A stretch of DNA of 64,000 nt, taken from a phage. Positions 1 through 64,000 of this stretch are shown piece by piece. The position numbers were made by a program, and so were the translations under genes. Every line of letters starts with the position of its first letter. The first letter of the stretch is position 1. The DNA is taken from assembly GCA_016390365.1 (NCBI GenBank), contig GCA_016390365.1_3043.1; one strand, given 5' to 3'. The notes under the pieces were generated by a model. The model had not been told where the DNA came from. It saw only the letters and a list, made by a program, of their open reading frames with translations, and made no database searches.

Positions 1-34
1 GTTAACGAACGCTGAATGGTTTACGGATAAGAAT

Positions 35-295
35 ATGCTTCTGTGGTATATCATTAGTCTTCCTGCGTCATCATTCGTATTTTACTTCTTTGGAAAAAAT
101 CCAATGGACAGAATAGGAGATTGGGCTCTTTGTACTATATTTGTTAATATTTTTACTGCAGCAATATTATCCGGAATATGGTGTGTGTTCATTGAAATGC
201 CATGGCGGTTACGCAGACAACAAAAGATTTTTGATGAAAAGAAATATGCTCAAAATTTAAATAACTTTATCACTGAATGCAGGAAATTAAAATGA
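35..295 (+). CDS. hypothetical small membrane protein upstream of nudE
   Basis: 86-codon ORF with hydrophobic segments; overlaps nudE start; function unknown. Confidence 0.4.
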   Translation: MLLWYIISLPASSFVFYFFGKNPMDRIGDWALCTIFVNIFTAAILSGIWCVFIEMPWRLRRQQKIFDEKKYAQNLNNFITECRKLK

Positions 296-732
296 AAACA
301 TTATCAGCTGGTATTATCTTTATGACAGAAGATAAAGATTTATTTATGGGTCGGGTTACTGGTTCTCGTAAGCCTGGAATGATGGCACATCGTTGGGATA
401 TTCCAAAGGGCCGCGTAGAAAATTCTGATTTAAGCGCACTAGATGCAGCACGAAGAGAATGCTTAGAAGAGACTGGTTTTAGCAATTATAATCCAGACCT
501 TCTAGAAGACCTAGGTGTATTTAAATATTCTAGTAATAAAGACTTACAGTTATTTTATTATACGATTCCAGTAGAGCATGAGATGTTCAGAAATTGCTAT
601 TGTGAGTCTTATTTTGAAAATAAAGATGGCGTTATGATTCCAGAGATGGATGCTTTTGCTCTTATTCCTCGTACTCAGTGGCAATATGTGATGGGTCCTT
701 CACTTTACCGAATAATGAACAACCTCTTTTAA
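292..732 (+). CDS. nudE: Nudix hydrolase NudE (e.1)
   Basis: Nudix box GRVENSDLSALDAARRECLEETG; start moved to ATG 292 with SD aggaaa; N-terminus MKTLSAGIIFMTEDKD matches recalled T4 NudE. Confidence 0.85.
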   Translation: MKTLSAGIIFMTEDKDLFMGRVTGSRKPGMMAHRWDIPKGRVENSDLSALDAARRECLEETGFSNYNPDLLEDLGVFKYSSNKDLQLFYYTIPVEHEMFRNCYCESYFENKDGVMIPEMDAFALIPRTQWQYVMGPSLYRIMNNLF

Positions 733-1263
<531 letters not shown>

Positions 1264-1264
1264 A

Positions 1265-1300
1265 GTTGTTTACTTTCTCCTAGAATTGTGATAGTATATT
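1265..1300 (+). promoter_or_regulatory. early promoter (GTTTAC -35, 17-bp spacer, TGn-extended -10) for denV
   Basis: gtttac at 1268-1273; tgtgatagtat -10 region; SD ggaggg before ATG 1323. Confidence 0.5.
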
Positions 1301-1322
1301 CACAGTTAATTGGAGGGATAAA

Positions 1323-1739
1323 ATGACTCGTATTAATTTGACTTTAGTATCTGAACTTGCTGATCAACATTTAATCGCAGAATACCGTGAATTGCCACGT
1401 GTTTTTGGTATAGTTCGTAAACACGTGGCAAATGGTAAACGGGTTAAAGATTTTAAAATATCTTCCGAGTTTATTTTAGGTTCTGGTCATGTCACGTTCT
1501 TTTACGATAAGTTAGAATTTTTGCGAAAGCGTCAATCAGACATTATAACGGAATGCTTAAAACGTGGGTTTAGTATAAAAGATACTGAAGTTCCTGACAT
1601 CAGCGATATTCCAGCAGAATGGAAAAATGATTATAACCCATGCAAATCGGCTATTAAATTGAGTCAACAACGACTCGATGAAAAAATTTTAATGAAGCCA
1701 CACTGGTATAAATACTACGGCAAAAATATTTACATTTAA
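1323..1739 (+). CDS. denV: endonuclease V, pyrimidine-dimer DNA glycosylase
   Basis: 138 aa [17 protein letters not shown]..., matches recalled T4 DenV. Confidence 0.95.
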
Positions 1740-1748
1740 AGGAAACAC

Positions 1749-2222
1749 ATGAAAACATATCAAGAATTTATCACTGAAGCAGCTATTAATTCTCAAATTA
1801 TTGCTGAATCTTTTACTGATCTTTTGAAATTTAAAAAAGGTCAAAAAATCACTGCTGTATTAGATGATGGTACAGAAGTTGAGATGGATGTACAGGGATA
1901 TAATTATGCAGTAGATGGAAAACTGTATAATAAATCTCATGCTAAATTTGATTCATTTGACGATTTTGTTAATACAGTTGAAGATGAAAAAACTCGTAGA
2001 TCCATTGCAACTGGCGACGCTAAGGTTCTTATGGCACACGGTCATGAACGTATCCGCGCCAAACAGAATAAAATGGGCGAAGATAATTTTGCATTAGTTG
2101 GTTATCAATCTGGTAAACAAACTTATGGTTATCAGCGTACTGCTACCATGTATAATAAAAATGGTAAAATCGCTTTCGTGAATAGCAAAGGCTCTATTCA
2201 GTACGTCAAATCATTCAAATAA
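1749..2222 (+). CDS. internal head protein, IPII/IPIII-like, with capsid targeting sequence
   Basis: N-terminus MKTYQEFITEA matches the T4 internal-protein CTS (MKTYQEFIAE, cleaved after E by prohead protease); body differs from T4 IPs. Confidence 0.7.
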   Translation: MKTYQEFITEAAINSQIIAESFTDLLKFKKGQKITAVLDDGTEVEMDVQGYNYAVDGKLYNKSHAKFDSFDDFVNTVEDEKTRRSIATGDAKVLMAHGHERIRAKQNKMGEDNFALVGYQSGKQTYGYQRTATMYNKNGKIAFVNSKGSIQYVKSFK

Positions 2223-2375
2223 GCAAATAAGAAATATGGGAACAACCTGGACCTCATGATTCTATGAGGGATTCCCGCCAACCTGTAATAAGGTCGAGCC
2301 CAAGTGCGGTAATGGGTAAATACAGAAATGGACAATTCATGCGCCACGGAATGGCCCAAATTTAGAGAGAATAAA

Positions 2376-2915
2376 ATGAGAACATTTTTAACTGGCCCGT
2401 ATCTATCCCTGATGAATGCTTTTACACACCATTCTGATGCTAGAGTAGAAGAAATTTGTAAAAACGAATATATCCCGCCATTTGAAGAATTACTTAAACA
2501 GTACTGTACACTTCGACTAGATGGTGGACGTCAATCTGGTAAATCAACTGCGGTAACTAATTTTGCCGCTAATTGGTTGTATGATGGCGGAACAGTTATT
2601 GTTCTTTCTAATACTTCAGCTTACGCTAAAATTTCTGCAGGCCACATTAAAAAAGAATTTTCTCGTTATTCTAGTAATGATATTCGATTCCGCTTATTTA
2701 CTGATTCTGTCCGTAGTTTTATCGGTAATAAAGGAAGCAAGTTCAGAGGTTTATCTCTTTCGCGAATTTTGTATATAATCGATGAGCCTGTTAAATCTCC
2801 TGATATGGATAAAATTTACGATATTCATATTGAAACTGTGCAACACTGCTGTAATAGTAAATGTTGCATTGGTGGTATTACTCGTCCGCAGTTTTTCGTA
2901 ATCGGAATGCAATGA
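2376..2915 (+). CDS. hypothetical protein with P-loop-like motif
   Basis: Walker A-like GGRQSGKST and hhhhDE (ILYIIDE); start placed at ATG 2376 after SD gagaga. Confidence 0.5.
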   Translation: MRTFLTGPYLSLMNAFTHHSDARVEEICKNEYIPPFEELLKQYCTLRLDGGRQSGKSTAVTNFAANWLYDGGTVIVLSNTSAYAKISAGHIKKEFSRYSSNDIRFRLFTDSVRSFIGNKGSKFRGLSLSRILYIIDEPVKSPDMDKIYDIHIETVQHCCNSKCCIGGITRPQFFVIGMQ

Positions 2916-3241
2916 TGACAGACACACAGCTTTTCGAATATCTTTATTTTTCGCCAAAAACTATTAAAAATAAATTGGTGAATCATTTTGAAATTTTGGC
3001 AAATAACAACGTCTTGAGCGAATTTTATCCTAAGCAATACAAATTACAAAAAGGTGTATTCAAAGGATGCAGAGTTTTGTGTACTGCTCCTAATGCAAGA
3101 TTAATGAATAAAATTCCATATTTTACCATGGAATTTATTGATGGACCTTTTAAAGGACTAATCACCCAAAGTTTAATGGCATATGATTCTGAGCCATTTT
3201 TAATTAAAGAACAATCTTGGATAAATTTATTTTCTAATTGA
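2912..3241 (+). CDS. hypothetical protein
   Basis: ORF starting MMTDTQLFEY; ATGATG overlaps upstream stop codon. Confidence 0.45.
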   Translation: MMTDTQLFEYLYFSPKTIKNKLVNHFEILANNNVLSEFYPKQYKLQKGVFKGCRVLCTAPNARLMNKIPYFTMEFIDGPFKGLITQSLMAYDSEPFLIKEQSWINLFSN

Positions 3242-3247
3242 GGTTAT

Positions 3248-3610
3248 ATGAAAGCATATCAAATTCTTGAAGGCACACATAAAGGTACTATTTATTTTGA
3301 AGATGGTATTCAAGCACGAATTATTGTTTCTAAAACCTTTAAAGAGGACTCTTTTGTAGACCCAGAAATTTTCTACGGTTTGCATGCCCGTGAAATTGAA
3401 ATTGAGCCACAGCCTACAGTTAAAATTGAAGGTGGTCAACACCTGAACGTTAACGTTCTGCGTCGTGAAACTTTGGAAGATGCAGTTAAGCATCCGGAAA
3501 AATATCCGCAGCTGACCATCCGTGTATCAGGTTATGCAGTTCGTTTTAACTCTCTGACTCCGGAACAGCAGCGCGACGTTATCGCTCGTACCTTTACTGA
3601 GAGTCTGTAA
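3248..3610 (+). CDS. autonomous glycyl radical cofactor, GrcA/YfiD-like
   Basis: C-terminal [29 protein letters not shown] glycyl-radical motif; 3' half GC-rich with E. coli-like codons. Confidence 0.8.
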
Positions 3611-3831
3611 TGGCAAAGATAATTATTGAAGGTTCTAAAGATGTGCTAAATGCTTTCGCAGAATGGTTTAGTAATTCAGGCGAACAGCAATTTAATGAAG
3701 CGTGGAATATGGGTGATATTAGTGGAATTTATCCTACGACAGAAATTTCTGTTCAGGGATATGGCATTCATGAACCTATTCGTTTAGTTGAATATGATTT
3801 GGGAACGGGCGAGGAAGTCAAATATGATTGA
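3610..3831 (+). CDS. hypothetical protein
   Basis: 73-codon ORF, TAATG coupling to upstream gene. Confidence 0.5.
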   Translation: MAKIIIEGSKDVLNAFAEWFSNSGEQQFNEAWNMGDISGIYPTTEISVQGYGIHEPIRLVEYDLGTGEEVKYD

Positions 3832-4090
3832 AGATATTAAAGGTTATAAGCCTCACACTGAAGAGAAAATCGATAAAGTGAATGCTATCAAAGACGCTGA
3901 AGTTCGTTTAGGACTTATCTTTGACGCTTTATATGATGAATTCTGGGAAGCACTAGATAATTGTGAAGACTACGAATTCGCAAAGAATTATGCTGAAAGC
4001 CTAGATCAGTTAACTATTGCTAAAACGAAACTCAAAGAAGCTAGTATGTGGGCTTGTCGTGCTGTGTTCCAACCAGAGGAAAAATATTAA
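3824..4090 (+). CDS. hypothetical small helical protein at the T4 vs.4 position (candidate Acb2-like)
   Basis: start ATG 3824 after SD gaggaag; syntenic position two ORFs upstream of regB; identity to Acb2 not verifiable from memory. Confidence 0.5.
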
Positions 4091-4368
4091 TGGCTCAATT
4101 AAGCGCAGGGTTTGGTTATGAGTATTATACTGCCCCTCGTCGTGTATCTATTGCTTCTAAGAAAATTCAAAGTCTTGATGATTTCCAGGAAGTAGTCCGT
4201 AAAGCTTTCCAGGACTATGCACGTTATCTTAAAGAAGATTCACAGGACTGTCTCGAAGAAGATGAAATTGCTTACTATGAGCAGCGTCTTGAACAGCTTA
4301 AAAACTTACATGAGGTTCGTGCAGAAGTTTCAAAGTCTATGAATAAATTGATTAGATTTAAAGAATAA
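4090..4368 (+). CDS. hypothetical protein (vs.3 position)
   Basis: 92-codon ORF starting [18 protein letters not shown] coupling. Confidence 0.5.
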
Positions 4369-4375
4369 CTGTTTA

Positions 4376-4412
4376 CTTTTCCTCTTGACTGTGGTATAAT
4401 TTTTCTATCAGT
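4376..4412 (+). promoter_or_regulatory. early promoter for regB
   Basis: gtttac 4381-4386, 17-bp spacer, tgtggtataat. Confidence 0.6.
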
Positions 4413-4427
4413 TAAGAGGAGAATAAC

Positions 4428-4889
4428 ATGACTATCAATACAGAAGTTTTTATCCGTCGAAATAAGCTTCGTCGTCACTTTGAGTCGGAGTTTCGTCAAA
4501 TTAACAATGAGATTCGTGAGGCATCAAAAGCAGCAGGAGTCTCATCGTTTCATCTAAAATATTCTCAGCATCTTCTTGATCGTGCAATTCAACGGGAGAT
4601 TGATGAGACATATGTTTTTGAATTATTCCATAAAATAAAAGACCATGTTTTAGAAGTTAATGAATTCCTGAGTATGCCTCCGCGTCCTGACATTGACGAG
4701 GATTTTATTGATGGGGTTGAATATCGTCCTGGACGTTTAGAAATCACAGATGGAAATCTTTGGCTTGGATTTACAGTTTGTAAGCCTAATGAGAAGTTCA
4801 AAAACCCGTCACTTCAATGCAGGATGGCAATTATCAACAGTCGTCGTTTACCAGGAAAGGCTTCTAAAGCAGTAATTAAAACTCAATGA
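4428..4889 (+). CDS. regB: RegB sequence-specific endoribonuclease
   Basis: 153 aa MTINTEVFIRRNKLRRHFESEFRQINNEIRE, matches recalled T4 RegB. Confidence 0.95.
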   Translation: MTINTEVFIRRNKLRRHFESEFRQINNEIREASKAAGVSSFHLKYSQHLLDRAIQREIDETYVFELFHKIKDHVLEVNEFLSMPPRPDIDEDFIDGVEYRPGRLEITDGNLWLGFTVCKPNEKFKNPSLQCRMAIINSRRLPGKASKAVIKTQ

Positions 4890-4896
4890 GGTAAAC

Positions 4897-5442
4897 ATGA
4901 GAAAAGCACTACTCGCTGGTCTATTGGCCATTTCAATGATGGCACATAGCTCCGAGCATACTTTCAGTAATGTCCAACTCGATAACATGCGTTACGCGTA
5001 TCAATTCGGGGAACAATTTTCTAAGGATGGAAAATATAAAACACACAAAAATATCCACAAGAGCGGATTAGGTCATATAATGGCTGCCATTTTATGGCAA
5101 GAAAGCTCTGGCGGAGTTAATTTAAAATCTAAACCAAAGCATCACGCCTACGGAATGTTCCAAAATTATTTGCCTACTATGCGAGCAAGAGTTAAGGAAC
5201 TTGGTTATAATATGACCGATGCTGAAATAAAAAGAATGTTGAATAAACGGTCCAATTCAGCTTCCTGGGCGTACATTGAACTTTCTTATTGGTTAAATAT
5301 ACATAAGGGCGATATAAGAAAAGCAATATCCTCTTATAATTCGGGATGGAATGTTAAAGCAGGTTCTAAATATGCTTCTGAAGTCCTAGAAAAGGCTAAT
5401 TACCTTAAAAATAATAAACTTTTGGAAATAGTAAATGACTAA
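4897..5442 (+). CDS. secreted lytic-transglycosylase-domain protein (vs.1 position)
   Basis: signal peptide MRKALLAGLLAISMMAHS; SLT-like motifs WQESSGG, YGMFQ, SYNSG. Confidence 0.6.
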   Translation: MRKALLAGLLAISMMAHSSEHTFSNVQLDNMRYAYQFGEQFSKDGKYKTHKNIHKSGLGHIMAAILWQESSGGVNLKSKPKHHAYGMFQNYLPTMRARVKELGYNMTDAEIKRMLNKRSNSASWAYIELSYWLNIHKGDIRKAISSYNSGWNVKAGSKYASEVLEKANYLKNNKLLEIVND

Positions 5443-5776
5443 AATTTTGGTTTTATGTATAGGATTAATTTCATTTTCTGCGTTAGCAGATACATCATAT
5501 ACTGAAATTAGAGAGTATGTAAACCGTACTGCAGCGGATTATTGCGGGAAAAATAAAGCATGCCAAGCTGAATTTGCACAGAAATTAATATATGCATATA
5601 AAGACGGAGAAAGAGATAAATCAAGCAGATACAAAAATGATACATTGTTAAAACGATATGCTAAAAAGTGGAATACCTTAGAATGTTCAGTTGCGGAGGA
5701 AAAAGATAAAGCCGCTTGTCATTCAATGGTTGACCGTTTGGTAGATTCTTATAATCGAGGATTGAGTACTAGATGA
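5435..5776 (+). CDS. secreted small protein (vs position)
   Basis: N-terminal signal-like MTKILVLCIGLISFSALA; synteny with T4 vs. Confidence 0.45.
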   Translation: MTKILVLCIGLISFSALADTSYTEIREYVNRTAADYCGKNKACQAEFAQKLIYAYKDGERDKSSRYKNDTLLKRYAKKWNTLECSVAEEKDKAACHSMVDRLVDSYNRGLSTR

Positions 5777-6252
5777 TTGTAAAATATATCAAGGGCGATA
5801 TTGTCGCCCTATTTCTTCAAGGTAATATTATTGCGCACGGGTGCAATTGTTTTCATACTATGGGTTCAGGTGTAGCGGGTCAATTAGCCAGAGCCTATCC
5901 CAAAATTTTAGAAATAGATAAAACCACTACTGAGTACGGTTCTCGCGATAAATTAGGCGATATGTCTATTGTTTTTAAACATAAACCTAATGGTTTTGGC
6001 ATATGTTATAACTTGTATACGCAATACGAACCAGGTCCTAATCTTGATTATGGTGCTTTAGTAAACTGCATGATAGAATTAAATCTACAGGCAGAAACCC
6101 TTTTGTTTAAACCAGTAATTTACATTCCACGCATAGGTTGTGGTATTGCTGGCGGCGATTGGGATAAGGTTTCTAAATTAATCGACATGTTTACTCCTGA
6201 TATTGATTTAATAGTGGTGGATTATGAAAGTACATTACCCACATCCGTTTGA
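5773..6252 (+). CDS. macro-domain protein (TARG1/Poa1p-like ADP-ribose processing fold)
   Basis: motif HGCNCFHTMGSGVAGQL resembles the HCISxDCxMGAGIA signature of TARG1-type macro domains. Confidence 0.6.
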   Translation: MIVKYIKGDIVALFLQGNIIAHGCNCFHTMGSGVAGQLARAYPKILEIDKTTTEYGSRDKLGDMSIVFKHKPNGFGICYNLYTQYEPGPNLDYGALVNCMIELNLQAETLLFKPVIYIPRIGCGIAGGDWDKVSKLIDMFTPDIDLIVVDYESTLPTSV

Positions 6253-6436
6253 TCCTAAAAACAAAGTGGAAATTATTCGTCAATGGGAACGCATTTGCCG
6301 TACTAAATGTCCAATTAATAGTCCACATGATGTAGATAAAGACTACATTGGAACATTCGTTGAATATACCTTTATTGATAAGAAAGGTCGTAAACAACAT
6401 GTAGAAGAATATTGCTTAAAGGTTACATGGTTATGA
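6224..6436 (+). CDS. hypothetical protein
   Basis: 70-codon ORF; start uncertain (overlap with upstream gene). Confidence 0.4.
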   Translation: MKVHYPHPFDPKNKVEIIRQWERICRTKCPINSPHDVDKDYIGTFVEYTFIDKKGRKQHVEEYCLKVTWL

Positions 6437-6639
6437 GCCAAACTAGTATTCTTAAAAATGCCCACTGTGAAAAGTGTAAGTGGCCTGTTGTTTTTGCTTT
6501 ATGTAATGATGAAATGGCTTGTGATTTCGATTATTGGTGCTATTGTTCTAATAAAGGATGCATCAATCATAAAGGTGAAGGATTTTATTCAGGATTTTAT
6601 CCTTATCCTGATTTCGTTAAAGAAGGTAAACCGAAATGA
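6412..6639 (+). CDS. hypothetical Cys-rich small protein
   Basis: CEKCKW...CNDEMACDFDYWCYCSNKGC, likely metal-binding. Confidence 0.4.
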   Translation: MLKGYMVMSQTSILKNAHCEKCKWPVVFALCNDEMACDFDYWCYCSNKGCINHKGEGFYSGFYPYPDFVKEGKPK

Positions 6640-6809
6640 ATAGTTTTGAGTTACAATATGAAGTGTTACGTGAGCTTGATAATTTAATTGAACTCGCTGT
6701 CAATAAAGGTTTTGCCATTGGAATCGGTCAAAAAGATACTGGTCATTTAACTATGGAAATATTTAAGCAAAAGCGAATTATTTTAAAACTCCTGGAAATT
6801 AATATATGA
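6636..6809 (+). CDS. hypothetical small protein
   Basis: 57-aa ORF MNSFELQYEV..., not in ORF track; ATGA coupling to next gene. Confidence 0.35.
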   Translation: MNSFELQYEVLRELDNLIELAVNKGFAIGIGQKDTGHLTMEIFKQKRIILKLLEINI

Positions 6810-6991
6810 GTCTGAGTAAAGAACAAAAAGATAAATTGTTTGAGCTTATCCATGAACTTCTAGATGAGCATACAGAAGCAAACACCTTTTATGATGAATA
6901 CGGCCCGCTATCTCCCGATCAGCAAGAAGAATTTGCTGATCGGTTTGATAAGAAAGAAAACGAATTAATAGCTTATGTGAATATGCTTTAA
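6806..6991 (+). CDS. hypothetical acidic small protein
   Basis: 61-codon ORF immediately upstream of tk. Confidence 0.4.
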   Translation: MSLSKEQKDKLFELIHELLDEHTEANTFYDEYGPLSPDQQEEFADRFDKKENELIAYVNML

Positions 6992-7000
6992 GAAGGTGAT

Positions 7001-7582
7001 ATGGCGAGTTTAATTTTTACTTACGCAGCAATGAATGCTGGAAAATCTGCTTCTCTTTTGACTGCTGCACATAATTATAAAGAACGCGGAATGGGTGTAT
7101 TAGTTCTTAAGCCTGCTATTGATACTCGTGATTCTGTCTGTGAAGTCGTTTCTCGCATTGGAATTAAGCAGGAAGCGAATATTATTACGGATGATATGGA
7201 TATTTTTGAGTTCTATAAATGGGCTGAAGCACAAAAAGATATTCATTGTGTATTTGTAGATGAAGCTCAGTTTTTAAAAACTGAACAGGTGCATCAATTA
7301 AGTCGAATTGTTGATACATATAATGTTCCTGTTATGGCTTATGGGCTAAGGACTGATTTCGCTGGAAAATTATTTGAAGGTTCTAAAGAACTTTTGGCGA
7401 TTGCAGATAAACTTATTGAACTAAAGGCAGTTTGTCATTGTGGTAAAAAGGCTATTATGACAGCTCGATTAATGGAAGATGGAACACCGGTTAAAGAAGG
7501 TAATCAAATCTGTATTGGTGATGAAATTTATGTTTCTTTGTGTAGAAAACATTGGAATGAATTAACTAAAAAGCTCGGTTAG
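7001..7582 (+). CDS. tk: thymidine kinase
   Basis: 193 aa; P-loop AAMNAGKSASLL; zinc ribbon CHCGKK...C...C; matches recalled T4 Tk. Confidence 0.95.
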   Translation: MASLIFTYAAMNAGKSASLLTAAHNYKERGMGVLVLKPAIDTRDSVCEVVSRIGIKQEANIITDDMDIFEFYKWAEAQKDIHCVFVDEAQFLKTEQVHQLSRIVDTYNVPVMAYGLRTDFAGKLFEGSKELLAIADKLIELKAVCHCGKKAIMTARLMEDGTPVKEGNQICIGDEIYVSLCRKHWNELTKKLG

Positions 7583-7591
7583 TGCAAAAGT

Positions 7592-7599
7592 TATAAATA
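7592..7599 (+). promoter_or_regulatory. late-promoter box TATAAATA
   Basis: exact TATAAATA about 25 nt upstream of ATG 7625. Confidence 0.4.
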
Positions 7600-7624
7600 G
7601 GTTTATCTAACTAAAGGGGTATAT

Positions 7625-7837
7625 ATGCTACAATTAACTGAAAAGCAACTTCGCAATCTTACTGTTCTTCAATTAGATGAAATTCGTAGGGAAGTTGGAA
7701 ATATCATTTCAGCTTTGCGTCGGGAAGTATCACTCAACCAATCTCCGGCAGACTATACTAGATTGCGAAATTTTGAAAAATACCTTGATAAAGTTAAGGC
7801 CGTGCATCGGCATAAAGTAAATACAGGACAAAAATGA
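7625..7837 (+). CDS. hypothetical protein (rI.1 position)
   Basis: 70-codon ORF upstream of rI. Confidence 0.5.
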
Positions 7838-7849
7838 TAGGAGGCCTTT

Positions 7850-8143
7850 ATGGCCTTAAAAGCAACGGCACTATTTGCCATGCTAGGATTAGCGTTTGCT
7901 TTATCTCCACCAATTGAAGCGAATGTCGATCCTCATTTTGATAAATTTATGGAATCTGGTATTAGACACGTTTATATGCTTTTTGAAAATAAAAGCGTAG
8001 AATCATCTGAACAGTTCTATAGTTTTATGCGAACGACTTATAAAAATGACCCGTGCTCTTCCGATTTTGAATGTATAGAGCGAGGCGCGGAGATGGCACA
8101 ATCATACGCTAGAATTATGAACATTAAATTGGAGACTGAATGA
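7850..8143 (+). CDS. rI: lysis inhibition regulator RI (antiholin)
   Basis: 97 aa MALKATALFAMLGLAFALSPPIEANVDPHFDKF, matches recalled T4 RI. Confidence 0.9.
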   Translation: MALKATALFAMLGLAFALSPPIEANVDPHFDKFMESGIRHVYMLFENKSVESSEQFYSFMRTTYKNDPCSSDFECIERGAEMAQSYARIMNIKLETE

Positions 8144-8526
8144 AATTCAGCGACTTTTCACAAAGTGGAAAACCTTCAAAGGCAGATGAATACTTAGGTT
8201 TATTAATGGCTGCACAAGCTTATTTTCATTCTGCGCATTTTGAAACTAAAAGTTATGCTAGACACAAAGCATACGATTTTATTTTCTCTGAGTTGCCAGA
8301 TTTGATTGATAAATTTGGTGAGCAATATTTGGGGTATTCTGGTAGAAAATACACGCCTTCTATTCCAGATGCCAGTAAACTTCCTACCGACACAATTAGA
8401 ATGATTGATCACATACTAGACCAATCTAACAGCATTTATAAAGAAATGCCTCCAGCCATTCAAAGCACGATAGATGATATTACTGGGATGTTTTACCAGA
8501 GCAAATATCTTCTTTCCCTCGAATAA
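8140..8526 (+). CDS. hypothetical protein (rI.-1 position)
   Basis: 128-codon ORF, ATGA overlap with rI stop. Confidence 0.6.
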
Positions 8527-8530
8527 CATT

Positions 8531-8554
8531 AGTCTCCTTCGGGAGACTTTTTTC
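8531..8554 (+). terminator. rho-independent terminator, UUCG tetraloop
   Basis: agtctcc-ttcg-ggagact followed by T6. Confidence 0.75.
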
Positions 8555-8559
8555 ATTTT

Positions 8560-8595
8560 ACCAGTTTACTTTCAATTTGAGCTGTGATACTATAC
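8560..8595 (+). promoter_or_regulatory. early promoter
   Basis: gtttac 8564-8569, 17-bp spacer, tgtgatactat. Confidence 0.5.
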
Positions 8596-8621
8596 AACCA
8601 TCGGATAAAGAGGAGAACATC

Positions 8622-8810
8622 ATGAAAATTGAAGCACTCAATCAAGAAGGAAATATCTACGTCATCATTAATGGTGATTTTTTCGTCGACATGGATGAAG
8701 TTACTAGTGAAGAACTTGTAGAACTTCTTAAGAAACGTTATGATATGTGTGATGAAGCTGCAACTCATATGGCGTGTGCAATATTCTCTCTTTCATATGT
8801 GGTGGAATAA
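8622..8810 (+). CDS. hypothetical acidic small protein
   Basis: ATG 8622 after SD gaggaga. Confidence 0.45.
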
Positions 8811-9013
8811 TGATTAGAATTGAACAAGCAGATAAAATTAAAGAATTGGTAGCTTTAATTCGCAAAGCAGATGAGGAACTTAGTGACTTTGCTTGGTTTT
8901 CGGCAGGCATTGCAAATAAAGGTATTGAAAAATTTGAAGCTAAAGTTGATAATGCTGTAGAAGCTTTAGATATGTTTCTTGATGAAATTATCGATCATAA
9001 TACGAGAGTTTAA
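8810..9013 (+). CDS. hypothetical protein
   Basis: [21 protein letters not shown] coupling. Confidence 0.45.
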   Translation: MIRIEQADKIKELVALIRKADEELSDFAWFSAGIANKGIEKFEAKVDNAVEALDMFLDEIIDHNTRV

Positions 9014-9015
9014 GT

Positions 9016-9210
9016 ATGCTAACACGTGAACAGTTTGAAAAAATTATTAAATTAGCACGTGATGTTGAAATAGATTCATATCAATTAGCAGTTGAGCATT
9101 GTGAAGGATACTCATACGATGGTATAGAAGCAGCTAAAAAGGATTTGGATAAATCCAAAGCTAAGTTAGTTCAATATCTTGAAATGATTAGGTGGAATAA
9201 TGAAAACTGA
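9016..9210 (+). CDS. hypothetical protein
   Basis: 64-codon ORF. Confidence 0.45.
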   Translation: MLTREQFEKIIKLARDVEIDSYQLAVEHCEGYSYDGIEAAKKDLDKSKAKLVQYLEMIRWNNEN

Positions 9211-9373
9211 AAAGCAGATGTTTTTAATGAAGCTAATTGAAGAATATGCTAATGCAGTTTCTGACTATGAGTATTCTGCTCGAGAAAGAGGTACAGCTTT
9301 CGCAAAGGAAGAAATGAAAATCATGGTTGATGCTCACACAAAGCTTCAGAATTTTATTGAAAACGTCATTTAA
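9200..9373 (+). CDS. hypothetical small protein
   Basis: 57-aa ORF MKTEKQMFLMKLIEEY, not in track; overlaps upstream stop. Confidence 0.35.
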   Translation: MKTEKQMFLMKLIEEYANAVSDYEYSARERGTAFAKEEMKIMVDAHTKLQNFIENVI

Positions 9374-9406
9374 TGGTTTACAAGTTGGCAAGGTTATGAT
9401 ATAGTA
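9372..9406 (+). promoter_or_regulatory. early promoter
   Basis: gtttac 9376-9381, 17-bp spacer, tatgatatagt. Confidence 0.45.
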
Positions 9407-9534
9407 ATCTTGTCAACTGCCAAGGAGAAGAGAATGAAAGTTTTGTTTGTTGTGTATGTGATGATTCAATATAATTATCCTTTGTTTACCTATAATCTGG
9501 TGAATAACATTATTGATATGATTCAGAGGAGTAT

Positions 9535-9723
9535 GTGATGACAAGTGAGCAGGCTTTTAAATTAAGAGAATTAATTGAAACATATAGCAAAGCTGTTCAT
9601 ACAGCAACAGTTATTGATGAATCAGCTTTCTCCGGACATGCTAACAAGATTAAATACAAAACTCTTATGGAAGAAGCTAAAGTAAATCTTGATTCTTATA
9701 TTGAAACTTTAATTGGTAAATAA
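9535..9723 (+). CDS. hypothetical protein
   Basis: 62-codon ORF. Confidence 0.4.
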   Translation: MMTSEQAFKLRELIETYSKAVHTATVIDESAFSGHANKIKYKTLMEEAKVNLDSYIETLIGK

Positions 9724-9724
9724 T

Positions 9725-10267
9725 ATGAAAGCTGTAATTGAAACAACTGATTTGTTCGGTGACCTGGTTATCGAAAAACGTGGTAATGTATACGTTCTGA
9801 CGCAGGAAGACGATAGTATTACTATTCTTCCTATGGAACTGGCTGCGATTTTATCTTATGCTCCCTCAGGAGTTACCGGTGTAACTAATATTACAGACGA
9901 CCTCCAAGTTCGTTTTTATCGTGGCCTTTACGGCGGTAATATTGAAACTGAATTTATGTGTCTTTCTATCAGCAATTGGGCAACATTCGTTGTCAAGGTG
10001 AAAGAATTCTTAGAATCTGAAACAGTCGAAACACCCGAAAAGACTAAACTTCAATGGGCTAAAGATCGCGGTGCTAACATTATTAATCCAGTAGCTGCAA
10101 ATTATACTACGACTTTGGATGTCAAGACTTCTTATGAAGATGGTGATGTCTTAACTATTCGTCAAATTGATGATTTTCGATCGTATATTGTCACATTTAC
10201 CAAAGACGAAGCTATTGCGCTAAAGACTTATCTCGATTCTGTCATTCCAACTATGATTTCAAAGTGA
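9725..10267 (+). CDS. hypothetical protein, paralog of the next ORF
   Basis: start ATG 9725; C-terminus TFTKDEAIALKTYLDSVIPTM resembles SLSKSEAEAMIKYLTTVTPSM of 10274..10795. Confidence 0.55.
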   Translation: MKAVIETTDLFGDLVIEKRGNVYVLTQEDDSITILPMELAAILSYAPSGVTGVTNITDDLQVRFYRGLYGGNIETEFMCLSISNWATFVVKVKEFLESETVETPEKTKLQWAKDRGANIINPVAANYTTTLDVKTSYEDGDVLTIRQIDDFRSYIVTFTKDEAIALKTYLDSVIPTMISK

Positions 10268-10273
10268 GGAAAT

Positions 10274-10795
10274 ATGTTTATTTCAAGTGGAAGTGGTTTA
10301 ATTCGTGTTGAATTTAAAAATGACATCTTCCTTATTCAAGGAGATGATATTATTAAAATGAGTTATGATGAAATTAAGAAAATTTGTAATGCTCTTGAAA
10401 GTCATGGAAAAGTGAACGCTGTTATTGATATTGGTGATTTATGGGTGACACTTTATGAAGTATCCGAAGGATTTAATATTGAAGATGAAAACAACATCTT
10501 AGCTATTGATAAAAGAAGCGATTTGTTTGATGTGTTAAAAGTTTATGAACAGTCAAACGGTGGAAGAAAAGCTGTATTGATTTATCAAAAACCACATTCA
10601 TGTGGAACTGCTTCAATCATTTCAGATATTGAAGATGAAACTGATACTTATATGTGTGTTTTAAAAGCTGGTGGTGACCGTCATCCGGATTTTATTTCTA
10701 TTCGTCAAAACAATGGAGAAATTTCATTATCAAAATCAGAAGCTGAAGCTATGATTAAGTATTTAACAACTGTTACACCTTCAATGAAAGGATAA
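10274..10795 (+). CDS. hypothetical protein, paralog of the previous ORF
   Basis: 173-codon ORF with shared C-terminal motif. Confidence 0.55.
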   Translation: MFISSGSGLIRVEFKNDIFLIQGDDIIKMSYDEIKKICNALESHGKVNAVIDIGDLWVTLYEVSEGFNIEDENNILAIDKRSDLFDVLKVYEQSNGGRKAVLIYQKPHSCGTASIISDIEDETDTYMCVLKAGGDRHPDFISIRQNNGEISLSKSEAEAMIKYLTTVTPSMKG

Positions 10796-10797
10796 TT

Positions 10798-10998
10798 ATG
10801 ATTATTAATGAAAACTCTTGGCACTATAAATTATTCAAACTGTTTAACGACGAATGGAAACGACCTAAGACACTGTGTGCATACTTTTGGTCTATTGTTA
10901 TCCCTACATTTTTCGTTTCTTTTTTCGGATGTACTATACTCGCAGGTCTAACTATTATCTGTGCAGAAATCATACAGAAATGGCTTATTTTTTGGTAG
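10798..10998 (+). CDS. hypothetical membrane protein (N-terminal part, possible frameshifted gene)
   Basis: hydrophobic TM segment; ORF ends at a T6 run where the next frame continues. Confidence 0.4.
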   Translation: MIINENSWHYKLFKLFNDEWKRPKTLCAYFWSIVIPTFFVSFFGCTILAGLTIICAEIIQKWLIFW

Positions 10999-11260
10999 TT
11001 TATGGACTCTTATTCCATCAGCATTTATACTTGCCATTTTGCTTATTTTACTTATTATTGGTTCATTTGTTATTCCTGCACAACTGCATGAAAAATATAA
11101 AGATTATAAATGGAAAAAGGATTATGCTTTACATGTAGAAAATATTGATAGGGCGTATAAAGGTTTACCTCCTATTCAACCCAAGAAATCTATTATCGTC
11201 GAATTTTTAAAAGCGCGTAAAGCTAAAGTATGTCCTGTTATTGAATATAAGGCTGAATGA
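10961..11260 (+). CDS. hypothetical membrane protein (C-terminal part, possible frameshifted gene)
   Basis: no ATG (track start is GTG); strongly hydrophobic LIPSAFILAILLILLIIGSFVIP. Confidence 0.4.
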   Translation: MQKSYRNGLFFGSLWTLIPSAFILAILLILLIIGSFVIPAQLHEKYKDYKWKKDYALHVENIDRAYKGLPPIQPKKSIIVEFLKARKAKVCPVIEYKAE

Positions 11261-12270
11261 TGAAAACAGTAATGAAAAGCTATTTTGGTAGTCATCTTTA
11301 TGGAACTTCTACCCCAGAATCTGATGTAGATTTTAAAGAAATCTTTGTTCCTCCTGCTCGCGATATTCTTATCGGAAATGTCAAAGAGCACATGAGTAAA
11401 AACACTAACAACACATCATCTAAAAACACTAAAGATGATATTGACCATGAACTATACAGTCTTAAGTATTTCTTTAAATTAGCGGCAGATGGTGAAACTG
11501 TAGCGTTGGATATGCTTCACACTCCACCTGAACTAGTGGTTAAATCTGATTTGCCTGATGTGTGGAAGTTTATTCAAGACAACCGTTCTCGTTTTTATAC
11601 GACTAACATGAAATCATATTTAGGATATGTCCGCAAGCAAGCTTCTAAATACGGTGTCAAGGGTTCTCGTTTGGCTGCATTACGTGATGTATTGAAAGTA
11701 GTTAATCAAATCCCTGAGCAATGGGTTGATTACCAAGAAGATGGTTCTATTAAGCAGCGTCGTACTAAAGTTGAAGATATTAAGCATCGTCTTCCAGAAA
11801 ACGAATTCTGTGAATGGGTGTTCCATAATCATGAGAAAACAGGCCCACAAACGTTCTACACTGTGTTGGGTCGTAAATATCAGACAACTCTTTCTCTTAT
11901 TGAGCTTAAGCAGTCACTGAACAAATTAGATGCTGAATACGGTGAACGTGCTCGTAAGGCCGAAGCCAACGAAGGCATTGACTGGAAAGCTCTGAGCCAT
12001 GCTTGTCGTGGTGGACTTCAACTATTGGAAATTTACAAAACTGGTGACTTGGTTTATCCACTCCAAGATGCTCCATTTATTCTCGACGTGAAGTTGGGTA
12101 AGCATCCATTTAAAACAGTTCAAGAGTTTTTGGAAGATGTGGTCGATCAAGTAGAAGCAGCATCTACTGAAGCTTCTAAGAACGGTATGCAGCAAAAAGT
12201 AGACATGGGTTTCTGGGATGACTTCCTTGAGAAGGTTTATCTTGAAAACCACCGAAGTTATTATAAATGA
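11257..12270 (+). CDS. predicted nucleotidyltransferase (Pol-beta-like NTase fold)
   Basis: signature GS-x10-DVD in YFGSHLYGTSTPESDVDF. Confidence 0.6.
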   Translation: MMKTVMKSYFGSHLYGTSTPESDVDFKEIFVPPARDILIGNVKEHMSKNTNNTSSKNTKDDIDHELYSLKYFFKLAADGETVALDMLHTPPELVVKSDLPDVWKFIQDNRSRFYTTNMKSYLGYVRKQASKYGVKGSRLAALRDVLKVVNQIPEQWVDYQEDGSIKQRRTKVEDIKHRLPENEFCEWVFHNHEKTGPQTFYTVLGRKYQTTLSLIELKQSLNKLDAEYGERARKAEANEGIDWKALSHACRGGLQLLEIYKTGDLVYPLQDAPFILDVKLGKHPFKTVQEFLEDVVDQVEAASTEASKNGMQQKVDMGFWDDFLEKVYLENHRSYYK

Positions 12271-12272
12271 TA

Positions 12273-12298
12273 GGGAGCCTTCGGGCTCCCTTTTTTTT
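12273..12298 (+). terminator. rho-independent terminator, UUCG tetraloop
   Basis: gggagcc-ttcg-ggctccc followed by T8. Confidence 0.8.
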
Positions 12299-12319
12299 AT
12301 TTCAAAAATTTTTTCACAA

Positions 12320-12387
12320 AATTGTTTACAAGCATAAAGCTTTATGGTACTATACAACTATCAACTGATACGGATTTGGAGAATAAA
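12320..12387 (+). promoter_or_regulatory. early promoter plus conserved leader (PeSL-like cassette)
   Basis: gtttac 12324-12329; TGGTACTATACAACTATCAACT core; leader GATTTGGAGAATAAAATG shared with 38697..38745. Confidence 0.55.
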
Positions 12388-13356
12388 ATGAAAACTGTAA
12401 CTATCAATAAGGGTATTTACTTCGGTAAAGAAATCTCTGGAACTTTTGAGCTCTTAGGCGAATGGTTCCCAGATAATGCTCCAGTAGATGCACAAGGAGA
12501 TGGTAAAGTTTTTGTTGAAATTGACGGTAAACGTCGCGGTGTTTGGGTTTACAAATCAGACATTTCATATGATGGTGTAAAAGTTGAAGAAGTTAAAGAA
12601 TCGTATGAAGATATGAAAACCCGCATTAATAAAAGATTTAATGTTATGGGAATGATGACGAATGGTATTATTAACGGAAACATTCGTTCATTAATTATCT
12701 CTGGTGCGGCAGGCATTGGTAAAACGTATTCTTTAGATAAAGCTTTAAATAAAGCAAATGATATTGGATACATTGAATATAAAAGCATTAATGGTAAAAT
12801 CTCTGGTATTGGTCTTTATGAACAGCTTTGGAATAATCGTGAAGAGAATTCTGTCCTTTTGATTGATGATGTGGATGTTTTCTCTGATATGGACATTCTT
12901 AATCTTCTGAAAGCTGCTCTGGACACCGGAGAGACCCGTAAAGTCTGCTGGAGCACTGCGTCTTCTTACTTAGAAGAAAAAGGCATTGAGCGTGAGTTTG
13001 AATTTAAAGGAACGATTGTTTTTATCACAAACGTTGACATTGACCGCGAATTAGACCGTGGTACTAAACTTGCTCCACATTTACAAGCATTAGTGTCCCG
13101 CTCAGTTTATTTGGATTTGGGTGTTCACACTAATGAAGAAATTATGGTCAGGGTTGAAGATGTTATTCTTTCAACTGACATGATGCAAAAGCGCGGTCTT
13201 TCTGATGAAGAAACTTATAAAGCATTATCATGGATGAAAGTTAATGTTAATCGTTTACGCAATGTTTCACTGCGTACTGCTCTTTATCTTGCTGACTTTA
13301 TTATGACCGACAAAAACGGTTGGGAAGAAATTGCTGAGGTTACTCTTCTGAAATAA
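12388..13356 (+). CDS. AAA+/P-loop ATPase
   Basis: Walker A ISGAAGIGKT, Walker B VLLIDDVD, sensor-like FITN; start ATG 12388. Confidence 0.6.
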   Translation: MKTVTINKGIYFGKEISGTFELLGEWFPDNAPVDAQGDGKVFVEIDGKRRGVWVYKSDISYDGVKVEEVKESYEDMKTRINKRFNVMGMMTNGIINGNIRSLIISGAAGIGKTYSLDKALNKANDIGYIEYKSINGKISGIGLYEQLWNNREENSVLLIDDVDVFSDMDILNLLKAALDTGETRKVCWSTASSYLEEKGIEREFEFKGTIVFITNVDIDRELDRGTKLAPHLQALVSRSVYLDLGVHTNEEIMVRVEDVILSTDMMQKRGLSDEETYKALSWMKVNVNRLRNVSLRTALYLADFIMTDKNGWEEIAEVTLLK

Positions 13357-13454
13357 TTCATAAGAGGACTTCTATGACAAAAAGGCAGTTCAGAAATAGA
13401 TTATATGGACTGCCATTAAAAAGATGACTAGAATTAAACTGGTGAATGGAGGTA

Positions 13455-13760
13455 ATGATGTTATACTCAAAGGCTCGTGAAATTTACGAAACTAAAATTA
13501 AAGAAGCAGTATTTAAGTTCGCAACGACAATGCGATGGACAAATGACTGGGAGTATTCAAAAAATCATAAGAAGCCCATGGTGACAAGAAAGGCTCATAT
13601 GTTAGTGTTAATAGACCGTGAGCAGATTAAAGCCCGAGAAGCCCTCCAGAATCATAAAAAGGCTGCCTTTGAATGGTTTATGGATAACACTGCTCCTGAG
13701 ACTAAGAAAGCGGTAAGCGCATGGTTCAGTGGAAAAAATTGTGAAAGAAGTTTCTTTTAG
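13455..13760 (+). CDS. hypothetical protein
   Basis: start chosen at ATG 13455 after SD ggagg. Confidence 0.45.
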   Translation: MMLYSKAREIYETKIKEAVFKFATTMRWTNDWEYSKNHKKPMVTRKAHMLVLIDREQIKAREALQNHKKAAFEWFMDNTAPETKKAVSAWFSGKNCERSFF

Positions 13761-13805
13761 TGGTTTACAAGACTGTTCCTCTGTGGTACTATACAACTAT
13801 CAACT
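13760..13805 (+). promoter_or_regulatory. early promoter plus conserved core (PeSL-like cassette)
   Basis: gtttac 13764-13769; TGGTACTATACAACTATCAACT core 13784-13805. Confidence 0.5.
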
Positions 13806-13820
13806 ACGGAGGAACACAAA

Positions 13821-14348
13821 ATGAACGCTAAAGATATTTTCAACCTGGTAAATTACAACGATGGTAAATTTAAATCTGAAGCACAAAGCAAGTTCTTTAA
13901 TGACATCTCAATCGGAGGTGAAATCACGGTTGATGGAGGACAAATTTACAAATCTCGTTGGAATTGGATCGTTATTATCGATGAGATTGGTATTGTAGAA
14001 ATTTACAAGAATACGAATAAAAATCGTACATTACACTGGTCTCGTGATACTAACGAACAGTACAAAAAGGATAAAGCATCTAAATTATCTCGTGTAACTC
14101 AAGAAGATATTGAGTTCATCAAGAAAGATATTTTGATGTATGATAACTTAATTGCTGAAGAGCAAGCTGTTATTGATAAATTTGACGAGATTAAAGCTTC
14201 TCGTGAAATTCCTGATTTTATGAAAGAATCAGTAAATGAACGATACACTCTCATTTCAGAGCGTATTGAAACTTACAAAAAGCAAAGAGCTGAACGCCAG
14301 AATACTCTTCGGAAGTTTGAAGAACGGTTAAAGACGGTACTCGCATAA
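13821..14348 (+). CDS. hypothetical protein
   Basis: 175-codon ORF after SD ggagg. Confidence 0.5.
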   Translation: MNAKDIFNLVNYNDGKFKSEAQSKFFNDISIGGEITVDGGQIYKSRWNWIVIIDEIGIVEIYKNTNKNRTLHWSRDTNEQYKKDKASKLSRVTQEDIEFIKKDILMYDNLIAEEQAVIDKFDEIKASREIPDFMKESVNERYTLISERIETYKKQRAERQNTLRKFEERLKTVLA

Positions 14349-14403
14349 CCGCTTTATACCAAGGATGGTATAATGGTTCTAAGCCCTTTTAATTGAGATT
14401 ATT

Positions 14404-14811
14404 ATGAAACAGTTGATAATTAAAAGATTGAATTTATTGATATGTTGTTTATGTATAGTAATTGCATATGGTTATTACGCAATTAATGATTATATGCATT
14501 ATAAAGATTATGATGTTACTGTAGTTAATACCTTTACAGGAACTCAAGGAAAGGGGTCTAGTTTATCGTTTATTGCCGTATATGAACTAAATGACGGTTA
14601 TAGATTTAGCGAATATATTTCACCGGAGATGTATTCTTCAATAGAAAAAGGTGATAATATTACTGTAAGTTTACGTCCTTTCGACGTAAAACAGACATTG
14701 TTTGATAATATTGTTTGGTTCTTTGGAATGGTATTAGTTCAATCTGTGTGTGGTGCTTATATAGTCTGTTCCATCTTATTCTGTATATTTAGTAAAATTG
14801 AAATTGAGTGA
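14404..14811 (+). CDS. hypothetical membrane protein
   Basis: N-terminal and C-terminal hydrophobic segments. Confidence 0.45.
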   Translation: MKQLIIKRLNLLICCLCIVIAYGYYAINDYMHYKDYDVTVVNTFTGTQGKGSSLSFIAVYELNDGYRFSEYISPEMYSSIEKGDNITVSLRPFDVKQTLFDNIVWFFGMVLVQSVCGAYIVCSILFCIFSKIEIE

Positions 14812-14818
14812 GGAAAAT

Positions 14819-15706
14819 ATGTCAGTAGTAATTAATAATGTCAATGCAGTAATTAAATCTTTAGTTAATAAAAAATTGAATGAATGGACTGTACTTCGTC
14901 GTGGAGAGCCAGATAAATTTTTTCATAGATTTAACCCAACTTTGGATTTGAATGTTATTGACAGAGATGTTCATGCTGAAATATTAGATAAGTTTAAAGT
15001 TGATATTGGGTTTGGATTAGATAAACATTTACAACGAACAAACGGGTCTGGAATGGGTTTATCTAATCGCATCATGAAAGCCCTTAATAAAATTGGAGCG
15101 TTGTCTCGTATTAATGCGAGTGAAATCCTTCGCAATTATAATAAAGGATATGACCTTTATGGTCGACTAATGCCGAAATTATCATTCGATCAAATGATTG
15201 CGGATTTGTGGGAAAATCAACGACGATTATTAGCATTAGGCGCTCGATTAGCTAAAGGTCTAGATAAACAAATGATTTTTAAGACCAATAATACAGAAGA
15301 CCTTAAATGCTTTAAATTTAGTATTCGTGGCGATGATTATTATATCAGAGCTCACTCTACAGATTATGTTAATATGGGGCATCATCTCTGTTTAGCTTTT
15401 GAAGTTTTAAAAGAAGCCGGAACATTAGAATATTCATCTGGTGCAAAATGCCCTATTGGTTCAAGTTGTATTTTAATTTATCGCCCGGATGAATCCAGTT
15501 CAACTAAATTGCCTACAAAACCTGTACCAGTTCGTAGTAATGAAAAACATTCTGAGCAAATTGATTATTTTAATAAGCAAATTGAAGAGCTGAATATTTC
15601 TATTCAACAATATGATGATGAAATTTTCAGACTATCTGGACTGAGTAGTAAAGCTAAATCTGAGCGTGAAAAGTTAATTAAAATTATCGATTTACTTAAA
15701 TCTTAA
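14819..15706 (+). CDS. hypothetical protein with C-terminal coiled coil
   Basis: start ATG 14819 after SD gaggaaa; C-terminal heptad-like region. Confidence 0.5.
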   Translation: MSVVINNVNAVIKSLVNKKLNEWTVLRRGEPDKFFHRFNPTLDLNVIDRDVHAEILDKFKVDIGFGLDKHLQRTNGSGMGLSNRIMKALNKIGALSRINASEILRNYNKGYDLYGRLMPKLSFDQMIADLWENQRRLLALGARLAKGLDKQMIFKTNNTEDLKCFKFSIRGDDYYIRAHSTDYVNMGHHLCLAFEVLKEAGTLEYSSGAKCPIGSSCILIYRPDESSSTKLPTKPVPVRSNEKHSEQIDYFNKQIEELNISIQQYDDEIFRLSGLSSKAKSEREKLIKIIDLLKS

Positions 15707-15714
15707 GGAACACC

Positions 15715-16737
15715 ATGAAAACTCGTTCTCAAATTGAAGATATGGTTCGTAATGCCAGCTATACTCGTGATGCTATGACATTTTTGTGCGAAAATAATTT
15801 AGACCTTGGTAAAGTTAATTGTTCCATTCACGCCTTTAAACATCTGAACAGCAGTGAATGGGTGCGTAATTTTAATGAAGCTGGGTATATTACTCAAATG
15901 ACTGCTCGTGAACAGCTCACCGATTTCTGTAAAACTATTGATTATAAAAATCCTCTATTTGTTCAAGGTGTTGGTCAGAGTAAGGTCGATTTATCATCTG
16001 GATTTTTTAATCCAAATCATTATCGTCTTGAATGGAGATTTATTGCTCTATTCCGTAAACAATTAAAGCAAATTTTGTCGACGGCTAGTCGATTAAAAGG
16101 CTCTGATATTAACTTAAAGAATCTGAAATTTGATGGTTATACTCTTCAGATGGAAGTAAGACCGTTAAAAGAAAATAATAGAACTGCACGAATTAGCTTT
16201 AAGCCTAATACTAAAAATTCTCTTTCAATTTGTGAATGCCTTAAATCACAGTTGACAGAAGCATTTAAGTATATGGATGTAGTTGCCGTGGTTCAGTCTA
16301 AGATTTTACCTCATTTTGAGCGAAATTGGGAACATACAACAACGTATGAACTTGATATGATCGTTTCATTTAAATACGATTTTTTGAGAAAGGACGAAGT
16401 CCCGCAAGAGAAAAAGCAGGAAGTGCAAGATATCTTAAATTTATCCAATTACTCATCAAATGATCCTAAATTTTGGATGTATAGTTCAGGTAATAAAGAT
16501 ACATGGAAATTCAATAAAGTGAATTTTCTTCCTATTGAAAATCCGAGTCTTAAACCTGTTGAAAAATGGCACGCGGATGCGATTGAGAAGTCCCTTAAGG
16601 CAGTAGATGATGAACTCGTTAAAGCGACCAATGAAGTGTTAGAAGCTGAAAAGATGCTAGAAAAAGCACAAGAAAAAGTCAAAAATCTCACGAAGCAACG
16701 TTCTAAACTGAACAATGCATTAAATGCACTGAACTAG
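15715..16737 (+). CDS. hypothetical protein, member of tandem paralog family with C-terminal coiled coil
   Basis: MKTR N-terminus; internal motif RLEWRFIALFRKQLKQILSTASRL shared with 16795..17796. Confidence 0.55.
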   Translation: MKTRSQIEDMVRNASYTRDAMTFLCENNLDLGKVNCSIHAFKHLNSSEWVRNFNEAGYITQMTAREQLTDFCKTIDYKNPLFVQGVGQSKVDLSSGFFNPNHYRLEWRFIALFRKQLKQILSTASRLKGSDINLKNLKFDGYTLQMEVRPLKENNRTARISFKPNTKNSLSICECLKSQLTEAFKYMDVVAVVQSKILPHFERNWEHTTTYELDMIVSFKYDFLRKDEVPQEKKQEVQDILNLSNYSSNDPKFWMYSSGNKDTWKFNKVNFLPIENPSLKPVEKWHADAIEKSLKAVDDELVKATNEVLEAEKMLEKAQEKVKNLTKQRSKLNNALNALN

Positions 16738-16768
16738 TTTACTTTACCACAAGGATGTGGTATAATGT
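16735..16768 (+). promoter_or_regulatory. early promoter (30 nt identical to the copy at 61416)
   Basis: gtttac 16737-16742, 17-bp spacer, tgtggtataat. Confidence 0.6.
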
Positions 16769-16794
16769 TCTTACTTTCTACTGAGGAGATTATT

Positions 16795-17796
16795 ATGACT
16801 CGTAACGAATATATCAAATCATTCAATAGCGTTATTGATGATAAAGCTATACCGATGTTTGGTCAAAATATCGTTCTTTCTATTATCAATCAATGGCTCA
16901 ATAGTGTTGATGCAAGTATTGTTTCTTCTACTAAATTTATTCATGAAATTCGTAAAATTTCTAGCCGTGTAGATAAAGATGTTATCAAGAAAACCTTTAA
17001 AGAGTCTCGTCTTCTTTCATATTTGGTTAATCGGGATATTCTTGGTAATTTTGGGAAAGAAATTAAACGAACTAAAGATGTAGTAGGATATAATTGGTTC
17101 GGTGATGTTAATTCTTATCATCTCAATAATAAAGAAGACCCTGAGAATATTTTTACTCGTCGTTGGATTAGTAATTTCAGACTTTTCAAGAAGCAAATTC
17201 TAAAATCAGCTTCTAAATTATGTTATGGCGATTATCGTCAAATTCATCCTTTGGCTTCTGATATGATTATCATAAAAGAATATGAACTTGATAAAAATAA
17301 AGTAGCTATTTTTGTGAATTATGGATTTTTTACACCAGAAACTAACCAAAAGAACATTAATAAATTTTTCTCAATTGCTAGCACTATAACTCGTCAATTA
17401 GAGACCGCATTACTTTGTATGGAAACAGTAGAAAATATTCATACATATCCTTTTAAGAATATATGCGGTTGGGAAGGATATAAAATTGTAGTTAGTCTTC
17501 GTGAAGTGAAATGTACTTATTCACCTACTAGTAAAGAAATTTACCAACAAAAATGTGATGAAATTGTGAATACTCCTAAAGAAGAAACTACCCTTGAGGA
17601 ACTAATGGAATGTCTTGATGATTCACCTGAACCGGTAGAAATTCGTCCAGAAGTTATTGCACTAGAAAAAGCTTATAAAGAAGTTCTAGAAATTTCTAAT
17701 AAAGCGCAGAAAGAATATGAGCAGGCTAAAAGGATTTGGGAAGAATCTGTTAATCGCCTGGATCGTCTTGAACAAGCTTTACAGTTAATTAAGTAA
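16795..17796 (+). CDS. hypothetical protein, member of tandem paralog family with C-terminal coiled coil
   Basis: start ATG 16795 after SD gaggag (track ATG 16765 lies inside the promoter -10); motif FTRRWISNFRLFKKQILKSASKL. Confidence 0.55.
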   Translation: MTRNEYIKSFNSVIDDKAIPMFGQNIVLSIINQWLNSVDASIVSSTKFIHEIRKISSRVDKDVIKKTFKESRLLSYLVNRDILGNFGKEIKRTKDVVGYNWFGDVNSYHLNNKEDPENIFTRRWISNFRLFKKQILKSASKLCYGDYRQIHPLASDMIIIKEYELDKNKVAIFVNYGFFTPETNQKNINKFFSIASTITRQLETALLCMETVENIHTYPFKNICGWEGYKIVVSLREVKCTYSPTSKEIYQQKCDEIVNTPKEETTLEELMECLDDSPEPVEIRPEVIALEKAYKEVLEISNKAQKEYEQAKRIWEESVNRLDRLEQALQLIK

Positions 17797-17848
17797 TTTA
17801 AAGCCAAGGATGGCTCGGAGTATAAATCATTAACCAAGTGAGAAGAAC

Positions 17849-18778
17849 ATGAAAACTCGTAAACATTATATTGATTATTTTGACAGTCTTATTACTAAAC
17901 ATCGTAATTATCAGATAGGGCACAGAGCAGTAATCAATAATATTCTTCGTGATTTCCTTCAATATGTTGGCCAGGAAAATCATATCTGTAAAGATACTCA
18001 AAACGCTTATTCTCATTCGTTAGGCAATTTGCTTGAATGGTTTAAACGTTCTCGTATGTTATCTTCTACTGTAGCTCGCGATAACATTAAAAACTTTATG
18101 AAGCCGAGCTTCATTAAATCTGAGACATCTATAACCGATTTGGTTGAATTTACTATTGTTAACGATGTTAAAAAGACTCATTTGGCTGATTGGTTATCTA
18201 CCATTCCCGAAACTAAATTTGCTGATAAATTCGCTTGTCAATTCAATGACCAAGTGAATATGCTTTTTAAGCATGCTCGTAAACTATTTACCGCGGGCGA
18301 TGACCGTACAAATACAGTTCATGTTAAGGATTGGGTTATTGCTGATGAAGTAACACACAAGCCAGGTGGTTCATCAGTATTAATTAATATCCAGGTTCCT
18401 TATTATTACTCACGTAATCTCGGCACCATGACAGCTAGAGAAATTAATAAGCACAACAAAATTATTCGTTCGTTGTCTTATAAACTCTGCACGATGGTGG
18501 AGATGATGGACGTAGTGGAAATGTATGACGAAACCGAAGATAATGGTTCAATGCTGTACAGTTCACGCATTCTAATTAAACTGAAGAACCCTAATACATA
18601 TAAGCAAGTTGTAAAAGAACCTAAAGCAGAAAAGGCTGATAATCTGAGTGAAGAACGCGAATATCTCAATGCTCGTTTGATTGAAGTTGAAGCCCAAATT
18701 GCAGAACACACCAAATTGTTAAAAGCTCTTAATGCAAAAGCAAATGGTTTACGTAATGCTATTGAGGTATTGAAATGA
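17849..18778 (+). CDS. hypothetical protein, member of tandem paralog family with C-terminal coiled coil
   Basis: MKTRKHYIDYF N-terminus; C-terminal coiled coil EEREYLNARLIEVEAQIAEHTKLLKAL. Confidence 0.55.
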   Translation: MKTRKHYIDYFDSLITKHRNYQIGHRAVINNILRDFLQYVGQENHICKDTQNAYSHSLGNLLEWFKRSRMLSSTVARDNIKNFMKPSFIKSETSITDLVEFTIVNDVKKTHLADWLSTIPETKFADKFACQFNDQVNMLFKHARKLFTAGDDRTNTVHVKDWVIADEVTHKPGGSSVLINIQVPYYYSRNLGTMTAREINKHNKIIRSLSYKLCTMVEMMDVVEMYDETEDNGSMLYSSRILIKLKNPNTYKQVVKEPKAEKADNLSEEREYLNARLIEVEAQIAEHTKLLKALNAKANGLRNAIEVLK

Positions 18779-19089
18779 AAAAGCGTCTATTAGAAGACAT
18801 TGCAGCTTCAAGTAATTCCAGTTTAATTAAAATTATTATGGCCGGTGAAGAAGACGATTTGGAAATGCGTGGAAAGATTCATGGTTGTGATGATTATAGC
18901 AGCCCTATTAATTGGGATTCTGTAATGGTCATGGTTGAACGCCGCGAACGTGCTTCTAAAAACGTTCCTAATTGCCCTGAATGTGGAACTGAACAGGTGC
19001 AATTGGTCCATTGGCAGACTAGTAATCTTCGTTATAAATGTCGCCATTGTAAACACCGATTTGACCGAGAAGAAAATGACAAAGCGTAA
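18775..19089 (+). CDS. hypothetical zinc-ribbon protein
   Basis: CPECG...CRHCKH C-terminal CxxC pair. Confidence 0.5.
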
Positions 19090-19318
19090 AGAATATATGG
19101 AGGCTGCTGAAAAGGCAGTCCGTGAATTAGCAATAGCTTATTATAATGAACACGGTAAATTTCCTGATAGATACAGCGTGCTTAAATCTGCTTTAACTCG
19201 TTCATATAAAAATATGCTATCAGAAGTAAGTGATATTATATACAAACATAAAGAACAAACAGGCCAAAGTCTTGATTACGACGAGACTTTTAAACAAGTA
19301 TTAGGAATTAAGGAATAA
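19076..19318 (+). CDS. hypothetical protein
   Basis: start ATG 19076 (MTKRKEY), overlaps upstream stop. Confidence 0.45.
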
Positions 19319-19319
19319 T

Positions 19320-19583
19320 ATGTTTAAAGTATATGGTTATGATAGCAACATCCACAAATGCGTGTATTGCGATAATGCAAAACGTCTTTTGACCGTGAAG
19401 AAACAGCCGTTTGAATTTATCAACATTATGCCGGAAAAAGGTGTTTTTGATGATGAGAAAATCGCTGAGCTTCTGACTAAACTAGGTCGTGATACTCAAA
19501 TCGGCTTAACAGTGCCTCAGGTATTTGCTCCTGATGGAAGTCATATTGGTGGATTTGACCAATTGCGGGAATACTTTAAATGA
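19320..19583 (+). CDS. nrdC: thioredoxin/glutaredoxin NrdC
   Basis: 87 aa MFKVYGYDSNIHKCVYCDNAKRLL with CVYC active site, matches recalled T4 NrdC. Confidence 0.95.
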   Translation: MFKVYGYDSNIHKCVYCDNAKRLLTVKKQPFEFINIMPEKGVFDDEKIAELLTKLGRDTQIGLTVPQVFAPDGSHIGGFDQLREYFK

Positions 19584-19795
19584 TGCTCGAAGGAACTGAT
19601 TATATCCATGATTACCGCGGAAGCGCGGTATATGTAGGTGATGAAGTTGCAGTTTACTATGGGTATGGAACTTTAATGACAGCCAAGGTTATTCAAATTA
19701 AAAATAACCGTGCTAAACTCGAAGTTTATTATTCTAATGGCGAAAAGTCTATTTCTAAGTGGAAATACGGCGATTGCATGGTCAAACTGGGGTAA
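19580..19795 (+). CDS. hypothetical protein
   Basis: 71-codon ORF, ATGA coupling. Confidence 0.45.
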   Translation: MMLEGTDYIHDYRGSAVYVGDEVAVYYGYGTLMTAKVIQIKNNRAKLEVYYSNGEKSISKWKYGDCMVKLG

Positions 19796-19797
19796 AT

Positions 19798-19968
19798 ATG
19801 ATTTACGATATTAGTGTATCAAGAACTCCATCAATGGTTACTATTCCAGCTGAAGAACTAGATCGTCTTCAGAAAATTGAAGAGCTTCTTTGGGAAATTG
19901 AATCTGATTTGCCATCAGGACTAGAATCCTGGATTGATTATGAAGAACTTAATAAGCTTCGGGGTTAA
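19798..19968 (+). CDS. hypothetical small protein
   Basis: start ATG 19798 after SD ggggtaaat. Confidence 0.4.
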   Translation: MIYDISVSRTPSMVTIPAEELDRLQKIEELLWEIESDLPSGLESWIDYEELNKLRG

Positions 19969-20072
19969 ACCCTGGTGGGCGGCTAGATGGGAAACTGTAG
20001 AGCCAGAGCCGGAAGAACCGGTTTACACTGATGAAGAAACAGTATATAATGAACCAACGATAAATGACTTAA

Positions 20073-20576
20073 TTGATATGGAGATGGGACATGATTACAG
20101 TAGATAAGTGGTTTAGAATTAATCGTGTTGATACAGGGCTATGTAATTACTGGCCGGAACTTAGTGCAGGTACTGTCTTTAAAGTTCGTGAACTTACAAA
20201 AGAATGTGAAGATGATATAGAGCCTGATACTGGAATTATTGAAATTGAACTTTCCGACGGAAAGATTATTAACATCTATGATAAGCCAATTACGTATTGG
20301 TGCTTGTGGAATACTGAATCCGTTGAAAATGGCGAAATTGAAGAAGTTGTAGAGAGAACTAGCCAAGATGTTCAGAAGCCTAAAGCCGCTTTTCAAGGTG
20401 AACGTATTTCATATGCATTAGCTAAAGTGGCATTGAAAAAAGATATTGATGATTATGAAGGTAACCTGATGCAAGCTGCGGCAGAATATATTGAATGGCT
20501 TGAAACACAAAATTCTTTTTCTGACCAAAAGATTCGGCAATATAAGCGATTGAATCAAATGTTTTACAATACTTGA
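20073..20576 (+). CDS. hypothetical protein at the pin position (possible protease inhibitor Pin)
   Basis: 167 aa; synteny nrdC-x-x-pin-x-49 as recalled for T4; sequence identity to Pin not verifiable. Confidence 0.5.
   Translation: MIWRWDMITVDKWFRINRVDTGLCNYWPELSAGTVFKVRELTKECEDDIEPDTGIIEIELSDGKIINIYDKPITYWCLWNTESVENGEIEEVVERTSQDVQKPKAAFQGERISYALAKVALKKDIDDYEGNLMQAAAEYIEWLETQNSFSDQKIRQYKRLNQMFYNT
20529..20576 (+). repeat. direct repeat copy 1 (3' coding module ...IRQYKRLNQMFYNT)
   Basis: about 80 percent identical to 20742..20789; flanked by aaaattctttttctgac copies at 20509 and 20584. Confidence 0.6.
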
Positions 20577-20612
20577 AAAAACTCAAAATTCTTTTTCTGA
20601 CAAGGCATTTTA

Positions 20613-20789
20613 ATGAAAACCGAATTGGTTTATACTGAAAAGTTAAATGGCGGTAAGGTTTGGAAACTTTTTATTAAAGGACATTCTACGGACCCTCATA
20701 TGACCACTTGCGTAGGAACCTATTCTCGTCCTACTAAAAAGATGATTCGACAGTATAAACGATTGCATCGAATGTTTTACAATACTTAA
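20613..20789 (+). CDS. hypothetical small protein sharing C-terminal module with upstream gene
   Basis: 58 aa ending MIRQYKRLHRMFYNT; not in ORF track. Confidence 0.35.
   Translation: MKTELVYTEKLNGGKVWKLFIKGHSTDPHMTTCVGTYSRPTKKMIRQYKRLHRMFYNT
20742..20789 (+). repeat. direct repeat copy 2 (3' coding module)
   Basis: matches 20529..20576. Confidence 0.6.
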
Positions 20790-20790
20790 A

Positions 20791-20822
20791 AATAATAAAT
20801 ACCCTTATCTATTTAAGGTAAG
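20791..20822 (+). terminator. putative hairpin terminator
   Basis: accctta...taagggt stem followed by ttttatt. Confidence 0.45.
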
Positions 20823-20831
20823 GGTTTTATT

Positions 20832-21305
20832 ATGTTATTGACTGGCAAATTATATAAAGAAGAAAAACAGAAATTTTATGATGCACAAAACGGTAAATGT
20901 TTAATTTGCCAACGAGAACTAAATCCTGATGTTCAAGCTAATCATCTTGATCATGACCATGAATTAAATGGACCAAAAGCAGGAAAGGTACGTGGATTGC
21001 TTTGTAATCTCTGCAATGCTGCAGAAGGTCAAATGAAGCATAAATTTAATCGTTCTGGATTAAAGGGACAAGGTGTTGATTATCTTGAATGGTTAGAAAA
21101 TTTACTTACTTATTTAAAATCCGATTACACCCAAAATAATATTCACCCTAACTTTGTTGGAGATAAATCAAAGGAATTTTCTCGTTTAGGAAAAGAGGAA
21201 ATGATGGCCGAGATGCTTCAAAGAGGATTTGAATATAATGAATCTGACACCAAAACACAGTTAATAGCTTCATTTAAGAAGCAGCTTAGAAAGAGTTTAA
21301 AATGA
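20832..21305 (+). CDS. 49: endonuclease VII (Holliday junction resolvase)
   Basis: 157 aa MLLTGKLYKEEKQKFYDAQNGKCLICQ, matches recalled T4 gp49. Confidence 0.95.
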   Translation: MLLTGKLYKEEKQKFYDAQNGKCLICQRELNPDVQANHLDHDHELNGPKAGKVRGLLCNLCNAAEGQMKHKFNRSGLKGQGVDYLEWLENLLTYLKSDYTQNNIHPNFVGDKSKEFSRLGKEEMMAEMLQRGFEYNESDTKTQLIASFKKQLRKSLK

Positions 21306-23119
21306 CAATTGAAAAAGAAATTGAAGGATTGATTCATAAAACTAATAAAGACCTTTTAAACGAGAATGCTAATAAAGATTCTCGTGTTTTTCCAACTCAA
21401 CGGGACCTTATGGCTGGTATTGTGTCTAAACACATTGCCAAAAATATGGTCCCGTCTTTTATTATGAAAGCGCATGAAAGCGGAATTATTCATTTCCATG
21501 ATATTGATTATTCCCCTGCTCTCCCATTTACTAATTGCTGTTTAGTAGATTTAAAAGGAATGCTTGAAAACGGATTTAAGCTAGGTAATGCGCAGATTGA
21601 AACTCCTAAATCAATTGGCGTTGCTACTGCAATTATGGCGCAAATTACTGCGCAAGTTGCTTCCCATCAATACGGCGGAACGACTTTTGCGAATGTAGAT
21701 AAAGTACTTTCTCCTTATGTTAAACGCACCTATGCAAAACATATTGAGGATGCAGAAAAATGGCAAATCGCTGATGCGTTGAATTATGCTCAATCTAAAA
21801 CAGAAAAAGACGTATACGATGCATTTCAAGCTTATGAATATGAAGTAAACACTCTCTTTAGTTCAAACGGACAAACGCCTTTTGTAACAATTACATTTGG
21901 TACGGGAACTGACTGGACTGAACGAATGATTCAGAAAGCAATTCTGAAAAATCGTATTAAAGGTCTTGGTCGTGATGGGATAACTCCTATTTTCCCTAAG
22001 CTTGTTATGTTTGTTGAAGAAGGTGTTAATCTTTATAAAGACGATCCGAACTATGATATTAAGCAGCTTGCTCTAGAGTGCGCAAGCAAAAGAATGTATC
22101 CTGATATTATTTCAGCTAAGAACAATAAAGCTATCACCGGTTCATCTATTCCTGTTTCTCCGATGGGTTGCCGTAGTTTCTTGAGCGTATGGAAAGATTC
22201 GACTGGTAATGAAATTCTTGATGGACGTAATAATCTTGGTGTTGTAACACTGAATCTTCCTCGTATCGCATTAGATTCTTATATTGGAACACAGTTCAAT
22301 GAACAGAAATTTATCGAATTGTTCAATGAGCGAATGGATTTATGTTTTGAAGCTTTGATGTGTAGAATTAGTTCATTAAAAGGAGTTAAAGCGACTGTTG
22401 CTCCTATTCTTTACCAAGAAGGTGCATTCGGGGTTCGTCTTAAACCTGATGACGACATAATTGAGTTATTTAAAAACGGTAGAAGTTCAGTGTCCCTAGG
22501 ATACATTGGTATTCACGAATTGAATATTCTTGTCGGTCGTGATATTGGACAGGAAATTTTAACTAAAATGAATGCTCGTCTTAAACAGTGGACTGAAAGA
22601 ACCGGTTTTGCTTTTAGCTTGTATTCTACTCCCGCTGAAAACCTTTGTTATCGCTTCTGTAAACTTGATACTGAAAAATATGGAAGTGTAAAAGATGTTA
22701 CTGATAAAGGCTGGTACACTAATAGTTTCCATGTTTCAGTAGAAGAAAATATTACTCCGTTTGAAAAGATTTCTCGCGAAGCCCCATATCATTTCATTGC
22801 GACAGGTGGTCACATTTCTTATGTTGAACTTCCTGATATGAAAAATAACCTAAAAGGTCTTGAGGCTGTCTGGGATTATGCTGCACAACATTTAGATTAT
22901 TTTGGTGTTAATATGCCAGTAGATAAATGTTTTACATGTGGAAGTACCCATGAAATGACTCCTACTGAAAACGGATTTGTTTGTTCTATTTGTGGAGAAA
23001 CTGATCCTAAAAAGATGAACACAATAAGAAGAACATGTGGTTATTTGGGAAATCCGAACGAACGCGGATTTAATCTCGGCAAAAATAAAGAAATCATGCA
23101 TAGGGTTAAGCATCAATGA
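21302..23119 (+). CDS. nrdD: anaerobic ribonucleoside-triphosphate reductase NrdD
   Basis: 605 aa continuous ORF; C-terminal zinc site CFTCGSTHE...CSICG and glycyl-radical region RRTCGYLG. Confidence 0.95.
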   Translation: MTIEKEIEGLIHKTNKDLLNENANKDSRVFPTQRDLMAGIVSKHIAKNMVPSFIMKAHESGIIHFHDIDYSPALPFTNCCLVDLKGMLENGFKLGNAQIETPKSIGVATAIMAQITAQVASHQYGGTTFANVDKVLSPYVKRTYAKHIEDAEKWQIADALNYAQSKTEKDVYDAFQAYEYEVNTLFSSNGQTPFVTITFGTGTDWTERMIQKAILKNRIKGLGRDGITPIFPKLVMFVEEGVNLYKDDPNYDIKQLALECASKRMYPDIISAKNNKAITGSSIPVSPMGCRSFLSVWKDSTGNEILDGRNNLGVVTLNLPRIALDSYIGTQFNEQKFIELFNERMDLCFEALMCRISSLKGVKATVAPILYQEGAFGVRLKPDDDIIELFKNGRSSVSLGYIGIHELNILVGRDIGQEILTKMNARLKQWTERTGFAFSLYSTPAENLCYRFCKLDTEKYGSVKDVTDKGWYTNSFHVSVEENITPFEKISREAPYHFIATGGHISYVELPDMKNNLKGLEAVWDYAAQHLDYFGVNMPVDKCFTCGSTHEMTPTENGFVCSICGETDPKKMNTIRRTCGYLGNPNERGFNLGKNKEIMHRVKHQ

Positions 23120-23586
23120 ATTATGACAGAATATACCCGTGCTGCTTCGTGAATGGCCCTGGATGCAGGACCGTTCTTTTCGTTACAGGTTGTTTGCATA
23201 AATGCGAAGGGTGTTATAATAAATCAACATGGAATGCTAGAAATGGTATTCCATTTACTGGTGAAACACTAGAACAATTAATTGAATGTTTGAATAATGA
23301 TTATATAGAAGGATTAACTATAACTGGAGGAGACCCTCTTTATCCTGATAACAGAGACGTGATTCATTGCATTGTTCAAACAGTAAAAAATCTTTATCCC
23401 AATAAAAGCATTTGGTTGTGGACAGGATATAAATTTGAAGATATTAAACAACTAGAAATGCTTAAATATGTTGATGTTATTATTGATGGGAAGTATGAGA
23501 AAAATCTTCCGACTAAAAAGCTGTGGCGAGGATCAGATAATCAGCGGCTTTGGTCAAATACCGATGGGGTGTGGAAACATGATTAA
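23116..23586 (+). CDS. nrdG: anaerobic RNR activating enzyme NrdG (radical SAM)
   Basis: 156 aa with Cys cluster CRTVLFVTGCLHKCEGC. Confidence 0.9.
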   Translation: MNYDRIYPCCFVNGPGCRTVLFVTGCLHKCEGCYNKSTWNARNGIPFTGETLEQLIECLNNDYIEGLTITGGDPLYPDNRDVIHCIVQTVKNLYPNKSIWLWTGYKFEDIKQLEMLKYVDVIIDGKYEKNLPTKKLWRGSDNQRLWSNTDGVWKHD

Positions 23587-23701
23587 ATTGAATTATATTA
23601 TGGATACTATAAATGATATGATTTTTCATTTTGGTCCAGAATTTTATTCGCAATATAGTTTAGTGCTTATCAATGCTTGGTTAATTAATTAAGGGTAAAA
23701 T

Positions 23702-23917
23702 ATGTATAAATTTCGTAAAGGTTTAGCTGATTTTCTTACAACTGTAACATTCTTTCTGTTTATGGCAGTTGGAGCTATTTTCCTTATTCCTTTTATTGTT
23801 ATATTTTTCGTGATCAGTTTAATTTCTCCAGAAAAGGGCTTATCTTCTAGCGAGTTCAATGAGCGTCTGGATAAAATTACTAACAAACTGAATGCTGTTC
23901 TTGATAAAAAGGCCTAA
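23702..23917 (+). CDS. hypothetical small membrane protein
   Basis: TM segment VTFFLFMAVGAIFLIPFIVIFFVISLI. Confidence 0.45.
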   Translation: MYKFRKGLADFLTTVTFFLFMAVGAIFLIPFIVIFFVISLISPEKGLSSSEFNERLDKITNKLNAVLDKKA

Positions 23918-23919
23918 TT

Positions 23920-24231
23920 ATGATTAGTTTTGAGCGATATGTGGTAGAGAGTTGGAAGGGTTTTGATATGTTCGGTAATGACTATTATTTCTATGAATGT
24001 AGTCTAAATCCTAGTTTTTGGGCTGGACGTGAACGAGATCTCGAAGAAATTAATGCTCGTGTCGAATTGTTAGGTGAACTGCCTACGGTTTATTTTACCT
24101 TTGATGCATCTGGATTTGTTATCCAGGTTTATTTTCCTGAAGAAAACTCTGGTGAGGATTCTGTTAATCCTCCTTATTGGGCTTACCAAGGAATTATTTC
24201 TCGTGGAACAAAACTCGAACTTAAAGAATAA
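23920..24231 (+). CDS. hypothetical protein
   Basis: 103-codon ORF directly upstream of nrdH-like frame. Confidence 0.45.
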   Translation: MISFERYVVESWKGFDMFGNDYYFYECSLNPSFWAGRERDLEEINARVELLGELPTVYFTFDASGFVIQVYFPEENSGEDSVNPPYWAYQGIISRGTKLELKE

Positions 24232-24526
24232 GATTGAAGTCTATGGAATTCCAGATGAAGTAGGTCGTTGTCCTGGATGTCAATCAGTTACAAAACTTCT
24301 AAAGGAGCTCAATGCTCCTTTTACTTTCTATAAAGTTCTTACAAATAATGGTAAGATTGAGTATGATCGTCCACTGATTGTATCTCTTGCTAAACGCGCT
24401 GGATTCACATCTCTTAACATTCGTTATCCAGTCATTTTCATCAATGATTCTAGACAAAAGAACATTAAACACTTCAAAGAAACTCTCATTTCACTTGGAT
24501 ATGATAGAGATATCATAGAAGACTAA
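24203..24526 (+). CDS. nrdH: glutaredoxin-like protein NrdH (start codon uncertain)
   Basis: KIEVYGIPDEVGRCPGCQ with CPGC active site; no nearby in-frame ATG, GTG 24203 used provisionally. Confidence 0.6.
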   Translation: MEQNSNLKNKIEVYGIPDEVGRCPGCQSVTKLLKELNAPFTFYKVLTNNGKIEYDRPLIVSLAKRAGFTSLNIRYPVIFINDSRQKNIKHFKETLISLGYDRDIIED

Positions 24527-24553
24527 GGCGGGCCCTCTGGGCCTTTCTTTCTT
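24527..24553 (+). terminator. putative rho-independent terminator
   Basis: gggccc-tct-gggcc hairpin followed by T-rich tract. Confidence 0.5.
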
Positions 24554-24621
24554 ACATTCTGTATATTACCATTCTAAGCTATCGTTCCCTTCTTGTCATT
24601 CCCTAAAATATTTTTCACAAA

Positions 24622-24656
24622 GTTGTTTACAACAAGTTCAAACCGTGGTATTATTA
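24622..24656 (+). promoter_or_regulatory. early promoter
   Basis: gtttac 24625-24630, 17-bp spacer, cgtggtattat. Confidence 0.5.
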
Positions 24657-24684
24657 ACATATGAATTACCTTTGAGGAATTGAT

Positions 24685-24867
24685 ATGGTTGTGGTTGATA
24701 AAGAAATTAAAAAGGGACAATATTATTTTATTAATGGTAATGTTGTTCGTGTTACTTACGTAAATGGTTATGATGTTTATTATCTTATACTTAAGTTACA
24801 TAAACACATGATTTGTGATCGTGCTGTATTTAGTTCAGTTGCTAAGGAAATTAAACTCCATGGGTAA
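24685..24867 (+). CDS. hypothetical protein
   Basis: 60-codon ORF after SD gaggaa. Confidence 0.4.
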   Translation: MVVVDKEIKKGQYYFINGNVVRVTYVNGYDVYYLILKLHKHMICDRAVFSSVAKEIKLHG

Positions 24868-25153
24868 AACGTATCGTCGTAAAGACTTGAAAGTTCGTGA
24901 TTATGACTATTTCGGAAAGCGTAAAGCTCCTGATGGGGTAAGTCATAAAGATATGGTTGAAAACATTTTTCGTTCAGATAAATGGCGACGTATGCGAGGT
25001 GTTGATTCAGAGGTTAAGAATGAATTGAATCGTCAACTGCGTGGTGAAGTAAGAAAGTTGAAAAAATCAGTTTACATTGACGATGATTTTGATTATAATA
25101 CATCTCAACGAGTTGCTAAGCGCAAATCAAACGAGTGTTATCGTTACAGCTGA
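24860..25153 (+). CDS. hypothetical basic protein
   Basis: start ATG 24860; Arg/Lys-rich. Confidence 0.45.
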   Translation: MGKTYRRKDLKVRDYDYFGKRKAPDGVSHKDMVENIFRSDKWRRMRGVDSEVKNELNRQLRGEVRKLKKSVYIDDDFDYNTSQRVAKRKSNECYRYS

Positions 25154-25160
25154 GGAAAAT

Positions 25161-25292
25161 ATGAATATCAAACGAATGCTTTTTAAGCAGGGGTTATACA
25201 CTTTAAATGTTACTCCAAAAGGCGATACAACTAAGTGGTCAGTAAATGACTGGATTAAATTCATTGATGAAAATGGTAATTGGGAAATTTAA
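25161..25292 (+). CDS. hypothetical small protein
   Basis: 43-aa ORF after SD gaggaaa. Confidence 0.3.
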   Translation: MNIKRMLFKQGLYTLNVTPKGDTTKWSVNDWIKFIDENGNWEI

Positions 25293-25493
25293 ATGAATCC
25301 TGAATCTAAATTATCGCAGCGAATTGCTGAAGAACGCGCCAAATTTTTCCAGAACATGAAACACAATGGTATTGAGGATGAAGTTTTTCTAAATTGGTTC
25401 TGGAATAATAAGTATGCAGCATGCGAAGGAGCTTTGTCATTGTCAGTCGCAATGATGTATGAAGGCTGGAAGGGTGCCAAAAAGTTTAGCTAA
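25293..25493 (+). CDS. hypothetical protein
   Basis: 66-codon ORF followed by terminator. Confidence 0.4.
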   Translation: MNPESKLSQRIAEERAKFFQNMKHNGIEDEVFLNWFWNNKYAACEGALSLSVAMMYEGWKGAKKFS

Positions 25494-25512
25494 GGGCTTC
25501 GGCCCCTTTTTT
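25493..25512 (+). terminator. rho-independent terminator, UUCG tetraloop
   Basis: gggc-ttcg-gccc followed by T7. Confidence 0.6.
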
Positions 25513-25547
25513 GGATAATAAAATTTTAACGTAATTGAGGATAATGT

Positions 25548-25874
25548 ATGACTATTCAAATTAAAAACGCCATTAATTCTTACGCATATGATAAAGTAGT
25601 TTCTTTGCTAGAAAAAGGCGATATTGTAACTCCTCAAATTTTGGATAAATGGGAAAAAGAGCTTCATCAGACGATGAAACAGAATGATCAGAAGATTGGA
25701 CGCAATACTGTCCGTGAATTGTTAGTTCAATATATCTTGTCAGAATTTGATGTTAAAGCTTTTGGCGTAGAATCTAAAGCTTATCAAAAACATGAAATTT
25801 CCGATAAAACTATTCGTCGCATGAAAAATCAACGCAAGAAAAAATTTGCAGACCTGAAAATTACTAAGGTATGA
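25548..25874 (+). CDS. hypothetical protein
   Basis: 108-codon ORF after SD gagga. Confidence 0.45.
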   Translation: MTIQIKNAINSYAYDKVVSLLEKGDIVTPQILDKWEKELHQTMKQNDQKIGRNTVRELLVQYILSEFDVKAFGVESKAYQKHEISDKTIRRMKNQRKKKFADLKITKV

Positions 25875-26092
25875 ATATGAACGAAGCTCTTATTAACGAT
25901 TTACGTCTTGCCGGATATGAAGTAAATACAAACGGCAATGGTTTAACTCAAATTGAAGGAAATGGATTCATCATTGAGTATGAATTTAGCCAATGGTGGT
26001 TATATGCCAATTACGGCGAATTGATTGAATATGTTGACCAATTTGATTCACTAGATGCAGCTCTTGGAGCGGCTAAGTTGATGAATGTATGA
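25871..26092 (+). CDS. hypothetical protein
   Basis: 73-codon ORF, ATGA coupling. Confidence 0.45.
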   Translation: MNMNEALINDLRLAGYEVNTNGNGLTQIEGNGFIIEYEFSQWWLYANYGELIEYVDQFDSLDAALGAAKLMNV

Positions 26093-26358
26093 AATTTATT
26101 AATATTTCTATTACTATTGAAAATTATGGCATTTTCTATGTTGACCAATACATGAAAATTTCATTTTTCCCAAATAAGACTGGTGTTGGATATTGGGAAA
26201 GTCATGTTTCTGAATTAAATGAAAGTGAATATGTTAGCACACATGAAAAGTTTTTAGACTTTTTATATCATGCTGATTTAACTAGTCATTATATAGATAT
26301 TCATGAATTTAAAAAGATGATGGAGAAAGTGTTCCAAGCATACTGTTTACTTAGATAA
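26089..26358 (+). CDS. hypothetical protein
   Basis: 89-codon ORF, ATGA coupling. Confidence 0.4.
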   Translation: MKFINISITIENYGIFYVDQYMKISFFPNKTGVGYWESHVSELNESEYVSTHEKFLDFLYHADLTSHYIDIHEFKKMMEKVFQAYCLLR

Positions 26359-26371
26359 CCGATATCCTCTG

Positions 26372-26400
26372 TGCTTTAAGATAGATCTTCAAATATTATG
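26372..26400 (+). promoter_or_regulatory. candidate MotA-box middle promoter upstream of gene 55
   Basis: TGCTTTA at 26372-26378 followed by AT-rich -10 candidates; spacing not ideal. Confidence 0.4.
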
Positions 26401-26436
26401 ATATAATAGATCTATGAATTGAGCTAAGAGGTGAAA

Positions 26437-26994
26437 ATGTCAGAAACTAAGCCTAAATATAATTACGTAAACAATAAAGAGCTTTTACAAGCTATTATTG
26501 ATTGGAAAACAGAATTAGCAAATAATAAAGACCCAAATAAAGTAGTTCGTCAGAATGATACTATCGGATTAGCCATTATGCTTATTGCAGAAGGCTTATC
26601 TAAGCGTTTCAACTTTTCAGGATACACCCAGTCTTGGAAACAAGAAATGATTGCAGATGGTATAGAAGCTTCTATTAAGGGGCTTCACAATTTTGATGAA
26701 ACGAAATATAAAAACCCACATGCATATATAACTCAAGCTTGTTTTAATGCATTCGTCCAACGTATTAAAAAAGAACGTAAGGAAGTTGCAAAGAAATATA
26801 GTTACTTCGTTCACAATGTCTATGACAGTCGTGACGACGATATGGTTGCGTTAGTAGATGAAACTTTTATTCAAGACATCTACGATAAAATGACGCATTA
26901 CGAAGAATCAACCTATAGAACACCGGGGGCTGAAAAGAAAAGTGTTGTAGACGATTCTCCTAGTTTGGATTTTTTATATGAGGCTAACGATTAA
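26437..26994 (+). CDS. 55: late sigma factor gp55
   Basis: 185 aa [24 protein letters not shown] matches recalled T4 gp55; track start 26431 is GTG. Confidence 0.95.
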
Positions 26995-27196
26995 CCTCTC
27001 CGGATTCTTGGAAGAAATACCTGAAGTTGAAGCTATTCCCTATTTACTTAAAATGTATCTCAGGGAAGTTTTAGCTCTTGACATTGATATTGATCCAGAA
27101 AATCCGTACGATACCGCTTTTAAATCTAATGGTGTAGAATTAAATTACAGGTATCATTTAACAGATGATGATTTTTATTTTATATTAGAGAAATAA
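26978..27196 (+). CDS. hypothetical protein
   Basis: 72-codon ORF overlapping 55 stop. Confidence 0.4.
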
Positions 27197-27197
27197 T

Positions 27198-27515
27198 ATG
27201 ACTGATAAACCCGAAATTAATGATGAAGTGGAAAAGCTTATTTCTTCTATTGAAGAAAAGAACCGTCTTGAAGCAGAAAGAAAAGCAAATAAGTTATTGT
27301 CTAAAAACAAACGCGAACTGAATCGTCTTTATAAGCACGCTCAGATCGCAGCTGAAAATAATAATTTTGCTCAATACGAATATGCTATCAAGAAAAGTCG
27401 GGATATTCTAAAACAGCCATATAACGATGAACTTATCAGTATTCTTTGGAAGACTACTAGATCGCAAATTGAGGATATGATTGATGCTTACACACGTAAA
27501 ATTCAAGCGTCTTAA
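27198..27515 (+). CDS. hypothetical protein
   Basis: 105-codon ORF. Confidence 0.45.
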   Translation: MTDKPEINDEVEKLISSIEEKNRLEAERKANKLLSKNKRELNRLYKHAQIAAENNNFAQYEYAIKKSRDILKQPYNDELISILWKTTRSQIEDMIDAYTRKIQAS

Positions 27516-27687
27516 AATTAATGCAGGATTTACTGAATCTTTGAATGGTCATCTTTGTGTGAAAATTTCTGAAAAAGAATACCATGATAGTTCAATTAAA
27601 GAAGTTAATCCTCCTATTGTAAGAGCAGACCCTAATATGAAAGTGTGGGTTGATTCTTATCAAGTTAAAAAATGGTGGCAGTTATGA
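27481..27687 (+). CDS. hypothetical protein
   Basis: 68-codon ORF; start uncertain. Confidence 0.35.
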   Translation: MMLTHVKFKRLKINAGFTESLNGHLCVKISEKEYHDSSIKEVNPPIVRADPNMKVWVDSYQVKKWWQL

Positions 27688-27692
27688 AAGAT

Positions 27693-27866
27693 GAACATCC
27701 AGACTTCTGAAATAGATTATAATAAAATTCGTTCCTCTAAAGAGGAAATGATGAGACGCTTTAAAGAGTCTCATGATAAAGCTAAAGCAGAAGGAACTAT
27801 AACATATAAGCGCATAAAATTTAAAAGTTCTAATGAGCCTCTGTATGGCGTATTATGTGGATAGGA
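27693..27866 (+). CDS. hypothetical small protein
   Basis: 57-aa ORF MNIQTSEIDYNKIRSSKEE, not in track. Confidence 0.3.
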
Positions 27867-27888
27867 GCTTCGGCTCCTATATTGCTTT
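27862..27888 (+). terminator. hairpin terminator, UUCG tetraloop
   Basis: taggagc-ttcg-gctccta. Confidence 0.55.
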
Positions 27889-27906
27889 ATAAATTTTTGG
27901 TAAAAT
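27883..27906 (+). promoter_or_regulatory. candidate MotA-box middle promoter for a-gt
   Basis: TGCTTTA 27883-27889, 11-nt gap, TAAAAT. Confidence 0.4.
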
Positions 27907-27930
27907 AAACCAAAACAAAGAGGATATTAA

Positions 27931-29133
27931 ATGAAAGTATGTATTTTTATGGCTCGAGGTCTTGAAGGTTGTGGTGTAACAAAATTCTCACTCGAGCAAC
28001 GTGATTGGTTTATTAAAAATGGTCATGAAGTGACTTTGGTTTATGCTAAAGATAAATCATTTACTCGTAATTGCGCGCATGATTATAAATCATTTTCAAT
28101 TCCGGTTTTATTGGCAAAAGAATATGATAAAACACTTAAGCTGGTAAATGATTGTGATATTCTAATTATCAATTCAGTTCCTGCTACTTCGGTTGAAGAA
28201 GACACGATTAATAACTATAAAAAAATTATTGATAACATTAAACCTTCTGTTCGTGTTGTAGTTTATCAACATGACCATTCTTCTCTTTCTTTGCGTCGAA
28301 ATTTGGGATTAGAAGAAACTGTTCGTCGAGCTGATGTTATTTTTAGCCATTCTGATAATGGTGATTTTAATAAAGTTCTGATGAAAGAATGGTATCCTGA
28401 AACAGTTTCTCTGTTTGATGATATTGAAGAAGCACCGACAGTATATAACTTTCAGCCTCCTATGGATATTGCGAAGGTTCGGTCAACCTACTGGAAAGAT
28501 GTTTCTGAAATTAACATGAATATCAACCGTTGGATTGGTCGTACGACCACATGGAAAGGTTTTTATCAGATGTTTGATTTTCATGAAAAACATCTTAAAC
28601 CTGCAGGACTAAGTACTATTATGGAAGGTCTGGAACGTTCTCCAGCGTTCATTCCTATTAAAGAAAAAGGAATTCCATACGAGTATTATCGTCTTCATCA
28701 AGTAGACCAAATTAAAATTGCTCCTAATTTGCCAACGCAAATTCTTGACCGTTATGTAAATAGCGAAATGCTTGAACGTATGAGTAAATCCGGTTTTGGT
28801 TATCAGTTGAGTAAGTTGGATAAAAAATATCTACAACGTTCTTTAGAATATACTCATCTCGAGCTTGGTGCATGTGGAACAATTCCGGTATTTTGGAAAT
28901 CTACTGGCGAAAATTTAAAATTCCGTGTTGATAATACTCCTTTGACCTCGCATGATAGCGGTATCATTTGGTTTGATGAAAATGACATGGAATCAACATT
29001 TGAACGTATTAAAGAACTGTCATCTGACCGAACTCTTTATGACCGCGAACGCGAAAAAGCTTATGAATTTTTGTATCAGCATCAAGATTCAAGCTTCTGC
29101 TTTAAAGAACAGTTTGACATTATTACAAAATAA
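27931..29133 (+). CDS. agt: DNA alpha-glucosyltransferase
   Basis: 400 aa; N-terminus ICIFMARGLEGCGVTKFSLEQRDWFIKNGHEV matches recalled T4 alpha-gt. Confidence 0.9.
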   Translation: MKVCIFMARGLEGCGVTKFSLEQRDWFIKNGHEVTLVYAKDKSFTRNCAHDYKSFSIPVLLAKEYDKTLKLVNDCDILIINSVPATSVEEDTINNYKKIIDNIKPSVRVVVYQHDHSSLSLRRNLGLEETVRRADVIFSHSDNGDFNKVLMKEWYPETVSLFDDIEEAPTVYNFQPPMDIAKVRSTYWKDVSEINMNINRWIGRTTTWKGFYQMFDFHEKHLKPAGLSTIMEGLERSPAFIPIKEKGIPYEYYRLHQVDQIKIAPNLPTQILDRYVNSEMLERMSKSGFGYQLSKLDKKYLQRSLEYTHLELGACGTIPVFWKSTGENLKFRVDNTPLTSHDSGIIWFDENDMESTFERIKELSSDRTLYDREREKAYEFLYQHQDSSFCFKEQFDIITK

Positions 29134-29156
29134 AGGGCTTCGGCCCTTTAGCTTTA
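29133..29156 (+). terminator. hairpin terminator, UUCG tetraloop
   Basis: agggc-ttcg-gccct followed by ttagcttt. Confidence 0.6.
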
Positions 29157-29172
29157 TGCGGAGTTTGATATA

Positions 29173-29313
29173 ATGATATTTCTTGGATATGTGATACTTT
29201 TTCTCGCGTTTTATCTTTTCACTAGAGCGTGTTGGATTGGATTCTTTAGCACTCCAGATGGATTTATTTCAATAATTTTATTTTGCATTTCAATGACGGT
29301 TCTTGATATATGA
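29173..29313 (+). CDS. hypothetical small membrane protein
   Basis: 46-aa hydrophobic ORF MIFLGYVILFLAFYLF..., ATGA coupling to gene 47. Confidence 0.35.
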   Translation: MIFLGYVILFLAFYLFTRACWIGFFSTPDGFISIILFCISMTVLDI

Positions 29314-30329
29314 AAATTTTAAATTTAGGTGATTGGCATTTAGGCGTTAAAGCCGATGATGAGTGGGTTCAATCCATTCAGTTGGATGGAATTAAACAAG
29401 CAATAGAATATTCTAAGAAAAATGGAATTACTACATGGATTCAATACGGCGATATTTTTGATGTGCGAAAAGCAATCACGCATAAAACTATGGAGTTCGC
29501 TCGTGAAATAGTTCAAATGCTTGATGATGCTGGTATTACCCTACATACTGTTGTAGGAAACCATGATATGCACTTTAAAAATACTTTAACTCCAAATGCC
29601 TCTACTGAGCTTTTGGCTAAATATCCTAATGTTAAAGTATATGATAAGCCTACTACAGTAGATTTTGACGGATGTTTAATTGATTTAATTCCTTGGATGT
29701 GTGAAGAAAATACTGGTGAAATTCTTGAACACATCAAAACTTCATCTGCTTCTTTTTGCGTTGGTCACTGGGAACTGAACGGATTTTATTTTTATAAAGG
29801 AATGAAATCTCACGGTCTTGAACCTGATTTCCTTAAGACTTATAAGGAAGTGTGGTCTGGTCACTTCCATACTATCTCTGAGGCTGCTAACGTCAGATAT
29901 ATTGGGACACCATGGACACTAACTGCAGGTGACGAGAATGACCCTCGTGGGTTCTGGATGTTTGATACAGAAACAGAACGAATGGAATTTATTCCAAACA
30001 ATACTACCTGGCATCGTAGAATTCATTATCCATTTAAAGGAAAAATTGACTATAAAGATTTTACAAATCTATCAGTACGTGTTATAGTAACTGAGGTAGA
30101 CAAAAATCTGACGAAGTTCGAATCTGAACTAGAGAAAGTTGTGCATTCGTTACGAGTTGTGTCAAAGATTGATAACTCTGTCGAGTCAGATGACAGCGAA
30201 GAGGTTGAAGTTCAATCTCTTCAGACGTTGATGGAAGAATACATTAATGCAATTCCAGACATCACTGATTCTGACCGTGAAGCATTTATTCAATATGCAA
30301 ATCAGTTATATGTAGAGGCAACACAATGA
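29310..30329 (+). CDS. 47: recombination nuclease subunit gp47 (Mre11-like)
   Basis: 339 aa; phosphoesterase motifs GDWHLG, GNHD, GHWE, GHFH. Confidence 0.95.
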   Translation: MKILNLGDWHLGVKADDEWVQSIQLDGIKQAIEYSKKNGITTWIQYGDIFDVRKAITHKTMEFAREIVQMLDDAGITLHTVVGNHDMHFKNTLTPNASTELLAKYPNVKVYDKPTTVDFDGCLIDLIPWMCEENTGEILEHIKTSSASFCVGHWELNGFYFYKGMKSHGLEPDFLKTYKEVWSGHFHTISEAANVRYIGTPWTLTAGDENDPRGFWMFDTETERMEFIPNNTTWHRRIHYPFKGKIDYKDFTNLSVRVIVTEVDKNLTKFESELEKVVHSLRVVSKIDNSVESDDSEEVEVQSLQTLMEEYINAIPDITDSDREAFIQYANQLYVEATQ

Positions 30330-30589
30330 CTTTTGATGAATTTAAAAATGTTATGATGAGTCAGCATTTTGAATGCGAAGTAAAAGATGATATTGGGCAT
30401 AAAGAAATTATTGAATATTGGTTTGAACCGCTAGAGGTTGAAGATAATTGTATTAAAAAGGTTACGGTCTGCACTGACTGGGCTGTATCTTTTAACTTCA
30501 ACATTTTAGATAATGACACACCTAAATCATTGCGAGATATGGCCGTATCTTGTATTAAGGATGCATACTGTGAAGTTTTCGACATTTGA
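30326..30589 (+). CDS. hypothetical protein
   Basis: 87-codon ORF, ATGA coupling. Confidence 0.45.
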   Translation: MTFDEFKNVMMSQHFECEVKDDIGHKEIIEYWFEPLEVEDNCIKKVTVCTDWAVSFNFNILDNDTPKSLRDMAVSCIKDAYCEVFDI

Positions 30590-30776
30590 CATTAATGATG
30601 AATTCATAGCAAACATTGATTATACCGAAGAAGATTCTAGATATGTTGGAATAATTTATATTACATCAAAAACAGCACAAGGCGTTGTTTGCATGGCTGA
30701 ATTTGATGAATACTTTTTAGATTATAATGATATGATAGAATGGTCTAAAAGATACATTAAAAGGAATCTTTTGTGA
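30561..30776 (+). CDS. hypothetical protein
   Basis: start uncertain (ATG 30561 or GTG 30570). Confidence 0.4.
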   Translation: MHTVKFSTFDINDEFIANIDYTEEDSRYVGIIYITSKTAQGVVCMAEFDEYFLDYNDMIEWSKRYIKRNLL

Positions 30777-32455
30777 AGAATTTTAAACTAAACCGAGTTA
30801 GGTATCAAAATATAATGTCAGTAGGTGGAAATCCTATTGACATTCAATTAGATAAGGTTCAAAAAACTCTTATTACTGGCCGAAATGGCGGTGGTAAGTC
30901 TACTATGTTAGAAGCCATCACATTTGGGCTTTTTGGCAAGCCATTTCGTGATGTAAAGAAAGGTCAATTAATAAACAGCACAAATAAGAAAGAACTTTTA
31001 GTTGAATTGTGGATGGAATATGATGAGAAAAAGTACTATATCAAAAGAGGACAAAAACCAAACGTTTTCGAAATCACCGTTAACGGTACACGTCTTAATG
31101 AATCTGCCAGCAGTAAAGATTTCCAAGCAGAATTTGAACAGCTTATCGGAATGTCATATGCCAGTTTCAAGCAGATTGTTGTTCTTGGTACAGCAGGGTA
31201 TACCCCTTTCATGGGTTTGTCGACCCCTGCGCGAAGAAAGCTTGTGGAAGACCTGCTTGAGGTAGGAACATTAGCTGAAATGGATAAGCTTAATAAAGCA
31301 CTAATACGTGAATTAAATTCACAAAACCAAGTGCTTGATGTTAAAAAAGATAGTATTATCCAACAAATTAAAATATATAATGATAACGTTGAACGCCAGA
31401 AAAAATTAACGGGTGACAACCTTACTCGTCTTCAAAATATGTATGATGATTTGGCAAAAGAAGCTAGAACGCTAAAATCGGAAATAGAAGAAGCTAATGA
31501 AAGATTAGTTAATATTGTTTTAGATGAAGACCCGACTGATGCATTTAATAAAATCGGTCAAGAAGCATTTTTAATTAAATCAAAAATTGACTCGTATAAT
31601 AAAGTCATTAATATGTATCACGAAGGTGGATTATGTCCAACCTGTTTGTCACAATTAAGTTCCGGTGATAAAGTTGTTTCTAAAATTAAAGATAAAGTTT
31701 CTGAATGCACGCATTCGTTTGAACAGCTTTCAACACATCGTGATAATTTAAAAGTTCTTGTTGATGAATACCGAGATAATATTAAAACCCAGCAGTCGTT
31801 GGCAAATGATATTCGCAATAAAAAGCAATCTCTAATCACGACGGTAGATAAAGCTAAAAAAGTTAAAGCAGCTATAGAAAAAGCATCTTCTGAGTTTATT
31901 GACCATGCTGATGAAATAGCATTGCTTCAAGAAGAACTTGATAAAATTGTTGAGACAAAAACTAATTTAGTAATGGAAAAATACCACCGAGGAATTTTGA
32001 CTGATATGCTCAAAGATTCTGGTATTAAAGGTGCTATTATTAAAAAGTACATTCCATTATTTAATAAGCAGATTAACCATTATCTTAAAATAATGGAAGC
32101 GGATTATGTGTTTACATTAGATGAAGAATTTAATGAGACAATTAAATCTCGTGGTCGTGAAGATTTTAGTTATGCTTCATTTAGTGAAGGTGAAAAGGCA
32201 AGAATTGATATTGCTCTTTTATTTACTTGGCGTGATATTGCTTCTATTGTATCTGGTGTTAGTATTAGTACATTAATACTCGATGAAGTGTTTGATGGGT
32301 CATTTGACGCCGAAGGTATTAAAGGTGTAGCTAATATTATAAATTCAATGAAAAACACTAATGTTTTTATAATTTCGCATAAAGACCATGACCCGCAAGA
32401 ATATGGTCAGCATCTTCAAATGAAGAAAGTTGGTCGATTTACTGTAATGGTTTAA
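30773..32455 (+). CDS. 46: recombination nuclease subunit gp46 (Rad50/SbcC-like ATPase)
   Basis: 560 aa; Walker A GRNGGGKST, zinc hook CPTC, signature motif SFSEGEKARI, D-loop LILDEVFD; GTG start. Confidence 0.95.
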   Translation: MKNFKLNRVRYQNIMSVGGNPIDIQLDKVQKTLITGRNGGGKSTMLEAITFGLFGKPFRDVKKGQLINSTNKKELLVELWMEYDEKKYYIKRGQKPNVFEITVNGTRLNESASSKDFQAEFEQLIGMSYASFKQIVVLGTAGYTPFMGLSTPARRKLVEDLLEVGTLAEMDKLNKALIRELNSQNQVLDVKKDSIIQQIKIYNDNVERQKKLTGDNLTRLQNMYDDLAKEARTLKSEIEEANERLVNIVLDEDPTDAFNKIGQEAFLIKSKIDSYNKVINMYHEGGLCPTCLSQLSSGDKVVSKIKDKVSECTHSFEQLSTHRDNLKVLVDEYRDNIKTQQSLANDIRNKKQSLITTVDKAKKVKAAIEKASSEFIDHADEIALLQEELDKIVETKTNLVMEKYHRGILTDMLKDSGIKGAIIKKYIPLFNKQINHYLKIMEADYVFTLDEEFNETIKSRGREDFSYASFSEGEKARIDIALLFTWRDIASIVSGVSISTLILDEVFDGSFDAEGIKGVANIINSMKNTNVFIISHKDHDPQEYGQHLQMKKVGRFTVMV

Positions 32456-32510
32456 TTTATAAGAGATTATGCTTTAATTTATTAGAGTATAATCTCTATG
32501 GAGGAAAAAC

Positions 32511-32699
32511 ATGGAATATTCAACTGGACAGCATTTATTAACTTTTCCTGAAATAAAACGATATATTCTGAGAAATAATTTTTCTAATGAAGAGCATATA
32601 GTTACTGAATCTATGCTTAGGAATGCATTTAAAGCAGAATATACAAAAATAATGTCCAATAGAAATGAAGCTTGGACTGTTACTGATTATTATGACTAA
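32511..32699 (+). CDS. hypothetical protein
   Basis: 62-codon ORF after SD ggaggaaa. Confidence 0.45.
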   Translation: MEYSTGQHLLTFPEIKRYILRNNFSNEEHIVTESMLRNAFKAEYTKIMSNRNEAWTVTDYYD

Positions 32700-32708
32700 A
32701 GGTGTATT

Positions 32709-33098
32709 ATGACTAAAATTACTGTGAATTATACTGTTGATGTAAAAGATATTCAGCCAAAACACGTGCGTTCTGAATCAAATCCACAAAACCAAAATAA
32801 AATTCGTCGCGCATGGGTTTTGTCTCTTTCTGATAACGCAATGGAAGTTATTCAGAACAAAATTAAATCTGCACCTGCTCGTCATGCGTATTATGAAGCT
32901 ATCGATCGTGAAGTAAGTAATAAATGGATTGAACTAATGCGCAAACATACTACAGAATCCCTAAACGCCGGTGCTAAATTTATTATGACTTCATGCGGTG
33001 AACGTCTTGAAGATGATTATTGCGGTAATGCAGATGAACGTCTAATTGTTGCTGCTCAAATTGTTGCGGAAACAATTGCGGCTGATTTTAATCGTTAA
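32709..33098 (+). CDS. rpbA: RNA polymerase-binding protein RpbA
   Basis: 129 aa; position between 46 and 45; matches recalled T4 RpbA. Confidence 0.8.
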
Positions 33099-33099
33099 T

Positions 33100-33124
33100 T
33101 GCTTTATTAAATTAGTTATAAAAT
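33100..33124 (+). promoter_or_regulatory. candidate MotA-box middle promoter for gene 45
   Basis: TGCTTTA 33100-33106, 12-nt gap, TAAAAT. Confidence 0.4.
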
Positions 33125-33153
33125 TAAATCTCATTTGAATTGAAGGAAATTAC

Positions 33154-33840
33154 ATGAAACTGTCTAAAGATACTACTGCTCTGCTTAAAAATTTCGCTAC
33201 TATTAACTCTGGCATTATGCTTAAATCTGGTCAATTTATTATGACTCGCGCAGTTAATGGTACAACTTATGCGGAAGCAAATATTTCCGACACCATTGAT
33301 TTTGATGTAGCAATTTACGATTTGAACGGTTTTCTCGGTATTCTGTCCCTAGTTAATGACGATGCAGAAATTTCCCAGTCAGAAGATGGAAATATTAAAA
33401 TTGCTGATGCTCGTTCAACAATTTTTTGGCCAGCAGCCGATCCGAGTACAGTAGTTGCTCCTAATAAACCAATTCCATTCCCGGTAGCATCTGTTGTTAC
33501 TGAAATTAAAGCTGAAGACCTTCAACAGCTGTTGCGTGTATCTCGTGGTCTGCAGATTGATACAATTGCTATCACAGTAAAAGAAGGTAAAATCGTAATT
33601 AACGGTTTTAATAAAGTAGAAGATTCTGCTCTTACCCGTGTTAAATATTCTTTGACTCTTGGTGATTATGATGGTGAAAATACATTTAATTTCATTATCA
33701 ATATGGCAAATATGAAAATGCAACCAGGAAATTATAAACTTCTGCTCTGGGCAAAAGGTAAACAAGGTGCTGCTAAATTTGAAGGTGAACACGCGAATTA
33801 TGTAGTAGCTCTTGAAGCTGATTCTACCCACGATTTTTAA
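33154..33840 (+). CDS. 45: sliding clamp gp45
   Basis: 228 aa MKLSKDTTALLKNFATINSGIMLKSGQFIMTRAVNGTTYAEANI. Confidence 0.95.
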   Translation: MKLSKDTTALLKNFATINSGIMLKSGQFIMTRAVNGTTYAEANISDTIDFDVAIYDLNGFLGILSLVNDDAEISQSEDGNIKIADARSTIFWPAADPSTVVAPNKPIPFPVASVVTEIKAEDLQQLLRVSRGLQIDTIAITVKEGKIVINGFNKVEDSALTRVKYSLTLGDYDGENTFNFIINMANMKMQPGNYKLLLWAKGKQGAAKFEGEHANYVVALEADSTHDF

Positions 33841-33842
33841 TA

Positions 33843-33864
33843 GAGGGCTTCGGCCCTTAAATTT
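33843..33864 (+). terminator. hairpin terminator, UUCG tetraloop
   Basis: agggc-ttcg-gccct; weak T-tract. Confidence 0.5.
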
Positions 33865-33889
33865 ACACTAAAACTTGAATGAGGAAATT

Positions 33890-34849
33890 ATGATTACCGT
33901 AAATGAAAAAGAACACATTCTTGAACAGAAATATCGTCCATCTACTATCGATGAATGTATTCTTCCTGCCTTTGATAAAGAAACCTTTAAATCTATTACA
34001 AGTAAAGGTAAGATTCCACATATTATTCTTCATTCTCCTTCTCCAGGAACAGGTAAAACAACTGTAGCAAAAGCATTGTGTCATGATGTAAATGCTGATA
34101 TGATGTTTGTGAATGGTTCAGATTGTAAAATTGATTTCGTTCGTGGTCCTTTGACTAATTTTGCCAGCGCCGCTTCATTTGATGGTCGTCAAAAAGTAAT
34201 CGTTATTGATGAATTTGACCGTTCAGGTTTAGCAGAATCTCAGCGACATCTTCGTTCCTTTATGGAAGCTTATAGTTCAAACTGTAGTATTATTATTACT
34301 GCTAACAATATTGATGGTATTATTAAACCACTTCAGTCACGCTGCCGAGTTATTACGTTCGGTCAACCGACCGATGAAGATAAAATTGAAATGATGAAGC
34401 AGATGATTCGTCGATTGACTGAAATCTGTAAACATGAAGGTATTGCTATAGCTGATATGAAAGTTGTAGCAGCTTTGGTTAAAAAGAATTTTCCTGATTT
34501 TCGTAAAACTATTGGCGAGCTCGATAGTTATTCATCTAAAGGTGTTTTGGATGCTGGTATTTTATCACTGGTTACTAACGATCGTGGTGTTATTGATGAT
34601 GTTCTTGAGTCTCTCAAAAATAAAGATGTTAAACAACTCAGAGCTTTAGCACCAAAATATGCAGCCGATTATTCTTGGTTTGTTGGTAAACTTGCCGAAG
34701 AAATCTATTCACGTGTAACTCCACAGAGCATTATTCGTATGTACGAAATTGTCGGCGAAAATAATCAGTATCATGGTATTGCAGCTAATACTGAATTGCA
34801 TCTAGCTTATCTTTTCATTCAATTAGCATGCGAAATGCAGTGGAAGTGA
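33890..34849 (+). CDS. 44: clamp loader large subunit gp44
   Basis: 319 aa from ATG 33890 ([17 protein letters not shown]); Walker [11 protein letters not shown]. Confidence 0.95.
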
Positions 34850-34850
34850 T

Positions 34851-35414
34851 ATGAGCTTATTTGAAGATGATATTCAATTAAACAAGCATCAAGTTGCTTG
34901 GTATTCAAAAGATTGGACAGCTGTCCAATCCGCTGCTGATTCTTTTAAAGAAAAAGCTGAAAATGAATTTTTTGAAATAATTGGAGCTATTAATAATAAA
35001 ACTAAATGCTCTATTGCTCAAAAAGATTATTCAAAATTCATGGTTGAAAATGCATTATCACAATTTCCAGAGTGCATGCCAGCTGTATATGCTATGAATT
35101 TAATCGGTTCTGGATTAAGTGATGAAGCTCATTTTAATTATCTAATGGCTGCAGTTCCTCGGGGTAAAAGATATGGTAAATGGGCAAAACTAGTTGAAGA
35201 TTCCACCGAAGTATTGATTATTAAGTTACTTGCTAAGCGGTATCAAGTTAATACAAATGATGCAATTAACTATAAATCAATTATTACTAAAAATGGAAAA
35301 CTACCTTTAGTATTAAAAGAACTTAAAGGATTAGTCACGGATGATTTTTTGAAAGAAGTGACTAAGAACGTAAAAGAACAGAAACAGCTCAAAAAACTAG
35401 CATTGGAATGGTAA
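34851..35414 (+). CDS. 62: clamp loader small subunit gp62
   Basis: 187 aa [22 protein letters not shown]. Confidence 0.95.
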
Positions 35415-35415
35415 A

Positions 35416-35784
35416 ATGATTGAAATTACTCTTAAAAAACCTGAAGATTTTCTGAAAGTAAAAGAAACTTTGACTCGTATGGGAATTGCTAATAATAAAG
35501 ATAAAGTTCTGTATCAGTCCTGTCATATTCTTCAGAAAAAAGGACTATACTATATCGTTCATTTTAAAGAAATGCTTCGTATGGATGGTCGCCAGGTTGA
35601 AATGACAGAAGAAGATGAAGTTCGTCGTGATTCGATTGCATGGCTGTTAGAAGATTGGGGACTGATTGAAATCGTTCCTGGTCAAAGAACTTTTATGAAA
35701 GATTTAACTAATAATTTCCGAGTTATTTCTTTTAAACAAAAACATGAATGGAAACTCGTTCCTAAATATACGATTGGTAATTAA
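35416..35784 (+). CDS. regA: translational repressor RegA
   Basis: 122 aa MIEITLKKPEDFLKVKETLTRMGIANN. Confidence 0.95.
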   Translation: MIEITLKKPEDFLKVKETLTRMGIANNKDKVLYQSCHILQKKGLYYIVHFKEMLRMDGRQVEMTEEDEVRRDSIAWLLEDWGLIEIVPGQRTFMKDLTNNFRVISFKQKHEWKLVPKYTIGN

Positions 35785-35786
35785 GC

Positions 35787-35806
35787 AAGGGGCTTCGGCC
35801 CCTTAA
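35787..35806 (+). terminator. hairpin, UUCG tetraloop (weak T-tract)
   Basis: aagggg-c-ttcg-g-cccctt. Confidence 0.45.
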
Positions 35807-35819
35807 TTGGAGTATAATA

Positions 35820-35862
35820 TATCAAGAGCCTAATAACTCGGGCTATAAACTAAGGAATATCT
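35820..35862 (+). promoter_or_regulatory. gene 43 translational operator region (hairpin plus SD)
   Basis: gagcc-taataactc-gggct hairpin just upstream of SD aaggaa and ATG 35863, as described for gp43 autoregulation. Confidence 0.5.
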
Positions 35863-38559
35863 ATGAAAGAATTTTATATCTCTATTGAAACAGTCGGAAA
35901 TAACATTGTTGAACGTTATATTGATGAAAACGGAAAGGAACGTACTCGTGAAGTAGAATATCTTCCGACTATGTTTAGGCATTGTAAGGAAGAGTCAAAA
36001 TACAAAGACATCTATGGTAAAAATTGTGCTCCTCAAAAATTTCCATCAATGAAAGATGCACGAGACTGGATGAAACGAATGGAAGACATTGGTCTCGAAG
36101 CTCTCGGTATGAACGATTTTAAACTCGCTTATATCAGTGATACATATGGTTCAGAAATTGTTTATGACCGAAAATTTGTTCGTGTAGCTAACTGTGACAT
36201 TGAGGTTACTGGTGATAAATTTCCTGACCCAATGAAAGCAGAATATGAAATTGATGCTATCACTCATTATGATTCAATTGACGATCGTTTTTACGTCTTT
36301 GATTTGTTGAATTCAATGTACGGTTCAGTATCAAAATGGGATGCAAAGTTAGCTGCTAAGCTTGACTGTGAAGGTGGTGATGAAGTTCCTCAAGAAATTC
36401 TTGACCGAGTAATTTATATGCCATTCGATAATGAGCGTGATATGCTCATGGAATATATCAATCTTTGGGAACAGAAACGACCTGCTATTTTTACCGGTTG
36501 GAATATTGAGGGATTTGACGTTCCGTATATCATGAATCGCGTTAAAATGGTTCTCGGTGAACGCAGTATGAAACGTTTCTCTCCAATCGGTCGAGTAAAA
36601 TCTAAACTAATTCAAAATATGTACGGTAGCAAAGAAATTTATTCTATTGATGGCGTATCTATTCTTGATTATTTAGATTTGTACAAGAAATTCGCTTTTA
36701 CTAATTTGCCGTCATTCTCTTTGGAATCAGTTGCTCAACATGAAACCAAAAAAGGTAAATTACCATACGACGGTCCTATTAATAAACTTCGTGAGACTAA
36801 TCATCAACGATACATTAGTTATAACATCATTGACGTAGAATCAGTTCAAGCAATTGATAAAATTCGCGGGTTTATCGATCTAGTTTTAAGTATGTCTTAT
36901 TACGCTAAAATGCCTTTTTCTGGTGTAATGAGTCCTATTAAAACCTGGGATGCTATTATTTTTAACTCATTGAAAGGTGAACATAAGGTTATTCCTCAAC
37001 AAGGTTCGCACGTTAAACAGAGTTTTCCGGGTGCATTTGTGTTTGAACCTAAACCAATTGCTCGTCGATATATTATGAGTTTTGACTTGACGTCTCTATA
37101 TCCTAGCATTATTCGTCAGGTTAACATTAGTCCTGAAACTATTCGTGGACAATTTAAAGTTCATCCAATTCATGAATATATCGCAGGAACAGCTCCTAAA
37201 CCGAGTGATGAATATTCTTGTTCTCCGAATGGATGGATGTATGATAAGCATCAAGAAGGTATCATTCCAAAGGAAATCGCTAAAGTATTTTTCCAGCGTA
37301 AAGACTGGAAAAAGAAAATGTTCGCTGAAGAAATGAATGCCGAAGCTATTAAAAAGATTATTATGAAAGGCGCAGGGTCTTGTTCAACTAAACCAGAAGT
37401 TGAACGATATGTTAAGTTCAGTGATGATTTCTTAAATGAACTATCGAATTATACTGAATCTGTTCTCAATAGTCTGATTGAGGAATGTGAAAAAGCAGCT
37501 ACACTTGCTAATACAAATCAGCTGAACCGTAAAATTCTTATTAACAGTCTTTATGGTGCTCTTGGTAATATTCATTTCCGTTACTATGATTTGCGAAATG
37601 CTACTGCTATCACAATTTTCGGCCAAGTTGGTATTCAGTGGATTGCTCGTAAAATTAATGAATATCTGAATAAAGTATGCGGAACCAATGGCGAAGATTT
37701 CATCGCAGCAGGTGATACTGATTCGGTATATGTTTGTGTAGATAAAGTTATTGAAAAAGTTGGTCTTGACCGATTCAAAGAGCAGAACGATTTAGTTGAA
37801 TTCATGAATCAGTTCGGTAAGAAAAAGATGGAACCTATGATTGATGTTGCATATCGTGAGTTATGTGATTATATGAATAACCGCGAGCATCTGATGCATA
37901 TGGACCGTGAAGCTATTTCTTGCCCTCCACTTGGTTCAAAGGGCGTTGGTGGATTTTGGAAAGCGAAAAAGCGTTATGCTCTGAACGTTTATGATATGGA
38001 AGATAAGCGATTTGCTGAACCGCATCTAAAAATCATGGGTATGGAAACTCAGCAGAGTTCAACGCCCAAAGCGGTCCAAGAAGCTCTCGAAGAAAGTATT
38101 CGTCGTATTCTTCAGGAAGGTGAAGAGTCTGTCCAAGAATATTACAAGAACTTCGAGAAAGAATATCGTCAACTCGACTATAAAGTTATTGCTGAAGTAA
38201 AAACTGCGAACGATATAGCGAAATATGATGATAAAGGTTGGCCAGGATTTAAATGTCCGTTCCATATTCGTGGTGTGCTAACTTATCGTCGAGCTGTTAG
38301 CGGTTTAGGTGTAGCTCCAATTTTGGATGGAAATAAAGTAATGGTTCTTCCATTGCGTGAAGGAAATCCATTTGGTGACAAATGCATTGCTTGGCCGTCG
38401 GGTACAGAACTTCCAAAAGAAATTCGTTCTGACGTACTGTCTTGGATTGACTACTCAACTTTGTTCCAAAAATCGTTTGTTAAACCGCTTGCGGGCATGT
38501 GTGAATCGGCTGGTATGGACTATGAAGAAAAAGCTTCGTTAGACTTCCTGTTTGGCTGA
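35863..38559 (+). CDS. 43: DNA polymerase gp43 (family B)
   Basis: 898 aa; exo motifs and polymerase motifs SLYPS, YGDTDS. Confidence 0.97.
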   Translation: MKEFYISIETVGNNIVERYIDENGKERTREVEYLPTMFRHCKEESKYKDIYGKNCAPQKFPSMKDARDWMKRMEDIGLEALGMNDFKLAYISDTYGSEIVYDRKFVRVANCDIEVTGDKFPDPMKAEYEIDAITHYDSIDDRFYVFDLLNSMYGSVSKWDAKLAAKLDCEGGDEVPQEILDRVIYMPFDNERDMLMEYINLWEQKRPAIFTGWNIEGFDVPYIMNRVKMVLGERSMKRFSPIGRVKSKLIQNMYGSKEIYSIDGVSILDYLDLYKKFAFTNLPSFSLESVAQHETKKGKLPYDGPINKLRETNHQRYISYNIIDVESVQAIDKIRGFIDLVLSMSYYAKMPFSGVMSPIKTWDAIIFNSLKGEHKVIPQQGSHVKQSFPGAFVFEPKPIARRYIMSFDLTSLYPSIIRQVNISPETIRGQFKVHPIHEYIAGTAPKPSDEYSCSPNGWMYDKHQEGIIPKEIAKVFFQRKDWKKKMFAEEMNAEAIKKIIMKGAGSCSTKPEVERYVKFSDDFLNELSNYTESVLNSLIEECEKAATLANTNQLNRKILINSLYGALGNIHFRYYDLRNATAITIFGQVGIQWIARKINEYLNKVCGTNGEDFIAAGDTDSVYVCVDKVIEKVGLDRFKEQNDLVEFMNQFGKKKMEPMIDVAYRELCDYMNNREHLMHMDREAISCPPLGSKGVGGFWKAKKRYALNVYDMEDKRFAEPHLKIMGMETQQSSTPKAVQEALEESIRRILQEGEESVQEYYKNFEKEYRQLDYKVIAEVKTANDIAKYDDKGWPGFKCPFHIRGVLTYRRAVSGLGVAPILDGNKVMVLPLREGNPFGDKCIAWPSGTELPKEIRSDVLSWIDYSTLFQKSFVKPLAGMCESAGMDYEEKASLDFLFG

Positions 38560-38571
38560 TAGAATAAATCT

Positions 38572-38593
38572 AGGGACCTCCGGGTCCCTTTTT
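38572..38593 (+). terminator. rho-independent terminator
   Basis: gggacc-tccg-ggtccc followed by T5. Confidence 0.8.
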
Positions 38594-38671
38594 CATACAA
38601 GTAATATAAATCTATACTTAGGAAAAATAGATGATTCTGGACCCTTTGGATTCATTAAAATTTTTTCACAA

Positions 38672-38742
38672 AACTGTTTACATCCCTGTTCTTCCATGGT
38701 ACTATACAACTATCAACTACTGATACAGATTTGGAGAATAAA
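38672..38742 (+). promoter_or_regulatory. early promoter plus conserved leader (PeSL-like cassette)
   Basis: gtttac 38676-38681; core TGGTACTATACAACTATCAACT and leader GATTTGGAGAATAAAATGAAAA shared with 12345..12392. Confidence 0.55.
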
Positions 38743-38979
38743 ATGAAAATTGTTATGGGATGCTTAGCAGTTTGTTTAGTTGCATTAGCAGCAGTTCCAT
38801 TTGTTAGTGTTGAAAATGATACTCAACCTGTGATTGAATCTAGCACTGTTATTCACACTAATGGTAAAATATCAGTTAAAATTGATGATAATCTTCATGC
38901 GAATACAAATGGATCTTTAGGTGTGCAAATGGGTAATACCTGCATAAGCACTACTGGAGTAATTACTACTTGCATTTGA
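38743..38979 (+). CDS. hypothetical secreted small protein
   Basis: start ATG 38743; signal peptide MKIVMGCLAVCLVALAAVPFVSV. Confidence 0.5.
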   Translation: MKIVMGCLAVCLVALAAVPFVSVENDTQPVIESSTVIHTNGKISVKIDDNLHANTNGSLGVQMGNTCISTTGVITTCI

Positions 38980-38989
38980 GGAAATTATT

Positions 38990-39370
38990 ATGAAAATCGC
39001 TATTTTGGTTATTGCATTAGGTCTTACTGGTTGTGTAGCTCAAGGACCGGTAGTAAATCAGTCTGATGTAGGAAAAATTGTAAACTGTTCAAGCAAGTTT
39101 TATAATCCTAATGTCAAGTGTTATAAAGAAGCTCCAAAACAGACAGTAGAACAAATGCAGGCGAATTTTGACGAAGCTATTCGTCCAGATGAATCTGCTC
39201 AAGCATATCGTAATTCTGATGTAATTACACGCGAAGAAAAAATTGAAAACTACTGCGCCGAAATTTGGGCTAATTGGGCTAATAATTACCAATGGCGTAC
39301 TGGTAAAAATGCTCCGATGGAGTATGTAGTGAATTCTTATAATTCATGTGTAAAAAATTTGACTAAGTGA
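38990..39370 (+). CDS. hypothetical lipoprotein
   Basis: signal peptide with lipobox LTGC (MKIAILVIALGLTGC). Confidence 0.55.
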   Translation: MKIAILVIALGLTGCVAQGPVVNQSDVGKIVNCSSKFYNPNVKCYKEAPKQTVEQMQANFDEAIRPDESAQAYRNSDVITREEKIENYCAEIWANWANNYQWRTGKNAPMEYVVNSYNSCVKNLTK

Positions 39371-39377
39371 GGAAAAC

Positions 39378-39629
39378 ATGGAAACTTTAGTAGCAGGTTC
39401 AATTTTTATGGTTTTAGTTTCAGGTGTGTTGGCTATTATTATATACATGCTTCCATGGTTCATCGCCTTGATGCGTGGGTCAAAATCAACAGTAGGAATC
39501 TTTTTCACGTCTTTACTGTTTAACTGGTCAATTATTGGTTGGTTTATTACATTTATTTGGTCAATTGCGGGTGAAACTAAAAAGTCTGCACAACCAAATC
39601 AGGTAATTATCATCAGAGAGAAGGAATGA
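39378..39629 (+). CDS. imm: superinfection immunity membrane protein Imm
   Basis: 83 aa, two hydrophobic TM segments; position between 43 and 42. Confidence 0.7.
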   Translation: METLVAGSIFMVLVSGVLAIIIYMLPWFIALMRGSKSTVGIFFTSLLFNWSIIGWFITFIWSIAGETKKSAQPNQVIIIREKE

Positions 39630-39775
39630 AAAGCAAAATTATAACAGTGTTGCTTTTAATCTTGATGATTATAATAAGTATATACTATAGTGTAACGGTT
39701 CCTCTTATGATTCCAACTATTATTTTAGGTTGGAGCTTATTACTGTTACAAGTTAAATATGAATGTATCAATTGA
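39626..39775 (+). CDS. hypothetical small membrane protein
   Basis: 49-aa hydrophobic ORF, ATGA coupling to imm; not in track. Confidence 0.35.
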   Translation: MKSKIITVLLLILMIIISIYYSVTVPLMIPTIILGWSLLLLQVKYECIN

Positions 39776-39782
39776 GGTTTAA

Positions 39783-40523
39783 ATGATTAGTGACTCTATG
39801 ACAGTTGAAGAAATCCGTCTTCATTTGGGGCTTGCATTAAAAGAAAAAGATTTCGTAGTTGATAAAACCGGTGTTAAAACTATTGAAATTATTGGCGCAT
39901 CATTTGTAGCAGATGAACCGTTTATTTTTGGCGCTCTTAATGATGAATACATTCAGCGCGAACTTGAATGGTATAAATCTAAGAGCTTGTTTGTTAAAGA
40001 TATTCCAGGTGAAACACCAAAGATTTGGCAGCAGGTAGCATCTTCTAAAGGCGAAATTAACTCGAATTATGGTTGGGCTATTTGGTCAGAAGATAACTAT
40101 GCCCAGTATGATATGTGTTTAGCTGAACTTGGTCAAAATCCTGATTCTCGGCGTGGTATCATGATTTATACTCGTCCATCCATGCAATTTGACTACAATA
40201 AAGATGGTATGTCAGATTTCATGTGTACTAATACAGTACAGTACCTGATTCGTGATAAGAAAGTCAATGCAGTAGTAAGCATGCGCTCAAATGACGTGGT
40301 CTTCGGATTCCGTAATGATTATGCATGGCAAAAATATGTATTAGATAAATTAGTATCTGATTTGAATGCAGGCGATTCAACTCGTCAGTATAAAGCAGGT
40401 TCTATTATATGGAATGTTGGAAGTCTTCATGTATATTCTCGTCATTTTTACTTGGTTGATCATTGGTGGAATACTGGCGAAACTCATATTGTGAAAAAAG
40501 ATTATAACGGTGAGTGGAAATGA
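39783..40523 (+). CDS. 42: dCMP hydroxymethylase gp42
   Basis: 246 aa; thymidylate-synthase-like fold; matches recalled T4 gp42. Confidence 0.95.
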   Translation: MISDSMTVEEIRLHLGLALKEKDFVVDKTGVKTIEIIGASFVADEPFIFGALNDEYIQRELEWYKSKSLFVKDIPGETPKIWQQVASSKGEINSNYGWAIWSEDNYAQYDMCLAELGQNPDSRRGIMIYTRPSMQFDYNKDGMSDFMCTNTVQYLIRDKKVNAVVSMRSNDVVFGFRNDYAWQKYVLDKLVSDLNAGDSTRQYKAGSIIWNVGSLHVYSRHFYLVDHWWNTGETHIVKKDYNGEWK

Positions 40524-41362
40524 TTCAATTCGTAATTCCAAGCTATCAACGTGTAGGGGCAGTTTCTGCCCTTGATATGTTTCCGACTGATTATGAACCT
40601 CATATCGTAGTACGTGAACATGAAGAAAAAGCTTATTATGATGCCTATGGGTCTAGAGCTAAAATTATAACTATTCCTGATGATGTAAACGGAATTGCCG
40701 GTACTCGTAAAGCAATTACTGATATGTATGCAGGTCAACGAATCTGGATGATTGACGATGATACTACTATTCGTATGAGTTTAATGCGAAAAAGAGATGA
40801 CCGTCGTTGTGTAGATAAAGTCAATCAATTGACTCGTGAACAGTTCTATGAATTGATTCAATATGTTGAGGATGCCATGGATTGCGGGTATTATCATGGC
40901 CATGCTCGTCTACCAATTTTTAAAATTACTTCATCTTGGGGTAATTATCGTGAAAATTCATATGGATTTACGAATACATGGTATGACCTCGGAAAACTTA
41001 CGACAGAACAAATTGGGTATGGAAAAATTGATTTATGCGAAGATATGTATGCATTTCTCAATTTAATTAATCAAGGTTATCCGCATTTGGCCTTGTTCAA
41101 ATATCTGGTTGTATCTGGAAAAGCACAAGCTCCTGGCGGGTGTAGTTCAATTCGTAGTAATTCTAAACATAATAGAGCGCTTGAGCAAATCAATAGAGAG
41201 TTTCCAGAGCAAGCTCGTTGGAAAACTTCTAATATCGAAAAACGAAAATCGTTGGGTGAAGAAGACGAGCCATTAAAGGTTCTTCGCATGTGTGTTTCGC
41301 GCAAAGAAAAATCAGAAGCATTTCATAAGTTTAATGCTATTCATCCGATAGCAGTTGATTAA
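40520..41362 (+). CDS. DNA glucosyltransferase, GT-A-like with DxD motif (beta-alpha-gt type rather than T4 beta-gt)
   Basis: 280 aa with IWMIDDDTTI DxD motif; occupies the bgt slot between 42 and uvsX but does not resemble T4 beta-gt. Confidence 0.6.
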   Translation: MIQFVIPSYQRVGAVSALDMFPTDYEPHIVVREHEEKAYYDAYGSRAKIITIPDDVNGIAGTRKAITDMYAGQRIWMIDDDTTIRMSLMRKRDDRRCVDKVNQLTREQFYELIQYVEDAMDCGYYHGHARLPIFKITSSWGNYRENSYGFTNTWYDLGKLTTEQIGYGKIDLCEDMYAFLNLINQGYPHLALFKYLVVSGKAQAPGGCSSIRSNSKHNRALEQINREFPEQARWKTSNIEKRKSLGEEDEPLKVLRMCVSRKEKSEAFHKFNAIHPIAVD

Positions 41363-41439
41363 TGCCTAAATTTATTGTGTTATAATTACTCTATCTTTAA
41401 CCAGTGAGGAAAATATAATGATGCCTATGGAAAAAATGA

Positions 41440-42621
41440 ATGTCTATTGCAGATTTAAAATCCCGTTTGATTAAAGCTTCCACTTCTAAAATGACTGCTG
41501 AACTGACTACATCTAAATTCTTTAATGAAAAGGATGTAATTCGTACAAAAATTCCAATGCTTAATATTGCTATTTCTGGTGCGATTGATGGCGGCATGCA
41601 GTCTGGTTTAACTATTTTCGCAGGGCCTTCTAAACACTTTAAATCAAATATGTCTTTGACTATGGTTGCGGCGTATTTGAACAAATATCCTGACGCGGTT
41701 TGTCTATTCTATGATAGTGAATTTGGTATTACTCCAGCTTATTTGCGATCCATGGGAGTTGACCCGGAACGAGTAATTCATACGCCAATCCAGTCAGTTG
41801 AACAGCTGAAAATTGATATGGTGAATCAGCTTGAAGCTATTGAGCGCGGTGAAAAAGTTATTGTATTCATCGACTCAATTGGTAATATGGCTTCTAAGAA
41901 AGAAACGGAAGATGCCTTGAATGAAAAATCTGTGGCAGATATGACTCGTGCTAAATCACTGAAGTCATTATTCCGTATTGTTACTCCTTACTTTAGCATT
42001 AAAAATATTCCATGTGTTGCGGTTAACCATACAATTGAAACAATTGAAATGTTTAGTAAAACCGTGATGACAGGTGGTACAGGCGTAATGTATTCGGCTG
42101 ATACCGTATTCATTATCGGTAAGCGTCAGATTAAAGATGGTTCTGATCTTCAGGGGTATCAATTTGTTCTAAATGTAGAAAAATCTCGTACCGTTAAAGA
42201 AAAAAGTAAATTCTTTATTGATGTTAAATTTGACGGTGGTATCGATCCTTATTCTGGATTGTTAGATATGGCTCTAGAATTAGGATTTGTAGTAAAACCT
42301 AAAAATGGCTGGTATGCTCGTGAATTTCTTGACGAAGAAACCGGCGAGATGATTCGCGAAGAAAAATCTTGGCGTGCAAAAGATACTAACTGCACTACAT
42401 TCTGGGGTCCTTTATTTAAGCATCAACCATTCCGAGATGCTATTAAACGTGCTTATCAGTTAGGTGCTATTGATAGTAATGAAATTGTTGAAGCTGAAGT
42501 CGATGAATTGATTAACTCAAAGGTTGAAAAATTTAAATCTCCAGAAAGTAAAAGTAAATCAGCTGCTGATTTAGAAACTGACCTCGAGCAGTTAAGTGAT
42601 ATGGAAGAATTTAATGAATAA
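41440..42621 (+). CDS. uvsX: RecA-like recombinase UvsX
   Basis: 393 aa; Walker A GPSKHFKS; closely matches recalled T4 UvsX. Confidence 0.95.
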   Translation: MSIADLKSRLIKASTSKMTAELTTSKFFNEKDVIRTKIPMLNIAISGAIDGGMQSGLTIFAGPSKHFKSNMSLTMVAAYLNKYPDAVCLFYDSEFGITPAYLRSMGVDPERVIHTPIQSVEQLKIDMVNQLEAIERGEKVIVFIDSIGNMASKKETEDALNEKSVADMTRAKSLKSLFRIVTPYFSIKNIPCVAVNHTIETIEMFSKTVMTGGTGVMYSADTVFIIGKRQIKDGSDLQGYQFVLNVEKSRTVKEKSKFFIDVKFDGGIDPYSGLLDMALELGFVVKPKNGWYAREFLDEETGEMIREEKSWRAKDTNCTTFWGPLFKHQPFRDAIKRAYQLGAIDSNEIVEAEVDELINSKVEKFKSPESKSKSAADLETDLEQLSDMEEFNE

Positions 42622-42958
42622 AGATGATTTAGATTTAGATCTAGAAATTATCGATGAATCCCCCTCTTCGGAGGGGGAAGAAGAAAGAAAAGAACGTCTT
42701 TTTAATGAATCTCTTAAGATAATTAAATCCGCTATGGAAAATGTTATCCAGGAGATTGTCATTAAACTAGAAGATGGTTCTACACATATAGTGTATGTAA
42801 CTAAACTGGATTGGGTTGATGGAAAGGTTGTAATGGACTTTGCTGTTCTTGACCAAGAAAGAAAAGCTGAGTTAGCTCCTCATGTAGAAAAATGTATTAC
42901 AATGCAACTACAAGATGCATTTAATAAAAGGTCAAAGAAAAAGTTTAAATTCTTTTAA
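42614..42958 (+). CDS. 40: head vertex assembly chaperone gp40
   Basis: start ATG 42614 overlapping uvsX stop; acidic N-terminus. Confidence 0.75.
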   Translation: MNKDDLDLDLEIIDESPSSEGEEERKERLFNESLKIIKSAMENVIQEIVIKLEDGSTHIVYVTKLDWVDGKVVMDFAVLDQERKAELAPHVEKCITMQLQDAFNKRSKKKFKFF

Positions 42959-42967
42959 GGAGTAAGT

Positions 42968-44395
42968 GTGGTAGAAATTATTCTTTCTCATCTTATATTT
43001 GATCAAGCTTATTTTTCAAAAGTTTGGCCATATATGGATTCAGAATATTTTGAAAGTGGTCCAGCTAAAAATACATTCAAATTAATTAAATCTCATGTTA
43101 ATGAGTACCATAGCGTTCCATCTATTAATGCGTTAAATGTTGCATTAGAAAATAGTTCATTTACTGAAACAGAATATTCTGGTGTAAAAACACTTATTTC
43201 GAAACTAGCCGATTCTCCAGAAGACCATAGCTGGTTAGTAAAAGAAACAGAAAAATATGTTCAGCAAAGGGCGATGTTTAATGCTACGTCTAAAATAATT
43301 GAAATTCAAACTAATGCTGAGCTTCCTCCGGAAAAACGAAATAAGAAAATGCCAGATGTAGGTGCTATTCCTGACATCATGCGCCAAGCATTATCAATTT
43401 CATTTGATAGTTACGTTGGTCATGATTGGATGGATGACTACGAAGCACGTTGGCTATCTTATATGAATAAAGCTCGTAAGGTTCCATTTAGACTCAAAAT
43501 TCTAAATAAAATTACTAAAGGTGGAGCTGAAACTGGAACACTGAACGTTTTAATGGCTGGTGTTAACGTCGGTAAGTCATTAGGTCTGTGTTCATTGGCA
43601 GCAGATTATTTGCAGCTCGGACATAATGTTCTTTACATTTCCATGGAAATGGCAGAAGAAGTCTGTGCTAAGCGTATTGATGCTAATATGCTTGATGTTT
43701 CTCTTGATGACATTGATGACGGGCATATTTCTTACGCTGAGTATAAAGGAAAAATGGAAAAATGGCGCGAGAAATCTACTCTCGGTCGTTTAATAGTTAA
43801 ACAGTATCCTACTGGTGGAGCAGATGCTAATACATTTCGATCGCTTTTAAACGAATTAAAGCTCAAGAAGAATTTTGTTCCAACAATCATTATTGTCGAC
43901 TATCTGGGTATTTGTAAATCTTGCCGCATTAGAGTTTACTCAGAAAATAGTTACACAACTGTTAAAGCCATTGCAGAGGAATTACGTGCTCTTGCTGTTG
44001 AAACCGAAACTGTTCTTTGGACTGCAGCACAGGTTGGTAAACAAGCTTGGGATTCTTCTGATGTTAACATGAGCGATATTGCAGAATCTGCCGGTCTTCC
44101 AGCAACAGCTGATTTTATGCTTGCGGTCATTGAAACCGAGGAGTTAGCAGCTGCTGAACAACAACTTATTAAGCAAATCAAATCACGATATGGTGATAAG
44201 AATAAATGGAATAAGTTTTTGATGGGTGTTCAAAAAGGAAATCAGAAATGGGTAGAAATTGAACAAGATTCTACTCCAACTGAAGTGATTGAGGTAGCAG
44301 GTTCACAACAGATACAAGCTGAACAGAATCGCTATCAAAGAAATGAATCGACTCGAGCTCAGTTAGATGCTTTGGCAAATGAATTAAAATTTTAG
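42968..44395 (+). CDS. 41: replicative DNA helicase gp41 (DnaB-like)
   Basis: 475 aa, GTG start; Walker A GVNVGKS. Confidence 0.95.
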   Translation: MVEIILSHLIFDQAYFSKVWPYMDSEYFESGPAKNTFKLIKSHVNEYHSVPSINALNVALENSSFTETEYSGVKTLISKLADSPEDHSWLVKETEKYVQQRAMFNATSKIIEIQTNAELPPEKRNKKMPDVGAIPDIMRQALSISFDSYVGHDWMDDYEARWLSYMNKARKVPFRLKILNKITKGGAETGTLNVLMAGVNVGKSLGLCSLAADYLQLGHNVLYISMEMAEEVCAKRIDANMLDVSLDDIDDGHISYAEYKGKMEKWREKSTLGRLIVKQYPTGGADANTFRSLLNELKLKKNFVPTIIIVDYLGICKSCRIRVYSENSYTTVKAIAEELRALAVETETVLWTAAQVGKQAWDSSDVNMSDIAESAGLPATADFMLAVIETEELAAAEQQLIKQIKSRYGDKNKWNKFLMGVQKGNQKWVEIEQDSTPTEVIEVAGSQQIQAEQNRYQRNESTRAQLDALANELKF

Positions 44396-44426
44396 TTTAC
44401 AAGCTGACAAGACTATGGTATAGTAG
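44392..44426 (+). promoter_or_regulatory. early promoter with stem-loop around -10
   Basis: gtttac 44395-44400; inverted repeat acaagact/agtcttgt flanks atggtatagt. Confidence 0.55.
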
Positions 44427-44453
44427 TCTTGTTGGTTAAATGAGGAGATTGTT

Positions 44454-44636
44454 ATGGAATTGGTAAAGGTAGTTTTTATGGGGTGGTTTAAGAATGAAAG
44501 CATGTTTACTAAAGAAACCACAATGATGAAAGATGACGTTCAATGGGCTACTACTCAATATGCTGAAGTTAATAAAGCATTAGTTAAAGCTTTCATTGAT
44601 GACAAGAAAGTATGTGAAGTTGATTGCCGAGGATAA
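44454..44636 (+). CDS. dmd: Dmd, antitoxin against RnlA/LsoA
   Basis: 60 aa MELVKVVFMGWFKNESMFTKE... matches recalled T4 Dmd. Confidence 0.9.
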   Translation: MELVKVVFMGWFKNESMFTKETTMMKDDVQWATTQYAEVNKALVKAFIDDKKVCEVDCRG

Positions 44637-44637
44637 T

Positions 44638-44895
44638 ATGCATATTGTTTTATTTAAACCTACACCGTATAACATCAGGAAAAATACTCAATTCAAAGCA
44701 CTTATTGCAGATACGTGGGAATTGGTGTTAGATATTCCACCAGAAGAAAGTCCTCCATCTGGTCGAGTGGAATTTATTAAGTTTGCTGTACGTCCTACGA
44801 AGCGACAGATTCGCCAATGCAAAAGATACTTTCGTAAAATCGTCAAGCTAGAGAAACAGTTTGTAACATGTGATTACGCAGAAGTTTTAAAATAA
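44638..44895 (+). CDS. 61.4-like small protein (possibly TifA-like anti-ToxIN factor)
   Basis: start ATG 44638 after SD gagga; synteny dmd-61.4-sp; TifA identity from memory only. Confidence 0.5.
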   Translation: MHIVLFKPTPYNIRKNTQFKALIADTWELVLDIPPEESPPSGRVEFIKFAVRPTKRQIRQCKRYFRKIVKLEKQFVTCDYAEVLK

Positions 44896-44955
44896 CTATT
44901 TACTTTTGTTGGAAATTGAGATATTATATAAACATAAACTACCGAGGAGATTATC

Positions 44956-45249
44956 ATGAAAAAATTTATCTTTGCTGCAATTTTTGCTTTAGCTTCTTGC
45001 GCTGCTCAACCTGCCATGGCAGGCTATGATAAAGATTTGTGCGAATGGTCTATGACTGCGGATCAGACTGAGGTTGAAACTCAAATTGAAGCAGATATTA
45101 TGAATATCGTTGAGCGCGATCGCCCCGAAATGAAAGCTGAAGTGCAAAAACAGCTTAAGTCTGGTGGTGTAATGCAGTATAATTATGTTCTGTATTGCGA
45201 TAAAAACTTTAATAATAAAAATATCGTAACCGAAATCACAGGCGAATAA
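44956..45249 (+). CDS. sp: Spackle periplasmic protein Sp
   Basis: 97 aa MKKFIFAAIFALASCAAQPAMAGYDKDLCEW matches recalled T4 Sp. Confidence 0.9.
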   Translation: MKKFIFAAIFALASCAAQPAMAGYDKDLCEWSMTADQTEVETQIEADIMNIVERDRPEMKAEVQKQLKSGGVMQYNYVLYCDKNFNNKNIVTEITGE

Positions 45250-45250
45250 T

Positions 45251-45883
45251 ATGATTTATTATATGCACAAAAATCCACCGTTTAAATACGGTAAATTTCC
45301 TGATGCACAATGTTATAATATAACGCCTGATGAAAATAACCGTGGATATCTTATTGGCACAATTTTTGTAATTGTTAAAGATAACGAAATCGTTGCCTGG
45401 GCAGATTTTAAAGGTACAACATATGATGTTAATCCGGTGCCTTTCACATATTACAATTTAATGGATTTGGCATACGATTATAATTGGTTTAATCATGATA
45501 CTTTGGCTCATATTGAAGGTGTAGGATTTGATATTTCATATTCGGAATACACTTTAAGCCCTATGAGTCGAGCCCATAAAGAACCTGAATATTTTTCATT
45601 TAGGAAACGTGTAAACTTTAAACGCAGCACAGAGTATGTCGGTGGAATTTTTGTTAAAGATAATCGAATTATTCGTATTAATTATCCTTTGAGCGTTAGT
45701 CAAAAAGATATTGATGTTGATTTAGATTTCACTGAAAATAATATTAATAATATTGCTTCTGTGTATTTTGGTATCGATCACAAAATTGTAATATGTGGAT
45801 ATGAATTACCGTTTGAAGAACAGCCTAAAGTAAAAGTTTCTATTGACGATCAAATTTTTAATGCTTTTATGAATAAAGGTTAA
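45251..45883 (+). CDS. 61.2-like protein with internal repeats
   Basis: 210 aa; repeated VKDN-containing motifs; C-terminus IDDQIFNAFMNKG. Confidence 0.6.
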   Translation: MIYYMHKNPPFKYGKFPDAQCYNITPDENNRGYLIGTIFVIVKDNEIVAWADFKGTTYDVNPVPFTYYNLMDLAYDYNWFNHDTLAHIEGVGFDISYSEYTLSPMSRAHKEPEYFSFRKRVNFKRSTEYVGGIFVKDNRIIRINYPLSVSQKDIDVDLDFTENNINNIASVYFGIDHKIVICGYELPFEEQPKVKVSIDDQIFNAFMNKG

Positions 45884-45887
45884 TATG
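45839..45887 (+). repeat. direct repeat copy 1 (gene 3' end)
   Basis: 49 nt, about 4 mismatches to 46197..46245. Confidence 0.7.
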
Positions 45888-46241
45888 TATAGTTCTGAAT
45901 TTTCATATTTAAAAATGGAAAAAATTTCATACGATTTTATAGATGAAAAGGTTTATTACAGTTTCCATGAACCGCGTTTTAATAGTGAGGTTGGGTTTAT
46001 TGTAGTAAAAGACAATTTCATTTTAAAGATATATTCGGCATTAAAGGATTTTCACTACGAAAATATTAACCTAAAATTTGATAAAGAAAACGTTCGTAAT
46101 TGTGCAGTAACAATTACAGGAAATAAAGGTGCATGTGTTATGCTATCTGATGAAATTAATGATTTGCTAAATGATGCAGAAAATATTACTGCGCCATCTA
46201 TTGATGACCAAATTTTTAATGCTTTTATGAATAGAGGTTAA
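45885..46241 (+). CDS. hypothetical protein sharing C-terminal module with 61.2-like gene
   Basis: 118 aa ending IDDQIFNAFMNRG. Confidence 0.5.
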   Translation: MYSSEFSYLKMEKISYDFIDEKVYYSFHEPRFNSEVGFIVVKDNFILKIYSALKDFHYENINLKFDKENVRNCAVTITGNKGACVMLSDEINDLLNDAENITAPSIDDQIFNAFMNRG

Positions 46242-46245
46242 TATG
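46197..46245 (+). repeat. direct repeat copy 2 (gene 3' end)
   Basis: matches 45839..45887. Confidence 0.7.
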
Positions 46246-46407
46246 AAAACATATAAAGAATTTATCAAAGAAGATATGGTTGCTGGAGATTCAGGTGGTA
46301 ATCCTGAAAATATCTCTACTGGAACAGCGTCAGGCGCTGTAGTAAATAAAGGCCCTGAACAGATTTCTAAAAAGAAAAAAGAGGAATCTAAAGAAAAAGA
46401 AGAGTAA
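46243..46407 (+). CDS. hypothetical small protein with capsid-targeting-like N-terminus
   Basis: 54 aa MKTYKEFIKEDMVAGDSGG...; N-terminus resembles internal-protein CTS; Lys/Glu-rich tail; not in track. Confidence 0.4.
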   Translation: MKTYKEFIKEDMVAGDSGGNPENISTGTASGAVVNKGPEQISKKKKEESKEKEE

Positions 46408-46409
46408 AA

Positions 46410-47438
46410 ATGTCATCAATACCTTGGATTGATAATGAGTTTGCGTATCGTGCATTAGCTCATTTACCTAAATTCACACAAGTAAATAATAGTTCAACTT
46501 TTAAATTACGGTTTAGATGCCCAGTGTGTGGAGATTCAAAAACCGACCAGAATAAAGCCCGTGGATGGTATTATGGTGATAATAATGAAGGAAATATTCA
46601 TTGTTATAACTGTAACTATCATGCACCAATCGGAATATATTTAAAGGAGTTTGAACCCGATTTATATCGTGAGTATATCTTTGAAATAAGAAAAGAAAAA
46701 GGTAAAAGTCGTCCAGTAGAAAAACCTAAAGAACTTCCTAAACAACCTGAGAAGAAAATAATTAAATCTCTTCCGTCATGTGTTAGATTAGATAAACTGG
46801 CGGAAGACCATCCAATTATAAAATATGTAAAAGCTCGTTGTATTCCAAAGGATAAATGGAAATATCTTTGGTTTACAACTGAATGGCCTAAATTAGTTAA
46901 TAGTATAGCTCCAGGAACATATAAAAAGGAAACACCTGAGCCTCGTCTTGTTATTCCAATTTATAATGCTAACGGAAAAGCTGAGTCTTTTCAAGGACGT
47001 GCATTAAAGAAAGATGCTCCTCAAAAATATATCACCATCAAAGCTTATCCTGAGGCAACAAAAATCTATGGAGTCGAACGAGTCAAAGATGGTGATGTAT
47101 ATGTTCTAGAAGGACCTATAGATTCGCTTTTTATTGAAAATGGTATAGCTATTACAGGTGGTCAATTAGACCTAGAAGTTGTTCCATTTAAAGATAGACG
47201 TGTGTGGGTTTTAGATAATGAACCTCGTCATCCTGACACTATTAAGCGAATGACTAAATTAGTTGATGCAGGAGAAAGGGTTATGTTTTGGGATAAATCT
47301 CCCTGGAAATCAAAAGATGTTAATGATATGATTAGAAAGGAAGGTGCAACCACTGAACAAATTATGGAATATATGAAAAATAATATTGCTCAGGGGTTGA
47401 TGGCTAAAATGCGGTTATCTAAATATGCTAAGATTTAA
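46410..47438 (+). CDS. 61: DNA primase gp61
   Basis: 342 aa; zinc ribbon CPVCGDSK...CYNC; Toprim region. Confidence 0.95.
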   Translation: MSSIPWIDNEFAYRALAHLPKFTQVNNSSTFKLRFRCPVCGDSKTDQNKARGWYYGDNNEGNIHCYNCNYHAPIGIYLKEFEPDLYREYIFEIRKEKGKSRPVEKPKELPKQPEKKIIKSLPSCVRLDKLAEDHPIIKYVKARCIPKDKWKYLWFTTEWPKLVNSIAPGTYKKETPEPRLVIPIYNANGKAESFQGRALKKDAPQKYITIKAYPEATKIYGVERVKDGDVYVLEGPIDSLFIENGIAITGGQLDLEVVPFKDRRVWVLDNEPRHPDTIKRMTKLVDAGERVMFWDKSPWKSKDVNDMIRKEGATTEQIMEYMKNNIAQGLMAKMRLSKYAKI

Positions 47439-47647
47439 ATTAACCCAACTAAAGCGAATGCTAAATCTACGAATGTATCAAGAGTAACTACTGGAATATT
47501 AATACCATGTGCAATTGCAACAGGTGATAAAATAAAGTTCCAGAGTAAAATTCCTACCATAGCAGAAATAGTAAAAGCTATACGCTTTTTATTACCTTTA
47601 TGGCATTAACAAGTGCCATTAATTTTTGTACCATGTGTCCTCCTTAT

Positions 47648-47671
47648 TGCTTTATATATTTATTGTATAAT
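47648..47671 (+). promoter_or_regulatory. MotA-box middle promoter for gene 56
   Basis: TGCTTTA 47648-47654, 11-nt gap, TATAAT 47666-47671. Confidence 0.5.
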
Positions 47672-47705
47672 TAATCTACTAACCCATGAATTGAAAGGAA
47701 AAATA

Positions 47706-48224
47706 ATGGCATACTTTAATGAATGTTCACAACTGATTGAAGGCGCTGATAAAGCTCAAAATGAATACTGGGATATTCTCGGTGATGAAAAAGACCCGTT
47801 GCAAGTTATGCTTGATATGCAGAAATCTCTGCAGGTTCGTTTAGCTAAAGATAAACCTGAATATAACCGTCATCCTGATGATTTGGCTACTGCGGGTGAA
47901 GTTGTTGATTGGCTGCGTAATCAGAAAGATTATATTGATGATGAATTCCGCGAACTATTGACTTCTCTTGGTGGTATGAGCAATGGTGAAAAAGATGCAT
48001 CTGCTGTATGGAAGCCTTGGAAAGCTCAACATGGTGAACGACGTGAAACTCTGATTACTGATTTGTCTCCACAAGACCAGTTGGAAATTAAATTCGAAAT
48101 GATTGATATTCTTCATTTCGTTCTGAACATGTTCCAAGGCCTCGGTCTTACGGCTGAAGAAATCTTTAAACTTTATTATCTGAAAAATGCTGAAAACTTC
48201 GCTCGTCAAGACCGAGGTTATTAA
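47706..48224 (+). CDS. 56: dCTPase/dUTPase gp56
   Basis: 172 aa from ATG 47706 (MAYFNECSQLIEGADKAQNEYWDILGDEKDP), matches recalled T4 gp56. Confidence 0.9.
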   Translation: MAYFNECSQLIEGADKAQNEYWDILGDEKDPLQVMLDMQKSLQVRLAKDKPEYNRHPDDLATAGEVVDWLRNQKDYIDDEFRELLTSLGGMSNGEKDASAVWKPWKAQHGERRETLITDLSPQDQLEIKFEMIDILHFVLNMFQGLGLTAEEIFKLYYLKNAENFARQDRGY

Positions 48225-48424
48225 TGGCTCGTTTAAATAAACGCCAGCTTAAGAAAGCCCACAAGAAACGTATTGACCAGCTATTTAAAAATTATGACAA
48301 GGAGCTCACATACGAGCTCTTATCTAATCAGCTTCGTGTAGTTGATTGGGGTGTAGAAGAAGGTCTTGATGAAATTTTTGTCAGTAAAGAAGCCTTAAAA
48401 TTAATTATAGAGCATTCAAAATGA
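48224..48424 (+). CDS. hypothetical basic small protein
   Basis: 66-codon ORF, TAATG coupling to 56. Confidence 0.45.
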   Translation: MARLNKRQLKKAHKKRIDQLFKNYDKELTYELLSNQLRVVDWGVEEGLDEIFVSKEALKLIIEHSK

Positions 48425-48594
48425 AAATATCCAAAGAAGAATTTATTAGACGACAAAAAGCTTTAATTAATTTATACGAGTGGTATGCCTATCAACTTAA
48501 AGTAGATAGCTCTAATATAAATGCTGTAATGGCTTTATATAAACAAATTCAAGATGAACACGAATTCCTGGCACAAGTTTTCATTGAAGACTGA
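48421..48594 (+). CDS. hypothetical small protein
   Basis: 57-aa ORF MKISKEEFIRRQKAL; not in track. Confidence 0.4.
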   Translation: MKISKEEFIRRQKALINLYEWYAYQLKVDSSNINAVMALYKQIQDEHEFLAQVFIED

Positions 48595-48602
48595 TATAAA
48601 TA
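48595..48602 (+). promoter_or_regulatory. late-promoter box TATAAATA upstream of soc
   Basis: exact TATAAATA about 30 nt upstream of ATG 48634. Confidence 0.5.
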
Positions 48603-48633
48603 CACCTGTAATTAAACAATAAAGGAGTTTATT

Positions 48634-48870
48634 ATGGGTGGTTTCGTTAACATCAAGACCTTTACTCATCCAGCAGGTGAAGGCAAAGAAGTTAAAGGTA
48701 TGGAAGTTTCTGTAGCATTTGATGTATATTCAAATGAACACCGTATTGCAGATTCTCATTATCAAATCTTTCCGTCAGAAAAAGCAGCTTATTCTGATGT
48801 AGTTTCCGATGCAACAACTTGGAAAACTAAGAATGCTGCAATGTTTACGCCTACAGAAATAGGTGGTTAA
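48634..48870 (+). CDS. soc: small outer capsid protein Soc
   Basis: 78 aa GFVNIKTF...EVSVAFDVYS...HYQIFPSEKAAYS resembles recalled T4 Soc; late promoter upstream. Confidence 0.8.
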   Translation: MGGFVNIKTFTHPAGEGKEVKGMEVSVAFDVYSNEHRIADSHYQIFPSEKAAYSDVVSDATTWKTKNAAMFTPTEIGG

Positions 48871-48878
48871 TAATTCAA

Positions 48879-48903
48879 GGACTCCTTCGGGAGTCCTTTT
48901 TTC
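48879..48903 (+). terminator. rho-independent terminator, UUCG tetraloop
   Basis: ggactcc-ttcg-ggagtcc followed by T6. Confidence 0.8.
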
Positions 48904-48909
48904 ATTTTA

Positions 48910-48944
48910 CCGGTTTACTTTCCAAAATGAGTATGGTATAATAG
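48910..48944 (+). promoter_or_regulatory. early promoter
   Basis: gtttac 48913-48918, 17-bp spacer, tatggtataat. Confidence 0.55.
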
Positions 48945-48968
48945 AATTATCTTATAGAGGAGAGCACT

Positions 48969-49175
48969 ATGTTAAATCGCTGGATTAAACCAAATGAAGA
49001 TTTAGATATTATCATTTCACGGCATGTAATGAAGAAATATGAACTACAGCCATGGTCTACAGAAGTTGTTGTGCATTCATTTATGATGTACGCAGATGGT
49101 TCTGTTGAATTTAATGCAGAGATTCGATATGATTATGGCGAGAAGCAAGTTGAATTCAAAAGAGGCTTTTTGTAA
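48969..49175 (+). CDS. hypothetical protein
   Basis: 68-codon ORF after SD gaggagag. Confidence 0.45.
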   Translation: MLNRWIKPNEDLDIIISRHVMKKYELQPWSTEVVVHSFMMYADGSVEFNAEIRYDYGEKQVEFKRGFL

Positions 49176-49513
49176 TGTTTATCTTTAATTGGTTTAAAAG
49201 TTTCTTTACGGATTTTTTCTCTACAACTCCCGGAGAAGGTGTAGTTCCTATTTCAAATGACTACCTTCCTTTAACTGTAGTTGAATATGTTTATATGGGA
49301 GATGGAACAGTAGAAGCGGTTACTATGACTTATGAAGAAGCCCAGGAATATTATAAAAATCCTTGGCGTTGGTCAACACCTACATCATCTAATACGCAGA
49401 ATACACAGCCTAGTTCTGATTCATATGACACTAATGTTCCTGTTCATGTATGGACGGGCGATTCATGTGGAAGTTCTTGTGATTCTAGTTGTTCATCTAC
49501 ATCTTGTGATTGA
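49175..49513 (+). CDS. hypothetical protein with Ser/Cys-rich C-terminal tail
   Basis: C-terminus [17 protein letters not shown]. Confidence 0.45.
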
Positions 49514-49521
49514 GGAAAATT

Positions 49522-50007
49522 ATGGAAGCGATTTTGTTTGAAATGTATATTAGCAGTAATAGTATGTCGTTTGCTAAAGACGTTCCAATTACCGTAGCAG
49601 TAATGATTGATAAGGGTTATTGTGACCCAATGTATCTCGTAGAAAATTTCGTTTCAATGCCAGTTCCAGAAGATGCTGAAATAAAACTTAAAAAGATTGG
49701 TATTATTGAAACTGTACCAAATATTCCATTTAGAGCAATTGAAGCATTTACTAAATCCGAATACATTAATGTTAGCGCAGAACAATATAATGATAAGCCT
49801 TTATCTTTTTATTCGTACGATTCACTATATAGTTGGAAAATAGATAAAGGAAATAAATTTATAATTGCAAGTGAAGATGCGTTATCATACTTTATTTCTT
49901 CTGTATGGAATAGTTTACATCCAAATTTGCTAAAAATTCATGAATTTGATGATGCTCCTACTGTTGTTTTAGGTAAAACAAATGAAAGCTCTGAAGAAGA
50001 TGCTTGA
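49522..50007 (+). CDS. hypothetical protein (mrh position)
   Basis: start ATG 49522 after SD gaggaaa; 161 aa, same length as recalled Mrh; identity unverified. Confidence 0.45.
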
Positions 50008-50185
50008 ATGGTTCAATAGACCAAACTCAATGTATATTGATGATGGTTGGGTTGAACAAGCAAATAAAGAAATACAGAACGAGTCAGAAGAATGGATGAA
50101 ATCAATGATTAGTGCTGAGAAAGAAAAGAAATTAGAACGCTCAGCGCTTAAATTGATGAGAGACATCTATGGTGATAAATCATGA
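49982..50185 (+). CDS. hypothetical protein
   Basis: 67-codon ORF. Confidence 0.4.
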
Positions 50186-50345
50186 CCAAAGATATGACGT
50201 TAGAAGAGGCAAAGGCTAAAGCAAATGAAGCAATGGATTTGCTTCTTAAAATTGGCAGTAAAATGATGGAAGAAAATGAGAAATATATCCAGGAAAATAA
50301 AATTCCTGACGGTCCATTAGTAGGCAAGAGGAAATCGCATGATTG
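50181..50345 (+). CDS. hypothetical small protein
   Basis: 54-aa [19 protein letters not shown]; not in track. Confidence 0.35.
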
Positions 50346-50644
50346 AAGTAGCAAAACATTATTCAATAGAATTTATGTCTAAAGAAGGTAAATCAGTAAA
50401 TACACTTGATAAAAAATGCTCATTAATTATTCCTTTAGCAGAAAATCCGGATCTTTTAATTAAAGATATAAAAGAAAGAAAATATCCAGAAAATGTTATT
50501 CTAATTATAAAGCATACTGAAGATATTTTACAGAATACTGATTCACCGTTTTCTTCTTCTGAAGCTTTAACTATTAAAGGCTATAAAAGAGCTCATGAAT
50601 ATGGGGTCTTTTTGCCCTGTTTGAAGACGATAAAGTTAAATTAG
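50339..50644 (+). CDS. hypothetical protein (possibly 5' part of a frameshifted gene)
   Basis: 101-codon ORF; downstream frame stays open to 50823. Confidence 0.45.
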
Positions 50645-50831
50645 CACTTAATTTAGCAGGTCAACCTTCTAAAAGTAAAACATTCATTATTGAAGATATT
50701 AAAGATATAAATGCATTTGTTAAGATGGTCTGGGCTCATTTTGATGTTGGACTACGCTGGAGAATATCTGAAGAAGAAAGAAAGATTATTGAAGCTAATC
50801 GTTATTTTGGTTTTTATCGCTAGGAATTAAT

Positions 50832-51014
50832 ATGGATTTATTTGAGATGTTAGAAGATAATCATTCTACGAATATCCAGAATGATTCTAGTGATTATAAG
50901 AAAGAGTACCGTATAGTATTACAGAATTATGGAATTGAAGCCCCAGATGCTCTTCTAGAAGAACTAGCTTCATACCATCTTGACCCTCCGCCTTGGGCTC
51001 CCTGGGCAAAATAA
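50832..51014 (+). CDS. hypothetical protein
   Basis: 60-codon ORF. Confidence 0.4.
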   Translation: MDLFEMLEDNHSTNIQNDSSDYKKEYRIVLQNYGIEAPDALLEELASYHLDPPPWAPWAK

Positions 51015-51021
51015 TTCAAAA

Positions 51022-51057
51022 AGTTGTTTACTTTCCTTTCTAACGATGATATGATAG
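51022..51057 (+). promoter_or_regulatory. early promoter
   Basis: gtttac 51026-51031, 17-bp spacer, gatatgatag. Confidence 0.5.
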
Positions 51058-51082
51058 CTTCTGAAAGTATACGGAGGCTATC

Positions 51083-51694
51083 ATGATTATTAATCTTGCA
51101 GATGTTGAACAGTTATCTATAAAAGCTGAAAGCGTTGATTTTCAATATGATATGTATAAAAAAGTCTGTGAAAAATTTACTGACTTTGAGCAATCTGTTC
51201 TTTGGCAATGTATGGAAGCTAAAAAGAATGAAGCTCTTCATAGGCAGTTGAATAAAATCATTAAAAAGCATTTAACTAAATCACCTTATCAGCTATATCG
51301 TGGTATATCAAAATCAACAGAAGAACTTATTAAAGATTTACAAGTCGGAGAAGTGTTTTCAACGAACAGGGTAGATTCATTTACTACTAGTTTGCACATA
51401 GCATGTGGTTTTTCTTATGTGTATTTCACTGAAATAATATTTCGCTTAAAAACTAATAAAGCTTTTAATTATTCTGACCATATCAGCGATATTATACTTT
51501 CTTCTCCTAATACTGAGTTTAAGTACACGTATGAAGATACTGATGGATTAGATTCAGAGCGTACTGATAACTTAATGATGATTGTGCGTGAACAAGAATG
51601 GATGATTCCAATTGGAAAGTATAGAATAACTTCATTTCAAAAGAAAAATTACACGATTCATTTGGAACATTTAAAGTTTATGATATTGAGGTAG
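51083..51694 (+). CDS. modB: ADP-ribosyltransferase ModB
   Basis: 203 aa; R-S-ExE pattern: R73 (LYRG), TTS, EQE 170-172. Confidence 0.75.
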   Translation: MIINLADVEQLSIKAESVDFQYDMYKKVCEKFTDFEQSVLWQCMEAKKNEALHRQLNKIIKKHLTKSPYQLYRGISKSTEELIKDLQVGEVFSTNRVDSFTTSLHIACGFSYVYFTEIIFRLKTNKAFNYSDHISDIILSSPNTEFKYTYEDTDGLDSERTDNLMMIVREQEWMIPIGKYRITSFQKKNYTIHLEHLKFMILR

Positions 51695-51698
51695 TTGA

Positions 51699-52301
51699 AT
51701 GAAATACTCAGTAATGCAACTAAAAGATTTTAAAATAAAATCAATGGATGCATCGGTGCGTGCTTCTATTCGTGAAGAATTACTTTCTGAAGGATTTAAT
51801 TTATCTGAAATTGAACTTTTAATTCATTGTATTACCAACAAACCAGATGACCATACTTGGTTAAATGAAATAATCAAATCTCGTTTGGAACCAAACGATA
51901 AACCTCTTTGGAGAGGTGTTCCAGCTGAGACTAAGCAAGTATTAAATCAAGGAATTGATATTATTACATTTGATAAAGTAGTATCAGCTTCATATGATAA
52001 AAATATAGCTCTGCATTTTGCTTCTGGTTTAGAGTATAACACACAAGTTATTTTTGAATTCAAAGCTCCTATGGTATTCAATTTCCAGGAGTATGCTATA
52101 AAAGCTCTACGCTGTAAAGAATACAATCCAAACTTTAAGTTTCCAGATAGCCATCGTTATCGTAATATGGAATTAGTTTCAGATGAACAAGAAGTAATGA
52201 TACCAGCTGGAAGTGTATTTAGAATTGCAGATAGATATGAGTACAAAAAGTATTCAACATACACTATCTATACTCTTGATTTTGAAGGATTTAATCTATA
52301 A
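51699..52301 (+). CDS. modA: ADP-ribosyltransferase ModA
   Basis: 200 aa; R72 (WRG), SAS, EQE 163-165, matching recalled ModA catalytic residues R72/E165. Confidence 0.75.
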   Translation: MKYSVMQLKDFKIKSMDASVRASIREELLSEGFNLSEIELLIHCITNKPDDHTWLNEIIKSRLEPNDKPLWRGVPAETKQVLNQGIDIITFDKVVSASYDKNIALHFASGLEYNTQVIFEFKAPMVFNFQEYAIKALRCKEYNPNFKFPDSHRYRNMELVSDEQEVMIPAGSVFRIADRYEYKKYSTYTIYTLDFEGFNL

Positions 52302-52355
52302 TGGAAGGACTTAGATTCATTATACCATGAAAGTTTTAAAGCATTTTTACATAAA

Positions 52356-52390
52356 GTTGTTTACAAGTTAAGGTAAAAATGTTATAGTAT
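52356..52390 (+). promoter_or_regulatory. early promoter
   Basis: gtttac 52359-52364, 17-bp spacer, atgttatagtat. Confidence 0.5.
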
Positions 52391-52424
52391 AAGTAGTTAA
52401 CCGTCCGTAAGATGTGAGAAAAAT

Positions 52425-53171
52425 ATGAAGCTGTCTAATAATCAAATTCGTAAAATTAAACGTCGTTTAGAGCATACTCAGGCATCTGCTAAAAGACGTT
52501 CTAAAGATTTTAACTTAGACTTCAATTACATTAAGAACATTTTAGACCAAAAAGTTTGTGCTTACTCGGGAGAACCTTTTGATAATCGTATTGAAGGAGA
52601 GAAATTATCATTAGAACGTTTTGATAATAACGTTGGATACATTAAAGGGAATGTTATTGCAGTAAAGAAAAAGTATAATACATTTCGTTCTGATTATACT
52701 TTAGAAGAGCTGATTGAAAAGCGTGATTTATTTGCTTTGCGAATTGGTCGTTCATCTGCGAAAAAAGTTCATAAACTAAATTTAGATGAAAAGAAATGGG
52801 CTAAAATCAAAAAGACTTATAATCAAATTAAAGCTATACAGAAAAAACGTGAAAACCGAATTGAACACATTTCTCGGCTTTCTAAATCAAAACAAACCTC
52901 TGACGTTAAGCTAACGATTGTAGCACTCAAAGCTCGTATTGATGGTTCTCGTATAGCAGAAGGCGCTGAAGTTGTTAAATTGAACGTTCTTCTTAAAGGC
53001 TCTGATTGGAAAACTGTGAAAAAGTTGTCAGAAGCAGAAATGCAATATGATATGTGTGATAAAATTATTCAAGGTGTAGAGCGGTATCAAAACTTGTCTT
53101 TTATTGATAAACTTAAACTGAAAAGAGGATACCCGTTAAATTGTTCAATTTTTAAACTTATCCGAGGATAA
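52425..53171 (+). CDS. hypothetical basic protein at the srd position
   Basis: 248 aa, Lys/Arg-rich; synteny modA-srd-dda.1-dda; identity to Srd unverified. Confidence 0.5.
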   Translation: MKLSNNQIRKIKRRLEHTQASAKRRSKDFNLDFNYIKNILDQKVCAYSGEPFDNRIEGEKLSLERFDNNVGYIKGNVIAVKKKYNTFRSDYTLEELIEKRDLFALRIGRSSAKKVHKLNLDEKKWAKIKKTYNQIKAIQKKRENRIEHISRLSKSKQTSDVKLTIVALKARIDGSRIAEGAEVVKLNVLLKGSDWKTVKKLSEAEMQYDMCDKIIQGVERYQNLSFIDKLKLKRGYPLNCSIFKLIRG

Positions 53172-53172
53172 T

Positions 53173-53484
53173 ATGTTTTATGTATATGCGATAGTGTATA
53201 GAGATAAAGATGGATTTACGGCGCCAGTTCCACTTGATGAACATCGTCCTGCTGTATTTTTTGAAAGGGAGATTGCTGATAAAGTATTTACCACTCTTAA
53301 AGAGCAGTATCGACTAGCTTTAGGTATGGGAATTCCGAGATTAGTTGAGACTCCACGCAAGTTTTGGTTTAATAAAATAGAAGTTAAACATGTTAAGCCT
53401 GATGTAGACACACAAAGATTATATCGGCGAATTTTAGATACTGGGCGTATTGTTAGTATACCAATTGCAGGGAATTTACGATGA
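53173..53484 (+). CDS. hypothetical protein (dda.1 position)
   Basis: 103-codon ORF overlapping dda start. Confidence 0.5.
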   Translation: MFYVYAIVYRDKDGFTAPVPLDEHRPAVFFEREIADKVFTTLKEQYRLALGMGIPRLVETPRKFWFNKIEVKHVKPDVDTQRLYRRILDTGRIVSIPIAGNLR

Positions 53485-54800
53485 CATTTGATGATTTGAC
53501 TGAAGGCCAGAAAAATGCCTTTAACATCGTTATGAGGGCTATTAAAGAAAAGAAACATCATGTAACTATTAATGGACCTGCTGGTACTGGTAAGACTACT
53601 CTTACTAAGTTCATCATTGAAGCTTTAATATCTACGGGTGAAACTGGTATCATTTTGGCAGCTCCTACACATGCAGCTAAAAAGATTCTTTCAAAACTGT
53701 CGGGGAAAGAAGCAAGTACTATTCACAGTATTCTTAAAATTAACCCAGTTACGTATGAAGAAAACGTTCTTTTTGAACAGAAGGAAGTACCAGATTTAGC
53801 TAAATGCAGGGTATTAATCTGCGACGAAGTGTCAATGTATGATAGAAAGCTATTTAAAATTCTGCTTTCAACTATCCCGCCGTGGTGTACTATAATTGGA
53901 ATAGGGGATAATAAGCAGATTAGACCTGTTGATCCAGGAGAAAACACCGCTTATATCAGTCCGTTCTTTACACATAAAGATTTTTATCAGTGTGAACTCA
54001 CTGAAGTTAAACGCAGTAATGCTCCTATTATTGATGTAGCTACTGATGTTCGTAACGGTAAGTGGATTTATGATAAAGTTGTTGACGGGCATGGAGTACG
54101 TGGATTTACTGGTGATACCGCTTTACGCGATTTTATGGTAAATTATTTTTCAATCGTAAAATCATTAGATGATTTGTTTGAAAATCGCGTAATGGCATTT
54201 ACGAATAAATCTGTTGACAAGTTAAATAGCATTATTCGTAAAAAGATTTTTGAAACTGATAAAGATTTTATTGTCGGTGAAATTATTGTAATGCAGGAAC
54301 CATTAATTAAAACATATAAAATTGATGGAAAGCCTGTGTCAGAAATTATTTTTAATAATGGACAATTAGTTCGTATTATAGAAGCAGAGTATACATCGAC
54401 GTTTGTTAAAGCTCGTGGTGTTCCTGGAGAATACTTAATTCGTCATTGGGATTTAACAGTAGAAACTTACGGCGATGATGAATATTATCGTGAAAAGATT
54501 AAAATAATTTCATCTGATGAAGAGCTGTATAAGTTTAACTTATTTTTAGGTAAAACGGCAGAAACATATAAAAATTGGAATAAAGGCGGAAAAGCTCCAT
54601 GGAGTGATTTTTGGGATGCTAAATCACAGTTCAGTAAAGTGAAAGCACTTCCCGCATCAACATTCCACAAAGCTCAGGGCATGTCTGTAGACCGTGCTTT
54701 CATTTATACGCCTTGTATTCATTATGCAGACGCTGAACTAGCTCAGCAGCTTCTTTATGTTGGTGTTACTCGTGGTCGTTATGATGTGTTTTATGTGTGA
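53481..54800 (+). CDS. dda: Dda 5'-3' DNA helicase (SF1B)
   Basis: 439 aa; Walker A GPAGTGKTT; matches recalled T4 Dda. Confidence 0.95.
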   Translation: MTFDDLTEGQKNAFNIVMRAIKEKKHHVTINGPAGTGKTTLTKFIIEALISTGETGIILAAPTHAAKKILSKLSGKEASTIHSILKINPVTYEENVLFEQKEVPDLAKCRVLICDEVSMYDRKLFKILLSTIPPWCTIIGIGDNKQIRPVDPGENTAYISPFFTHKDFYQCELTEVKRSNAPIIDVATDVRNGKWIYDKVVDGHGVRGFTGDTALRDFMVNYFSIVKSLDDLFENRVMAFTNKSVDKLNSIIRKKIFETDKDFIVGEIIVMQEPLIKTYKIDGKPVSEIIFNNGQLVRIIEAEYTSTFVKARGVPGEYLIRHWDLTVETYGDDEYYREKIKIISSDEELYKFNLFLGKTAETYKNWNKGGKAPWSDFWDAKSQFSKVKALPASTFHKAQGMSVDRAFIYTPCIHYADAELAQQLLYVGVTRGRYDVFYV

Positions 54801-54806
54801 GGATAT

Positions 54807-54998
54807 ATGATTAACATCAATTCAAAATATTTAAATCGTCTAATAGATGGTATAAAGAAGCATACTGATAAGCAAGATAACCTCAGTGTTATGGTAACAG
54901 GAGCTGAGCTCCTTTATAAACTTAATCTTATAAGTGATACTATACTAGCAATTAAACGAATTGAAAACAATCATATCATAGTAATACAGACACGGTAA
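54807..54998 (+). CDS. hypothetical protein
   Basis: 63-codon ORF after SD gagga. Confidence 0.45.
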   Translation: MININSKYLNRLIDGIKKHTDKQDNLSVMVTGAELLYKLNLISDTILAIKRIENNHIIVIQTR

Positions 54999-55052
54999 TT
55001 ACATTAGATGAAAGTGTCTGTAAGCTGCTGATTAAATTTGAGGAAGCTATTC

Positions 55053-55298
55053 GTGGAAATAACTAAAGACCAGTTTTATCTGCTTCAAGATAAAGTGAGC
55101 GAAATTTATGAAATAGCTTATAGTAAAAATCGCAAAAACGTGAAAATTGAATCAGGCAAGTTAATGCTTCAATTGGAAGAAATTGAACGAGATTTGATTG
55201 CGTTAGAATTCTTTTGCGGTGAAGTGAAAACTGTTACAATCAATGATTATATTTTAGGCGAAATTAGCTATCTTTATAAGGCGATTATTAATGATTGA
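55053..55298 (+). CDS. hypothetical protein, paralog of next ORF
   Basis: GTG 55053 after SD gaggaag; motifs EIERDLIALE and VTINDYILGEI parallel the next ORF. Confidence 0.45.
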   Translation: MEITKDQFYLLQDKVSEIYEIAYSKNRKNVKIESGKLMLQLEEIERDLIALEFFCGEVKTVTINDYILGEISYLYKAIIND

Positions 55299-55533
55299 AT
55301 TAAGTTGGTGTCAGTTTAAATCTCTTATGACAAATGTTAAAGCTGTCATTGAGAAAAATTCTGGTCCTGAAAATATTACTATTCGCGAAAAAGCTTTAAA
55401 GATAATATACAGTCTTGAAGAGATGCAAAAAGATATTGAATCTATGGCAAAATTTATTGATGAGCCCATTAATAAAGTTTATATCCAAGATTATACTGTA
55501 GGTCAAATTCGCGATTTAGCGAGGAAAGTTTAA
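55291..55533 (+). CDS. hypothetical protein, paralog of previous ORF
   Basis: motifs EMQKDIESMA and VYIQDYTVGQI. Confidence 0.45.
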   Translation: MIELSWCQFKSLMTNVKAVIEKNSGPENITIREKALKIIYSLEEMQKDIESMAKFIDEPINKVYIQDYTVGQIRDLARKV

Positions 55534-56216
55534 TGTTTGATTTTATTATAGATTTTGAAACGATGGGAAGCGGTGAAAAAGCAGCTGTTATTGATTTGGC
55601 TGTAATTGCTTTTGACCCTAACCCGGAAGTTGTTGAAACATTCGATGAACTAGTTTCACGTGGCATTAAAATCAAATTTGATTTAAAAAGCCAAAAAGGA
55701 CATCGTCTTTTTACTAAAAGCACTATCGAATGGTGGAAAAATCAGTCTCCTGAAGCTCGAAAAAATATTGCACCATCTGATGAAGATGTAAGCACTATCG
55801 ATGGTATTGCAAAATTTAATGATTACATCAATGCGCATAATATCGATCCTTGGAAATCTCAAGGCTGGTGCCGTGGAATGTCGTTTGATTTTCCAATTTT
55901 AGTCGATCTCATTCGTGATATTCAACGTCTTAATGGTGTTTCTGAGAATGAGCTTGACACATTTAAGTTAGAACCGTGTAAATTCTGGAATCAGCGTGAT
56001 ATTCGTACCAGAATTGAAGCACTTCTGCTTGTTCGTGATATGACCACATGTCCTCTTCCAAAGGGAACTTTAGATGGATTCGTTGCACATGATTCTATTC
56101 ATGACTGTGCAAAAGACATCCTGATGATGAAGTATGCTTTGCGCTATGCTATGGGTCTTGAAGACGCTCCATCAGAGGAAGAGTGCGATCCTCTATCTCT
56201 TCCAACAAAACGATAA
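55533..56216 (+). CDS. dexA: exonuclease A DexA (DnaQ-like 3'-5' exonuclease)
   Basis: 227 aa; DFET exo motif (MFDFIIDFETMG); matches recalled T4 DexA. Confidence 0.95.
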   Translation: MFDFIIDFETMGSGEKAAVIDLAVIAFDPNPEVVETFDELVSRGIKIKFDLKSQKGHRLFTKSTIEWWKNQSPEARKNIAPSDEDVSTIDGIAKFNDYINAHNIDPWKSQGWCRGMSFDFPILVDLIRDIQRLNGVSENELDTFKLEPCKFWNQRDIRTRIEALLLVRDMTTCPLPKGTLDGFVAHDSIHDCAKDILMMKYALRYAMGLEDAPSEEECDPLSLPTKR

Positions 56217-56218
56217 AA

Positions 56219-56254
56219 AGTTGTTTACTTCCTCGGTTAGTTGTGGTATTATAA
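56219..56254 (+). promoter_or_regulatory. early promoter
   Basis: gtttac 56223-56228, 17-bp spacer, tgtggtattat. Confidence 0.5.
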
Positions 56255-56279
56255 CACCATAGCTACTGAGGATAATAAA

Positions 56280-56633
56280 ATGAAAATTTATCGTGTTGAA
56301 TCATCGTTTAGCGCATTAAATGATGATAGTGGTATAATGAAAATTAGGAAAGAGTTATGCGTCCAATCGACTCCTTATCGTGGATTTGATTCTATGAAAA
56401 CTCGAACTTGGTTAAAATTTTGTGGTATTAATTCATCATCATTTCATCATCATAGCGATAATTATGAAAGTCATGAAAGTATTCCTATTCCACACGATGA
56501 TAAGTTATTAGTTGAAAATGCTAATGATGCTATTAAAACTAAATGGAATAAAGATTATTTACGAATTGAAAATTATATTCCATTGTGGTTTATTGCATTA
56601 TATCTTTTGCTTTCGCTACTGAATATGATATGA
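56280..56633 (+). CDS. hypothetical protein with C-terminal hydrophobic segment
   Basis: start ATG 56280; His-rich SSSFHHHSDNYESHES; C-terminal TM-like tail. Confidence 0.45.
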   Translation: MKIYRVESSFSALNDDSGIMKIRKELCVQSTPYRGFDSMKTRTWLKFCGINSSSFHHHSDNYESHESIPIPHDDKLLVENANDAIKTKWNKDYLRIENYIPLWFIALYLLLSLLNMI

Positions 56634-56791
56634 TGAGATGGTTCACCCGAGAAGAGCGTGAAGACTTAAAAGATCGTGGAATGTACACTGCGATTTATGA
56701 AGTGCCAGATGACCAAGTTATCATTGGTGGGCATCAAGTAATGTTCCGTAAATCCCATGCTGAACTTGTAGATTTTATTGAAATGAGATAA
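56630..56791 (+). CDS. hypothetical small protein
   Basis: start ATGATG 56630 overlapping upstream stop. Confidence 0.4.
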   Translation: MMRWFTREEREDLKDRGMYTAIYEVPDDQVIIGGHQVMFRKSHAELVDFIEMR

Positions 56792-56793
56792 TT

Positions 56794-57336
56794 ATGAAAT
56801 TTAATTATAATCCTGAATACACACCGAATCCTGTAGATAAACCGTTTGATATGGATATAGCAAGCATGTACGGCACTCTTGTTAAACCATTAGAAATTAA
56901 GGAAACATTTATGACTGCTCGGACCATCGAAACTGGCAAAACCTACAAACTGGTTGAAACTGAAATTAAAACTACTGAACTAGATTTGGGTTATAAAGCA
57001 TTGACTAGTGTTTTTGGTGAAGGCGAGTTTGTGGTTAAAAGTTTTTCAAAAAGTAATTGGCATGATAAGAATAAAGCTTATGTGATTCGAGCACATCGCT
57101 TAGATAATGATGAAGTAATTAAAACTATAGTCTTTGAAGCAGAGCTTATCCTCTTCCAAGAAGTTGATCCTACTGACCTTTTGACTCGTGCAGTTGCTAT
57201 CAAGACTCCATTCATTTGCGTCTGCGGTTGGGTAACAGACCAATGGATTGAAGATGGTGTTGAACTCCTGAACGTTGTTCATGCAGGTGATTTTAGCGTA
57301 GTACCTCGTAGTGCAGTGGTAGCTATTTTGAATTAA
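56794..57336 (+). CDS. MotB-like paralog
   Basis: C-terminal motif ICVCGWVTDQWIEDGVELLNVVHAGDFSVVPRS parallels MCAYITDQWVEDGVKLYNAVFLGTYKVIPES of motB. Confidence 0.5.
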   Translation: MKFNYNPEYTPNPVDKPFDMDIASMYGTLVKPLEIKETFMTARTIETGKTYKLVETEIKTTELDLGYKALTSVFGEGEFVVKSFSKSNWHDKNKAYVIRAHRLDNDEVIKTIVFEAELILFQEVDPTDLLTRAVAIKTPFICVCGWVTDQWIEDGVELLNVVHAGDFSVVPRSAVVAILN

Positions 57337-57374
57337 TAGTTTACAAACTCTTGGGACCAGAGTATAATGGTCCT
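57337..57374 (+). promoter_or_regulatory. early promoter with stem-loop around -10
   Basis: gtttac 57339-57344; inverted repeat ggacca/tggtcc flanks agtataat. Confidence 0.55.
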
Positions 57375-57412
57375 GTGGAGTATAAAATCTTTTTAACAAG
57401 TGAGAGATAATT

Positions 57413-57904
57413 ATGAATATTAATATCGGTGAAATTGCTCGTGTATCTGATAAATCCCGTTCTAAAGCAGCAGGAAAATTGGTCGAAGTTGTAAGCATTC
57501 AGCTTAAACACGGTGTTAAAGATGAAGATTCTGAAGTAAAAGTACGTATCATTGCTAAAGATGGAATGTCTAAGCCCCAGTTTGGTTATGTTCGATGGAA
57601 ATTTCTTGAGCCTGCGTTTTTGAAAGCTGTTCCTGCTAAAGGAATTGAAACGATTGATACTTCGCATGTAGGTGTAGACTTTAAGTGGAAACTTGGTCAA
57701 GCTATCAAGTTCATTGCTCCTTATGAGTTTGAATTTACCGAAGGTGGACAACCACTTCCTCGGCGTACTCGCGCTATGTGTGCATACATTACTGATCAAT
57801 GGGTAGAAGATGGCGTTAAGTTATACAACGCGGTATTTTTAGGAACATACAAAGTCATTCCTGAAAGTTGGATTAAACACTATAGCAAAGCTCGCTATGC
57901 ATAA
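57413..57904 (+). CDS. motB: MotB (modifier of transcription B)
   Basis: 163 aa; position dexA-x-x-motB-cef-goF as recalled; sequence consistent with recalled T4 MotB. Confidence 0.7.
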   Translation: MNINIGEIARVSDKSRSKAAGKLVEVVSIQLKHGVKDEDSEVKVRIIAKDGMSKPQFGYVRWKFLEPAFLKAVPAKGIETIDTSHVGVDFKWKLGQAIKFIAPYEFEFTEGGQPLPRRTRAMCAYITDQWVEDGVKLYNAVFLGTYKVIPESWIKHYSKARYA

Positions 57905-57934
57905 AGTTTAAAATTTTTTCATAAAACTATATAC

Positions 57935-58004
57935 ATCAGTAGTTGATTATGGTACTATATCAATATCAACTACTGATATAGAAAATAATTTGGAGAATAA
58001 AATG
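57935..58004 (+). repeat. PeSL-like cassette with 13-bp perfect inverted repeat and orphan start
   Basis: atcagtagttgat ... atcaactactgat flank tatggtactatat; leader TTTGGAGAATAAAATG followed by only an 11-codon ORF. Confidence 0.55.
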
Positions 58005-58076
58005 GAAAATTTGCCAAAGGTGCTGCTACTCTTCTGAAACGCATCGCTCCAATGTTCAATTAACGAGGAAATTGTA

Positions 58077-58292
58077 ATGAAACGTAAAATTGTTCAGAAC
58101 TGCACTAATGACGAATTTGAAGATGTGTTATTCGATCCAGATTTGGTAGTAGTTCAAAAGGAACACACTGCTAAGTTTACTCACTTGACTTCGGTTTATG
58201 TGTATGAAAAGGTTGGGGATAAACAACCAATTTACGGTGTATTTCGTGAAATCACTGAAGATGGTACAACTTACTGGAAGGAAATTTATTAA
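58077..58292 (+). CDS. hypothetical protein (cef position)
   Basis: 71 aa; synteny suggests cef, unverified. Confidence 0.45.
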
Positions 58293-58711
58293 TGGCTATT
58301 AAATTTGAAGTTAATAAATGGTATCAATTTAAAAATAAACAAGCTCAAGAAAATTTTATTAAAGACCATACTGATAACGGAATCTATGCGCGGCGTTTAG
58401 GTATGGAACCTTTTAAAGTTATAGATATTGACCATCTTGGTCGTCCTACTAAAATTGTGACATCTACTGGAAGATTGGCGTTATCCTCCGGTAAAGATAT
58501 TTTGGATGAAGATTTTATTTGGCTTTCAACGAGCGAAGCTGAGTTCTTTAATGAAGTGGAAAATCCATATCAGGCAGCTGAAGAACAAGAGCAGGAAGAG
58601 CAAGAACAAATAGAAGATTTCACAGAATTCCCGATCATGAAAGTTACTATTGAAAATAATGAACAAGCATGGTCCTTGTATCAGATGTTGAAAGCACACT
58701 TTAAGGAATAA
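58292..58711 (+). CDS. hypothetical acidic protein (goF position)
   Basis: 139 aa with [10 protein letters not shown] tract; synteny suggests goF, unverified. Confidence 0.45.
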
Positions 58712-58713
58712 TT

Positions 58714-58890
58714 ATGCCAATGTATGATTATAAATGCCAATCCGAAGATTGCGGGCATGAATATGAAAAAATTAAAAAGATTTCTGAACGAGAAAATGAT
58801 GTTTGCCCTAAATGTCATCGTCTGTCTACTCGTCGGCCTTCTGCTCCTAAGCATGTGAATGGTGGATTTTACGACTTACTTAAAGGGTAA
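58714..58890 (+). CDS. FmdB-family zinc-ribbon small protein
   Basis: MPMYDYKCQSEDCGHEYE...CPKCH matches the MPxYxYxCxxCG zinc-ribbon pattern; not in track. Confidence 0.45.
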   Translation: MPMYDYKCQSEDCGHEYEKIKKISERENDVCPKCHRLSTRRPSAPKHVNGGFYDLLKG

Positions 58891-58892
58891 TT

Positions 58893-59264
58893 ATGTTTAA
58901 AATCGGTAAGAAATATCGCATTCGTGAAGGTGAAGAACAGAAATATCTACTTTCTGCTAGTAATAGGAATAGTTCTATTAATGCTGTAATATTGACTAGT
59001 GAATTTATCGTTGAAGATATGAAAGGTCATAATGTTACAATGATTAGTACAGCATCTGGAAATGATGGAAAAATTCTTCATAGTTGTCAGAGTAATGTTC
59101 TAATTTATGATGAAGAATTTGACTTCTTCAAAGAAGTTTCCGAAGATTTTGATTTTGAATGTACTATTACTATGAAATCTGGTGACCCTCTTTCTTTTAC
59201 AGTTAAAGATGAAAGAAGTCGTTTGAGAGTTATTAGTCTCCTTCAAGCCATTAAATTTGAGTGA
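58893..59264 (+). CDS. hypothetical protein
   Basis: 123-codon ORF. Confidence 0.45.
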   Translation: MFKIGKKYRIREGEEQKYLLSASNRNSSINAVILTSEFIVEDMKGHNVTMISTASGNDGKILHSCQSNVLIYDEEFDFFKEVSEDFDFECTITMKSGDPLSFTVKDERSRLRVISLLQAIKFE

Positions 59265-59268
59265 AATT

Positions 59269-59529
59269 ATGAAATATATTAATCGTTCTATCGCAGCATT
59301 AGTATTAGCAGTGTCTTTAGCAGGATGTACTGATACTGATAATGCAACCAAAATTTTATCATCAAGCGGTTTTACTAATATTGAAATCACTGGATATAAT
59401 TGGTTTGGTTGCTCTGAAAATGATTTCCAACACACTGGATTTCGTGCTATTGGACCTACCGGGCAGAAAGTAGAAGGAACAGTATGTTCTGGTCTATTCT
59501 TCAAAGATTCGACTATCCGTTTTAAATAA
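59269..59529 (+). CDS. hypothetical lipoprotein
   Basis: start ATG 59269; signal peptide with lipobox LAGC. Confidence 0.45.
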   Translation: MKYINRSIAALVLAVSLAGCTDTDNATKILSSSGFTNIEITGYNWFGCSENDFQHTGFRAIGPTGQKVEGTVCSGLFFKDSTIRFK

Positions 59530-59552
59530 AAGGCCTTCGGGCCTTTAGCTTT
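59530..59552 (+). terminator. hairpin terminator, UUCG tetraloop
   Basis: aggcc-ttcg-ggcct followed by ttagcttt. Confidence 0.6.
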
Positions 59553-59598
59553 ATGATTACCGGAGTATAATATTCCCGAAACCAAACGAGGATAAGTG

Positions 59599-61416
59599 AT
59601 GATTAAGAATGAAATTAAAATTCTGAGCGATATTGAACATATCAAAAAGCGTAGCGGCATGTATATTGGCTCTTCTGCTAATGAAATGCATGAGCGCTTT
59701 CTGTTTGGTAAATGGGAAAGTGTTCAGTATGTACCTGGTCTTGTTAAGCTTATTGATGAAATTATCGATAACTCAGTAGATGAAGGTATTCGTACTAAGT
59801 TTAAATTCGCAAATAAAATTAATGTTACTATTAAAAACAATCAAGTAACAGTTGAAGATAACGGTCGCGGTATTCCACAAGCGATGGTTAAAACACCTAC
59901 CGGTGAAGAAATTCCTGGTCCTGTTGCTGCATGGACTATTCCAAAAGCAGGTGGTAACTTTGGTGATGATAAAGAACGCGTCACTGGCGGTATGAATGGT
60001 GTTGGTTCTAGTTTGACAAACATTTTTTCTGTGATGTTTGTCGGTGAAACTGGTGATGGTCAAAATAATATTGTAGTTCGTTGTTCAAATGGCATGGAAA
60101 ATAAATCATGGGAAGATATTCCTGGAAAATGGAAAGGAACTCGTGTTACTTTCATTCCTGATTTTATGTCATTTGAAACTAATGAGCTGTCCCAAGTTTA
60201 TCTTGACATTACACTAGATCGTCTCCAGACACTTGCAGTAGTTTATCCTGATATTCAATTTACCTTTAATGGTAAAAAGGTTCAGGGCAATTTTAAGAAA
60301 TATGCACGCCAATATGATGAGCATGCTATTGTTCAAGAACAAGAAAATTGCTCTATTGCGGTTGGTCGTTCACCGGATGGTTTTCGTCAATTAACTTATG
60401 TGAATAACATTCACACTAAGAATGGTGGCCATCACATTGACTGTGTTATGGATGATATTTGTGAAGACCTTATTCCACAAATCAAACGTAAGTTCAAAAT
60501 TGATGTGACTAAAGCACGCGTTAAAGAATGTTTGACTATCGTTATGTTTGTCCGTGATATGAAAAACATGCGATTTGATTCTCAAACTAAAGAGCGTTTG
60601 ACTTCTCCATTTGGCGAAATTCGTAGTCATATTCAACTCGACGCTAAAAAGATTTCACGCGCTATTCTAAATAATGAAGCAATTCTGATGCCGATTATTG
60701 AAGCTGCACTAGCTCGTAAATTGGCGGCGGAAAAGGCAGCAGAAACTAAAGCAGCTAAAAAGGCTTCTAAAGCTAAGGTTCATAAACATATTAAAGCGAA
60801 TCTTTGTGGTAAAGATGCTGACACTACTCTTTTCTTGACTGAGGGTGATTCGGCTATCGGATATCTTATTGATGTTCGTGATAAAGAACTTCACGGTGGT
60901 TATCCATTACGTGGTAAAGTTCTCAACAGTTGGGGTATGTCTTATGCAGATATGCTTAAAAACAAAGAACTATTTGATATTTGCGCAATCACTGGATTAG
61001 TTCTCGGTGAAAAAGCTGAAAACTTGAATTATCATAATATCGCTATTATGACTGATGCTGACCATGATGGCCTAGGAAGCATTTATCCTTCTCTGCTTGG
61101 ATTTTTTAGTAATTGGCCAGAACTGTTTGAGCAAGGACGAATTCGCTTTGTCAAAACTCCTGTAATCATCGCACAGATTGGTAAAAAACAAGAATGGTTT
61201 TATACAGTCGCTGAATATGAGAGTGCTAAAGATGCTCTACCTAAACATAGCATCCGTTATATTAAAGGACTTGGCTCTTTGGAAAAATCTGAATATCGTG
61301 AGATGATTCAAAATCCAGTATATGATGTTGTTAAACTTCCTGAGAATTGGAAAGAGCTTTTTGAAATGCTCATGGGAGATAATGCTGACCTTCGTAAAGA
61401 ATGGATGAGCCAGTAG
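59599..61416 (+). CDS. 39: DNA topoisomerase II large subunit gp39 (GyrB-like ATPase), unsplit form
   Basis: 605 aa continuous; GHKL ATPase and Toprim motifs (EGDSA); no separate gene 60. Confidence 0.95.
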   Translation: MIKNEIKILSDIEHIKKRSGMYIGSSANEMHERFLFGKWESVQYVPGLVKLIDEIIDNSVDEGIRTKFKFANKINVTIKNNQVTVEDNGRGIPQAMVKTPTGEEIPGPVAAWTIPKAGGNFGDDKERVTGGMNGVGSSLTNIFSVMFVGETGDGQNNIVVRCSNGMENKSWEDIPGKWKGTRVTFIPDFMSFETNELSQVYLDITLDRLQTLAVVYPDIQFTFNGKKVQGNFKKYARQYDEHAIVQEQENCSIAVGRSPDGFRQLTYVNNIHTKNGGHHIDCVMDDICEDLIPQIKRKFKIDVTKARVKECLTIVMFVRDMKNMRFDSQTKERLTSPFGEIRSHIQLDAKKISRAILNNEAILMPIIEAALARKLAAEKAAETKAAKKASKAKVHKHIKANLCGKDADTTLFLTEGDSAIGYLIDVRDKELHGGYPLRGKVLNSWGMSYADMLKNKELFDICAITGLVLGEKAENLNYHNIAIMTDADHDGLGSIYPSLLGFFSNWPELFEQGRIRFVKTPVIIAQIGKKQEWFYTVAEYESAKDALPKHSIRYIKGLGSLEKSEYREMIQNPVYDVVKLPENWKELFEMLMGDNADLRKEWMSQ

Positions 61417-61447
61417 TTTACTTTACCACAAGGATGTGGTATAATTA
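61413..61447 (+). promoter_or_regulatory. early promoter (30 nt identical to copy at 16737)
   Basis: gtttactttaccacaaggatgtggtataat. Confidence 0.6.
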
Positions 61448-61470
61448 ATTGGGCAAATGAGGATATTGAA

Positions 61471-61674
61471 ATGAAATCATATAAAGTAAATTTAGAGCTT
61501 TTTGATAAAGCAGTTCATCGAGAATATAGAATAATTCAACGCTTTTTCGATATGGGAGAAGCCGAAGAATTTAAAAACCGCTTTAAGGATATTAGAGATA
61601 AAATTCAATCCGACACCGCAACTAAAGATGAACTACTAGAAGTTGCTGAAGTTATTAAACGCAATATGAATTAA
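61471..61674 (+). CDS. rIIA.1: rIIA.1 small protein
   Basis: 67 aa [22 protein letters not shown], position between 39 and rIIA. Confidence 0.8.
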
Positions 61675-61684
61675 TGAGGAAATT

Positions 61685-63862
61685 ATGATTATCACCACTG
61701 AAAAAGAAACAATTCTTGGTAATGGTTCTAAATCAAAAGCATTTAGCATCACAGCATCTCCTAAAGTATTTAAAATTCTATCATCTGATTTGTATACAAA
61801 CAAGATTCGCGCAGTAGTCCGTGAATTGATTACTAACATGATTGATGCCCATGCTCTCAATGGAAATCCTGAAAAATTTATCATACAAGTTCCAGGACGT
61901 TTAGACCCACGATTTGTTTGTCGAGATTTTGGTCCGGGTATGAGTGATTTTGATATTCAAGGTGATGATAATTCTCCTGGTCTGTATAATTCATACTTCA
62001 GTTCATCTAAGGCTGAATCTAACGATTTCATTGGCGGATTTGGTTTAGGTTCTAAATCTCCGTTTAGTTATACTGATACGTTTAGTATTACTTCGTATCA
62101 TAAAGGTGAAATTCGTGGTTATGTAGCTTACATGGATGGTGATGGTCCACAGATTAAACCTACATTCGTAAAAGAAATGGGTCCAAATGATAAAACTGGT
62201 ATTGAAATCGTAGTTCCAGTTGAAGAAAAAGACTTTAGAAACTTTGCTTATGAAGTTTCTTATATCATGCGACCATTCAAAGATTTGGCTATCATTAATG
62301 GTCTTGACCGCGAAATTGATTATTTTCCTGATTTTGATGACTATTACGGTGTAAATCCAGAAAGATACTGGCCAGATCGTGGTGGATTATATGCTATCTA
62401 TGGCGGTATTGTTTATCCTATCGATGGTGTTATTAGAGACCGTAACTGGCTAAGCATCCGCAATGAAGTGAATTACATTAAGTTTCCAATGGGTTCACTT
62501 GATATTGCTCCATCTCGCGAGGCTCTTTCACTGGATGATCGTACTCGTAAAAATATTATTGAACGAGTTAAAGAACTCAGTGAGAAAGCATTTAATGAAG
62601 ATGTAAAACGATTTAAAGAATCTACATCTCCTCGTCACACATATCGTGAATTGATGAAGATGGGGTATTCTGCTCGAGATTATATGATTAGTAATTCAGT
62701 CAAATTTACGACTAAAAATCTGTCATATAAGAAGATGCAAAGCATGTTTGAACCTGATAGTAAGTTATGCAACGCGGGGGTTGTGTATGAAGTAAATCTT
62801 GACCCTCGACTGAAACGAATTAAACAAAGCCATGAAACTTCGGCCGTTGCATCAAGTTATCGTCTGTTTGGTATTAATGCAACAAAAATTAATATCGTTA
62901 TTGATAATATTAAAAATCGTGTTAATATTGTCCGTGGATTAGCACGTGCGTTAGATGATAGTGAATTTAATAACACTTTGAATATTCATCACAACGAACG
63001 CCTTCTGTTTATTAATCCAGAAGTAGAATCGCAGATTGATTTGCTTCCTGATATTATGGCGATGTTTGAAAGTGATGAAGTTAACATTCATTATTTGTCA
63101 GAAATTGAAGCTTTAGTTAAAAGCTATATTCCAAAGGTAGTTAAAAGTAAAGCTCCTCGTCCTAAAGCTGCTACAGCATTTAAGTTTGAAATTAAAGACG
63201 GACGCTGGGAAAAAGAGGAATTATTTACGCTCACATCAGAAGCAGATGAAATTACTGGGTATGTAGCGTATATGCATCGTTCTGATATTTTCTCTATGGA
63301 TGGTACTACATCTCTTTGTCATCCATCTATGAATATTTTGATTCGTATGGCTAATCTTATTGGCATTAATGAATTTTATGTTATTCGTCCGCTTTTACAG
63401 AAAAAGGTAAAAGAACTCGGTCAGTGCCAATGTATTTTTGAAGCTTTGCGTGATTTATATGTAGATGCTTTTGATGATGTAGATTATGATAAGTATGTAG
63501 GTTATTCAAGTTCAGCTAAACGATATATTGATAAAATTATCAAGTATCCTGAGTTAGATTTTATGATGAAGTACTTCAGTGTAGATGAAGTTTCTGAAGA
63601 ATATACACGACTCGCTAATATGGTTAGTTCATTACAGGGTGTATATTTCAACGGTGGAAAAGATACCATCGGTCATGATATCTGGACAGTAACTAATCTT
63701 TTTGATGTATTATCAAATAATGCTTCAAAAAACAGTGATAAAATGGTTGCTGAGTTTACCAAGAAATTCCGTATTGTTTCCGACTTCATCGGATATCGCA
63801 ACTCTTTAAGTGATGATGAAGTTTCTCAAATCGCTAAAACTATGAAGGCCCTTGCGGCCTAA
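61685..63862 (+). CDS. rIIA: rIIA protein
   Basis: 725 aa [32 protein letters not shown], near-identical to recalled T4 rIIA. Confidence 0.97.
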
Positions 63863-63873
63863 TAAGGAAAATT

Positions 63874-64000
63874 ATGTACAATATTAAATGCCTGACCAAA
63901 AACGAACAAGCTGAAATTGTTAAACTGTATTCAAGCGGTAATTACACCCAGCAGGAATTGGCTGATTGGCAAGGTGTATCGGTTGACACAATCCGTCGTG
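63874..64000 (+). CDS. rIIB: rIIB protein (5' partial, runs off window)
   Basis: MYNIKCLTKNEQAEIVKLYSSGNYTQQELADWQGVSVDTIRR matches recalled T4 rIIB N-terminus. Confidence 0.9.
   Translation, partial: MYNIKCLTKNEQAEIVKLYSSGNYTQQELADWQGVSVDTIRR

Follow-up and report, generated by a model that had tools for sequence, protein, structure and literature searches.

The window, i.e. the whole 64,000-nucleotide stretch of DNA analysed here, belongs to a T4-like phage of the RB32 type. Its pin locus was syntenic with those of T4 and RB32, pin being located between genes 49.1 and 49. The features of this locus are given in Table 1 together with the tifA gene found elsewhere in the window.

Table 1. 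Positions and main characteristics of the pin locus features and of tifA in the window
Feature	Position	Strand	Characteristics
Sigma-70-type early-promoter-like site	20022..20050	+	TTTACA-17-TATAAT, 11/12; inside gene 49.1, upstream of pin
pin core, residues 1-146	20091..20528	+	Lon protease inhibitor PinA, Pfam Inhibitor_I24
Repeat D2a	20503..20525	+	pin codons for ...TQNSFSD; ordinary part of pin, in all Tequatrovirus pins sampled
Repeat D1a	20529..20576	+	Pin residues 147-161 (KIRQYKRLNQMFYNT) and stop; putative captured DUF7279/TifA-type helix fragment
pin 3'-end relic (putative), non-coding	20577..20612	+	5' leader of small ORF; Shine-Dalgarno AAGG at 20602-20605
Small ORF, 58 aa	20613..20789	+	Short TifA paralogue (Pfam DUF7279); RB32ORF078c
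Repeat D1b	20742..20789	+	Small-ORF residues 44-58 (MIRQYKRLHRMFYNT) and stop; putative native copy of the module
Intrinsic-terminator-like hairpin and T run	20801..20835	+	Closes the pin/small-ORF unit, before gene 49 (start 20832)
tifA (T4 gene 61.4) orthologue	44638..44895	+	Match to our own HMM; adjoins dmd

The gene that the original prediction had described as occupying the pin position proved to be pin itself. The corresponding ORF (20091-20576, starting as annotated at ATG 20091 and not at TTG 20073) matched Inhibitor_I24 (PF10465) with 155.6 bits against a cut-off of 27, residues 4-140 being covered; PHROG 2167 spanned residues 1-146, and this core was 97.5% identical to RB32 pin. By its sequence, the ORF is an orthologue of the Lon inhibitor PinA, and inhibition of Lon by the present allele would follow from its family. 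T4 PinA is described as blocking both the ATPase activity and the proteolysis of Lon (Hilliard et al. 1998, as cited in PMC8835725). The T4 protein (MEROPS I24, UniProt P07068) displayed the same length (161 aa), gene order (49.1/49) and tail, and no difference in kind from the window's pin was observed. A sequence search of solved structures gave no match for Pin or for the small ORF, and no structure of PinA was found in the Protein Data Bank. AlphaFold2 yielded a pLDDT of 63 for Pin and below 50 for its tail, values too low for a reliable statement on where the tail lies on Pin. This tail, residues 147-161, fell outside the Pin family since the Pfam model stops at residue 140 and PHROG 2167 at residue 146. 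Its match lay in the profiles of the small-ORF family (phrog_3272 and our own HMMs), at positions 44-58.

The small ORF matched DUF7279 (PF23945; 62.7 bits, cut-off 24.5, residues 7-56) and, by hhalign, the published TifA sequences (97.3% probability, E = 1.9e-11), the latter alignment running from strand 2 through the helix; NCBIfam provided no match. AlphaFold2 predicted three strands (2-9, 15-22 and 31-36) and a helix (42-56) with a pLDDT of 91.6. The fold predicted for TifA in the literature likewise comprises three strands and a basic, Pro-Thr-capped C-terminal helix; the closest viral structural matches of the model were the DUF7279 members of phages S16 and Merlin. The Pro-Thr cap and the basic cluster after it read P40 T41 K42 K43 ... 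R46 K49 R50 R53. Among 18 family members, T41, R46 and K49 were invariant, and P40, K42 and R53 were kept in at least 90%. The small ORF was found by tblastn in 370 phage records from several genera and displayed a pN/pS of about 0.1-0.3; it is a real conserved gene under purifying selection. Ten close relatives were retrieved by word-indexed protein search, to which profile searches added little, one giving 22 proteins and another 17 clusters among 1.84 billion representatives; judged from these searches, the family is small and phage-restricted. In the literature search, no paper mentioned DUF7279 and none connected TifA with PinA.

Two pairs of direct repeats occurred at the places named in the original prediction. 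D1 (20531-20593 versus 20744-20806; 63 nt, offset 213) displayed 81% identity and 40 of 46 identical coding nucleotides, in agreement with the figure of about 80% first given for the last 16 codons; the peptides KIRQYKRLNQMFYNT in Pin and MIRQYKRLHRMFYNT in the small ORF shared 12 of their 15 residues. D2 (20503-20525 versus 20579-20601; 23 nt, offset 76) contained a single mismatch. The 17-mer aaaattctttttctgac begins at 20509, as first noted, and again at 20585, one base away from the 20584 originally reported. The top ungapped direct-repeat score between 20000 and 20900 was 31, as compared to a mean of 10.1 (sd 1.0, maximum 13) in 60 dinucleotide-preserving shuffles, and D2, with a score of about 20, was likewise above all of them. 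Since the two offsets differ and the second copy carries 137 extra nt relative to the pin 3' end, the locus is not a plain head-to-tail duplication.

Among the Pin homologues sampled, the small-ORF HMM matched those of the T4/RB32 type only. Pin homologues were mostly 137-157 aa long, and about 20 of them (from IMG/VR loci of T4-like lineages outside the T4/RB32 group) were tail-less, ending in FSDRAF, FSDRPF, FNSRKF or similar. Within Tequatrovirus, about 17% of the records displayed a tail-less Pin ending in ...FSDRAF and about 84% a fused form, these proportions being estimates from an evenly spaced 60-row BLAST sample and identity bands, not from a full census. Tequatrovirus alleles were taken from individual GenBank records, and IMG/VR provided five close Pin loci. 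Natural unfused Pins extended two residues past residue 146 (...SFSDRAF), and a large protein collection held clusters of both 148-aa and 161-aa Pins. Related loci were gathered using gp49.1 as anchor. Members of the small-ORF family carried the tail in phages with a tail-less Pin or without pin. As to whether relatives carry one or two copies, a point raised by the original prediction, both situations were observed: unfused Pin with the small ORF, fused Pin alone, and fused Pin with the small ORF all exist. OE5505 reads ...TCTGAC CGA GCA TTT TAATG...AAAAAG ATG ATT CGG..., and T4 reads ...TCTGAC CGA ATG ATT CAG...; the T4 sequence is shorter by 138 nt, and the stop and terminator that follow are the same in both. 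By this alignment, an in-frame deletion of 138 nt from an unfused Pin followed by the small ORF yields the T4-type Pin. The tail-less homologues point to the unfused Pin as the older state.

Our main reading, to which we assign a probability of roughly 80%, is that the small ORF is a conserved TifA-like gene, that the Pin tail is the end of its helix, gained by in-frame deletion, and that the window is recombinant. In the ancestral arrangement, pin would have ended in ...SFSDRAF with its stop overlapping the start of the small gene (TAATG), an organization that persists in many T4-like phages. One Tequatrovirus lineage would then have undergone the 138-nt in-frame deletion, by which pin lost its last two codons and the small gene its first 43. 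Pin residues 1-146 would thereby have been joined to the last 15 helix residues of the small protein, giving the 161-residue T4 PinA. The shared 15 residues form the final three quarters of the small-ORF helix, after its Pro40-Thr41 cap, which reverses the direction first proposed. A homologous 3' coding module common to both ORFs and a local rearrangement were thus rightly recognized; what had to be given up was the direction of transfer and local duplication as the mechanism, and pin probably acquired the tail by fusing with the last part of the gene that follows it.

The window locus itself is best read as a fused pin, then the relic of an unfused pin, then the small gene, which is intact. 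The relic holds D2b (20579-20601), which corresponds to the former codons ..TQNSFSD-KAF-stop, and positions 20579-20612 were in collinear alignment with the last part of pin, including the TAATG overlap, in the unfused OE5505, Nami, pSs-1, Sa45lw and UFV11. The 17-23 nt repeat, initially considered on its own, would be this remnant of the end of an unfused pin, without being an element in its own right. The CGAGCA codons of the relic now read AAGGCA in the window and AGGACA in RB32 and L013, both altered forms placing AGG 7-8 nt before the small-ORF ATG. In the RB32 type, a fused pin would have been brought in front of an intact small gene that dragged along about 30 nt of unfused pin 3' end. 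We infer, as the simplest course, one unequal crossover between a T4-type and an unfused-type genome, at an A-rich microhomology by the shared CTTGAAA; microhomology recombination would most simply account for the arrangement. In T4, recombination is known to take place at microhomologies of 2-10 bp (Srikant et al. 2022, PMC9391042). The two tail copies, being direct repeats now, could recombine in turn and again delete the small gene. In PST, the fused junction was immediately followed by the D1b allele, in fPS-65 by a D1a/D1b hybrid, and both phages were devoid of the small ORF; such hybrid tails fit, as expected, recombination between two tail copies.

A different order of events, in which the unit composed of pin 3' end and small ORF was first duplicated in tandem at CTTGAAA, the 138-nt deletion then affecting the first copy, would make the window type ancestral to the T4 type, and the latter a product of recombination between tail copies. 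CTTGAAA is indeed found exactly at both unit ends in the unfused arrangement, T4 forms laboratory tandem amplifications at 6-10 bp microhomologies (PMC9391042), PST and fPS-65 show that deletion between copies does occur, and the divergences of D1 and D2 did not differ significantly (p = 0.41). Yet this order takes one step more than direct deletion to reach T4. Moreover, tails of T4, T6 and related phages keep the OE5505-type TGA stop and CGG CAA TAT AAG, not the TAA of D1b, the junction has three A's more than a clean CTTGAAA join, and no genome with two intact tandem small ORFs was seen. We therefore consider duplication before deletion rather unlikely.

Direct deletion followed by unequal crossover, our preferred reading, can be set beside other rearrangements of T4-type genomes. 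Arbiol et al. reportedly described in 2010 a modular shuffling of the hyperplastic regions via promoter/stem-loop cassettes (PeSLs). The pin locus resembles it in the presence or absence of small early genes between core genes (nrdC, gene 49); however, PeSLs are intergenic cassettes whereas here coding sequences (the pin 3' end and the small-ORF tail) would have recombined. Likeness to the microhomology-based amplifications and deletions of T4 (PMC9391042) extends to short A/T-rich junctions, to tandem repeats, deletions and gene loss, and even to the tifA family. Events at the pin locus differ in being natural and old, one of them being in frame and resulting in a chimeric protein widespread in the genus.

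Changes in the tail were not of the same kind in both contexts. Pin tails displayed 5 nonsynonymous and 1 synonymous changes, as opposed to 3 and 9 in small-ORF tails, where they were mostly synonymous (Fisher p = 0.043, for few and non-independent alleles). The family-conserved Arg53 was lost in all non-recombinant fused tails, and the T4 Pin tail also lost Arg46, the equivalent of TifA Arg59. The Pin tail looks to be under relaxed selection and, since the fragment is devoid of the Pro-Thr cap and first two basic residues needed in TifA for RNA binding, it is most likely a tolerated scar and not a working module. That the tail was kept because it works, by nucleic-acid affinity or an extra Lon contact, with copy similarity held by selection or gene conversion, appears improbable. 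This view would account for the reading frame being intact in every fused Pin seen, such forms making up an estimated 84% or so of Tequatrovirus records, and for the M-to-K change at residue 147 (window and T6), which adds a basic residue. Other Pin/DUF7279 fusions could also be cited in its favour, namely a Mosigvirus-like contig with a 9-residue tail, a read-through DUF7279::Pin and a Gelderlandvirus chimera. On the other hand, five of the six fused-tail changes are nonsynonymous and strike family-conserved arginines, the RNA-binding elements required in TifA are missing, many natural Pins are tail-less, and AlphaFold2 confidence in the Pin tail is low; with 6 mismatches in the 46 coding positions, the two copies give no sign of homogenisation.

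Least credible is the original view that local duplication placed Pin's own C-terminal peptide on a new N-terminal domain: although the copies are 81% identical and 213 nt apart in one genome with a second short repeat between them, the peptide sits in a domain which, taken in its entirety, is homologous to TifA. It is also found in small ORFs of phages with a tail-less Pin or without pin, is preceded by the Pro-Thr cap and first basic helix residues in the small ORF only, and is missing in Pin homologues outside the T4/RB32 group. The peptide would thus be native to the TifA/DUF7279 domain of the small ORF, with Pin as recipient. Nor does the idea of a free degron or binding peptide suit the small ORF, where the peptide constitutes the amphipathic helix within a domain whose fold was confidently predicted. 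The tail may bear a loose, weak resemblance to the C-terminal Lon degron of SulA.

The window also harbours tifA itself, the characterised family member, whose T4 product is an RNA-binding inhibitor of the type III toxin ToxN. The window sequence is near-identical to the published TifA-T4 (DUF7279, E = 8.8e-20, 70.8 bits), with dmd at 44454-44636 and gene 41 at 42968-44395. The small ORF lies between pin and gene 49 and is not adjacent to dmd, and is accordingly a paralogue, not the tifA orthologue. The TifA helix is RNA-binding, and the substitutions P53A/T54A and K55A/R56A/R59A abolish both RNA binding and ToxN inhibition (PMC10853763); P40/T41/K42/K43/R46 of the small ORF align with P53/T54/K55/R56/R59. 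A loop of about 20 residues between TifA strands has been proposed both as the ToxN contact and as the determinant of specificity, and TifA homologues of more distant phages inhibited none of the toxins tried. TifA (T4 gp61.4; PMC9391042, PMC10853763) and the small ORF have in common DUF7279, the predicted fold, the Pro-Thr cap with its basic cluster, and their nature of small early-region genes of T4-like phages amid counter-defence genes. They differ by their neighbours, dmd and pin, respectively, and by their sizes, the 85 residues of TifA being opposed to 58 without C-terminal extension. The loop between strands 2 and 3 of the small ORF has only 8 residues (23-30) and is not TifA-like, which makes the small ORF a family member not to be called a ToxN inhibitor.

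As judged from its homology to TifA, the most likely role of the small protein is to bind RNA via the basic helix and to counteract some factor of host defence, probably an RNase toxin different from the ToxN bound by TifA. Given the missing loop and the inactivity of distant TifA homologues on the toxins tried, the anti-toxin role may not hold. A more speculative proposal, which we consider doubtful, is that this mini-TifA is a second, differently targeted counter-defence protein forming with Pin a two-part module against toxin-antitoxin systems. Pin would then spare antitoxins from Lon and mini-TifA would disarm toxin still released, its target being a host RNase toxin or another RNA-bound defence factor. 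Repeated Pin/DUF7279 fusions would reflect this functional partnership, and the helix fragment borrowed by PinA might still contact nucleic acid or Lon.

T4 PinA is the reference phage Lon inhibitor and is in use as a reagent. What the analysis adds is that the Pin family does not extend to residues 147-161 of this reference; these last 15 residues would be a foreign fragment, missing in most Pin homologues. Hence, the 148-aa and 161-aa Pins, which share near-identical cores, are clean natural controls for mapping what Pin needs to bind Lon. The small gene adds a minimal paralogue to the TifA family; it occurs in several hundred sequenced T4-like phages and, being missing from T4, has escaped genetic study. 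The genes around it include two putative counter-defence genes, pin and an ORF that falls in a PHROG family carrying the annotation 'antitoxin'. Given such surroundings, the small gene may reasonably be regarded as a candidate for a new specificity against host defences. The locus as a whole can be viewed as a compact natural record of microhomology recombination building and removing chimeric genes in T-even phages.

The relic leader was also considered as a regulatory RNA structure, which was ruled out: none was predicted, and its folding energy was no better than that of shuffles (z = +1.06). Promoter-like sites were not enriched in the region (10 versus 7.6 expected); the one upstream of pin is a consensus match only. 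The terminator-like hairpin comes directly after pin in T4, and the annotations of OE5505 and fPS-65 list it as a terminator.

The window comes from a T4-like myovirus of genus Tequatrovirus. Across the 1.5 kb around pin and the small downstream ORF, phage RB32 was 97.5% identical and other coliphages as much as 99.7%. Gene order on the + strand was nrdC.3, nrdC.2, nrdC.1, nrdC, two small ORFs, 49.1, pin, the 58-codon ORF, gene 49 (endonuclease VII) and nrdD. What the original prediction called a pin-position gene is pin itself (see table). RB32ORF078c, the counterpart of the small ORF, is annotated in GenBank as 'similar to RB69ORF087c, JS98orf087c-like, pin'. The pair lies between a promoter-like site and a terminator. 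The predicted repetition was real and consisted of two direct repeats: D1, shared by the ends of pin (D1a) and of the small ORF (D1b), and D2, shared by pin (D2a) and the leader between both genes (D2b). The top repeat score in a 900-nt region was 31, versus 10.1 +/- 1.0 (maximum 13) in 60 dinucleotide-preserving shuffles. The peptides originally quoted were correct and both copies of the short repeat exist, although the second 17-mer begins at 20585, not 20584.

Coordinates of the features discussed (positions in the window, except for the last row, where they refer to the loci named)
Feature	Position	Strand or orientation	Characteristics
RB32ORF081c	19798-19968		56 aa, two genes upstream of pin; PHROG 3402, 'antitoxin from a toxin-antitoxin system', E = 6e-40
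pin	20091-20576	+	161 aa; Pfam Inhibitor_I24, 155.6 bits
Small ORF	20613-20789	+	RB32ORF078c
Repeat D1	20531-20593 and 20744-20806	direct	63 nt, 81% identity
Repeat D2	20503-20525 and 20579-20601	direct	23 nt, one mismatch
dmd	44454-44636		directly after gene 41, then the tifA/61.4 orthologue
tifA (T4 gene 61.4) orthologue	44638-44895		beside dmd, after gene 41; second family member by HMM scan of the whole window
Fused pins of PST (L049) and fPS-65 (L050)	about 290-350		D1b or D1a/D1b hybrid tails

The 15 residues common to both proteins correspond to small-ORF residues 44-58, i.e. most of its predicted helix. They had been viewed as a Pin peptide grafted onto a new N-terminal domain; this direction is reversed here since Pin family models and the Pin homologues outside the T4/RB32 group lack the tail, and several lines of sequence evidence identify Pin as the recipient. 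The family models stop at residue 140 (Pfam) or 146 (PHROG 2167), and Pin residues 147-161 match positions 44-58 of the small-ORF PHROG. In other T4-like lineages, some 20 Pin homologues of 137-157 aa lack the basic tail and end in ...LE.QL.FSDRAF, FSDRPF, FNSRKF or the like. Among the Pins of 30 IMG/VR loci, anchored on conserved gene 49.1, the small-ORF HMM matched only those of T4/RB32 type. Within Tequatrovirus, phages OE5505, Nami, pSs-1, Sa45lw and UFV11 displayed an unfused, 148-aa Pin ending in ...SFSDRAF, and their pin stop overlaps the small-ORF start (TAATG). Many 148-aa clusters occurred beside 161-aa ones in a large protein collection, some with cores 95% identical to that of the window. 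Tail-bearing homologues of the small ORF were recorded without any pin in SHSML-52-1 and Gelderlandvirus; in phiC120, one precedes pin as an additional copy.

Comparison with OE5505 gave the likely origin of the fused form. This phage reads ...TCTGAC CGA GCA TTT TAATG AAAAC...ACTAAAAAG ATG ATT CGG CAA TAT AAG CGA TTG CAT CGA ATG TTT TAC AAT ACT TGA AAATAATAAATACCC..., and T4 reads ...TCTGAC CGA ATG ATT CAG CAA TAT AAG CGA TTG CAT CAA ATG TTT TAC AAT ACT TGA AAATAATAAATACCC... At the nucleotide level, T4 differs from the unfused arrangement by the loss of 138 nt (46 codons) and by two later substitutions, so that its PinA consists of Pin residues 1-146 followed by small-protein residues 44-58. 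The junction position is identical in all fused alleles and only point changes occur there (CGA ATG in T4, CAA ATG in RB32 and ECML-134, CAA AAG in T6 and the window), which fits a single origin of the fused pins.

In the window, the stop of fused pin (20574-20576) is followed by AAA and then by AACTCAAAATTCTTTTTCTGAC AAG GCA TTT TAATG, a stretch that lines up with the final codons of unfused pin (..TQNSFSD-RAF-stop) and with the small-ORF start overlapping its stop. D2b is therefore a relic, left by the 3' end of a second pin. The resulting order is fused pin, pin relic, intact small ORF and terminator, the latter being the one that directly follows pin in T4. This arrangement would result if a T4-type genome and one of unfused type underwent a single unequal crossover at an A-rich stretch adjoining the CTTGAAA motif that is present in pin and at the stop of the tail. 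T4 recombines at microhomologies of 2-10 bp, generating tandem amplifications and deletions (PMC9391042). Another order of events, where the unit was tandemly duplicated in an unfused genome before the first copy underwent the 138-nt deletion, is compatible with repeat divergence (6/46 in D1 vs 1/23 in D2, no significant difference), but we consider it rather unlikely as it needs one extra step to account for T4 and fits the TGA/TAA stop-codon pattern less well. In the relic, codons CGA GCA changed to AAGGCA (window) or AGGACA (RB32 and locus L013). Both place AGG 7-8 nt upstream of ATG, as expected if the small ORF gave up translational coupling for a ribosome-binding site of its own. No RNA structure was predicted in the small-ORF leader.

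Relatives were compared, as originally proposed, for one or two copies of the tail: identity bands, together with 60 evenly spaced records out of the 439 that matched, gave estimated shares of ~57% T4-type, ~27% window/RB32-type (fused pin plus small ORF) and ~17% unfused. Two fused pins without small ORF carried other tails. In Yersinia phage PST, the D1b allele (CGA CAG TAT AAA ... CGA ... TAA) starts right after the fused junction, and fPS-65 switches from D1a to D1b in mid-repeat and ends with TAA. Such tails are what one would obtain if the two copies in a window-type genome recombined and the small ORF was lost in the process, which argues that the direct repeats are active. One unfused 148-aa cluster (P0040) displayed the unusual internal variants of the window (ERTSQDVQ, AKV.LKKDIDDYEG; 95% identity to 20091-20528); its window-type core without tail therefore points to reassortment of core and tail alleles by recombination.

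The small ORF is a conserved gene rather than a duplication by-product. It was found by tblastn in 370 phage records (Tequatrovirus, Gaprivervirus, Mosigvirus, Gelderlandvirus and JS98/JS10-like phages), with identity down to ~40%. Pairwise pN/pS was ~0.1-0.3 in the first 43 codons as well as in the last 15, and the tails of the window and JS98-like L017 differed by 9 synonymous and 4 nonsynonymous changes. Residues 7-56 match Pfam DUF7279 (62.7 bits, cut-off 24.5). AlphaFold2 (18-sequence alignment) predicted strands at 2-9, 15-22 and 31-36 and a helix at 42-56, with a pLDDT of 91.6. The tifA orthologue of the window scored 70.8 bits on the same model, so that DUF7279 is represented there by two intact genes and the fragment on Pin.

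TifA is a protein that inhibits ToxN, a type III toxin (PMC9391042). In its RNA-binding helix, basic residues come after a conserved Pro-Thr cap; variants P53A/T54A and K55A/R56A/R59A no longer bound RNA or inhibited ToxN (PMC10853763). When the profiles of the small-ORF family and of TifA (nine sequences: the window orthologue and eight published ones) were compared, they aligned over strand 2, loop, strand 3, cap and helix with 97.3% probability (E = 1.9e-11). TifA P53, T54, K55, R56 and R59 aligned with small-ORF P40, T41, K42, K43 and R46. On the basis of this alignment and these matching residues, the small ORF is a short paralogue of TifA. Three features set it apart: a loop of 8 residues instead of the ~20 that in TifA are presumed to confer specificity for ToxN, the absence of a C-terminal extension, and a position beside pin instead of dmd. 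The homologues assayed in the TifA papers (PMC9391042, PMC10853763) were dmd-adjacent, not the pin-adjacent paralogue.

On Pin, the tail is read as a tolerated scar. With the unfused state as reference, fused tails accumulated 5 nonsynonymous and 1 synonymous changes versus 3 and 9 in small-ORF tails (Fisher p = 0.043, for few and non-independent alleles). Arg53, kept in at least 90% of the family, is gone from all non-recombinant fused tails, and T4 also lost Arg46 (TifA Arg59). Neither the Pro-Thr cap nor the pair of basic residues after it is present in the fragment, whose helix was predicted by AlphaFold2 with low confidence. The tail may nevertheless keep a role, given that none of the fused Pins seen has a disrupted frame there and that fused forms are in the majority. 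In the literature, the interface of PinA with Lon has yet to be mapped.

Beyond the family membership, predicted fold, conservation and purifying selection established for the small ORF, we infer by homology that its product may bind RNA through the basic helix and counter a host defence factor as TifA does; the different loop and locus suggest a target other than that of TifA. Pin blocks Lon and, together with the 'antitoxin' match of the PHROG 3402 ORF, this circumstantially hints at a small counter-defence cluster formed by pin, the TifA-like ORF and the PHROG 3402 ORF. A TifA-family protein, PinA and microhomology recombination are all of known kinds. The literature search found no paper mentioning DUF7279 and none linking PinA with TifA; the pin-adjacent paralogue and the chimeric origin of the T4 PinA C-terminus appear to be without earlier description.

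The pin locus is highly plastic, with pin and DUF7279 genes as persistent neighbours. A Mosigvirus-like contig (L053 1501-1926; Logan contig SRR20302901_2936) has Pin extended by the 9 C-terminal residues of the contig's own downstream small ORF (...YLERR|FHRDFYNVY), followed by gene 49; this may be an independent fusion or, being a single contig, an assembly error. The same caution applies to P0061, a 191-aa DUF7279::Pin read-through protein from a single contig. A Gelderlandvirus ORF (L007 1742-1897; L020 2287-2457) starts with the 14 N-terminal residues of the local Pin (MSLVNKVFEIIEDD) and runs on into the C-terminal part of a DUF7279 protein, and the related L023 has a full Pin at the corresponding position. 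In L017 (1919-2400), the Pin halves are separate ORFs in swapped order, 59 aa (Pin 103-152) and then 100 aa (Pin 1-79). In P0054 (ENA contig, 142 aa), the first 83 Pin residues continue into a Peptidase_S24 (LexA-like) segment, probably through chimeric assembly. In VR7, only a C-terminal Pin fragment could be recognised (L004 756-1201), followed by a 90-aa ORF without Pin match. Immediately upstream of 49.1, VR7 also carries an HNH (MobE-like) homing endonuclease gene (L004 1-639), another source of rearrangement at the pin locus.

What the first reader, a model, noticed from the sequence alone, without database searches (positions are those of the whole stretch)
38672..39370. Cassette between DNA polymerase and imm encoding a secreted protein and a lipoprotein
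After the gene 43 terminator, a PeSL-like promoter-leader (shared with 12345..12392) drives a signal-peptide protein (38743..38979) and a lipobox lipoprotein (38990..39370), just upstream of imm. This is a plausible cargo module for superinfection exclusion or envelope modification and appears to have been acquired by cassette exchange.
Basis: partly seen in the sequence, partly recalled or inferred. Interest (0 to 1): 0.5.

Follow-up and report, generated by a model that had tools for sequence, protein, structure and literature searches.

The report
T-even early envelope operon with swappable first gene
Downstream of the DNA polymerase gene of this T4-like phage, an early promoter drives a strain-variable small exported protein and then Imm.1, a conserved lipoprotein that sits next to the superinfection-immunity gene imm in every T4-like phage genus examined; this is ordinary T-even accessory-gene shuffling, and the one useful lead is that the lipoprotein may be an unrecognised partner of Imm.

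Summary
They are the gene 43 terminator, a T4-type early promoter with a leader repeated elsewhere in the window, a 78-aa ORF with a signal-like N-terminus (ORF1), and a 126-aa lipobox protein just upstream of imm.

The two genes are not one acquired cassette. The lipoprotein is T4 Imm.1 (Pfam DUF5481). It occurs at >=95% identity in 502 phage records and is under strong purifying selection (dN/dS 0.03-0.12). A lipobox lipoprotein lies next to imm in all eight named Straboviridae/T4-like genera or groups examined, even where the pair has moved (Mosigvirus) or the gene order is reversed (Dhakavirus, Gaprivervirus).

Only ORF1 is variable cargo. It is found in about 65% of Tequatrovirus genomes and nowhere else. 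The slot is empty in T4. T2 carries an unrelated 83-aa ORF there, and one uncultured relative carries an Frd3-like ORF. The exchange junctions lie in the repeated promoter-leader and in the start/RBS region, as in published PeSL shuffling. The shared leader carries an exact strong RegB cleavage site.

No function could be assigned by sequence or fold. An envelope or superinfection-exclusion role rests only on localisation signals and gene linkage.

This is a new example of a known phenomenon, and interest is low to moderate.

The parts
38572..38595 (+). Intrinsic terminator of gene 43 (AGGGACC-TCCG-GGTCCCT followed by TTTTT). It is the only robust stem-loop upstream of the promoter.
   Evidence: Conserved in T4, T2 and the uncultured relatives L005-L007.
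38605..38612 (+). TATAAATC, which resembles a T4 late promoter (the TATAAATA consensus is cited from memory). It lies between the terminator and the early promoter.
   Evidence: Read from the sequence. The block TAATATAAATC is conserved in T4, T2, L005, L006 and L007. Late-promoter function is inferred, not tested.
38655..38705 (+). T4-type early promoter: AT-rich upstream block, -35 (G)TTTACA, 17-nt spacer, TG, -10 TACTAT.
   Evidence: It matches the PST/T4 PeSL promoter consensus TTTACW-N17-TAYWAT (PMC4122927). It belongs to repeat families D1 and D3.
38706..38742 (+). Transcribed leader shared with the copies at 12303 and 57908. It ends in the Shine-Dalgarno sequence.
   Evidence: (D6, 94% identity). 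No significant RNA structure (z -0.23). No Rfam family above gathering score.
38733..38743 (+). GGAGAATAAAA, an exact match to the strong RegB/S1 cleavage-site consensus GG*AGRAYARAA. It overlaps the ORF1 Shine-Dalgarno sequence.
   Evidence: 3 matches in the window (12378, 38733, 57992) against 0.39 expected, all three inside this leader family. The consensus is taken from PMC3014915.
38743..38979 (+). ORF1, 78 aa. It has an N-terminal signal peptide or membrane anchor, followed by a mature part of about 55-60 aa that is acidic, rich in Thr/Ser/Asn/Gly and predicted to be beta-rich. It is the variable cargo of the slot.
38743..38750 (+). ATGAAAAT, the left copy of an 8-bp direct repeat. The right copy is at 38990..38997. 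The two copies bracket exactly the 247 bp that T4 lacks.
   Evidence: Alignment with T4.
38980..38989 (+). Spacer carrying imm.1's own RBS, (T)GAGGAAATTATT. T2 shares this RBS; T4 does not.
38990..39370 (+). imm.1, 126 aa, Pfam DUF5481. It is a lipoprotein with lipobox LTG|C15, Val at +2, and four further cysteines.
   Evidence: (237.6 bits against a 27-bit cutoff).
39378..39629 (+). imm, 83 aa, the superinfection-immunity inner-membrane protein. It is the next gene in the unit.
39626..39775 (+). 49-aa very hydrophobic ORF with two predicted transmembrane segments. Its start overlaps the imm stop codon (ATGA).
   Evidence: (phrog_3610, E 8e-26). Homologues in L007 and SP18.
12303..12398 (+). 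Paralogous promoter-leader copy in front of the gene at 12389. A terminator hairpin lies immediately upstream at 12273..12290.
13763..13826 (+). Paralogous promoter-leader-SD copy. It is identical to the one T2 carries at its own 43/imm.1 slot.
57908..58012 (+). Paralogous copy with a degenerate -35 (TATACA). It is followed by only a 14-codon ORF and then a GAGGAAATTGTAATG RBS.

Best explanation
The interval is the head of an immediate-early transcription unit of a T2/T6-like Tequatrovirus, and the products of the four genes examined here (ORF1 to the 49-aa ORF) all go to the cell envelope.

Reading downstream, the parts are:
- the gene 43 terminator;
- a strong T4-type early promoter;
- a transcribed leader that is one of several near-identical copies in the genome; its Shine-Dalgarno sequence is an exact strong RegB site, so translation of the first gene should be shut off within minutes (inferred);
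- ORF1;
- imm.1;
- imm;
- a 49-aa two-TM ORF;
- gene 42.

These genes are tightly packed or overlapping.

The two genes of the finding have different histories.

imm.1 is resident. It encodes a lipoprotein with no Asp at +2, so by the E. coli sorting rule it is predicted to go to the outer membrane. Its periplasmic domain is helical and probably disulfide-bonded. A lipoprotein of this kind is kept next to imm across the T4-like phages examined. The most likely reading is that it works with Imm, or in the same process, in conditioning the envelope against superinfecting T-even phages (inferred, about 0.35).

ORF1 is facultative cargo in a slot between the promoter-leader and imm.1. The slot has four states: empty (T4, PST), ORF1 (about 65% of Tequatrovirus), an unrelated 83-aa cytoplasmic-type ORF (T2, RB51), and an Frd3-like ORF (one uncultured relative).

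Exchange happens by recombination within the repeated promoter-leader on the left. On the right it happens in short homologies at the imm.1 RBS or start codon (ATGAAAAT; GAGGAAATTATT). This is the PeSL-type modular shuffling already described for T4-like phages.

ORF1 itself is a Sec-targeted small protein, faster-evolving than imm.1 and dispensable. Its most likely role is a lineage-specific periplasmic or membrane accessory of the same early envelope programme (inferred, weak).
For: Anatomy.

Promoter-leader family. The exact RegB consensus occurs only in the three leader copies (consensus from PMC3014915).

Identity of imm.1:
- T4 annotation.
- DUF5481 at 237.6 bits.
- 502 records at >=95% identity and 155 Mosigvirus records at about 33%.
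- dN/dS 0.03-0.12.

Linkage of a lipoprotein to imm:
- Uncultured relatives L005-L007, at 32-46% identity, have 43-[slot]-imm.1-imm-42.
- Mosigvirus ST0 has the pair relocated next to spackle, while RB69 carries sugar-metabolism genes downstream of 43.
- Klebsiella phage Roth19, Salmonella phage S16 and Serratia phage PS2 have a lipobox protein just upstream of imm.
- Gaprivervirus SP18 and Dhakavirus IME08 have one downstream of imm.
- These proteins share the post-Cys motif G-[DEP]-VV-x-x-S-[ED]-VGK and a C-terminal cysteine pair.
- hhalign probability is 96.6% for SP18 and 92% for Roth19.

Slot polymorphism:
- T4 lacks exactly 247 bp between two ATGAAAAT repeats.
- T2 carries a different ORF with the same right junction, and a promoter-leader identical to the window's 13763 copy.
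- The Dhakavirus homologue of the T2 cargo lies in the tk/rI/mobD/nrdC.11 region.
- L007 has an Frd3-like cargo.
- Occupancy: ORF1 in 326 records, the T2 type in 31 Tequatrovirus records. In an evenly spread sample, 16 were empty, 37 had ORF1 and 3 had the T2 type.
- 319 records hold the contiguous 43-ORF1-imm.1-imm arrangement.
- Shigella phage CT01 has two promoter-leader copies flanking an ORF1 fragment.

The PeSL definition and mechanism come from PMC4122927.
Against: No functional evidence exists for either protein.
- Pfam, NCBIfam and PADLOC gave nothing informative.
- PDB sequence searches were empty.
- The AF2 models were weak: Imm.1 pLDDT 64.5 and ORF1 pLDDT 49.9.
- No paper on Imm.1 was found.

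Phages outside Straboviridae that carry an Imm-domain gene show no adjacent lipoprotein, so Imm-type proteins can stand alone. From memory (Lu and Henning 1989/1994, not retrievable here), plasmid-borne imm alone gives partial immunity.

The stem-loop lies 87 nt upstream of the -35, not immediately upstream as in the published PeSL description.

RegB cleavage and promoter activity are inferred from consensus matches only.
Confidence: 0.7

Rival explanations
1. One reading: ORF1 and the lipoprotein together form one mobile two-gene cargo module, acquired by cassette exchange and dedicated to superinfection exclusion.
For: Both proteins carry export signals, they are adjacent, and they share one promoter. 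The slot really is polymorphic.
Against: imm.1 is present with or without ORF1 in all 502 Tequatrovirus records and is conserved with imm in distant relatives. The two genes are under very different constraint, dN/dS 0.03-0.12 for imm.1 against 0.27-0.43 for ORF1. The indel boundaries enclose ORF1 only.
Confidence: 0.05
2. ORF1 is not a functional protein gene. It would be a decaying remnant or a by-product of recombination at the promoter-leader, kept only because it sits between a strong promoter and imm.1.
For: T4 and T2 do without it. It is restricted to one genus, with only 14 clusters among 5.8 billion proteins. Its AF2 model has pLDDT 49.9. A truncated fragment exists in CT01. The window's 57908 leader copy is followed by only a 14-codon ORF, which shows that such remnants occur.
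Against: ORF1 covers >=80% of its length in 297 of 326 records. Its dN/dS is 0.27-0.43, with dS up to 0.38. The mature part is well conserved, while the hydrophobic signal region tolerates in-frame 7-aa duplications. It has a strong Shine-Dalgarno sequence at correct spacing.
Confidence: 0.08
3. ORF1, and possibly Imm.1, are envelope-located accessory factors with no role in superinfection exclusion. Candidates include a host-adaptation or anti-defence factor, a modulator of lysis timing or lysis inhibition, or protection against host periplasmic or outer-membrane functions.
For: The strain-variable presence and faster evolution of ORF1 fit a host-specific role. PeSL cargo is thought to serve host adaptation (PMC4122927). 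The other cargoes of the same slot, the T2 type and the Frd3-like ORF, have no export signal, so slot position alone does not imply an envelope function.
Against: For Imm.1, the repeated and rearrangement-resistant linkage with imm, plus clustering with spackle in Mosigvirus, points to the exclusion programme. For ORF1 there is no evidence either way.
Confidence: 0.3
4. The empty T4-type slot is derived, not ancestral. ORF1 would have been lost by deletion between the two ATGAAAAT repeats, so the window would show the older state and no acquisition took place in this lineage.
For: The 247-bp difference is bracketed exactly by an 8-bp direct repeat, the classic signature of deletion. ORF1 alleles are more diverged (dS 0.22-0.38) than the adjacent imm.1 (0.08-0.19) in the same genome pairs, which suggests old alleles. 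ORF1 is the majority state.
Against: The outgroups L005 and L006 have an empty slot with a T4-like imm.1 RBS (GGAGTAATAATG and GGAGAATATTATG). L007 keeps that RBS downstream of its own cargo. In the window and in T2, imm.1 uses a different RBS (GAGGAAATTATT), which looks secondary.
Confidence: 0.35

Closest known systems
T4 gene imm.1 (NP_049661; Pfam DUF5481, phrog_1754)
   Same: The 126-aa lipoprotein is this gene. It holds the same position between 43 and imm, is about 97% identical, and scores 237.6 bits against DUF5481.
   Different: In T4, imm.1 is the first gene after the early promoter and uses the GGAG leader RBS. Here ORF1 holds that position and imm.1 has its own GAGG RBS. The function is unknown in both. 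RefSeq's product name 'iduronate sulfatase' has no support in the Pfam or NCBIfam scans.
PeSL elements (promoter-early stem-loop) and PeSL-mediated modular shuffling in T4-like phages (Arbiol 2010; Comeau, Arbiol and Krisch 2014, PMC4122927)
   Same: The element has an AT-rich block, a TTTACW-N17-TAYWAT promoter, and a Shine-Dalgarno sequence plus start codon. It is present in several conserved copies and sits at an indel/replacement point between close relatives.
   Different: The stem-loop lies 87 nt upstream rather than directly adjacent. Only the left junction is a PeSL; the right junction is a short RBS/start-codon homology. The slot lies inside the conserved replication-gene block (43...42) rather than in a hyperplastic region.
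T4 Imm and Spackle (gp61.3), the known T-even superinfection-exclusion proteins
   Same: All are early-expressed and envelope-located, like ORF1 and Imm.1. Imm is the next gene in the unit. In Mosigvirus, imm.1-imm-sp are contiguous.
   Different: No sequence relationship of ORF1 or Imm.1 to either protein was found. Spackle is a soluble helical periplasmic inhibitor of the gp5 lysozyme (PMC7677548). ORF1 is predicted to be beta-rich, and Imm.1 is lipid-anchored.
T5 Llp and the Cor family, phage-encoded outer-membrane lipoproteins that block the phage's own receptor (PMC9586334, seen as title and abstract only)
   Same: Each is a small, early phage lipoprotein predicted to face the periplasm from the outer membrane, like Imm.1.
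   Different: No similarity was detected. Imm.1 is >=95% identical between T4 and T2. From memory, T4 and T2 use different outer-membrane receptors, which argues against receptor-specific blocking.
RegB-controlled T4 immediate-early genes (strong site GG*AGRAYARAA; PMC3014915)
   Same: The ORF1 Shine-Dalgarno region matches the strong-site consensus exactly.
   Different: Cleavage was not tested here. Not all GGAG sites are cut.

Membership tests
PeSL (PST/T4 type; Comeau et al. 2014) | Sigma-70-like early promoter TTTACW-N17-TAYWAT preceded by an AT-rich region | tested here: met
   TTTACA, 17-nt spacer, TACTAT at 38677..38705, with the AT-rich block 38655..38675 upstream. Definition.
PeSL (PST/T4 type; Comeau et al. 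2014) | Shine-Dalgarno sequence and start codon of the downstream gene at the 3' end of the element | tested here: met
   GGAG at 38733 and ATG at 38743.
PeSL (PST/T4 type; Comeau et al. 2014) | Stem-loop located just upstream of the promoter | tested here: inconclusive
   The only robust hairpin is the gene 43 terminator at 38572..38589, 87 nt before the -35. A second predicted hairpin at about 38621..38667 is rich in G-U pairs and the fold is not significant (z -1.59). The 12303 copy does have a hairpin directly upstream.
PeSL (PST/T4 type; Comeau et al. 2014) | Several conserved copies per genome, located at insertion/deletion/replacement points between close relatives | tested here: met
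   Four good copies in the window, and 2-5 matching places per related genome. Four slot states are known.
PeSL (PST/T4 type; Comeau et al. 2014) | Excision or integration as mini-circles between tandem PeSLs | not testable with these tools
   This needs PCR or sequencing of circular junctions. CT01 shows two tandem promoter-leader copies around an ORF1 fragment, which is the required substrate topology.
Imm.1 / Pfam DUF5481 | Profile match above the curated threshold | tested here: met
   237.6 bits against a 27-bit cutoff, residues 22-124. phrog_1754 at E 3e-44.
Imm.1 / Pfam DUF5481 | Position immediately upstream of imm | tested here: met
   Window, T4, T2, L005-L007, Mosigvirus ST0.
Bacterial lipoprotein (Lgt/LspA substrate) | Lipobox [LVI][ASTVI][GAS]C after a positively charged n-region and a hydrophobic h-region | tested here: met
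   Imm.1 reads MKIAILVIALGLTG|C15. A lipobox is present in 5 of the 6 family representatives (the sixth, P0018, has none, but its cluster sibling P0022 has LTGC) and in the positional analogues. ORF1 in the window has no canonical lipobox. The variant with a 7-aa duplication (P0011, SG1) gains LAAC.
Bacterial lipoprotein (Lgt/LspA substrate) | Actual lipid modification and membrane sorting | not testable with these tools
   Outer-membrane sorting is inferred from the absence of Asp at +2 in all 10 sequences and the E. coli +2 rule (established knowledge).
Sec/SPase I secreted protein (ORF1) | n-h-c signal peptide with an AXA-type cleavage site | tested here: inconclusive
   The n-region MK, a ~19-residue h-region and candidate sites after residues 14, 16 and 17 are present. 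No trained predictor was available, so an uncleaved anchor is possible.
Spackle (gp61.3) or Imm (PF14373) superinfection-exclusion families | Sequence or profile similarity of ORF1 or Imm.1 to these proteins | tested here: not met
   ORF1 and Imm.1 each match only an unknown-function PHROG family (phrog_4189, phrog_1754), not an Imm or Spackle family, and their Pfam hits do not include PF14373. The PDB sequence search, which should include the Spackle structures, was empty. Only the neighbouring gene is Imm.
Strong RegB/S1 cleavage site | GGAGRAYARAA in a translation-initiation region of an early transcript | tested here: met
   Exact match at 38733..38743, one of only 3 in 64 kb against 0.39 expected. 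Cleavage itself was not tested.

The most novel reading that the evidence does not exclude
The Imm.1-type lipoprotein is an unrecognised, conserved partner of Imm in T4-like phages. Under this reading, an outer-membrane-anchored periplasmic protein and the inner-membrane protein Imm act together, possibly as a trans-envelope pair, to stop DNA entry from superinfecting T-even phages. The 78-aa ORF1 would be a lineage-specific third exported component. If true, this would give a handle on the mechanism of Imm, which as far as I know is still unresolved.
Probability: 0.3. Interest if true: 0.55.

Novelty: new member of a known kind. Interest (0 to 1): 0.3.

Why it matters
As annotated sequence, this locus is ordinary. 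Both ORFs already sit in hundreds of GenBank records as hypothetical proteins, and the way the first gene is swapped is the published PeSL-type shuffling.

Two points have some value.

First, the locus is a clean, well-populated example of that mechanism. It has four slot states, junctions defined to the base, a donor-type promoter copy identified in the same genome, and a possible duplication intermediate in CT01.

Second, a lipobox lipoprotein stays beside imm through relocation and order inversion across the Straboviridae/T4-like genera examined. This is a testable lead on T-even superinfection immunity, whose Imm arm has, to my knowledge, no known mechanism.

Tried and rejected
- **Fold-based function.**
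  - The ORF1 model had pLDDT 49.9, so no fold search was run on it.
- **Sequence-based function.**
  - Pfam, NCBIfam and PADLOC scans were uninformative.
  - PDB profile searches were also uninformative.
- **Wider homologues.**
  - ORF1 has only 14 clusters, all Tequatrovirus-like.
  - For Imm.1, the word-indexed search found 3 clusters, and the exhaustive search found 6 representatives.
- **Paralogues within the window.** None were found for ORF1, Imm.1, the T2 cargo or the Frd3-like cargo.
- **RegA operator at the ORF1 start.** AAAATTGTTATG matches 12 contiguous bases of the SELEX consensus, and this is the best match in the window. The total number of matches with up to 3 mismatches (11) is below the shuffle expectation (13.9), so it is not claimed.
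- **A second stem-loop next to the promoter, and structure in the leader.** Neither was significant.
- **Rfam.** The only match was a sub-threshold snoRNA hit, treated as noise.
- **Literature on imm.1 and DUF5481.**
  - Searches were swamped by journal abbreviations or came back empty.
  - The T4 genome review was not held.
- **A corrected interim conclusion.** I first concluded that Dhakavirus and Gaprivervirus lack the lipoprotein. Translating the genes downstream of imm showed that they have one there.
Full report
**What the window is.** The region around the finding has the T-even gene order 62, regA, 43, imm.1, imm, 42, a beta-glucosyl-HMC-alpha-glucosyltransferase and uvsX on the + strand. 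The interval 38540..39400 is 98-99% identical to many Tequatrovirus genomes. The + strand is therefore the direction of early transcription.

**Check of the observation.**
- Gene 43 stops at 38559, and a 7-bp GC-rich hairpin with a T run follows at 38572..38589.
- A T4-type early promoter lies at 38677..38705: TTTACA, 17 nt, TG, TACTAT. An AT-rich block precedes it.
- ORF1 (38743..38979, 78 aa) has GGAG 6 nt upstream of its start.
  - It begins MK followed by about 19 hydrophobic residues.
  - It has AXA-type candidate cleavage sites after residues 14-17.
- ORF2 (38990..39370, 126 aa) has the canonical lipobox LTG|C15.
- imm starts at 39378 (PF14373).
- The promoter-leader belongs to a repeat family with copies at 12303..12398, 13763..13826, 38655..38753 and 57908..58012.

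ORF1 is a real gene.
- It matches phrog_4189.
- It is intact over >=80% of its length in 297 of 326 phage records.
- Its dN/dS is 0.27-0.43, at dS up to 0.38.

I could not run a signal-peptide predictor, so cleavage versus an uncleaved anchor stays open.

**Why the leader is conserved beyond the promoter.** The segment GGAGAATAAAA at 38733..38743 matches the strong RegB/S1 cleavage consensus GG*AGRAYARAA exactly (PMC3014915).
- That pattern occurs three times in 64 kb against 0.39 expected by chance.
- All three are in copies of this leader.
- The leader shows no significant RNA structure, and no Rfam family reaches its gathering score.

The shared module is therefore best read as a strong immediate-early promoter plus a RegB-sensitive ribosome binding site. 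That would give a brief burst of synthesis of the first gene. Promoter activity and cleavage are inferred from consensus matches.

**The lipoprotein is T4 imm.1, not cargo.**
- In T4 the gene between 43 and imm is imm.1.
- The window protein scores 237.6 bits against Pfam DUF5481, against a cutoff of 27.
- tblastn finds it at >=95% identity in 502 phage records, and at about 33% in 155 Mosigvirus records.
- Its dN/dS is 0.03-0.12.
- The family is narrow. Only six representatives were found in 1.8 billion cluster representatives.
- The lipobox is present in five of those six. The exception, P0018, has a close sibling with LTGC.
- Two C-terminal cysteines are invariant.

**Linkage of a lipoprotein with imm.** This was the most informative result.
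- Three uncultured T-even relatives, with Imm.1 at 32-46% identity, all show 43-[slot]-imm.1-imm-42.
- In Mosigvirus ST0 the pair has moved to the dmd...61 region and sits directly before spackle. RB69 carries sugar-metabolism genes downstream of 43 instead.
- Klebsiella phage Roth19, Salmonella phage S16 and Serratia phage PS2 each have a lipobox protein of about 147-149 aa directly upstream of imm.
- Gaprivervirus SP18 and Dhakavirus IME08 have gene 43 followed directly by imm, which I first read as absence of the lipoprotein. Each encodes a lipobox protein just downstream of imm.

These ten proteins share four features:
- a lipobox;
- no Asp at +2;
- a motif after the lipidated Cys, G-[DEP]-VV-x-x-S-[ED]-VGK, in most of them;
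- two cysteines about 30-45 residues apart near the C-terminus.

Statistical support for homology of the distant members is limited.
- hhalign probability is 96.6% for SP18 and 92% for Roth19, but over N-terminal columns that include the signal peptide.
- It is 18% for S16.

Two phages outside Straboviridae that carry Imm-domain genes have no adjacent lipoprotein.

I conclude that a lipoprotein-imm pairing is conserved across the Straboviridae/T4-like genera examined, through relocation and order inversion. That is gene-neighbourhood evidence for a shared process. It is not proof.

**ORF1 is the exchangeable element.**
- Compared with the window, T4 lacks exactly 247 bp.
  - In T4 the promoter-leader runs straight into imm.1.
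  - The missing segment is bracketed by the 8-bp repeat ATGAAAAT, at 38743..38750 and 38990..38997.
- T2 has a different gene in the same place: an 83-aa ORF with no export signal.
  - Its right junction (GAGGAAATTATT-ATG of imm.1) is the same as in the window.
  - Its promoter, leader and Shine-Dalgarno are identical to the window's copy at 13763..13826, in the nrdC region.
  - The T2-type ORF occurs in 31 Tequatrovirus records.
  - At 54% identity it also occurs in 7 Dhakavirus records. In the one examined (IME08) it lies in the tk/rI/mobD/nrdC.11 region.
- The uncultured relative L007 carries an Frd3-family ORF in the slot.
- ORF1 occurs once per genome in 326 records. It was found nowhere outside Tequatrovirus-like contigs, with 14 clusters among 5.8 billion proteins.
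- 319 records hold the contiguous arrangement of 43 end, ORF1, imm.1 and imm start.
- An evenly spaced sample of matching records gave 16 empty, 34 with ORF1, 3 with ORF1 carrying a 21-nt duplication, and 3 with the T2 type. This agrees with 326/502 and 31/502.
- Shigella phage CT01 has two copies of the promoter-leader.
  - The first copy is fused to 32 codons of imm.1 and to an internal ORF1 fragment.
  - The second copy is followed by an intact imm.1.
  - This is the tandem-repeat topology expected of a recombination intermediate, unless it is an assembly artefact.

**Comparison with PeSLs.** Comeau, Arbiol and Krisch define the element for the PST/T4 pair as an AT-rich region, TTTACW-N17-TAYWAT, a Shine-Dalgarno sequence plus start codon, and a stem-loop just upstream. 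Copies lie at indel points. They note that some events have a PeSL on one side only and a short chance homology on the other (PMC4122927).
- The element here meets the promoter, SD/start, multi-copy and indel-association criteria.
- The stem-loop criterion is met only loosely, because the terminator lies 87 nt upstream.
- The right junction is a short homology, as in their one-sided cases.
- The slot lies inside the conserved 43...42 replication block rather than in a hyperplastic region.

**Direction of change.**
- The outgroups L005 and L006 have an empty slot with a T4-like imm.1 RBS, which favours an empty ancestral state.
- The exact 8-bp repeat and the deeper divergence of ORF1 alleles would also fit loss in the T4 lineage.
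- I leave this open, at about 0.35 for deletion.

**Function.** Nothing could be assigned by similarity.
- Pfam, NCBIfam and PADLOC scans gave nothing informative.
- PDB sequence searches were empty.
- The ORF1 model is unreliable: pLDDT 49.9, an N-terminal helix and then six short strands.
- No paper on Imm.1 or DUF5481 was found.

What can be said is the following.
- Four consecutive products are envelope-directed: ORF1, Imm.1, Imm and the 49-aa ORF.
- They are translated from a tightly packed early unit.
- Imm.1 is predicted to be an outer-membrane lipoprotein with a helical, disulfide-bonded periplasmic domain.
- Its near-identity between T4 and T2 argues against a T5-Llp-type receptor block, because from memory those phages use different receptors. 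It points instead to a target common to T-even infections.

My best mechanistic guess, at about 0.35, is that Imm.1 acts with or alongside Imm in excluding superinfecting phage. I take ORF1 to be a dispensable, lineage-specific periplasmic or membrane accessory of the same programme. A role unrelated to exclusion is about as likely for ORF1.

**Verdict.**
- The locus is a new, well-documented example of a known shuffling mechanism.
- Its one modestly novel lead is the conserved lipoprotein-Imm pairing.

Noticed in passing
window 39626..39775 (+): A 49-aa, very hydrophobic ORF with two predicted TM segments overlaps the imm stop codon (ATGA). It matches phrog_3610 at E 8e-26. Homologues exist in the uncultured relative L007 and in Gaprivervirus SP18 (gp046). 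RB69 ORF054c is annotated as similar to the T4 42-imm intercistronic region. T4 RefSeq does not annotate this ORF, although the DNA is conserved there.
   Followed up: partly
window 38605..38612 (+); also T4 (L001), T2 (L002), L005, L006, L007: The block TAATATAAATC, between the gene 43 terminator and the early promoter, is conserved even in relatives whose Imm.1 is only 32-46% identical. It resembles the T4 late-promoter box TATAAATA (consensus cited from memory), so the imm.1-imm unit may also be transcribed late.
   Followed up: no
L004 (Escherichia phage ST0, Mosigvirus) 2495..3530: In Mosigvirus, imm.1, imm and spackle are three consecutive genes between dmd and the primase gene. Both known exclusion genes and the lipoprotein are thus gathered in one cluster.
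   Followed up: partly
L011 (Shigella phage CT01) about 700..1450: The promoter-leader and the first 32 codons of imm.1 are duplicated around an internal fragment of ORF1. GenBank annotates the result as two odd ORFs. It is either a recombination intermediate at this slot or an assembly artefact.
   Followed up: partly
ORF1 homologues P0005, P0011, P0012 and SG1 (L010 826..1083): The hydrophobic signal region of ORF1 carries in-frame 7-aa duplications (LAVCLVA / CLVALAA). One variant creates a canonical lipobox, LAA|C18. This variant forms a 51-member cluster that UniRef names 'Lipoprotein' and makes up about 5% of sampled genomes. Some alleles may therefore be lipidated while the window allele is not.
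   Followed up: partly
window 38746..38760 (+): The ORF1 start region AAAATTGTTATGGGA matches 12 contiguous bases of the RegA SELEX consensus aaAAUUGUUAUGUAA. It is the best match in the window, with 2 mismatches. The total count of matches with up to 3 mismatches is not above chance.
   Followed up: partly
window 57908..58090 (+): This copy of the promoter-leader has a degenerate -35 (TATACA). It is followed by only a 14-codon ORF (MENLPKVLLLF...) and then a GAGGAAATTGTAATG RBS for the next gene. It looks like a slot whose cargo has been lost or truncated.
   Followed up: no
L003 (RB69) 3324..4099; L012 (IME08) 1962..2222: The region downstream of gene 43 is a general exchange point in T4-like phages. 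RB69 carries arabinose-5-phosphate isomerase and other sugar genes there. The T2-type slot cargo has a Dhakavirus homologue in the tk/rI/mobD/nrdC.11 region.
   Followed up: partly
RefSeq records NC_000866 (T4) and NC_054931 (T2), gene imm.1: RefSeq names Imm.1 'iduronate sulfatase', and many GenBank records call it 'immunity protein'. Neither name has support in the Pfam, NCBIfam or PDB searches run here. Both look like name propagation.
   Followed up: yes

What the first reader, a model, noticed from the sequence alone, without database searches (positions are those of the whole stretch)
40520..41362. DxD-motif glucosyltransferase in place of T4 beta-glucosyltransferase
The gene after 42 encodes a 280-aa protein with a GT-A-type DxD motif (IWMIDDDTTI) and no resemblance to the recalled T4 beta-gt N-terminus. 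This suggests a T2/T6-like beta-alpha (gentiobiosyl) glucosylation pattern of hydroxymethylcytosine, which changes sensitivity to modification-dependent restriction.
Basis: partly seen in the sequence, partly recalled or inferred. Interest (0 to 1): 0.5.

Follow-up and report, generated by a model that had tools for sequence, protein, structure and literature searches.

The report
T2/T6-type second glucosyltransferase gene (ba-gt)
This T4-like phage carries, where T4 has its beta-glucosyltransferase, the well-known T2/T6-type enzyme that adds a second glucose to already glucosylated DNA cytosines; this is the usual arrangement in this phage group.

Summary
Window 40520-41362 (+) is an intact 280-aa ORF directly after gene 42, with IWMIDDDTTI at residues 75-84. 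It has no detectable similarity to T4 beta-gt.

The protein is 277/280 identical to phage T2 ggt/ba-gt. It is 279/280 identical to the protein of phage Solly, whose DNA is reported as about two-thirds gentiobiosyl-hmC by HPLC/MS. It belongs to Pfam TAGT (PF20691) and PHROG 842, and its model has a GT-A, GT2-like fold.

The genes that supply its substrate are in the same window: a-gt (27931-29133), gene 42 and gene 56. The same gene sits at the same place in 475 phage records. T4-type beta-gt at 90% identity or more is in about 29, so T4 is the exception.

Relative to T4 this is a clean cassette swap: 946 nt here against 1941 nt (b-gt plus segA) in T4.

One refinement: the window allele keeps every family-conserved residue, whereas T2 alone has R11H at a site that is Arg in 119/120 relatives. 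I therefore predict a T6-like (high), not T2-like (5%), gentiobiosyl content.

Already known; low interest.

The parts
40520..41362 (+). ba-gt / ggt: beta-glucosyl-HMC-alpha-glucosyltransferase (TAGT family, GT-A fold), 280 aa
   Evidence: Intact ORF. 277/280 identical to T2 and 279/280 to Solly. Pfam PF20691 scores 38.8 bits against a 27.5 cut-off. PHROG 842 at 6e-89. 475 phage records carry it at >=90% nt identity.
40754..40762 (+). Codons for D79-D80-D81, the DxD metal/UDP-sugar-binding motif, following beta-strand IWMI
   Evidence: D80 is present in 120/120 family members, D79 in 117/120 and D81 in 118/120. In the AF2 model the motif follows strand 74-77. It aligns with the DDD of the GT2 enzyme 9jma in a weak profile match.
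40535..40552 (+). Codons for I6-P7-S8-Y9-Q10-R11, the N-terminal GT2-like 'IPxYxR' nucleotide-binding motif; R11 is intact here
   Evidence: I6 117/120, P7 114/120, R11 119/120. It aligns with IPTYNR of 9jma. R11H occurs only in the T2 lineage.
40506..41451 (+). Cassette that differs from T4: 946 nt here in place of T4 23556-25496 (b-gt, intergenic region and segA; 1941 nt)
   Evidence: blastn homology with T4 ends at window 40505 and resumes at 41452. GC content is the same as in the flanks.
39783..40523 (+). Gene 42, dCMP hydroxymethylase, which makes hm-dCMP; its stop overlaps the ba-gt start
   Evidence: Pfam Thymidylat_synt. 96% nt identity to T4 across 39000-40505. Annotation in relatives.
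27931..29133 (+). a-gt, DNA alpha-glucosyltransferase, which makes alpha-glucosyl-hmC, the acceptor for ba-gt
   Evidence: Pfam AGT at 786 bits. 365/400 identical to T4 a-gt.
47706..48224 (+). Gene 56, dCTPase/dUTPase, which excludes dCTP so that the DNA is fully hmC
   Evidence: Pfam dUTPase_2. Collinear with the gene annotated as dCTPase/dCDPase in Paracelsus. Translation.
41363..41386 (+). Possible MotA-type middle promoter for uvsX just after the ba-gt stop (TGCCTAA, 11 nt, TATAAT)
   Evidence: Read directly from the sequence and identical in T2, T6 and Paracelsus. The assignment rests on the MotA-box consensus recalled from memory and was not tested. The sigma-70 scan did not call it.

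Best explanation
The ORF encodes the T2/T6-type beta-alpha-glucosyltransferase (ba-gt, also written ggt, g-gt or TAGT; EC 2.4.1.28 from my own knowledge). The pathway has four steps. Gene 56 dCTPase and gene 42 hydroxymethylase replace dCTP by hm-dCTP. DNA polymerase builds hmC DNA. The GT-B enzyme alpha-gt puts one glucose in alpha linkage on most hmC. This GT-A enzyme then transfers a second glucose from UDP-glucose onto the 6-OH of that first glucose, in beta-1,6 linkage, giving gentiobiosyl-hmC. Inferred chemistry: it is an inverting, metal-dependent, GT2-like mechanism. D79-D81 (DxD) hold the divalent metal and the UDP diphosphate, the N-terminal IPSYQR loop binds the nucleotide, and the invariant D175 (ED motif) is the likely catalytic base. 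Because the allele is intact at every family-conserved position, and is one residue away from that of a phage measured at about two-thirds gentiobiosyl-hmC, the DNA of this phage is expected to be mostly gentiobiosyl-hmC plus unglucosylated hmC, with no beta-glucosyl-hmC. The second sugar hides alpha-glucosyl-hmC from defences that read it. Shown here: identity, family, fold, conserved motifs, synteny and the presence of the upstream pathway genes. Taken from the literature: enzyme activity, gentiobiosyl content of relatives and defence phenotypes. Inferred: the catalytic roles of individual residues and the actual modification level in this phage.
For: Sequence identity: 277/280 to T2 ggt, 279/280 to Paracelsus ba-gt and 279/280 to Solly. 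Against T6 (NC_054907) there are four substitutions and one deleted residue.

Family: PHROG 842 'beta-glucosyl-HMC-alpha-glucosyltransferase' at 6e-89; Pfam TAGT above its gathering score.

Conserved residues: I6, P7, R11, R63, D79-81, D175, L180, G186, G206, G207, R212 and P229 are all present.

Context: a-gt, gene 42 and gene 56 are in the window. No beta-gt homologue is present in the window.

Literature: T2/T6 ba-gt makes gentiobiosyl-hmC (PMC6024577; PMC13216743; Winkler & Ruger 1993, pmid 8464751, as cited in PMC11946311). Durham Tequatrovirus phages with a-gt plus TAGT and no beta-gt contain alpha-gentiobiosyl-mdC and no beta-glc-mdC by HPLC/MS (PMC13390438). The T6 delta-ba-gt phenotypes are reported in PMC11078745 and bioRxiv 10.64898/2026.02.25.707755.
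Against: Nothing argues against the identity of the gene. Four things limit the functional prediction. No chemistry was done on this phage. Close relatives with the same gene fall into two measured classes (about 40% and about 67% gentiobiosyl, PMC13390438), and T2 has only 5%, so presence of the gene does not fix the extent. The window protein has L88 where the compared relatives (T2, T6, Paracelsus, Solly and the representative of the 485-member cluster, P0001) have S88; that position is not conserved in the family. The model is of only moderate confidence, with residues 126-151 and 194-211 below pLDDT 50, so the residue roles are inference.
Confidence: 0.93

Rival explanations
1. The gene is the ba-gt orthologue but works poorly in this phage, as in T2, so the DNA is mainly mono-alpha-glucosylated with only a few percent gentiobiosyl-hmC.
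For: T2 carries a 99%-identical gene yet is reported to have only ~5% gentiobiosyl-hmC (PMC6024577). The window protein has L88 where the compared relatives have S88. Relatives such as EL, BGP and Geo show an intermediate 1:2:2 ratio (PMC13390438).
Against: The T2-specific R11H change, at a site that is Arg in 119/120 family members, occurs only in the eight T2-lineage records and is absent here. Position 88 is highly variable in the family. Solly, identical except for S88, has about two-thirds gentiobiosyl-hmC (PMC13390438).
Confidence: 0.06
2. It is a TAGT-family enzyme with a different specificity: another sugar donor, or direct glycosylation of hmC rather than of alpha-glucosyl-hmC.
For: The TAGT family is large (2146 cluster representatives at E <= 0.001). 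Members occur with beta-gt instead of a-gt, or with neither (PMC13216743; PMC6024577), so specificity must vary across the family.
Against: At 98-99% identity to the T2/T6 enzymes, and to phages whose DNA was measured, a change of specificity is very unlikely. Those phages contain gentiobiosyl-hmC and no beta-glucosyl-hmC (PMC13390438).
Confidence: 0.01
3. It is a highly diverged T4-type beta-glucosyltransferase that makes beta-glucosyl-hmC.
For: Only the position: it sits in the slot that beta-gt occupies in T4.
Against: No BLASTP similarity and no PF09198 hit (with the positive control). The fold is GT-A, not GT-B. DNA homology with T4 stops at the cassette borders.
Confidence: 0

Closest known systems
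Phage T2 / T6 beta-glucosyl-HMC-alpha-glucosyltransferase (ba-gt, ggt; Winkler & Ruger 1993; PHROG 842)
   Same: Same gene: 98% nt and 99% aa identity, the same 280-aa length, the same position between gene 42 and uvsX, and the same partner a-gt.
   Different: The window has consensus residues where the database copies of the classical phages carry lesions: T2 has R11H (and P251S); T6 MH550421 has an amber codon at position 10; T6 NC_054907 lacks one Asp of the DDD. The window has L88 where the compared relatives have S88.
Phage T4 beta-glucosyltransferase (b-gt, PF09198, GT-B fold; PDB 1JG7 as cited in PMC13216743)
   Same: Same genomic slot, same UDP-glucose donor, and a beta linkage formed in both cases. 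Both add to the hmC modification layer after replication.
   Different: Unrelated sequence and fold. T4 b-gt glucosylates bare hmC, whereas ba-gt glucosylates the glucose of alpha-glucosyl-hmC. The T4 cassette also carries the homing endonuclease segA, which is absent here.
Pfam PF20691 TAGT (TET-associated glycosyltransferase) family
   Same: The protein scores above the gathering threshold over the full model, positions 2-205 of 205, and shares all the conserved motifs.
   Different: Here the partner is not a TET/JBP dioxygenase. The hmC comes from the gene 42 nucleotide-level pathway, and the acceptor is a sugar already on the base.
GT2-family inverting GT-A glycosyltransferases (e.g. AvpGT 9jma, TarP 6h1j, BcsA 9fmv/4p00)
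   Different: Sequence identity is only 6-17% and the profile match is not significant (E 0.089). The acceptor is modified DNA, not a lipid, polysaccharide or teichoic acid.
Arabinosyl-hmC system of RB69/Mosigvirus
   Same: An alternative sugar decoration of hydroxymethylated or hydroxylated cytosine in T4-like phages, including a disaccharide form (PMC6024577; PMC13390438).
   Different: It uses different enzymes and a different sugar. It was not compared here beyond the literature.

Membership tests
T2/T6 ba-gt (beta-glucosyl-HMC-alpha-glucosyltransferase) orthologue group | Near-full-length, high sequence identity to the T2/T6 enzymes | tested here: met
   277/280 identical to T2. Four substitutions plus one deleted residue against T6 NC_054907. 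PHROG 842 at E 6e-89, covering residues 1-275.
T2/T6 ba-gt (beta-glucosyl-HMC-alpha-glucosyltransferase) orthologue group | Located between gene 42 and uvsX | tested here: met
   Gene order 43 - imm.1 - imm - 42 - ORF - uvsX - 40 - 41, the same as in T2, T6 and Paracelsus.
T2/T6 ba-gt (beta-glucosyl-HMC-alpha-glucosyltransferase) orthologue group | Genome also encodes the alpha-gt that makes its acceptor, and the hmC pathway (genes 42 and 56) | tested here: met
   a-gt at 27931-29133, gene 42, gene 56.
T2/T6 ba-gt (beta-glucosyl-HMC-alpha-glucosyltransferase) orthologue group | Transfers glucose from UDP-glucose to alpha-glucosyl-hmC in beta-1,6 linkage; virion DNA contains gentiobiosyl-hmC | not testable with these tools
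   Biochemistry is needed. Indirect support: Solly (279/280 identical) has about two-thirds alpha-gentiobiosyl-mdC by HPLC/MS (PMC13390438).
Pfam PF20691 TAGT | Score above the curated gathering threshold | tested here: met
   38.8 bits against a 27.5 cut-off; model positions 2-205 of 205.
Pfam PF20691 TAGT | Family-conserved residues present (IP..R N-terminal motif, R63, DDD, D175, G186, GG(C)S..R, P229) | tested here: met
   All are present in the window protein. Column counts come from 120 homologues.
GT-A fold, GT2-like inverting glycosyltransferases | Single Rossmann-like nucleotide-binding domain with GT-A topology | tested here: met
GT-A fold, GT2-like inverting glycosyltransferases | DxD motif at the end of a hydrophobic beta-strand | tested here: met
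   IWMI (strand 74-77) is followed by D79-D81. The motif is invariant or nearly invariant.
GT-A fold, GT2-like inverting glycosyltransferases | Significant sequence similarity to a CAZy GT2 member | tested here: inconclusive
   A single sequence finds no PDB relative. The family profile gives only E 0.089 to AvpGT 9jma, though the motifs are in register.
T4 beta-glucosyltransferase (PF09198, GT-B) | Sequence similarity to T4 b-gt / PF09198 | tested here: not met
   Best BLASTP E is 2.3. There is no PF09198 hit at E <= 1, and T4 b-gt as a control scores 325 bits.
T4 beta-glucosyltransferase (PF09198, GT-B) | Two-domain GT-B fold | tested here: not met
   The model matches GT-A enzymes.

The most novel reading that the evidence does not exclude
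The window allele represents the intact, ancestral, fully active ba-gt. On this reading, the long-known difference between T2 (5% gentiobiosyl-hmC) and T6 (72%) is caused by a T2-lineage-specific R11H substitution in the GT2-like nucleotide-binding motif, at a site that is Arg in 119 of 120 family members. More broadly, database copies of the classical laboratory phages (T2; T6 MH550421 with an amber at codon 10; T6 NC_054907 with DDD reduced to DD) have each picked up a lesion in this gene, which would suggest relaxed or negative selection on the second glucosylation during laboratory passage.
Probability: 0.35. Interest if true: 0.3.

Novelty: already known. Interest (0 to 1): 0.1.

Why it matters
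For this window it matters only as annotation. It tells a user that the phage DNA should carry gentiobiosyl-hmC rather than T4's mix of alpha- and beta-glucosyl-hmC. That predicts its behaviour towards Brig1-type glycosylases, BapA-type deglucosylases, GmrSD/BrxU-type restriction, and restriction enzymes and CRISPR tools in the laboratory. It is also a reminder that T4, the reference genome, is the atypical member of its genus at this locus. The side observation on T2 R11H would, if confirmed, give a one-residue explanation for a difference reported in 1960.

Tried and rejected
- T4-type beta-gt: rejected by BLASTP, Pfam and a tblastn of T4 b-gt against the whole window (best E 1.5).
- Solved structure by sequence: none for the single protein. 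With a 120-sequence profile there is only a non-significant GT2 hit, plus spurious polycystin matches.
- Foreign-composition cassette: GC content is 0.36, the same as the flanks, so composition gives no signal of recent import.
- Own promoter or terminator: the sigma-70/terminator scan of 39300-41700 gave numbers near the shuffle expectation (14 found against 10.4 expected; 1 against 1.2). The only terminator-like hairpin lies inside the 5' end of the CDS. The gene is more simply read as translationally coupled to gene 42 (ATGA overlap).
- Minus-strand ORFs over the locus (78 aa at 40502-40738; 75 aa at 41077-41304): they overlap the strongly conserved + strand gene, were not searched separately, and were taken as spurious.
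- The primary paper, Winkler & Ruger 1993 (PMC309348), is not held in the library, so it is cited only through another paper's reference list.
- The 'contingency loci' preprint was checked as a possible explanation of the lesions in T2/T6 ba-gt. It concerns agt, not ba-gt.

Full report
**What is there.**
Window 40520-41362 (+) is an intact ORF of 280 codons.
- Its ATG overlaps the TGA of the preceding gene (ATGA). That gene is dCMP hydroxymethylase, gene 42 (Pfam Thymidylat_synt).
- The next gene downstream, after 77 nt, is uvsX (Pfam T4_UVSX_C and RecA).
- The whole window is a Tequatrovirus (T4-like) genome segment on the + strand. It is collinear with phage Paracelsus/Bas36 at 94-98% identity, apart from a few small indels.

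- Against T4 beta-gt (351 aa, taken from NC_000866), BLASTP finds only chance fragments, best E 2.3.
- Pfam gives no PF09198 hit at E <= 1, while T4 beta-gt scores 325 bits on that model.
- A tblastn of T4 beta-gt against the whole 64 kb finds nothing, best E 1.5.
- Against T2 ggt the protein is 277/280 identical. Against Paracelsus 'hmC beta-alpha-glucosyltransferase ba-gt' it is 279/280. Against T6 (NC_054907) it differs by four substitutions and one deleted residue.
- PHROG 842 'beta-glucosyl-HMC-alpha-glucosyltransferase' matches at 6e-89, and Pfam PF20691 TAGT matches above its threshold.

**How common it is.**
- The gene is present at >=90% nt identity, over its full length, in 475 phage records. 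T4-type beta-gt at >=90% aa identity is in about 29.
- Published surveys say the same. Twelve of 14 sequenced T4-like RB phages have a-gt plus ba-gt (PMC6024577). Only 6 of 753 phage genomes combine a-gt with b-gt, while a-gt plus TAGT is the rule (PMC13216743).
- So 'in place of T4 beta-gt' is true, but T4 is the exception.

**Locus anatomy relative to T4.**
- DNA homology with T4 (96%) runs to window 40505, 18 nt before the end of gene 42. It resumes (90%) at 41452, just inside uvsX.
- Between these points the window has 946 nt. T4 has 1941 nt containing b-gt, an intergenic stretch and the homing endonuclease segA.
- The window has no segA or mobB homologue.
- GC content of the cassette (0.36) equals that of the flanks.

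**Fold and motifs.**
- An AlphaFold2 model built from a 10-sequence alignment has pLDDT 70 and pTM 0.72. The N-terminal 80 residues are at 85-95.
- An exhaustive profile search found 2146 cluster representatives at E <= 0.001.
- In an alignment of 120 of these, down to ~20% identity, the conserved positions are I6, P7, R11, R63, D79-D80-D81, D175, L180, G186, G206-G207, R212 and P229. The window protein has all of them.
- The family profile aligns, weakly (E 0.089), with the GT2 enzyme AvpGT. IPSYQR aligns on IPTYNR and DDD on DDD.
- I infer, without having tested it, that DDD binds the metal and UDP, that the IPSYQR loop binds the nucleotide, and that D175 is the catalytic base of an inverting transfer. 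This fits the alpha-UDP-glucose to beta-1,6 outcome known for the T2/T6 enzyme.

**Pathway context.**
The acceptor-making enzyme a-gt is at 27931-29133 (Pfam AGT at 786 bits; 91% identical to T4). Gene 42 is adjacent, and gene 56 dCTPase is at 47706-48224. The full T2/T6-type pathway is thus encoded within this window.

**What the DNA should look like.**
- The literature gives T2 as 70% alpha-glucosyl, 5% gentiobiosyl and 25% bare hmC. T6 is 3%, 72% and 25% (PMC6024577; bioRxiv 10.64898/2026.02.25.707755).
- Ten Durham Tequatrovirus phages with a-gt plus TAGT and no b-gt were measured by HPLC/MS. They contain no beta-glucosyl-mdC. Their gentiobiosyl-mdC content is either ~40% (EL, BGP, Geo) or about two-thirds (Solly and six others) (PMC13390438).
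- Solly's protein is 279/280 identical to the window's, differing only at S88 versus L88.
- T2's copy differs by R11H, L88S and P251S. R11 is Arg in 119 of 120 family members, and the single His is T2 itself.
- The exact 31-mer carrying the CAT codon occurs only in eight records: seven T2 records and SV76, a record of the same length as T2 AP018813. The CGT version occurs in 107.
- I therefore predict a high, T6/Solly-like gentiobiosyl level for this phage. I also suggest that R11H is why T2 is low. That is an inference, and I found no paper stating it in the searches made.

**Effect on host defences (from papers).**
- Brig1 excises alpha-glucosyl-hmC, does not degrade T6 DNA, and restricts T6 delta-ba-gt more strongly than wild type. 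It still restricts Bas35-45, presumably by acting before the second glucose is added (PMC11078745).
- BapA releases glucose from alpha- and beta-glucosyl-hmC but not from T6 DNA, unless g-gt is deleted (bioRxiv 10.64898/2026.02.25.707755).
- GmrSD and BrxU still cut gentiobiosyl DNA (PMC13216743; PMC13390438).

**Verdict.**
Observation confirmed and interpretation supported. The feature is a known gene in its usual place, 98-99% identical to copies that have been characterised. Novelty: already known. Interest is low. The only added value is the prediction of a T6-like rather than T2-like extent, plus the side note on lesions in the database copies of T2 and T6.

Noticed in passing
L002:3001-3843 (T2 MH751506), compared with window 40550-40552: T2's ba-gt has His at residue 11, where 119 of 120 family members (including the window) have Arg. 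The CAT codon is found only in the eight T2-lineage records. This is a possible one-residue cause of T2's low (5%) gentiobiosyl-hmC.
   Followed up: partly
L004:2138-2980 (-) (T6 MH550421) and L007:241-1080 (T6 NC_054907/AP018814): The two T6 genome records each carry a different lesion in ba-gt. MH550421 has an amber codon at position 10 (CAG to TAG; its CDS is annotated from Met20). The other record has an in-frame loss of one Asp of the near-invariant DDD motif (279 aa). This is odd for the phage reputed to be 72% gentiobiosylated. It could reflect stock mutations, tolerated variants or sequencing errors.
   Followed up: partly
window 40781-40783 (codon 88 of ba-gt): The window has Leu88 (TTA) where T2, T6, Paracelsus, Solly and the 485-member cluster representative have Ser (TCA). 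The position is variable in the wider family.
   Followed up: partly
window 1749-2222 (+): A 157-aa ORF after denV, absent from Paracelsus. It matches PHROG 3155 'internal virion protein' and Pfam DUF7412, and its N-terminus MKTYQEFITE looks like the T4 internal-protein capsid-targeting sequence (recalled from memory). It is a polymorphic internal-protein locus; T4 internal proteins are reported to inhibit GmrSD-type restriction of glucosylated DNA (PMC13216743).
   Followed up: partly
window 46243-46407 (+): A 54-aa ORF just upstream of the primase gene begins MKTYKEFIKE, resembling the internal-protein capsid-targeting sequence. It matches PHROG 1823, function unknown.
   Followed up: no
window 45251-45883 and 45885-46241 (+): Two adjacent ORFs end with nearly the same C-terminal peptide (SIDDQIFNAFMNKG / SIDDQIFNAFMNRG). 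The second (118 aa, PHROG 4122) is absent from Paracelsus, so this looks like a local paralogue insertion.
   Followed up: no
window 59596-61416 (+): The topoisomerase II large subunit is a single 606-aa ORF with GyrB/HATPase and TOPRIM_C domains. It is unsplit, unlike T4, where (from memory) it is divided into genes 39 and 60 with the translational bypass.
   Followed up: partly
window 32442-32513, ~23110-23160 and 41363-41439, compared with L006:214-930, L006:10257-11096 and T4 segA/mobB: The window lacks the homing endonuclease genes that relatives carry at these spots: T4 segA and mobB, and two putative homing endonucleases of Paracelsus next to gene 46 and between nrdG and nrdD.
   Followed up: partly
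window 40554-40574 (+): A GC-rich hairpin (GGGGCAG ttt CTGCCCT) followed by a T-rich stretch lies inside codons 12-19 of ba-gt and is identical in T2, T6 and Paracelsus. The scan flagged it as terminator-like; its significance is unknown.
   Followed up: no
window 41363-41386 (+): TGCCTAA, then 11 nt, then TATAAT, directly after the ba-gt stop and 54 nt before uvsX. It resembles a MotA-dependent middle promoter (consensus recalled from memory).
   Followed up: no
NC_024121 (Serratia phage PS2) 21765-22811 and protein P0010; also myPSH1140 and KMB26: Some T4-like phages carry a T4-type beta-gt (~50% identity) together with a TAGT homologue (~49% identity to the window protein) and apparently no a-gt. 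This implies a second glucose added onto beta-glucosyl-hmC, or a different TAGT specificity. It has also been noted in PMC6024577 and PMC13216743.
   Followed up: no
window 9540-10132 (+): A stretch without a counterpart in Paracelsus. It overlaps a 62-aa ORF and the 5' part of a 184-aa ORF (PHROG 1502, function unknown) in the nrdC-tk variable region.
   Followed up: no
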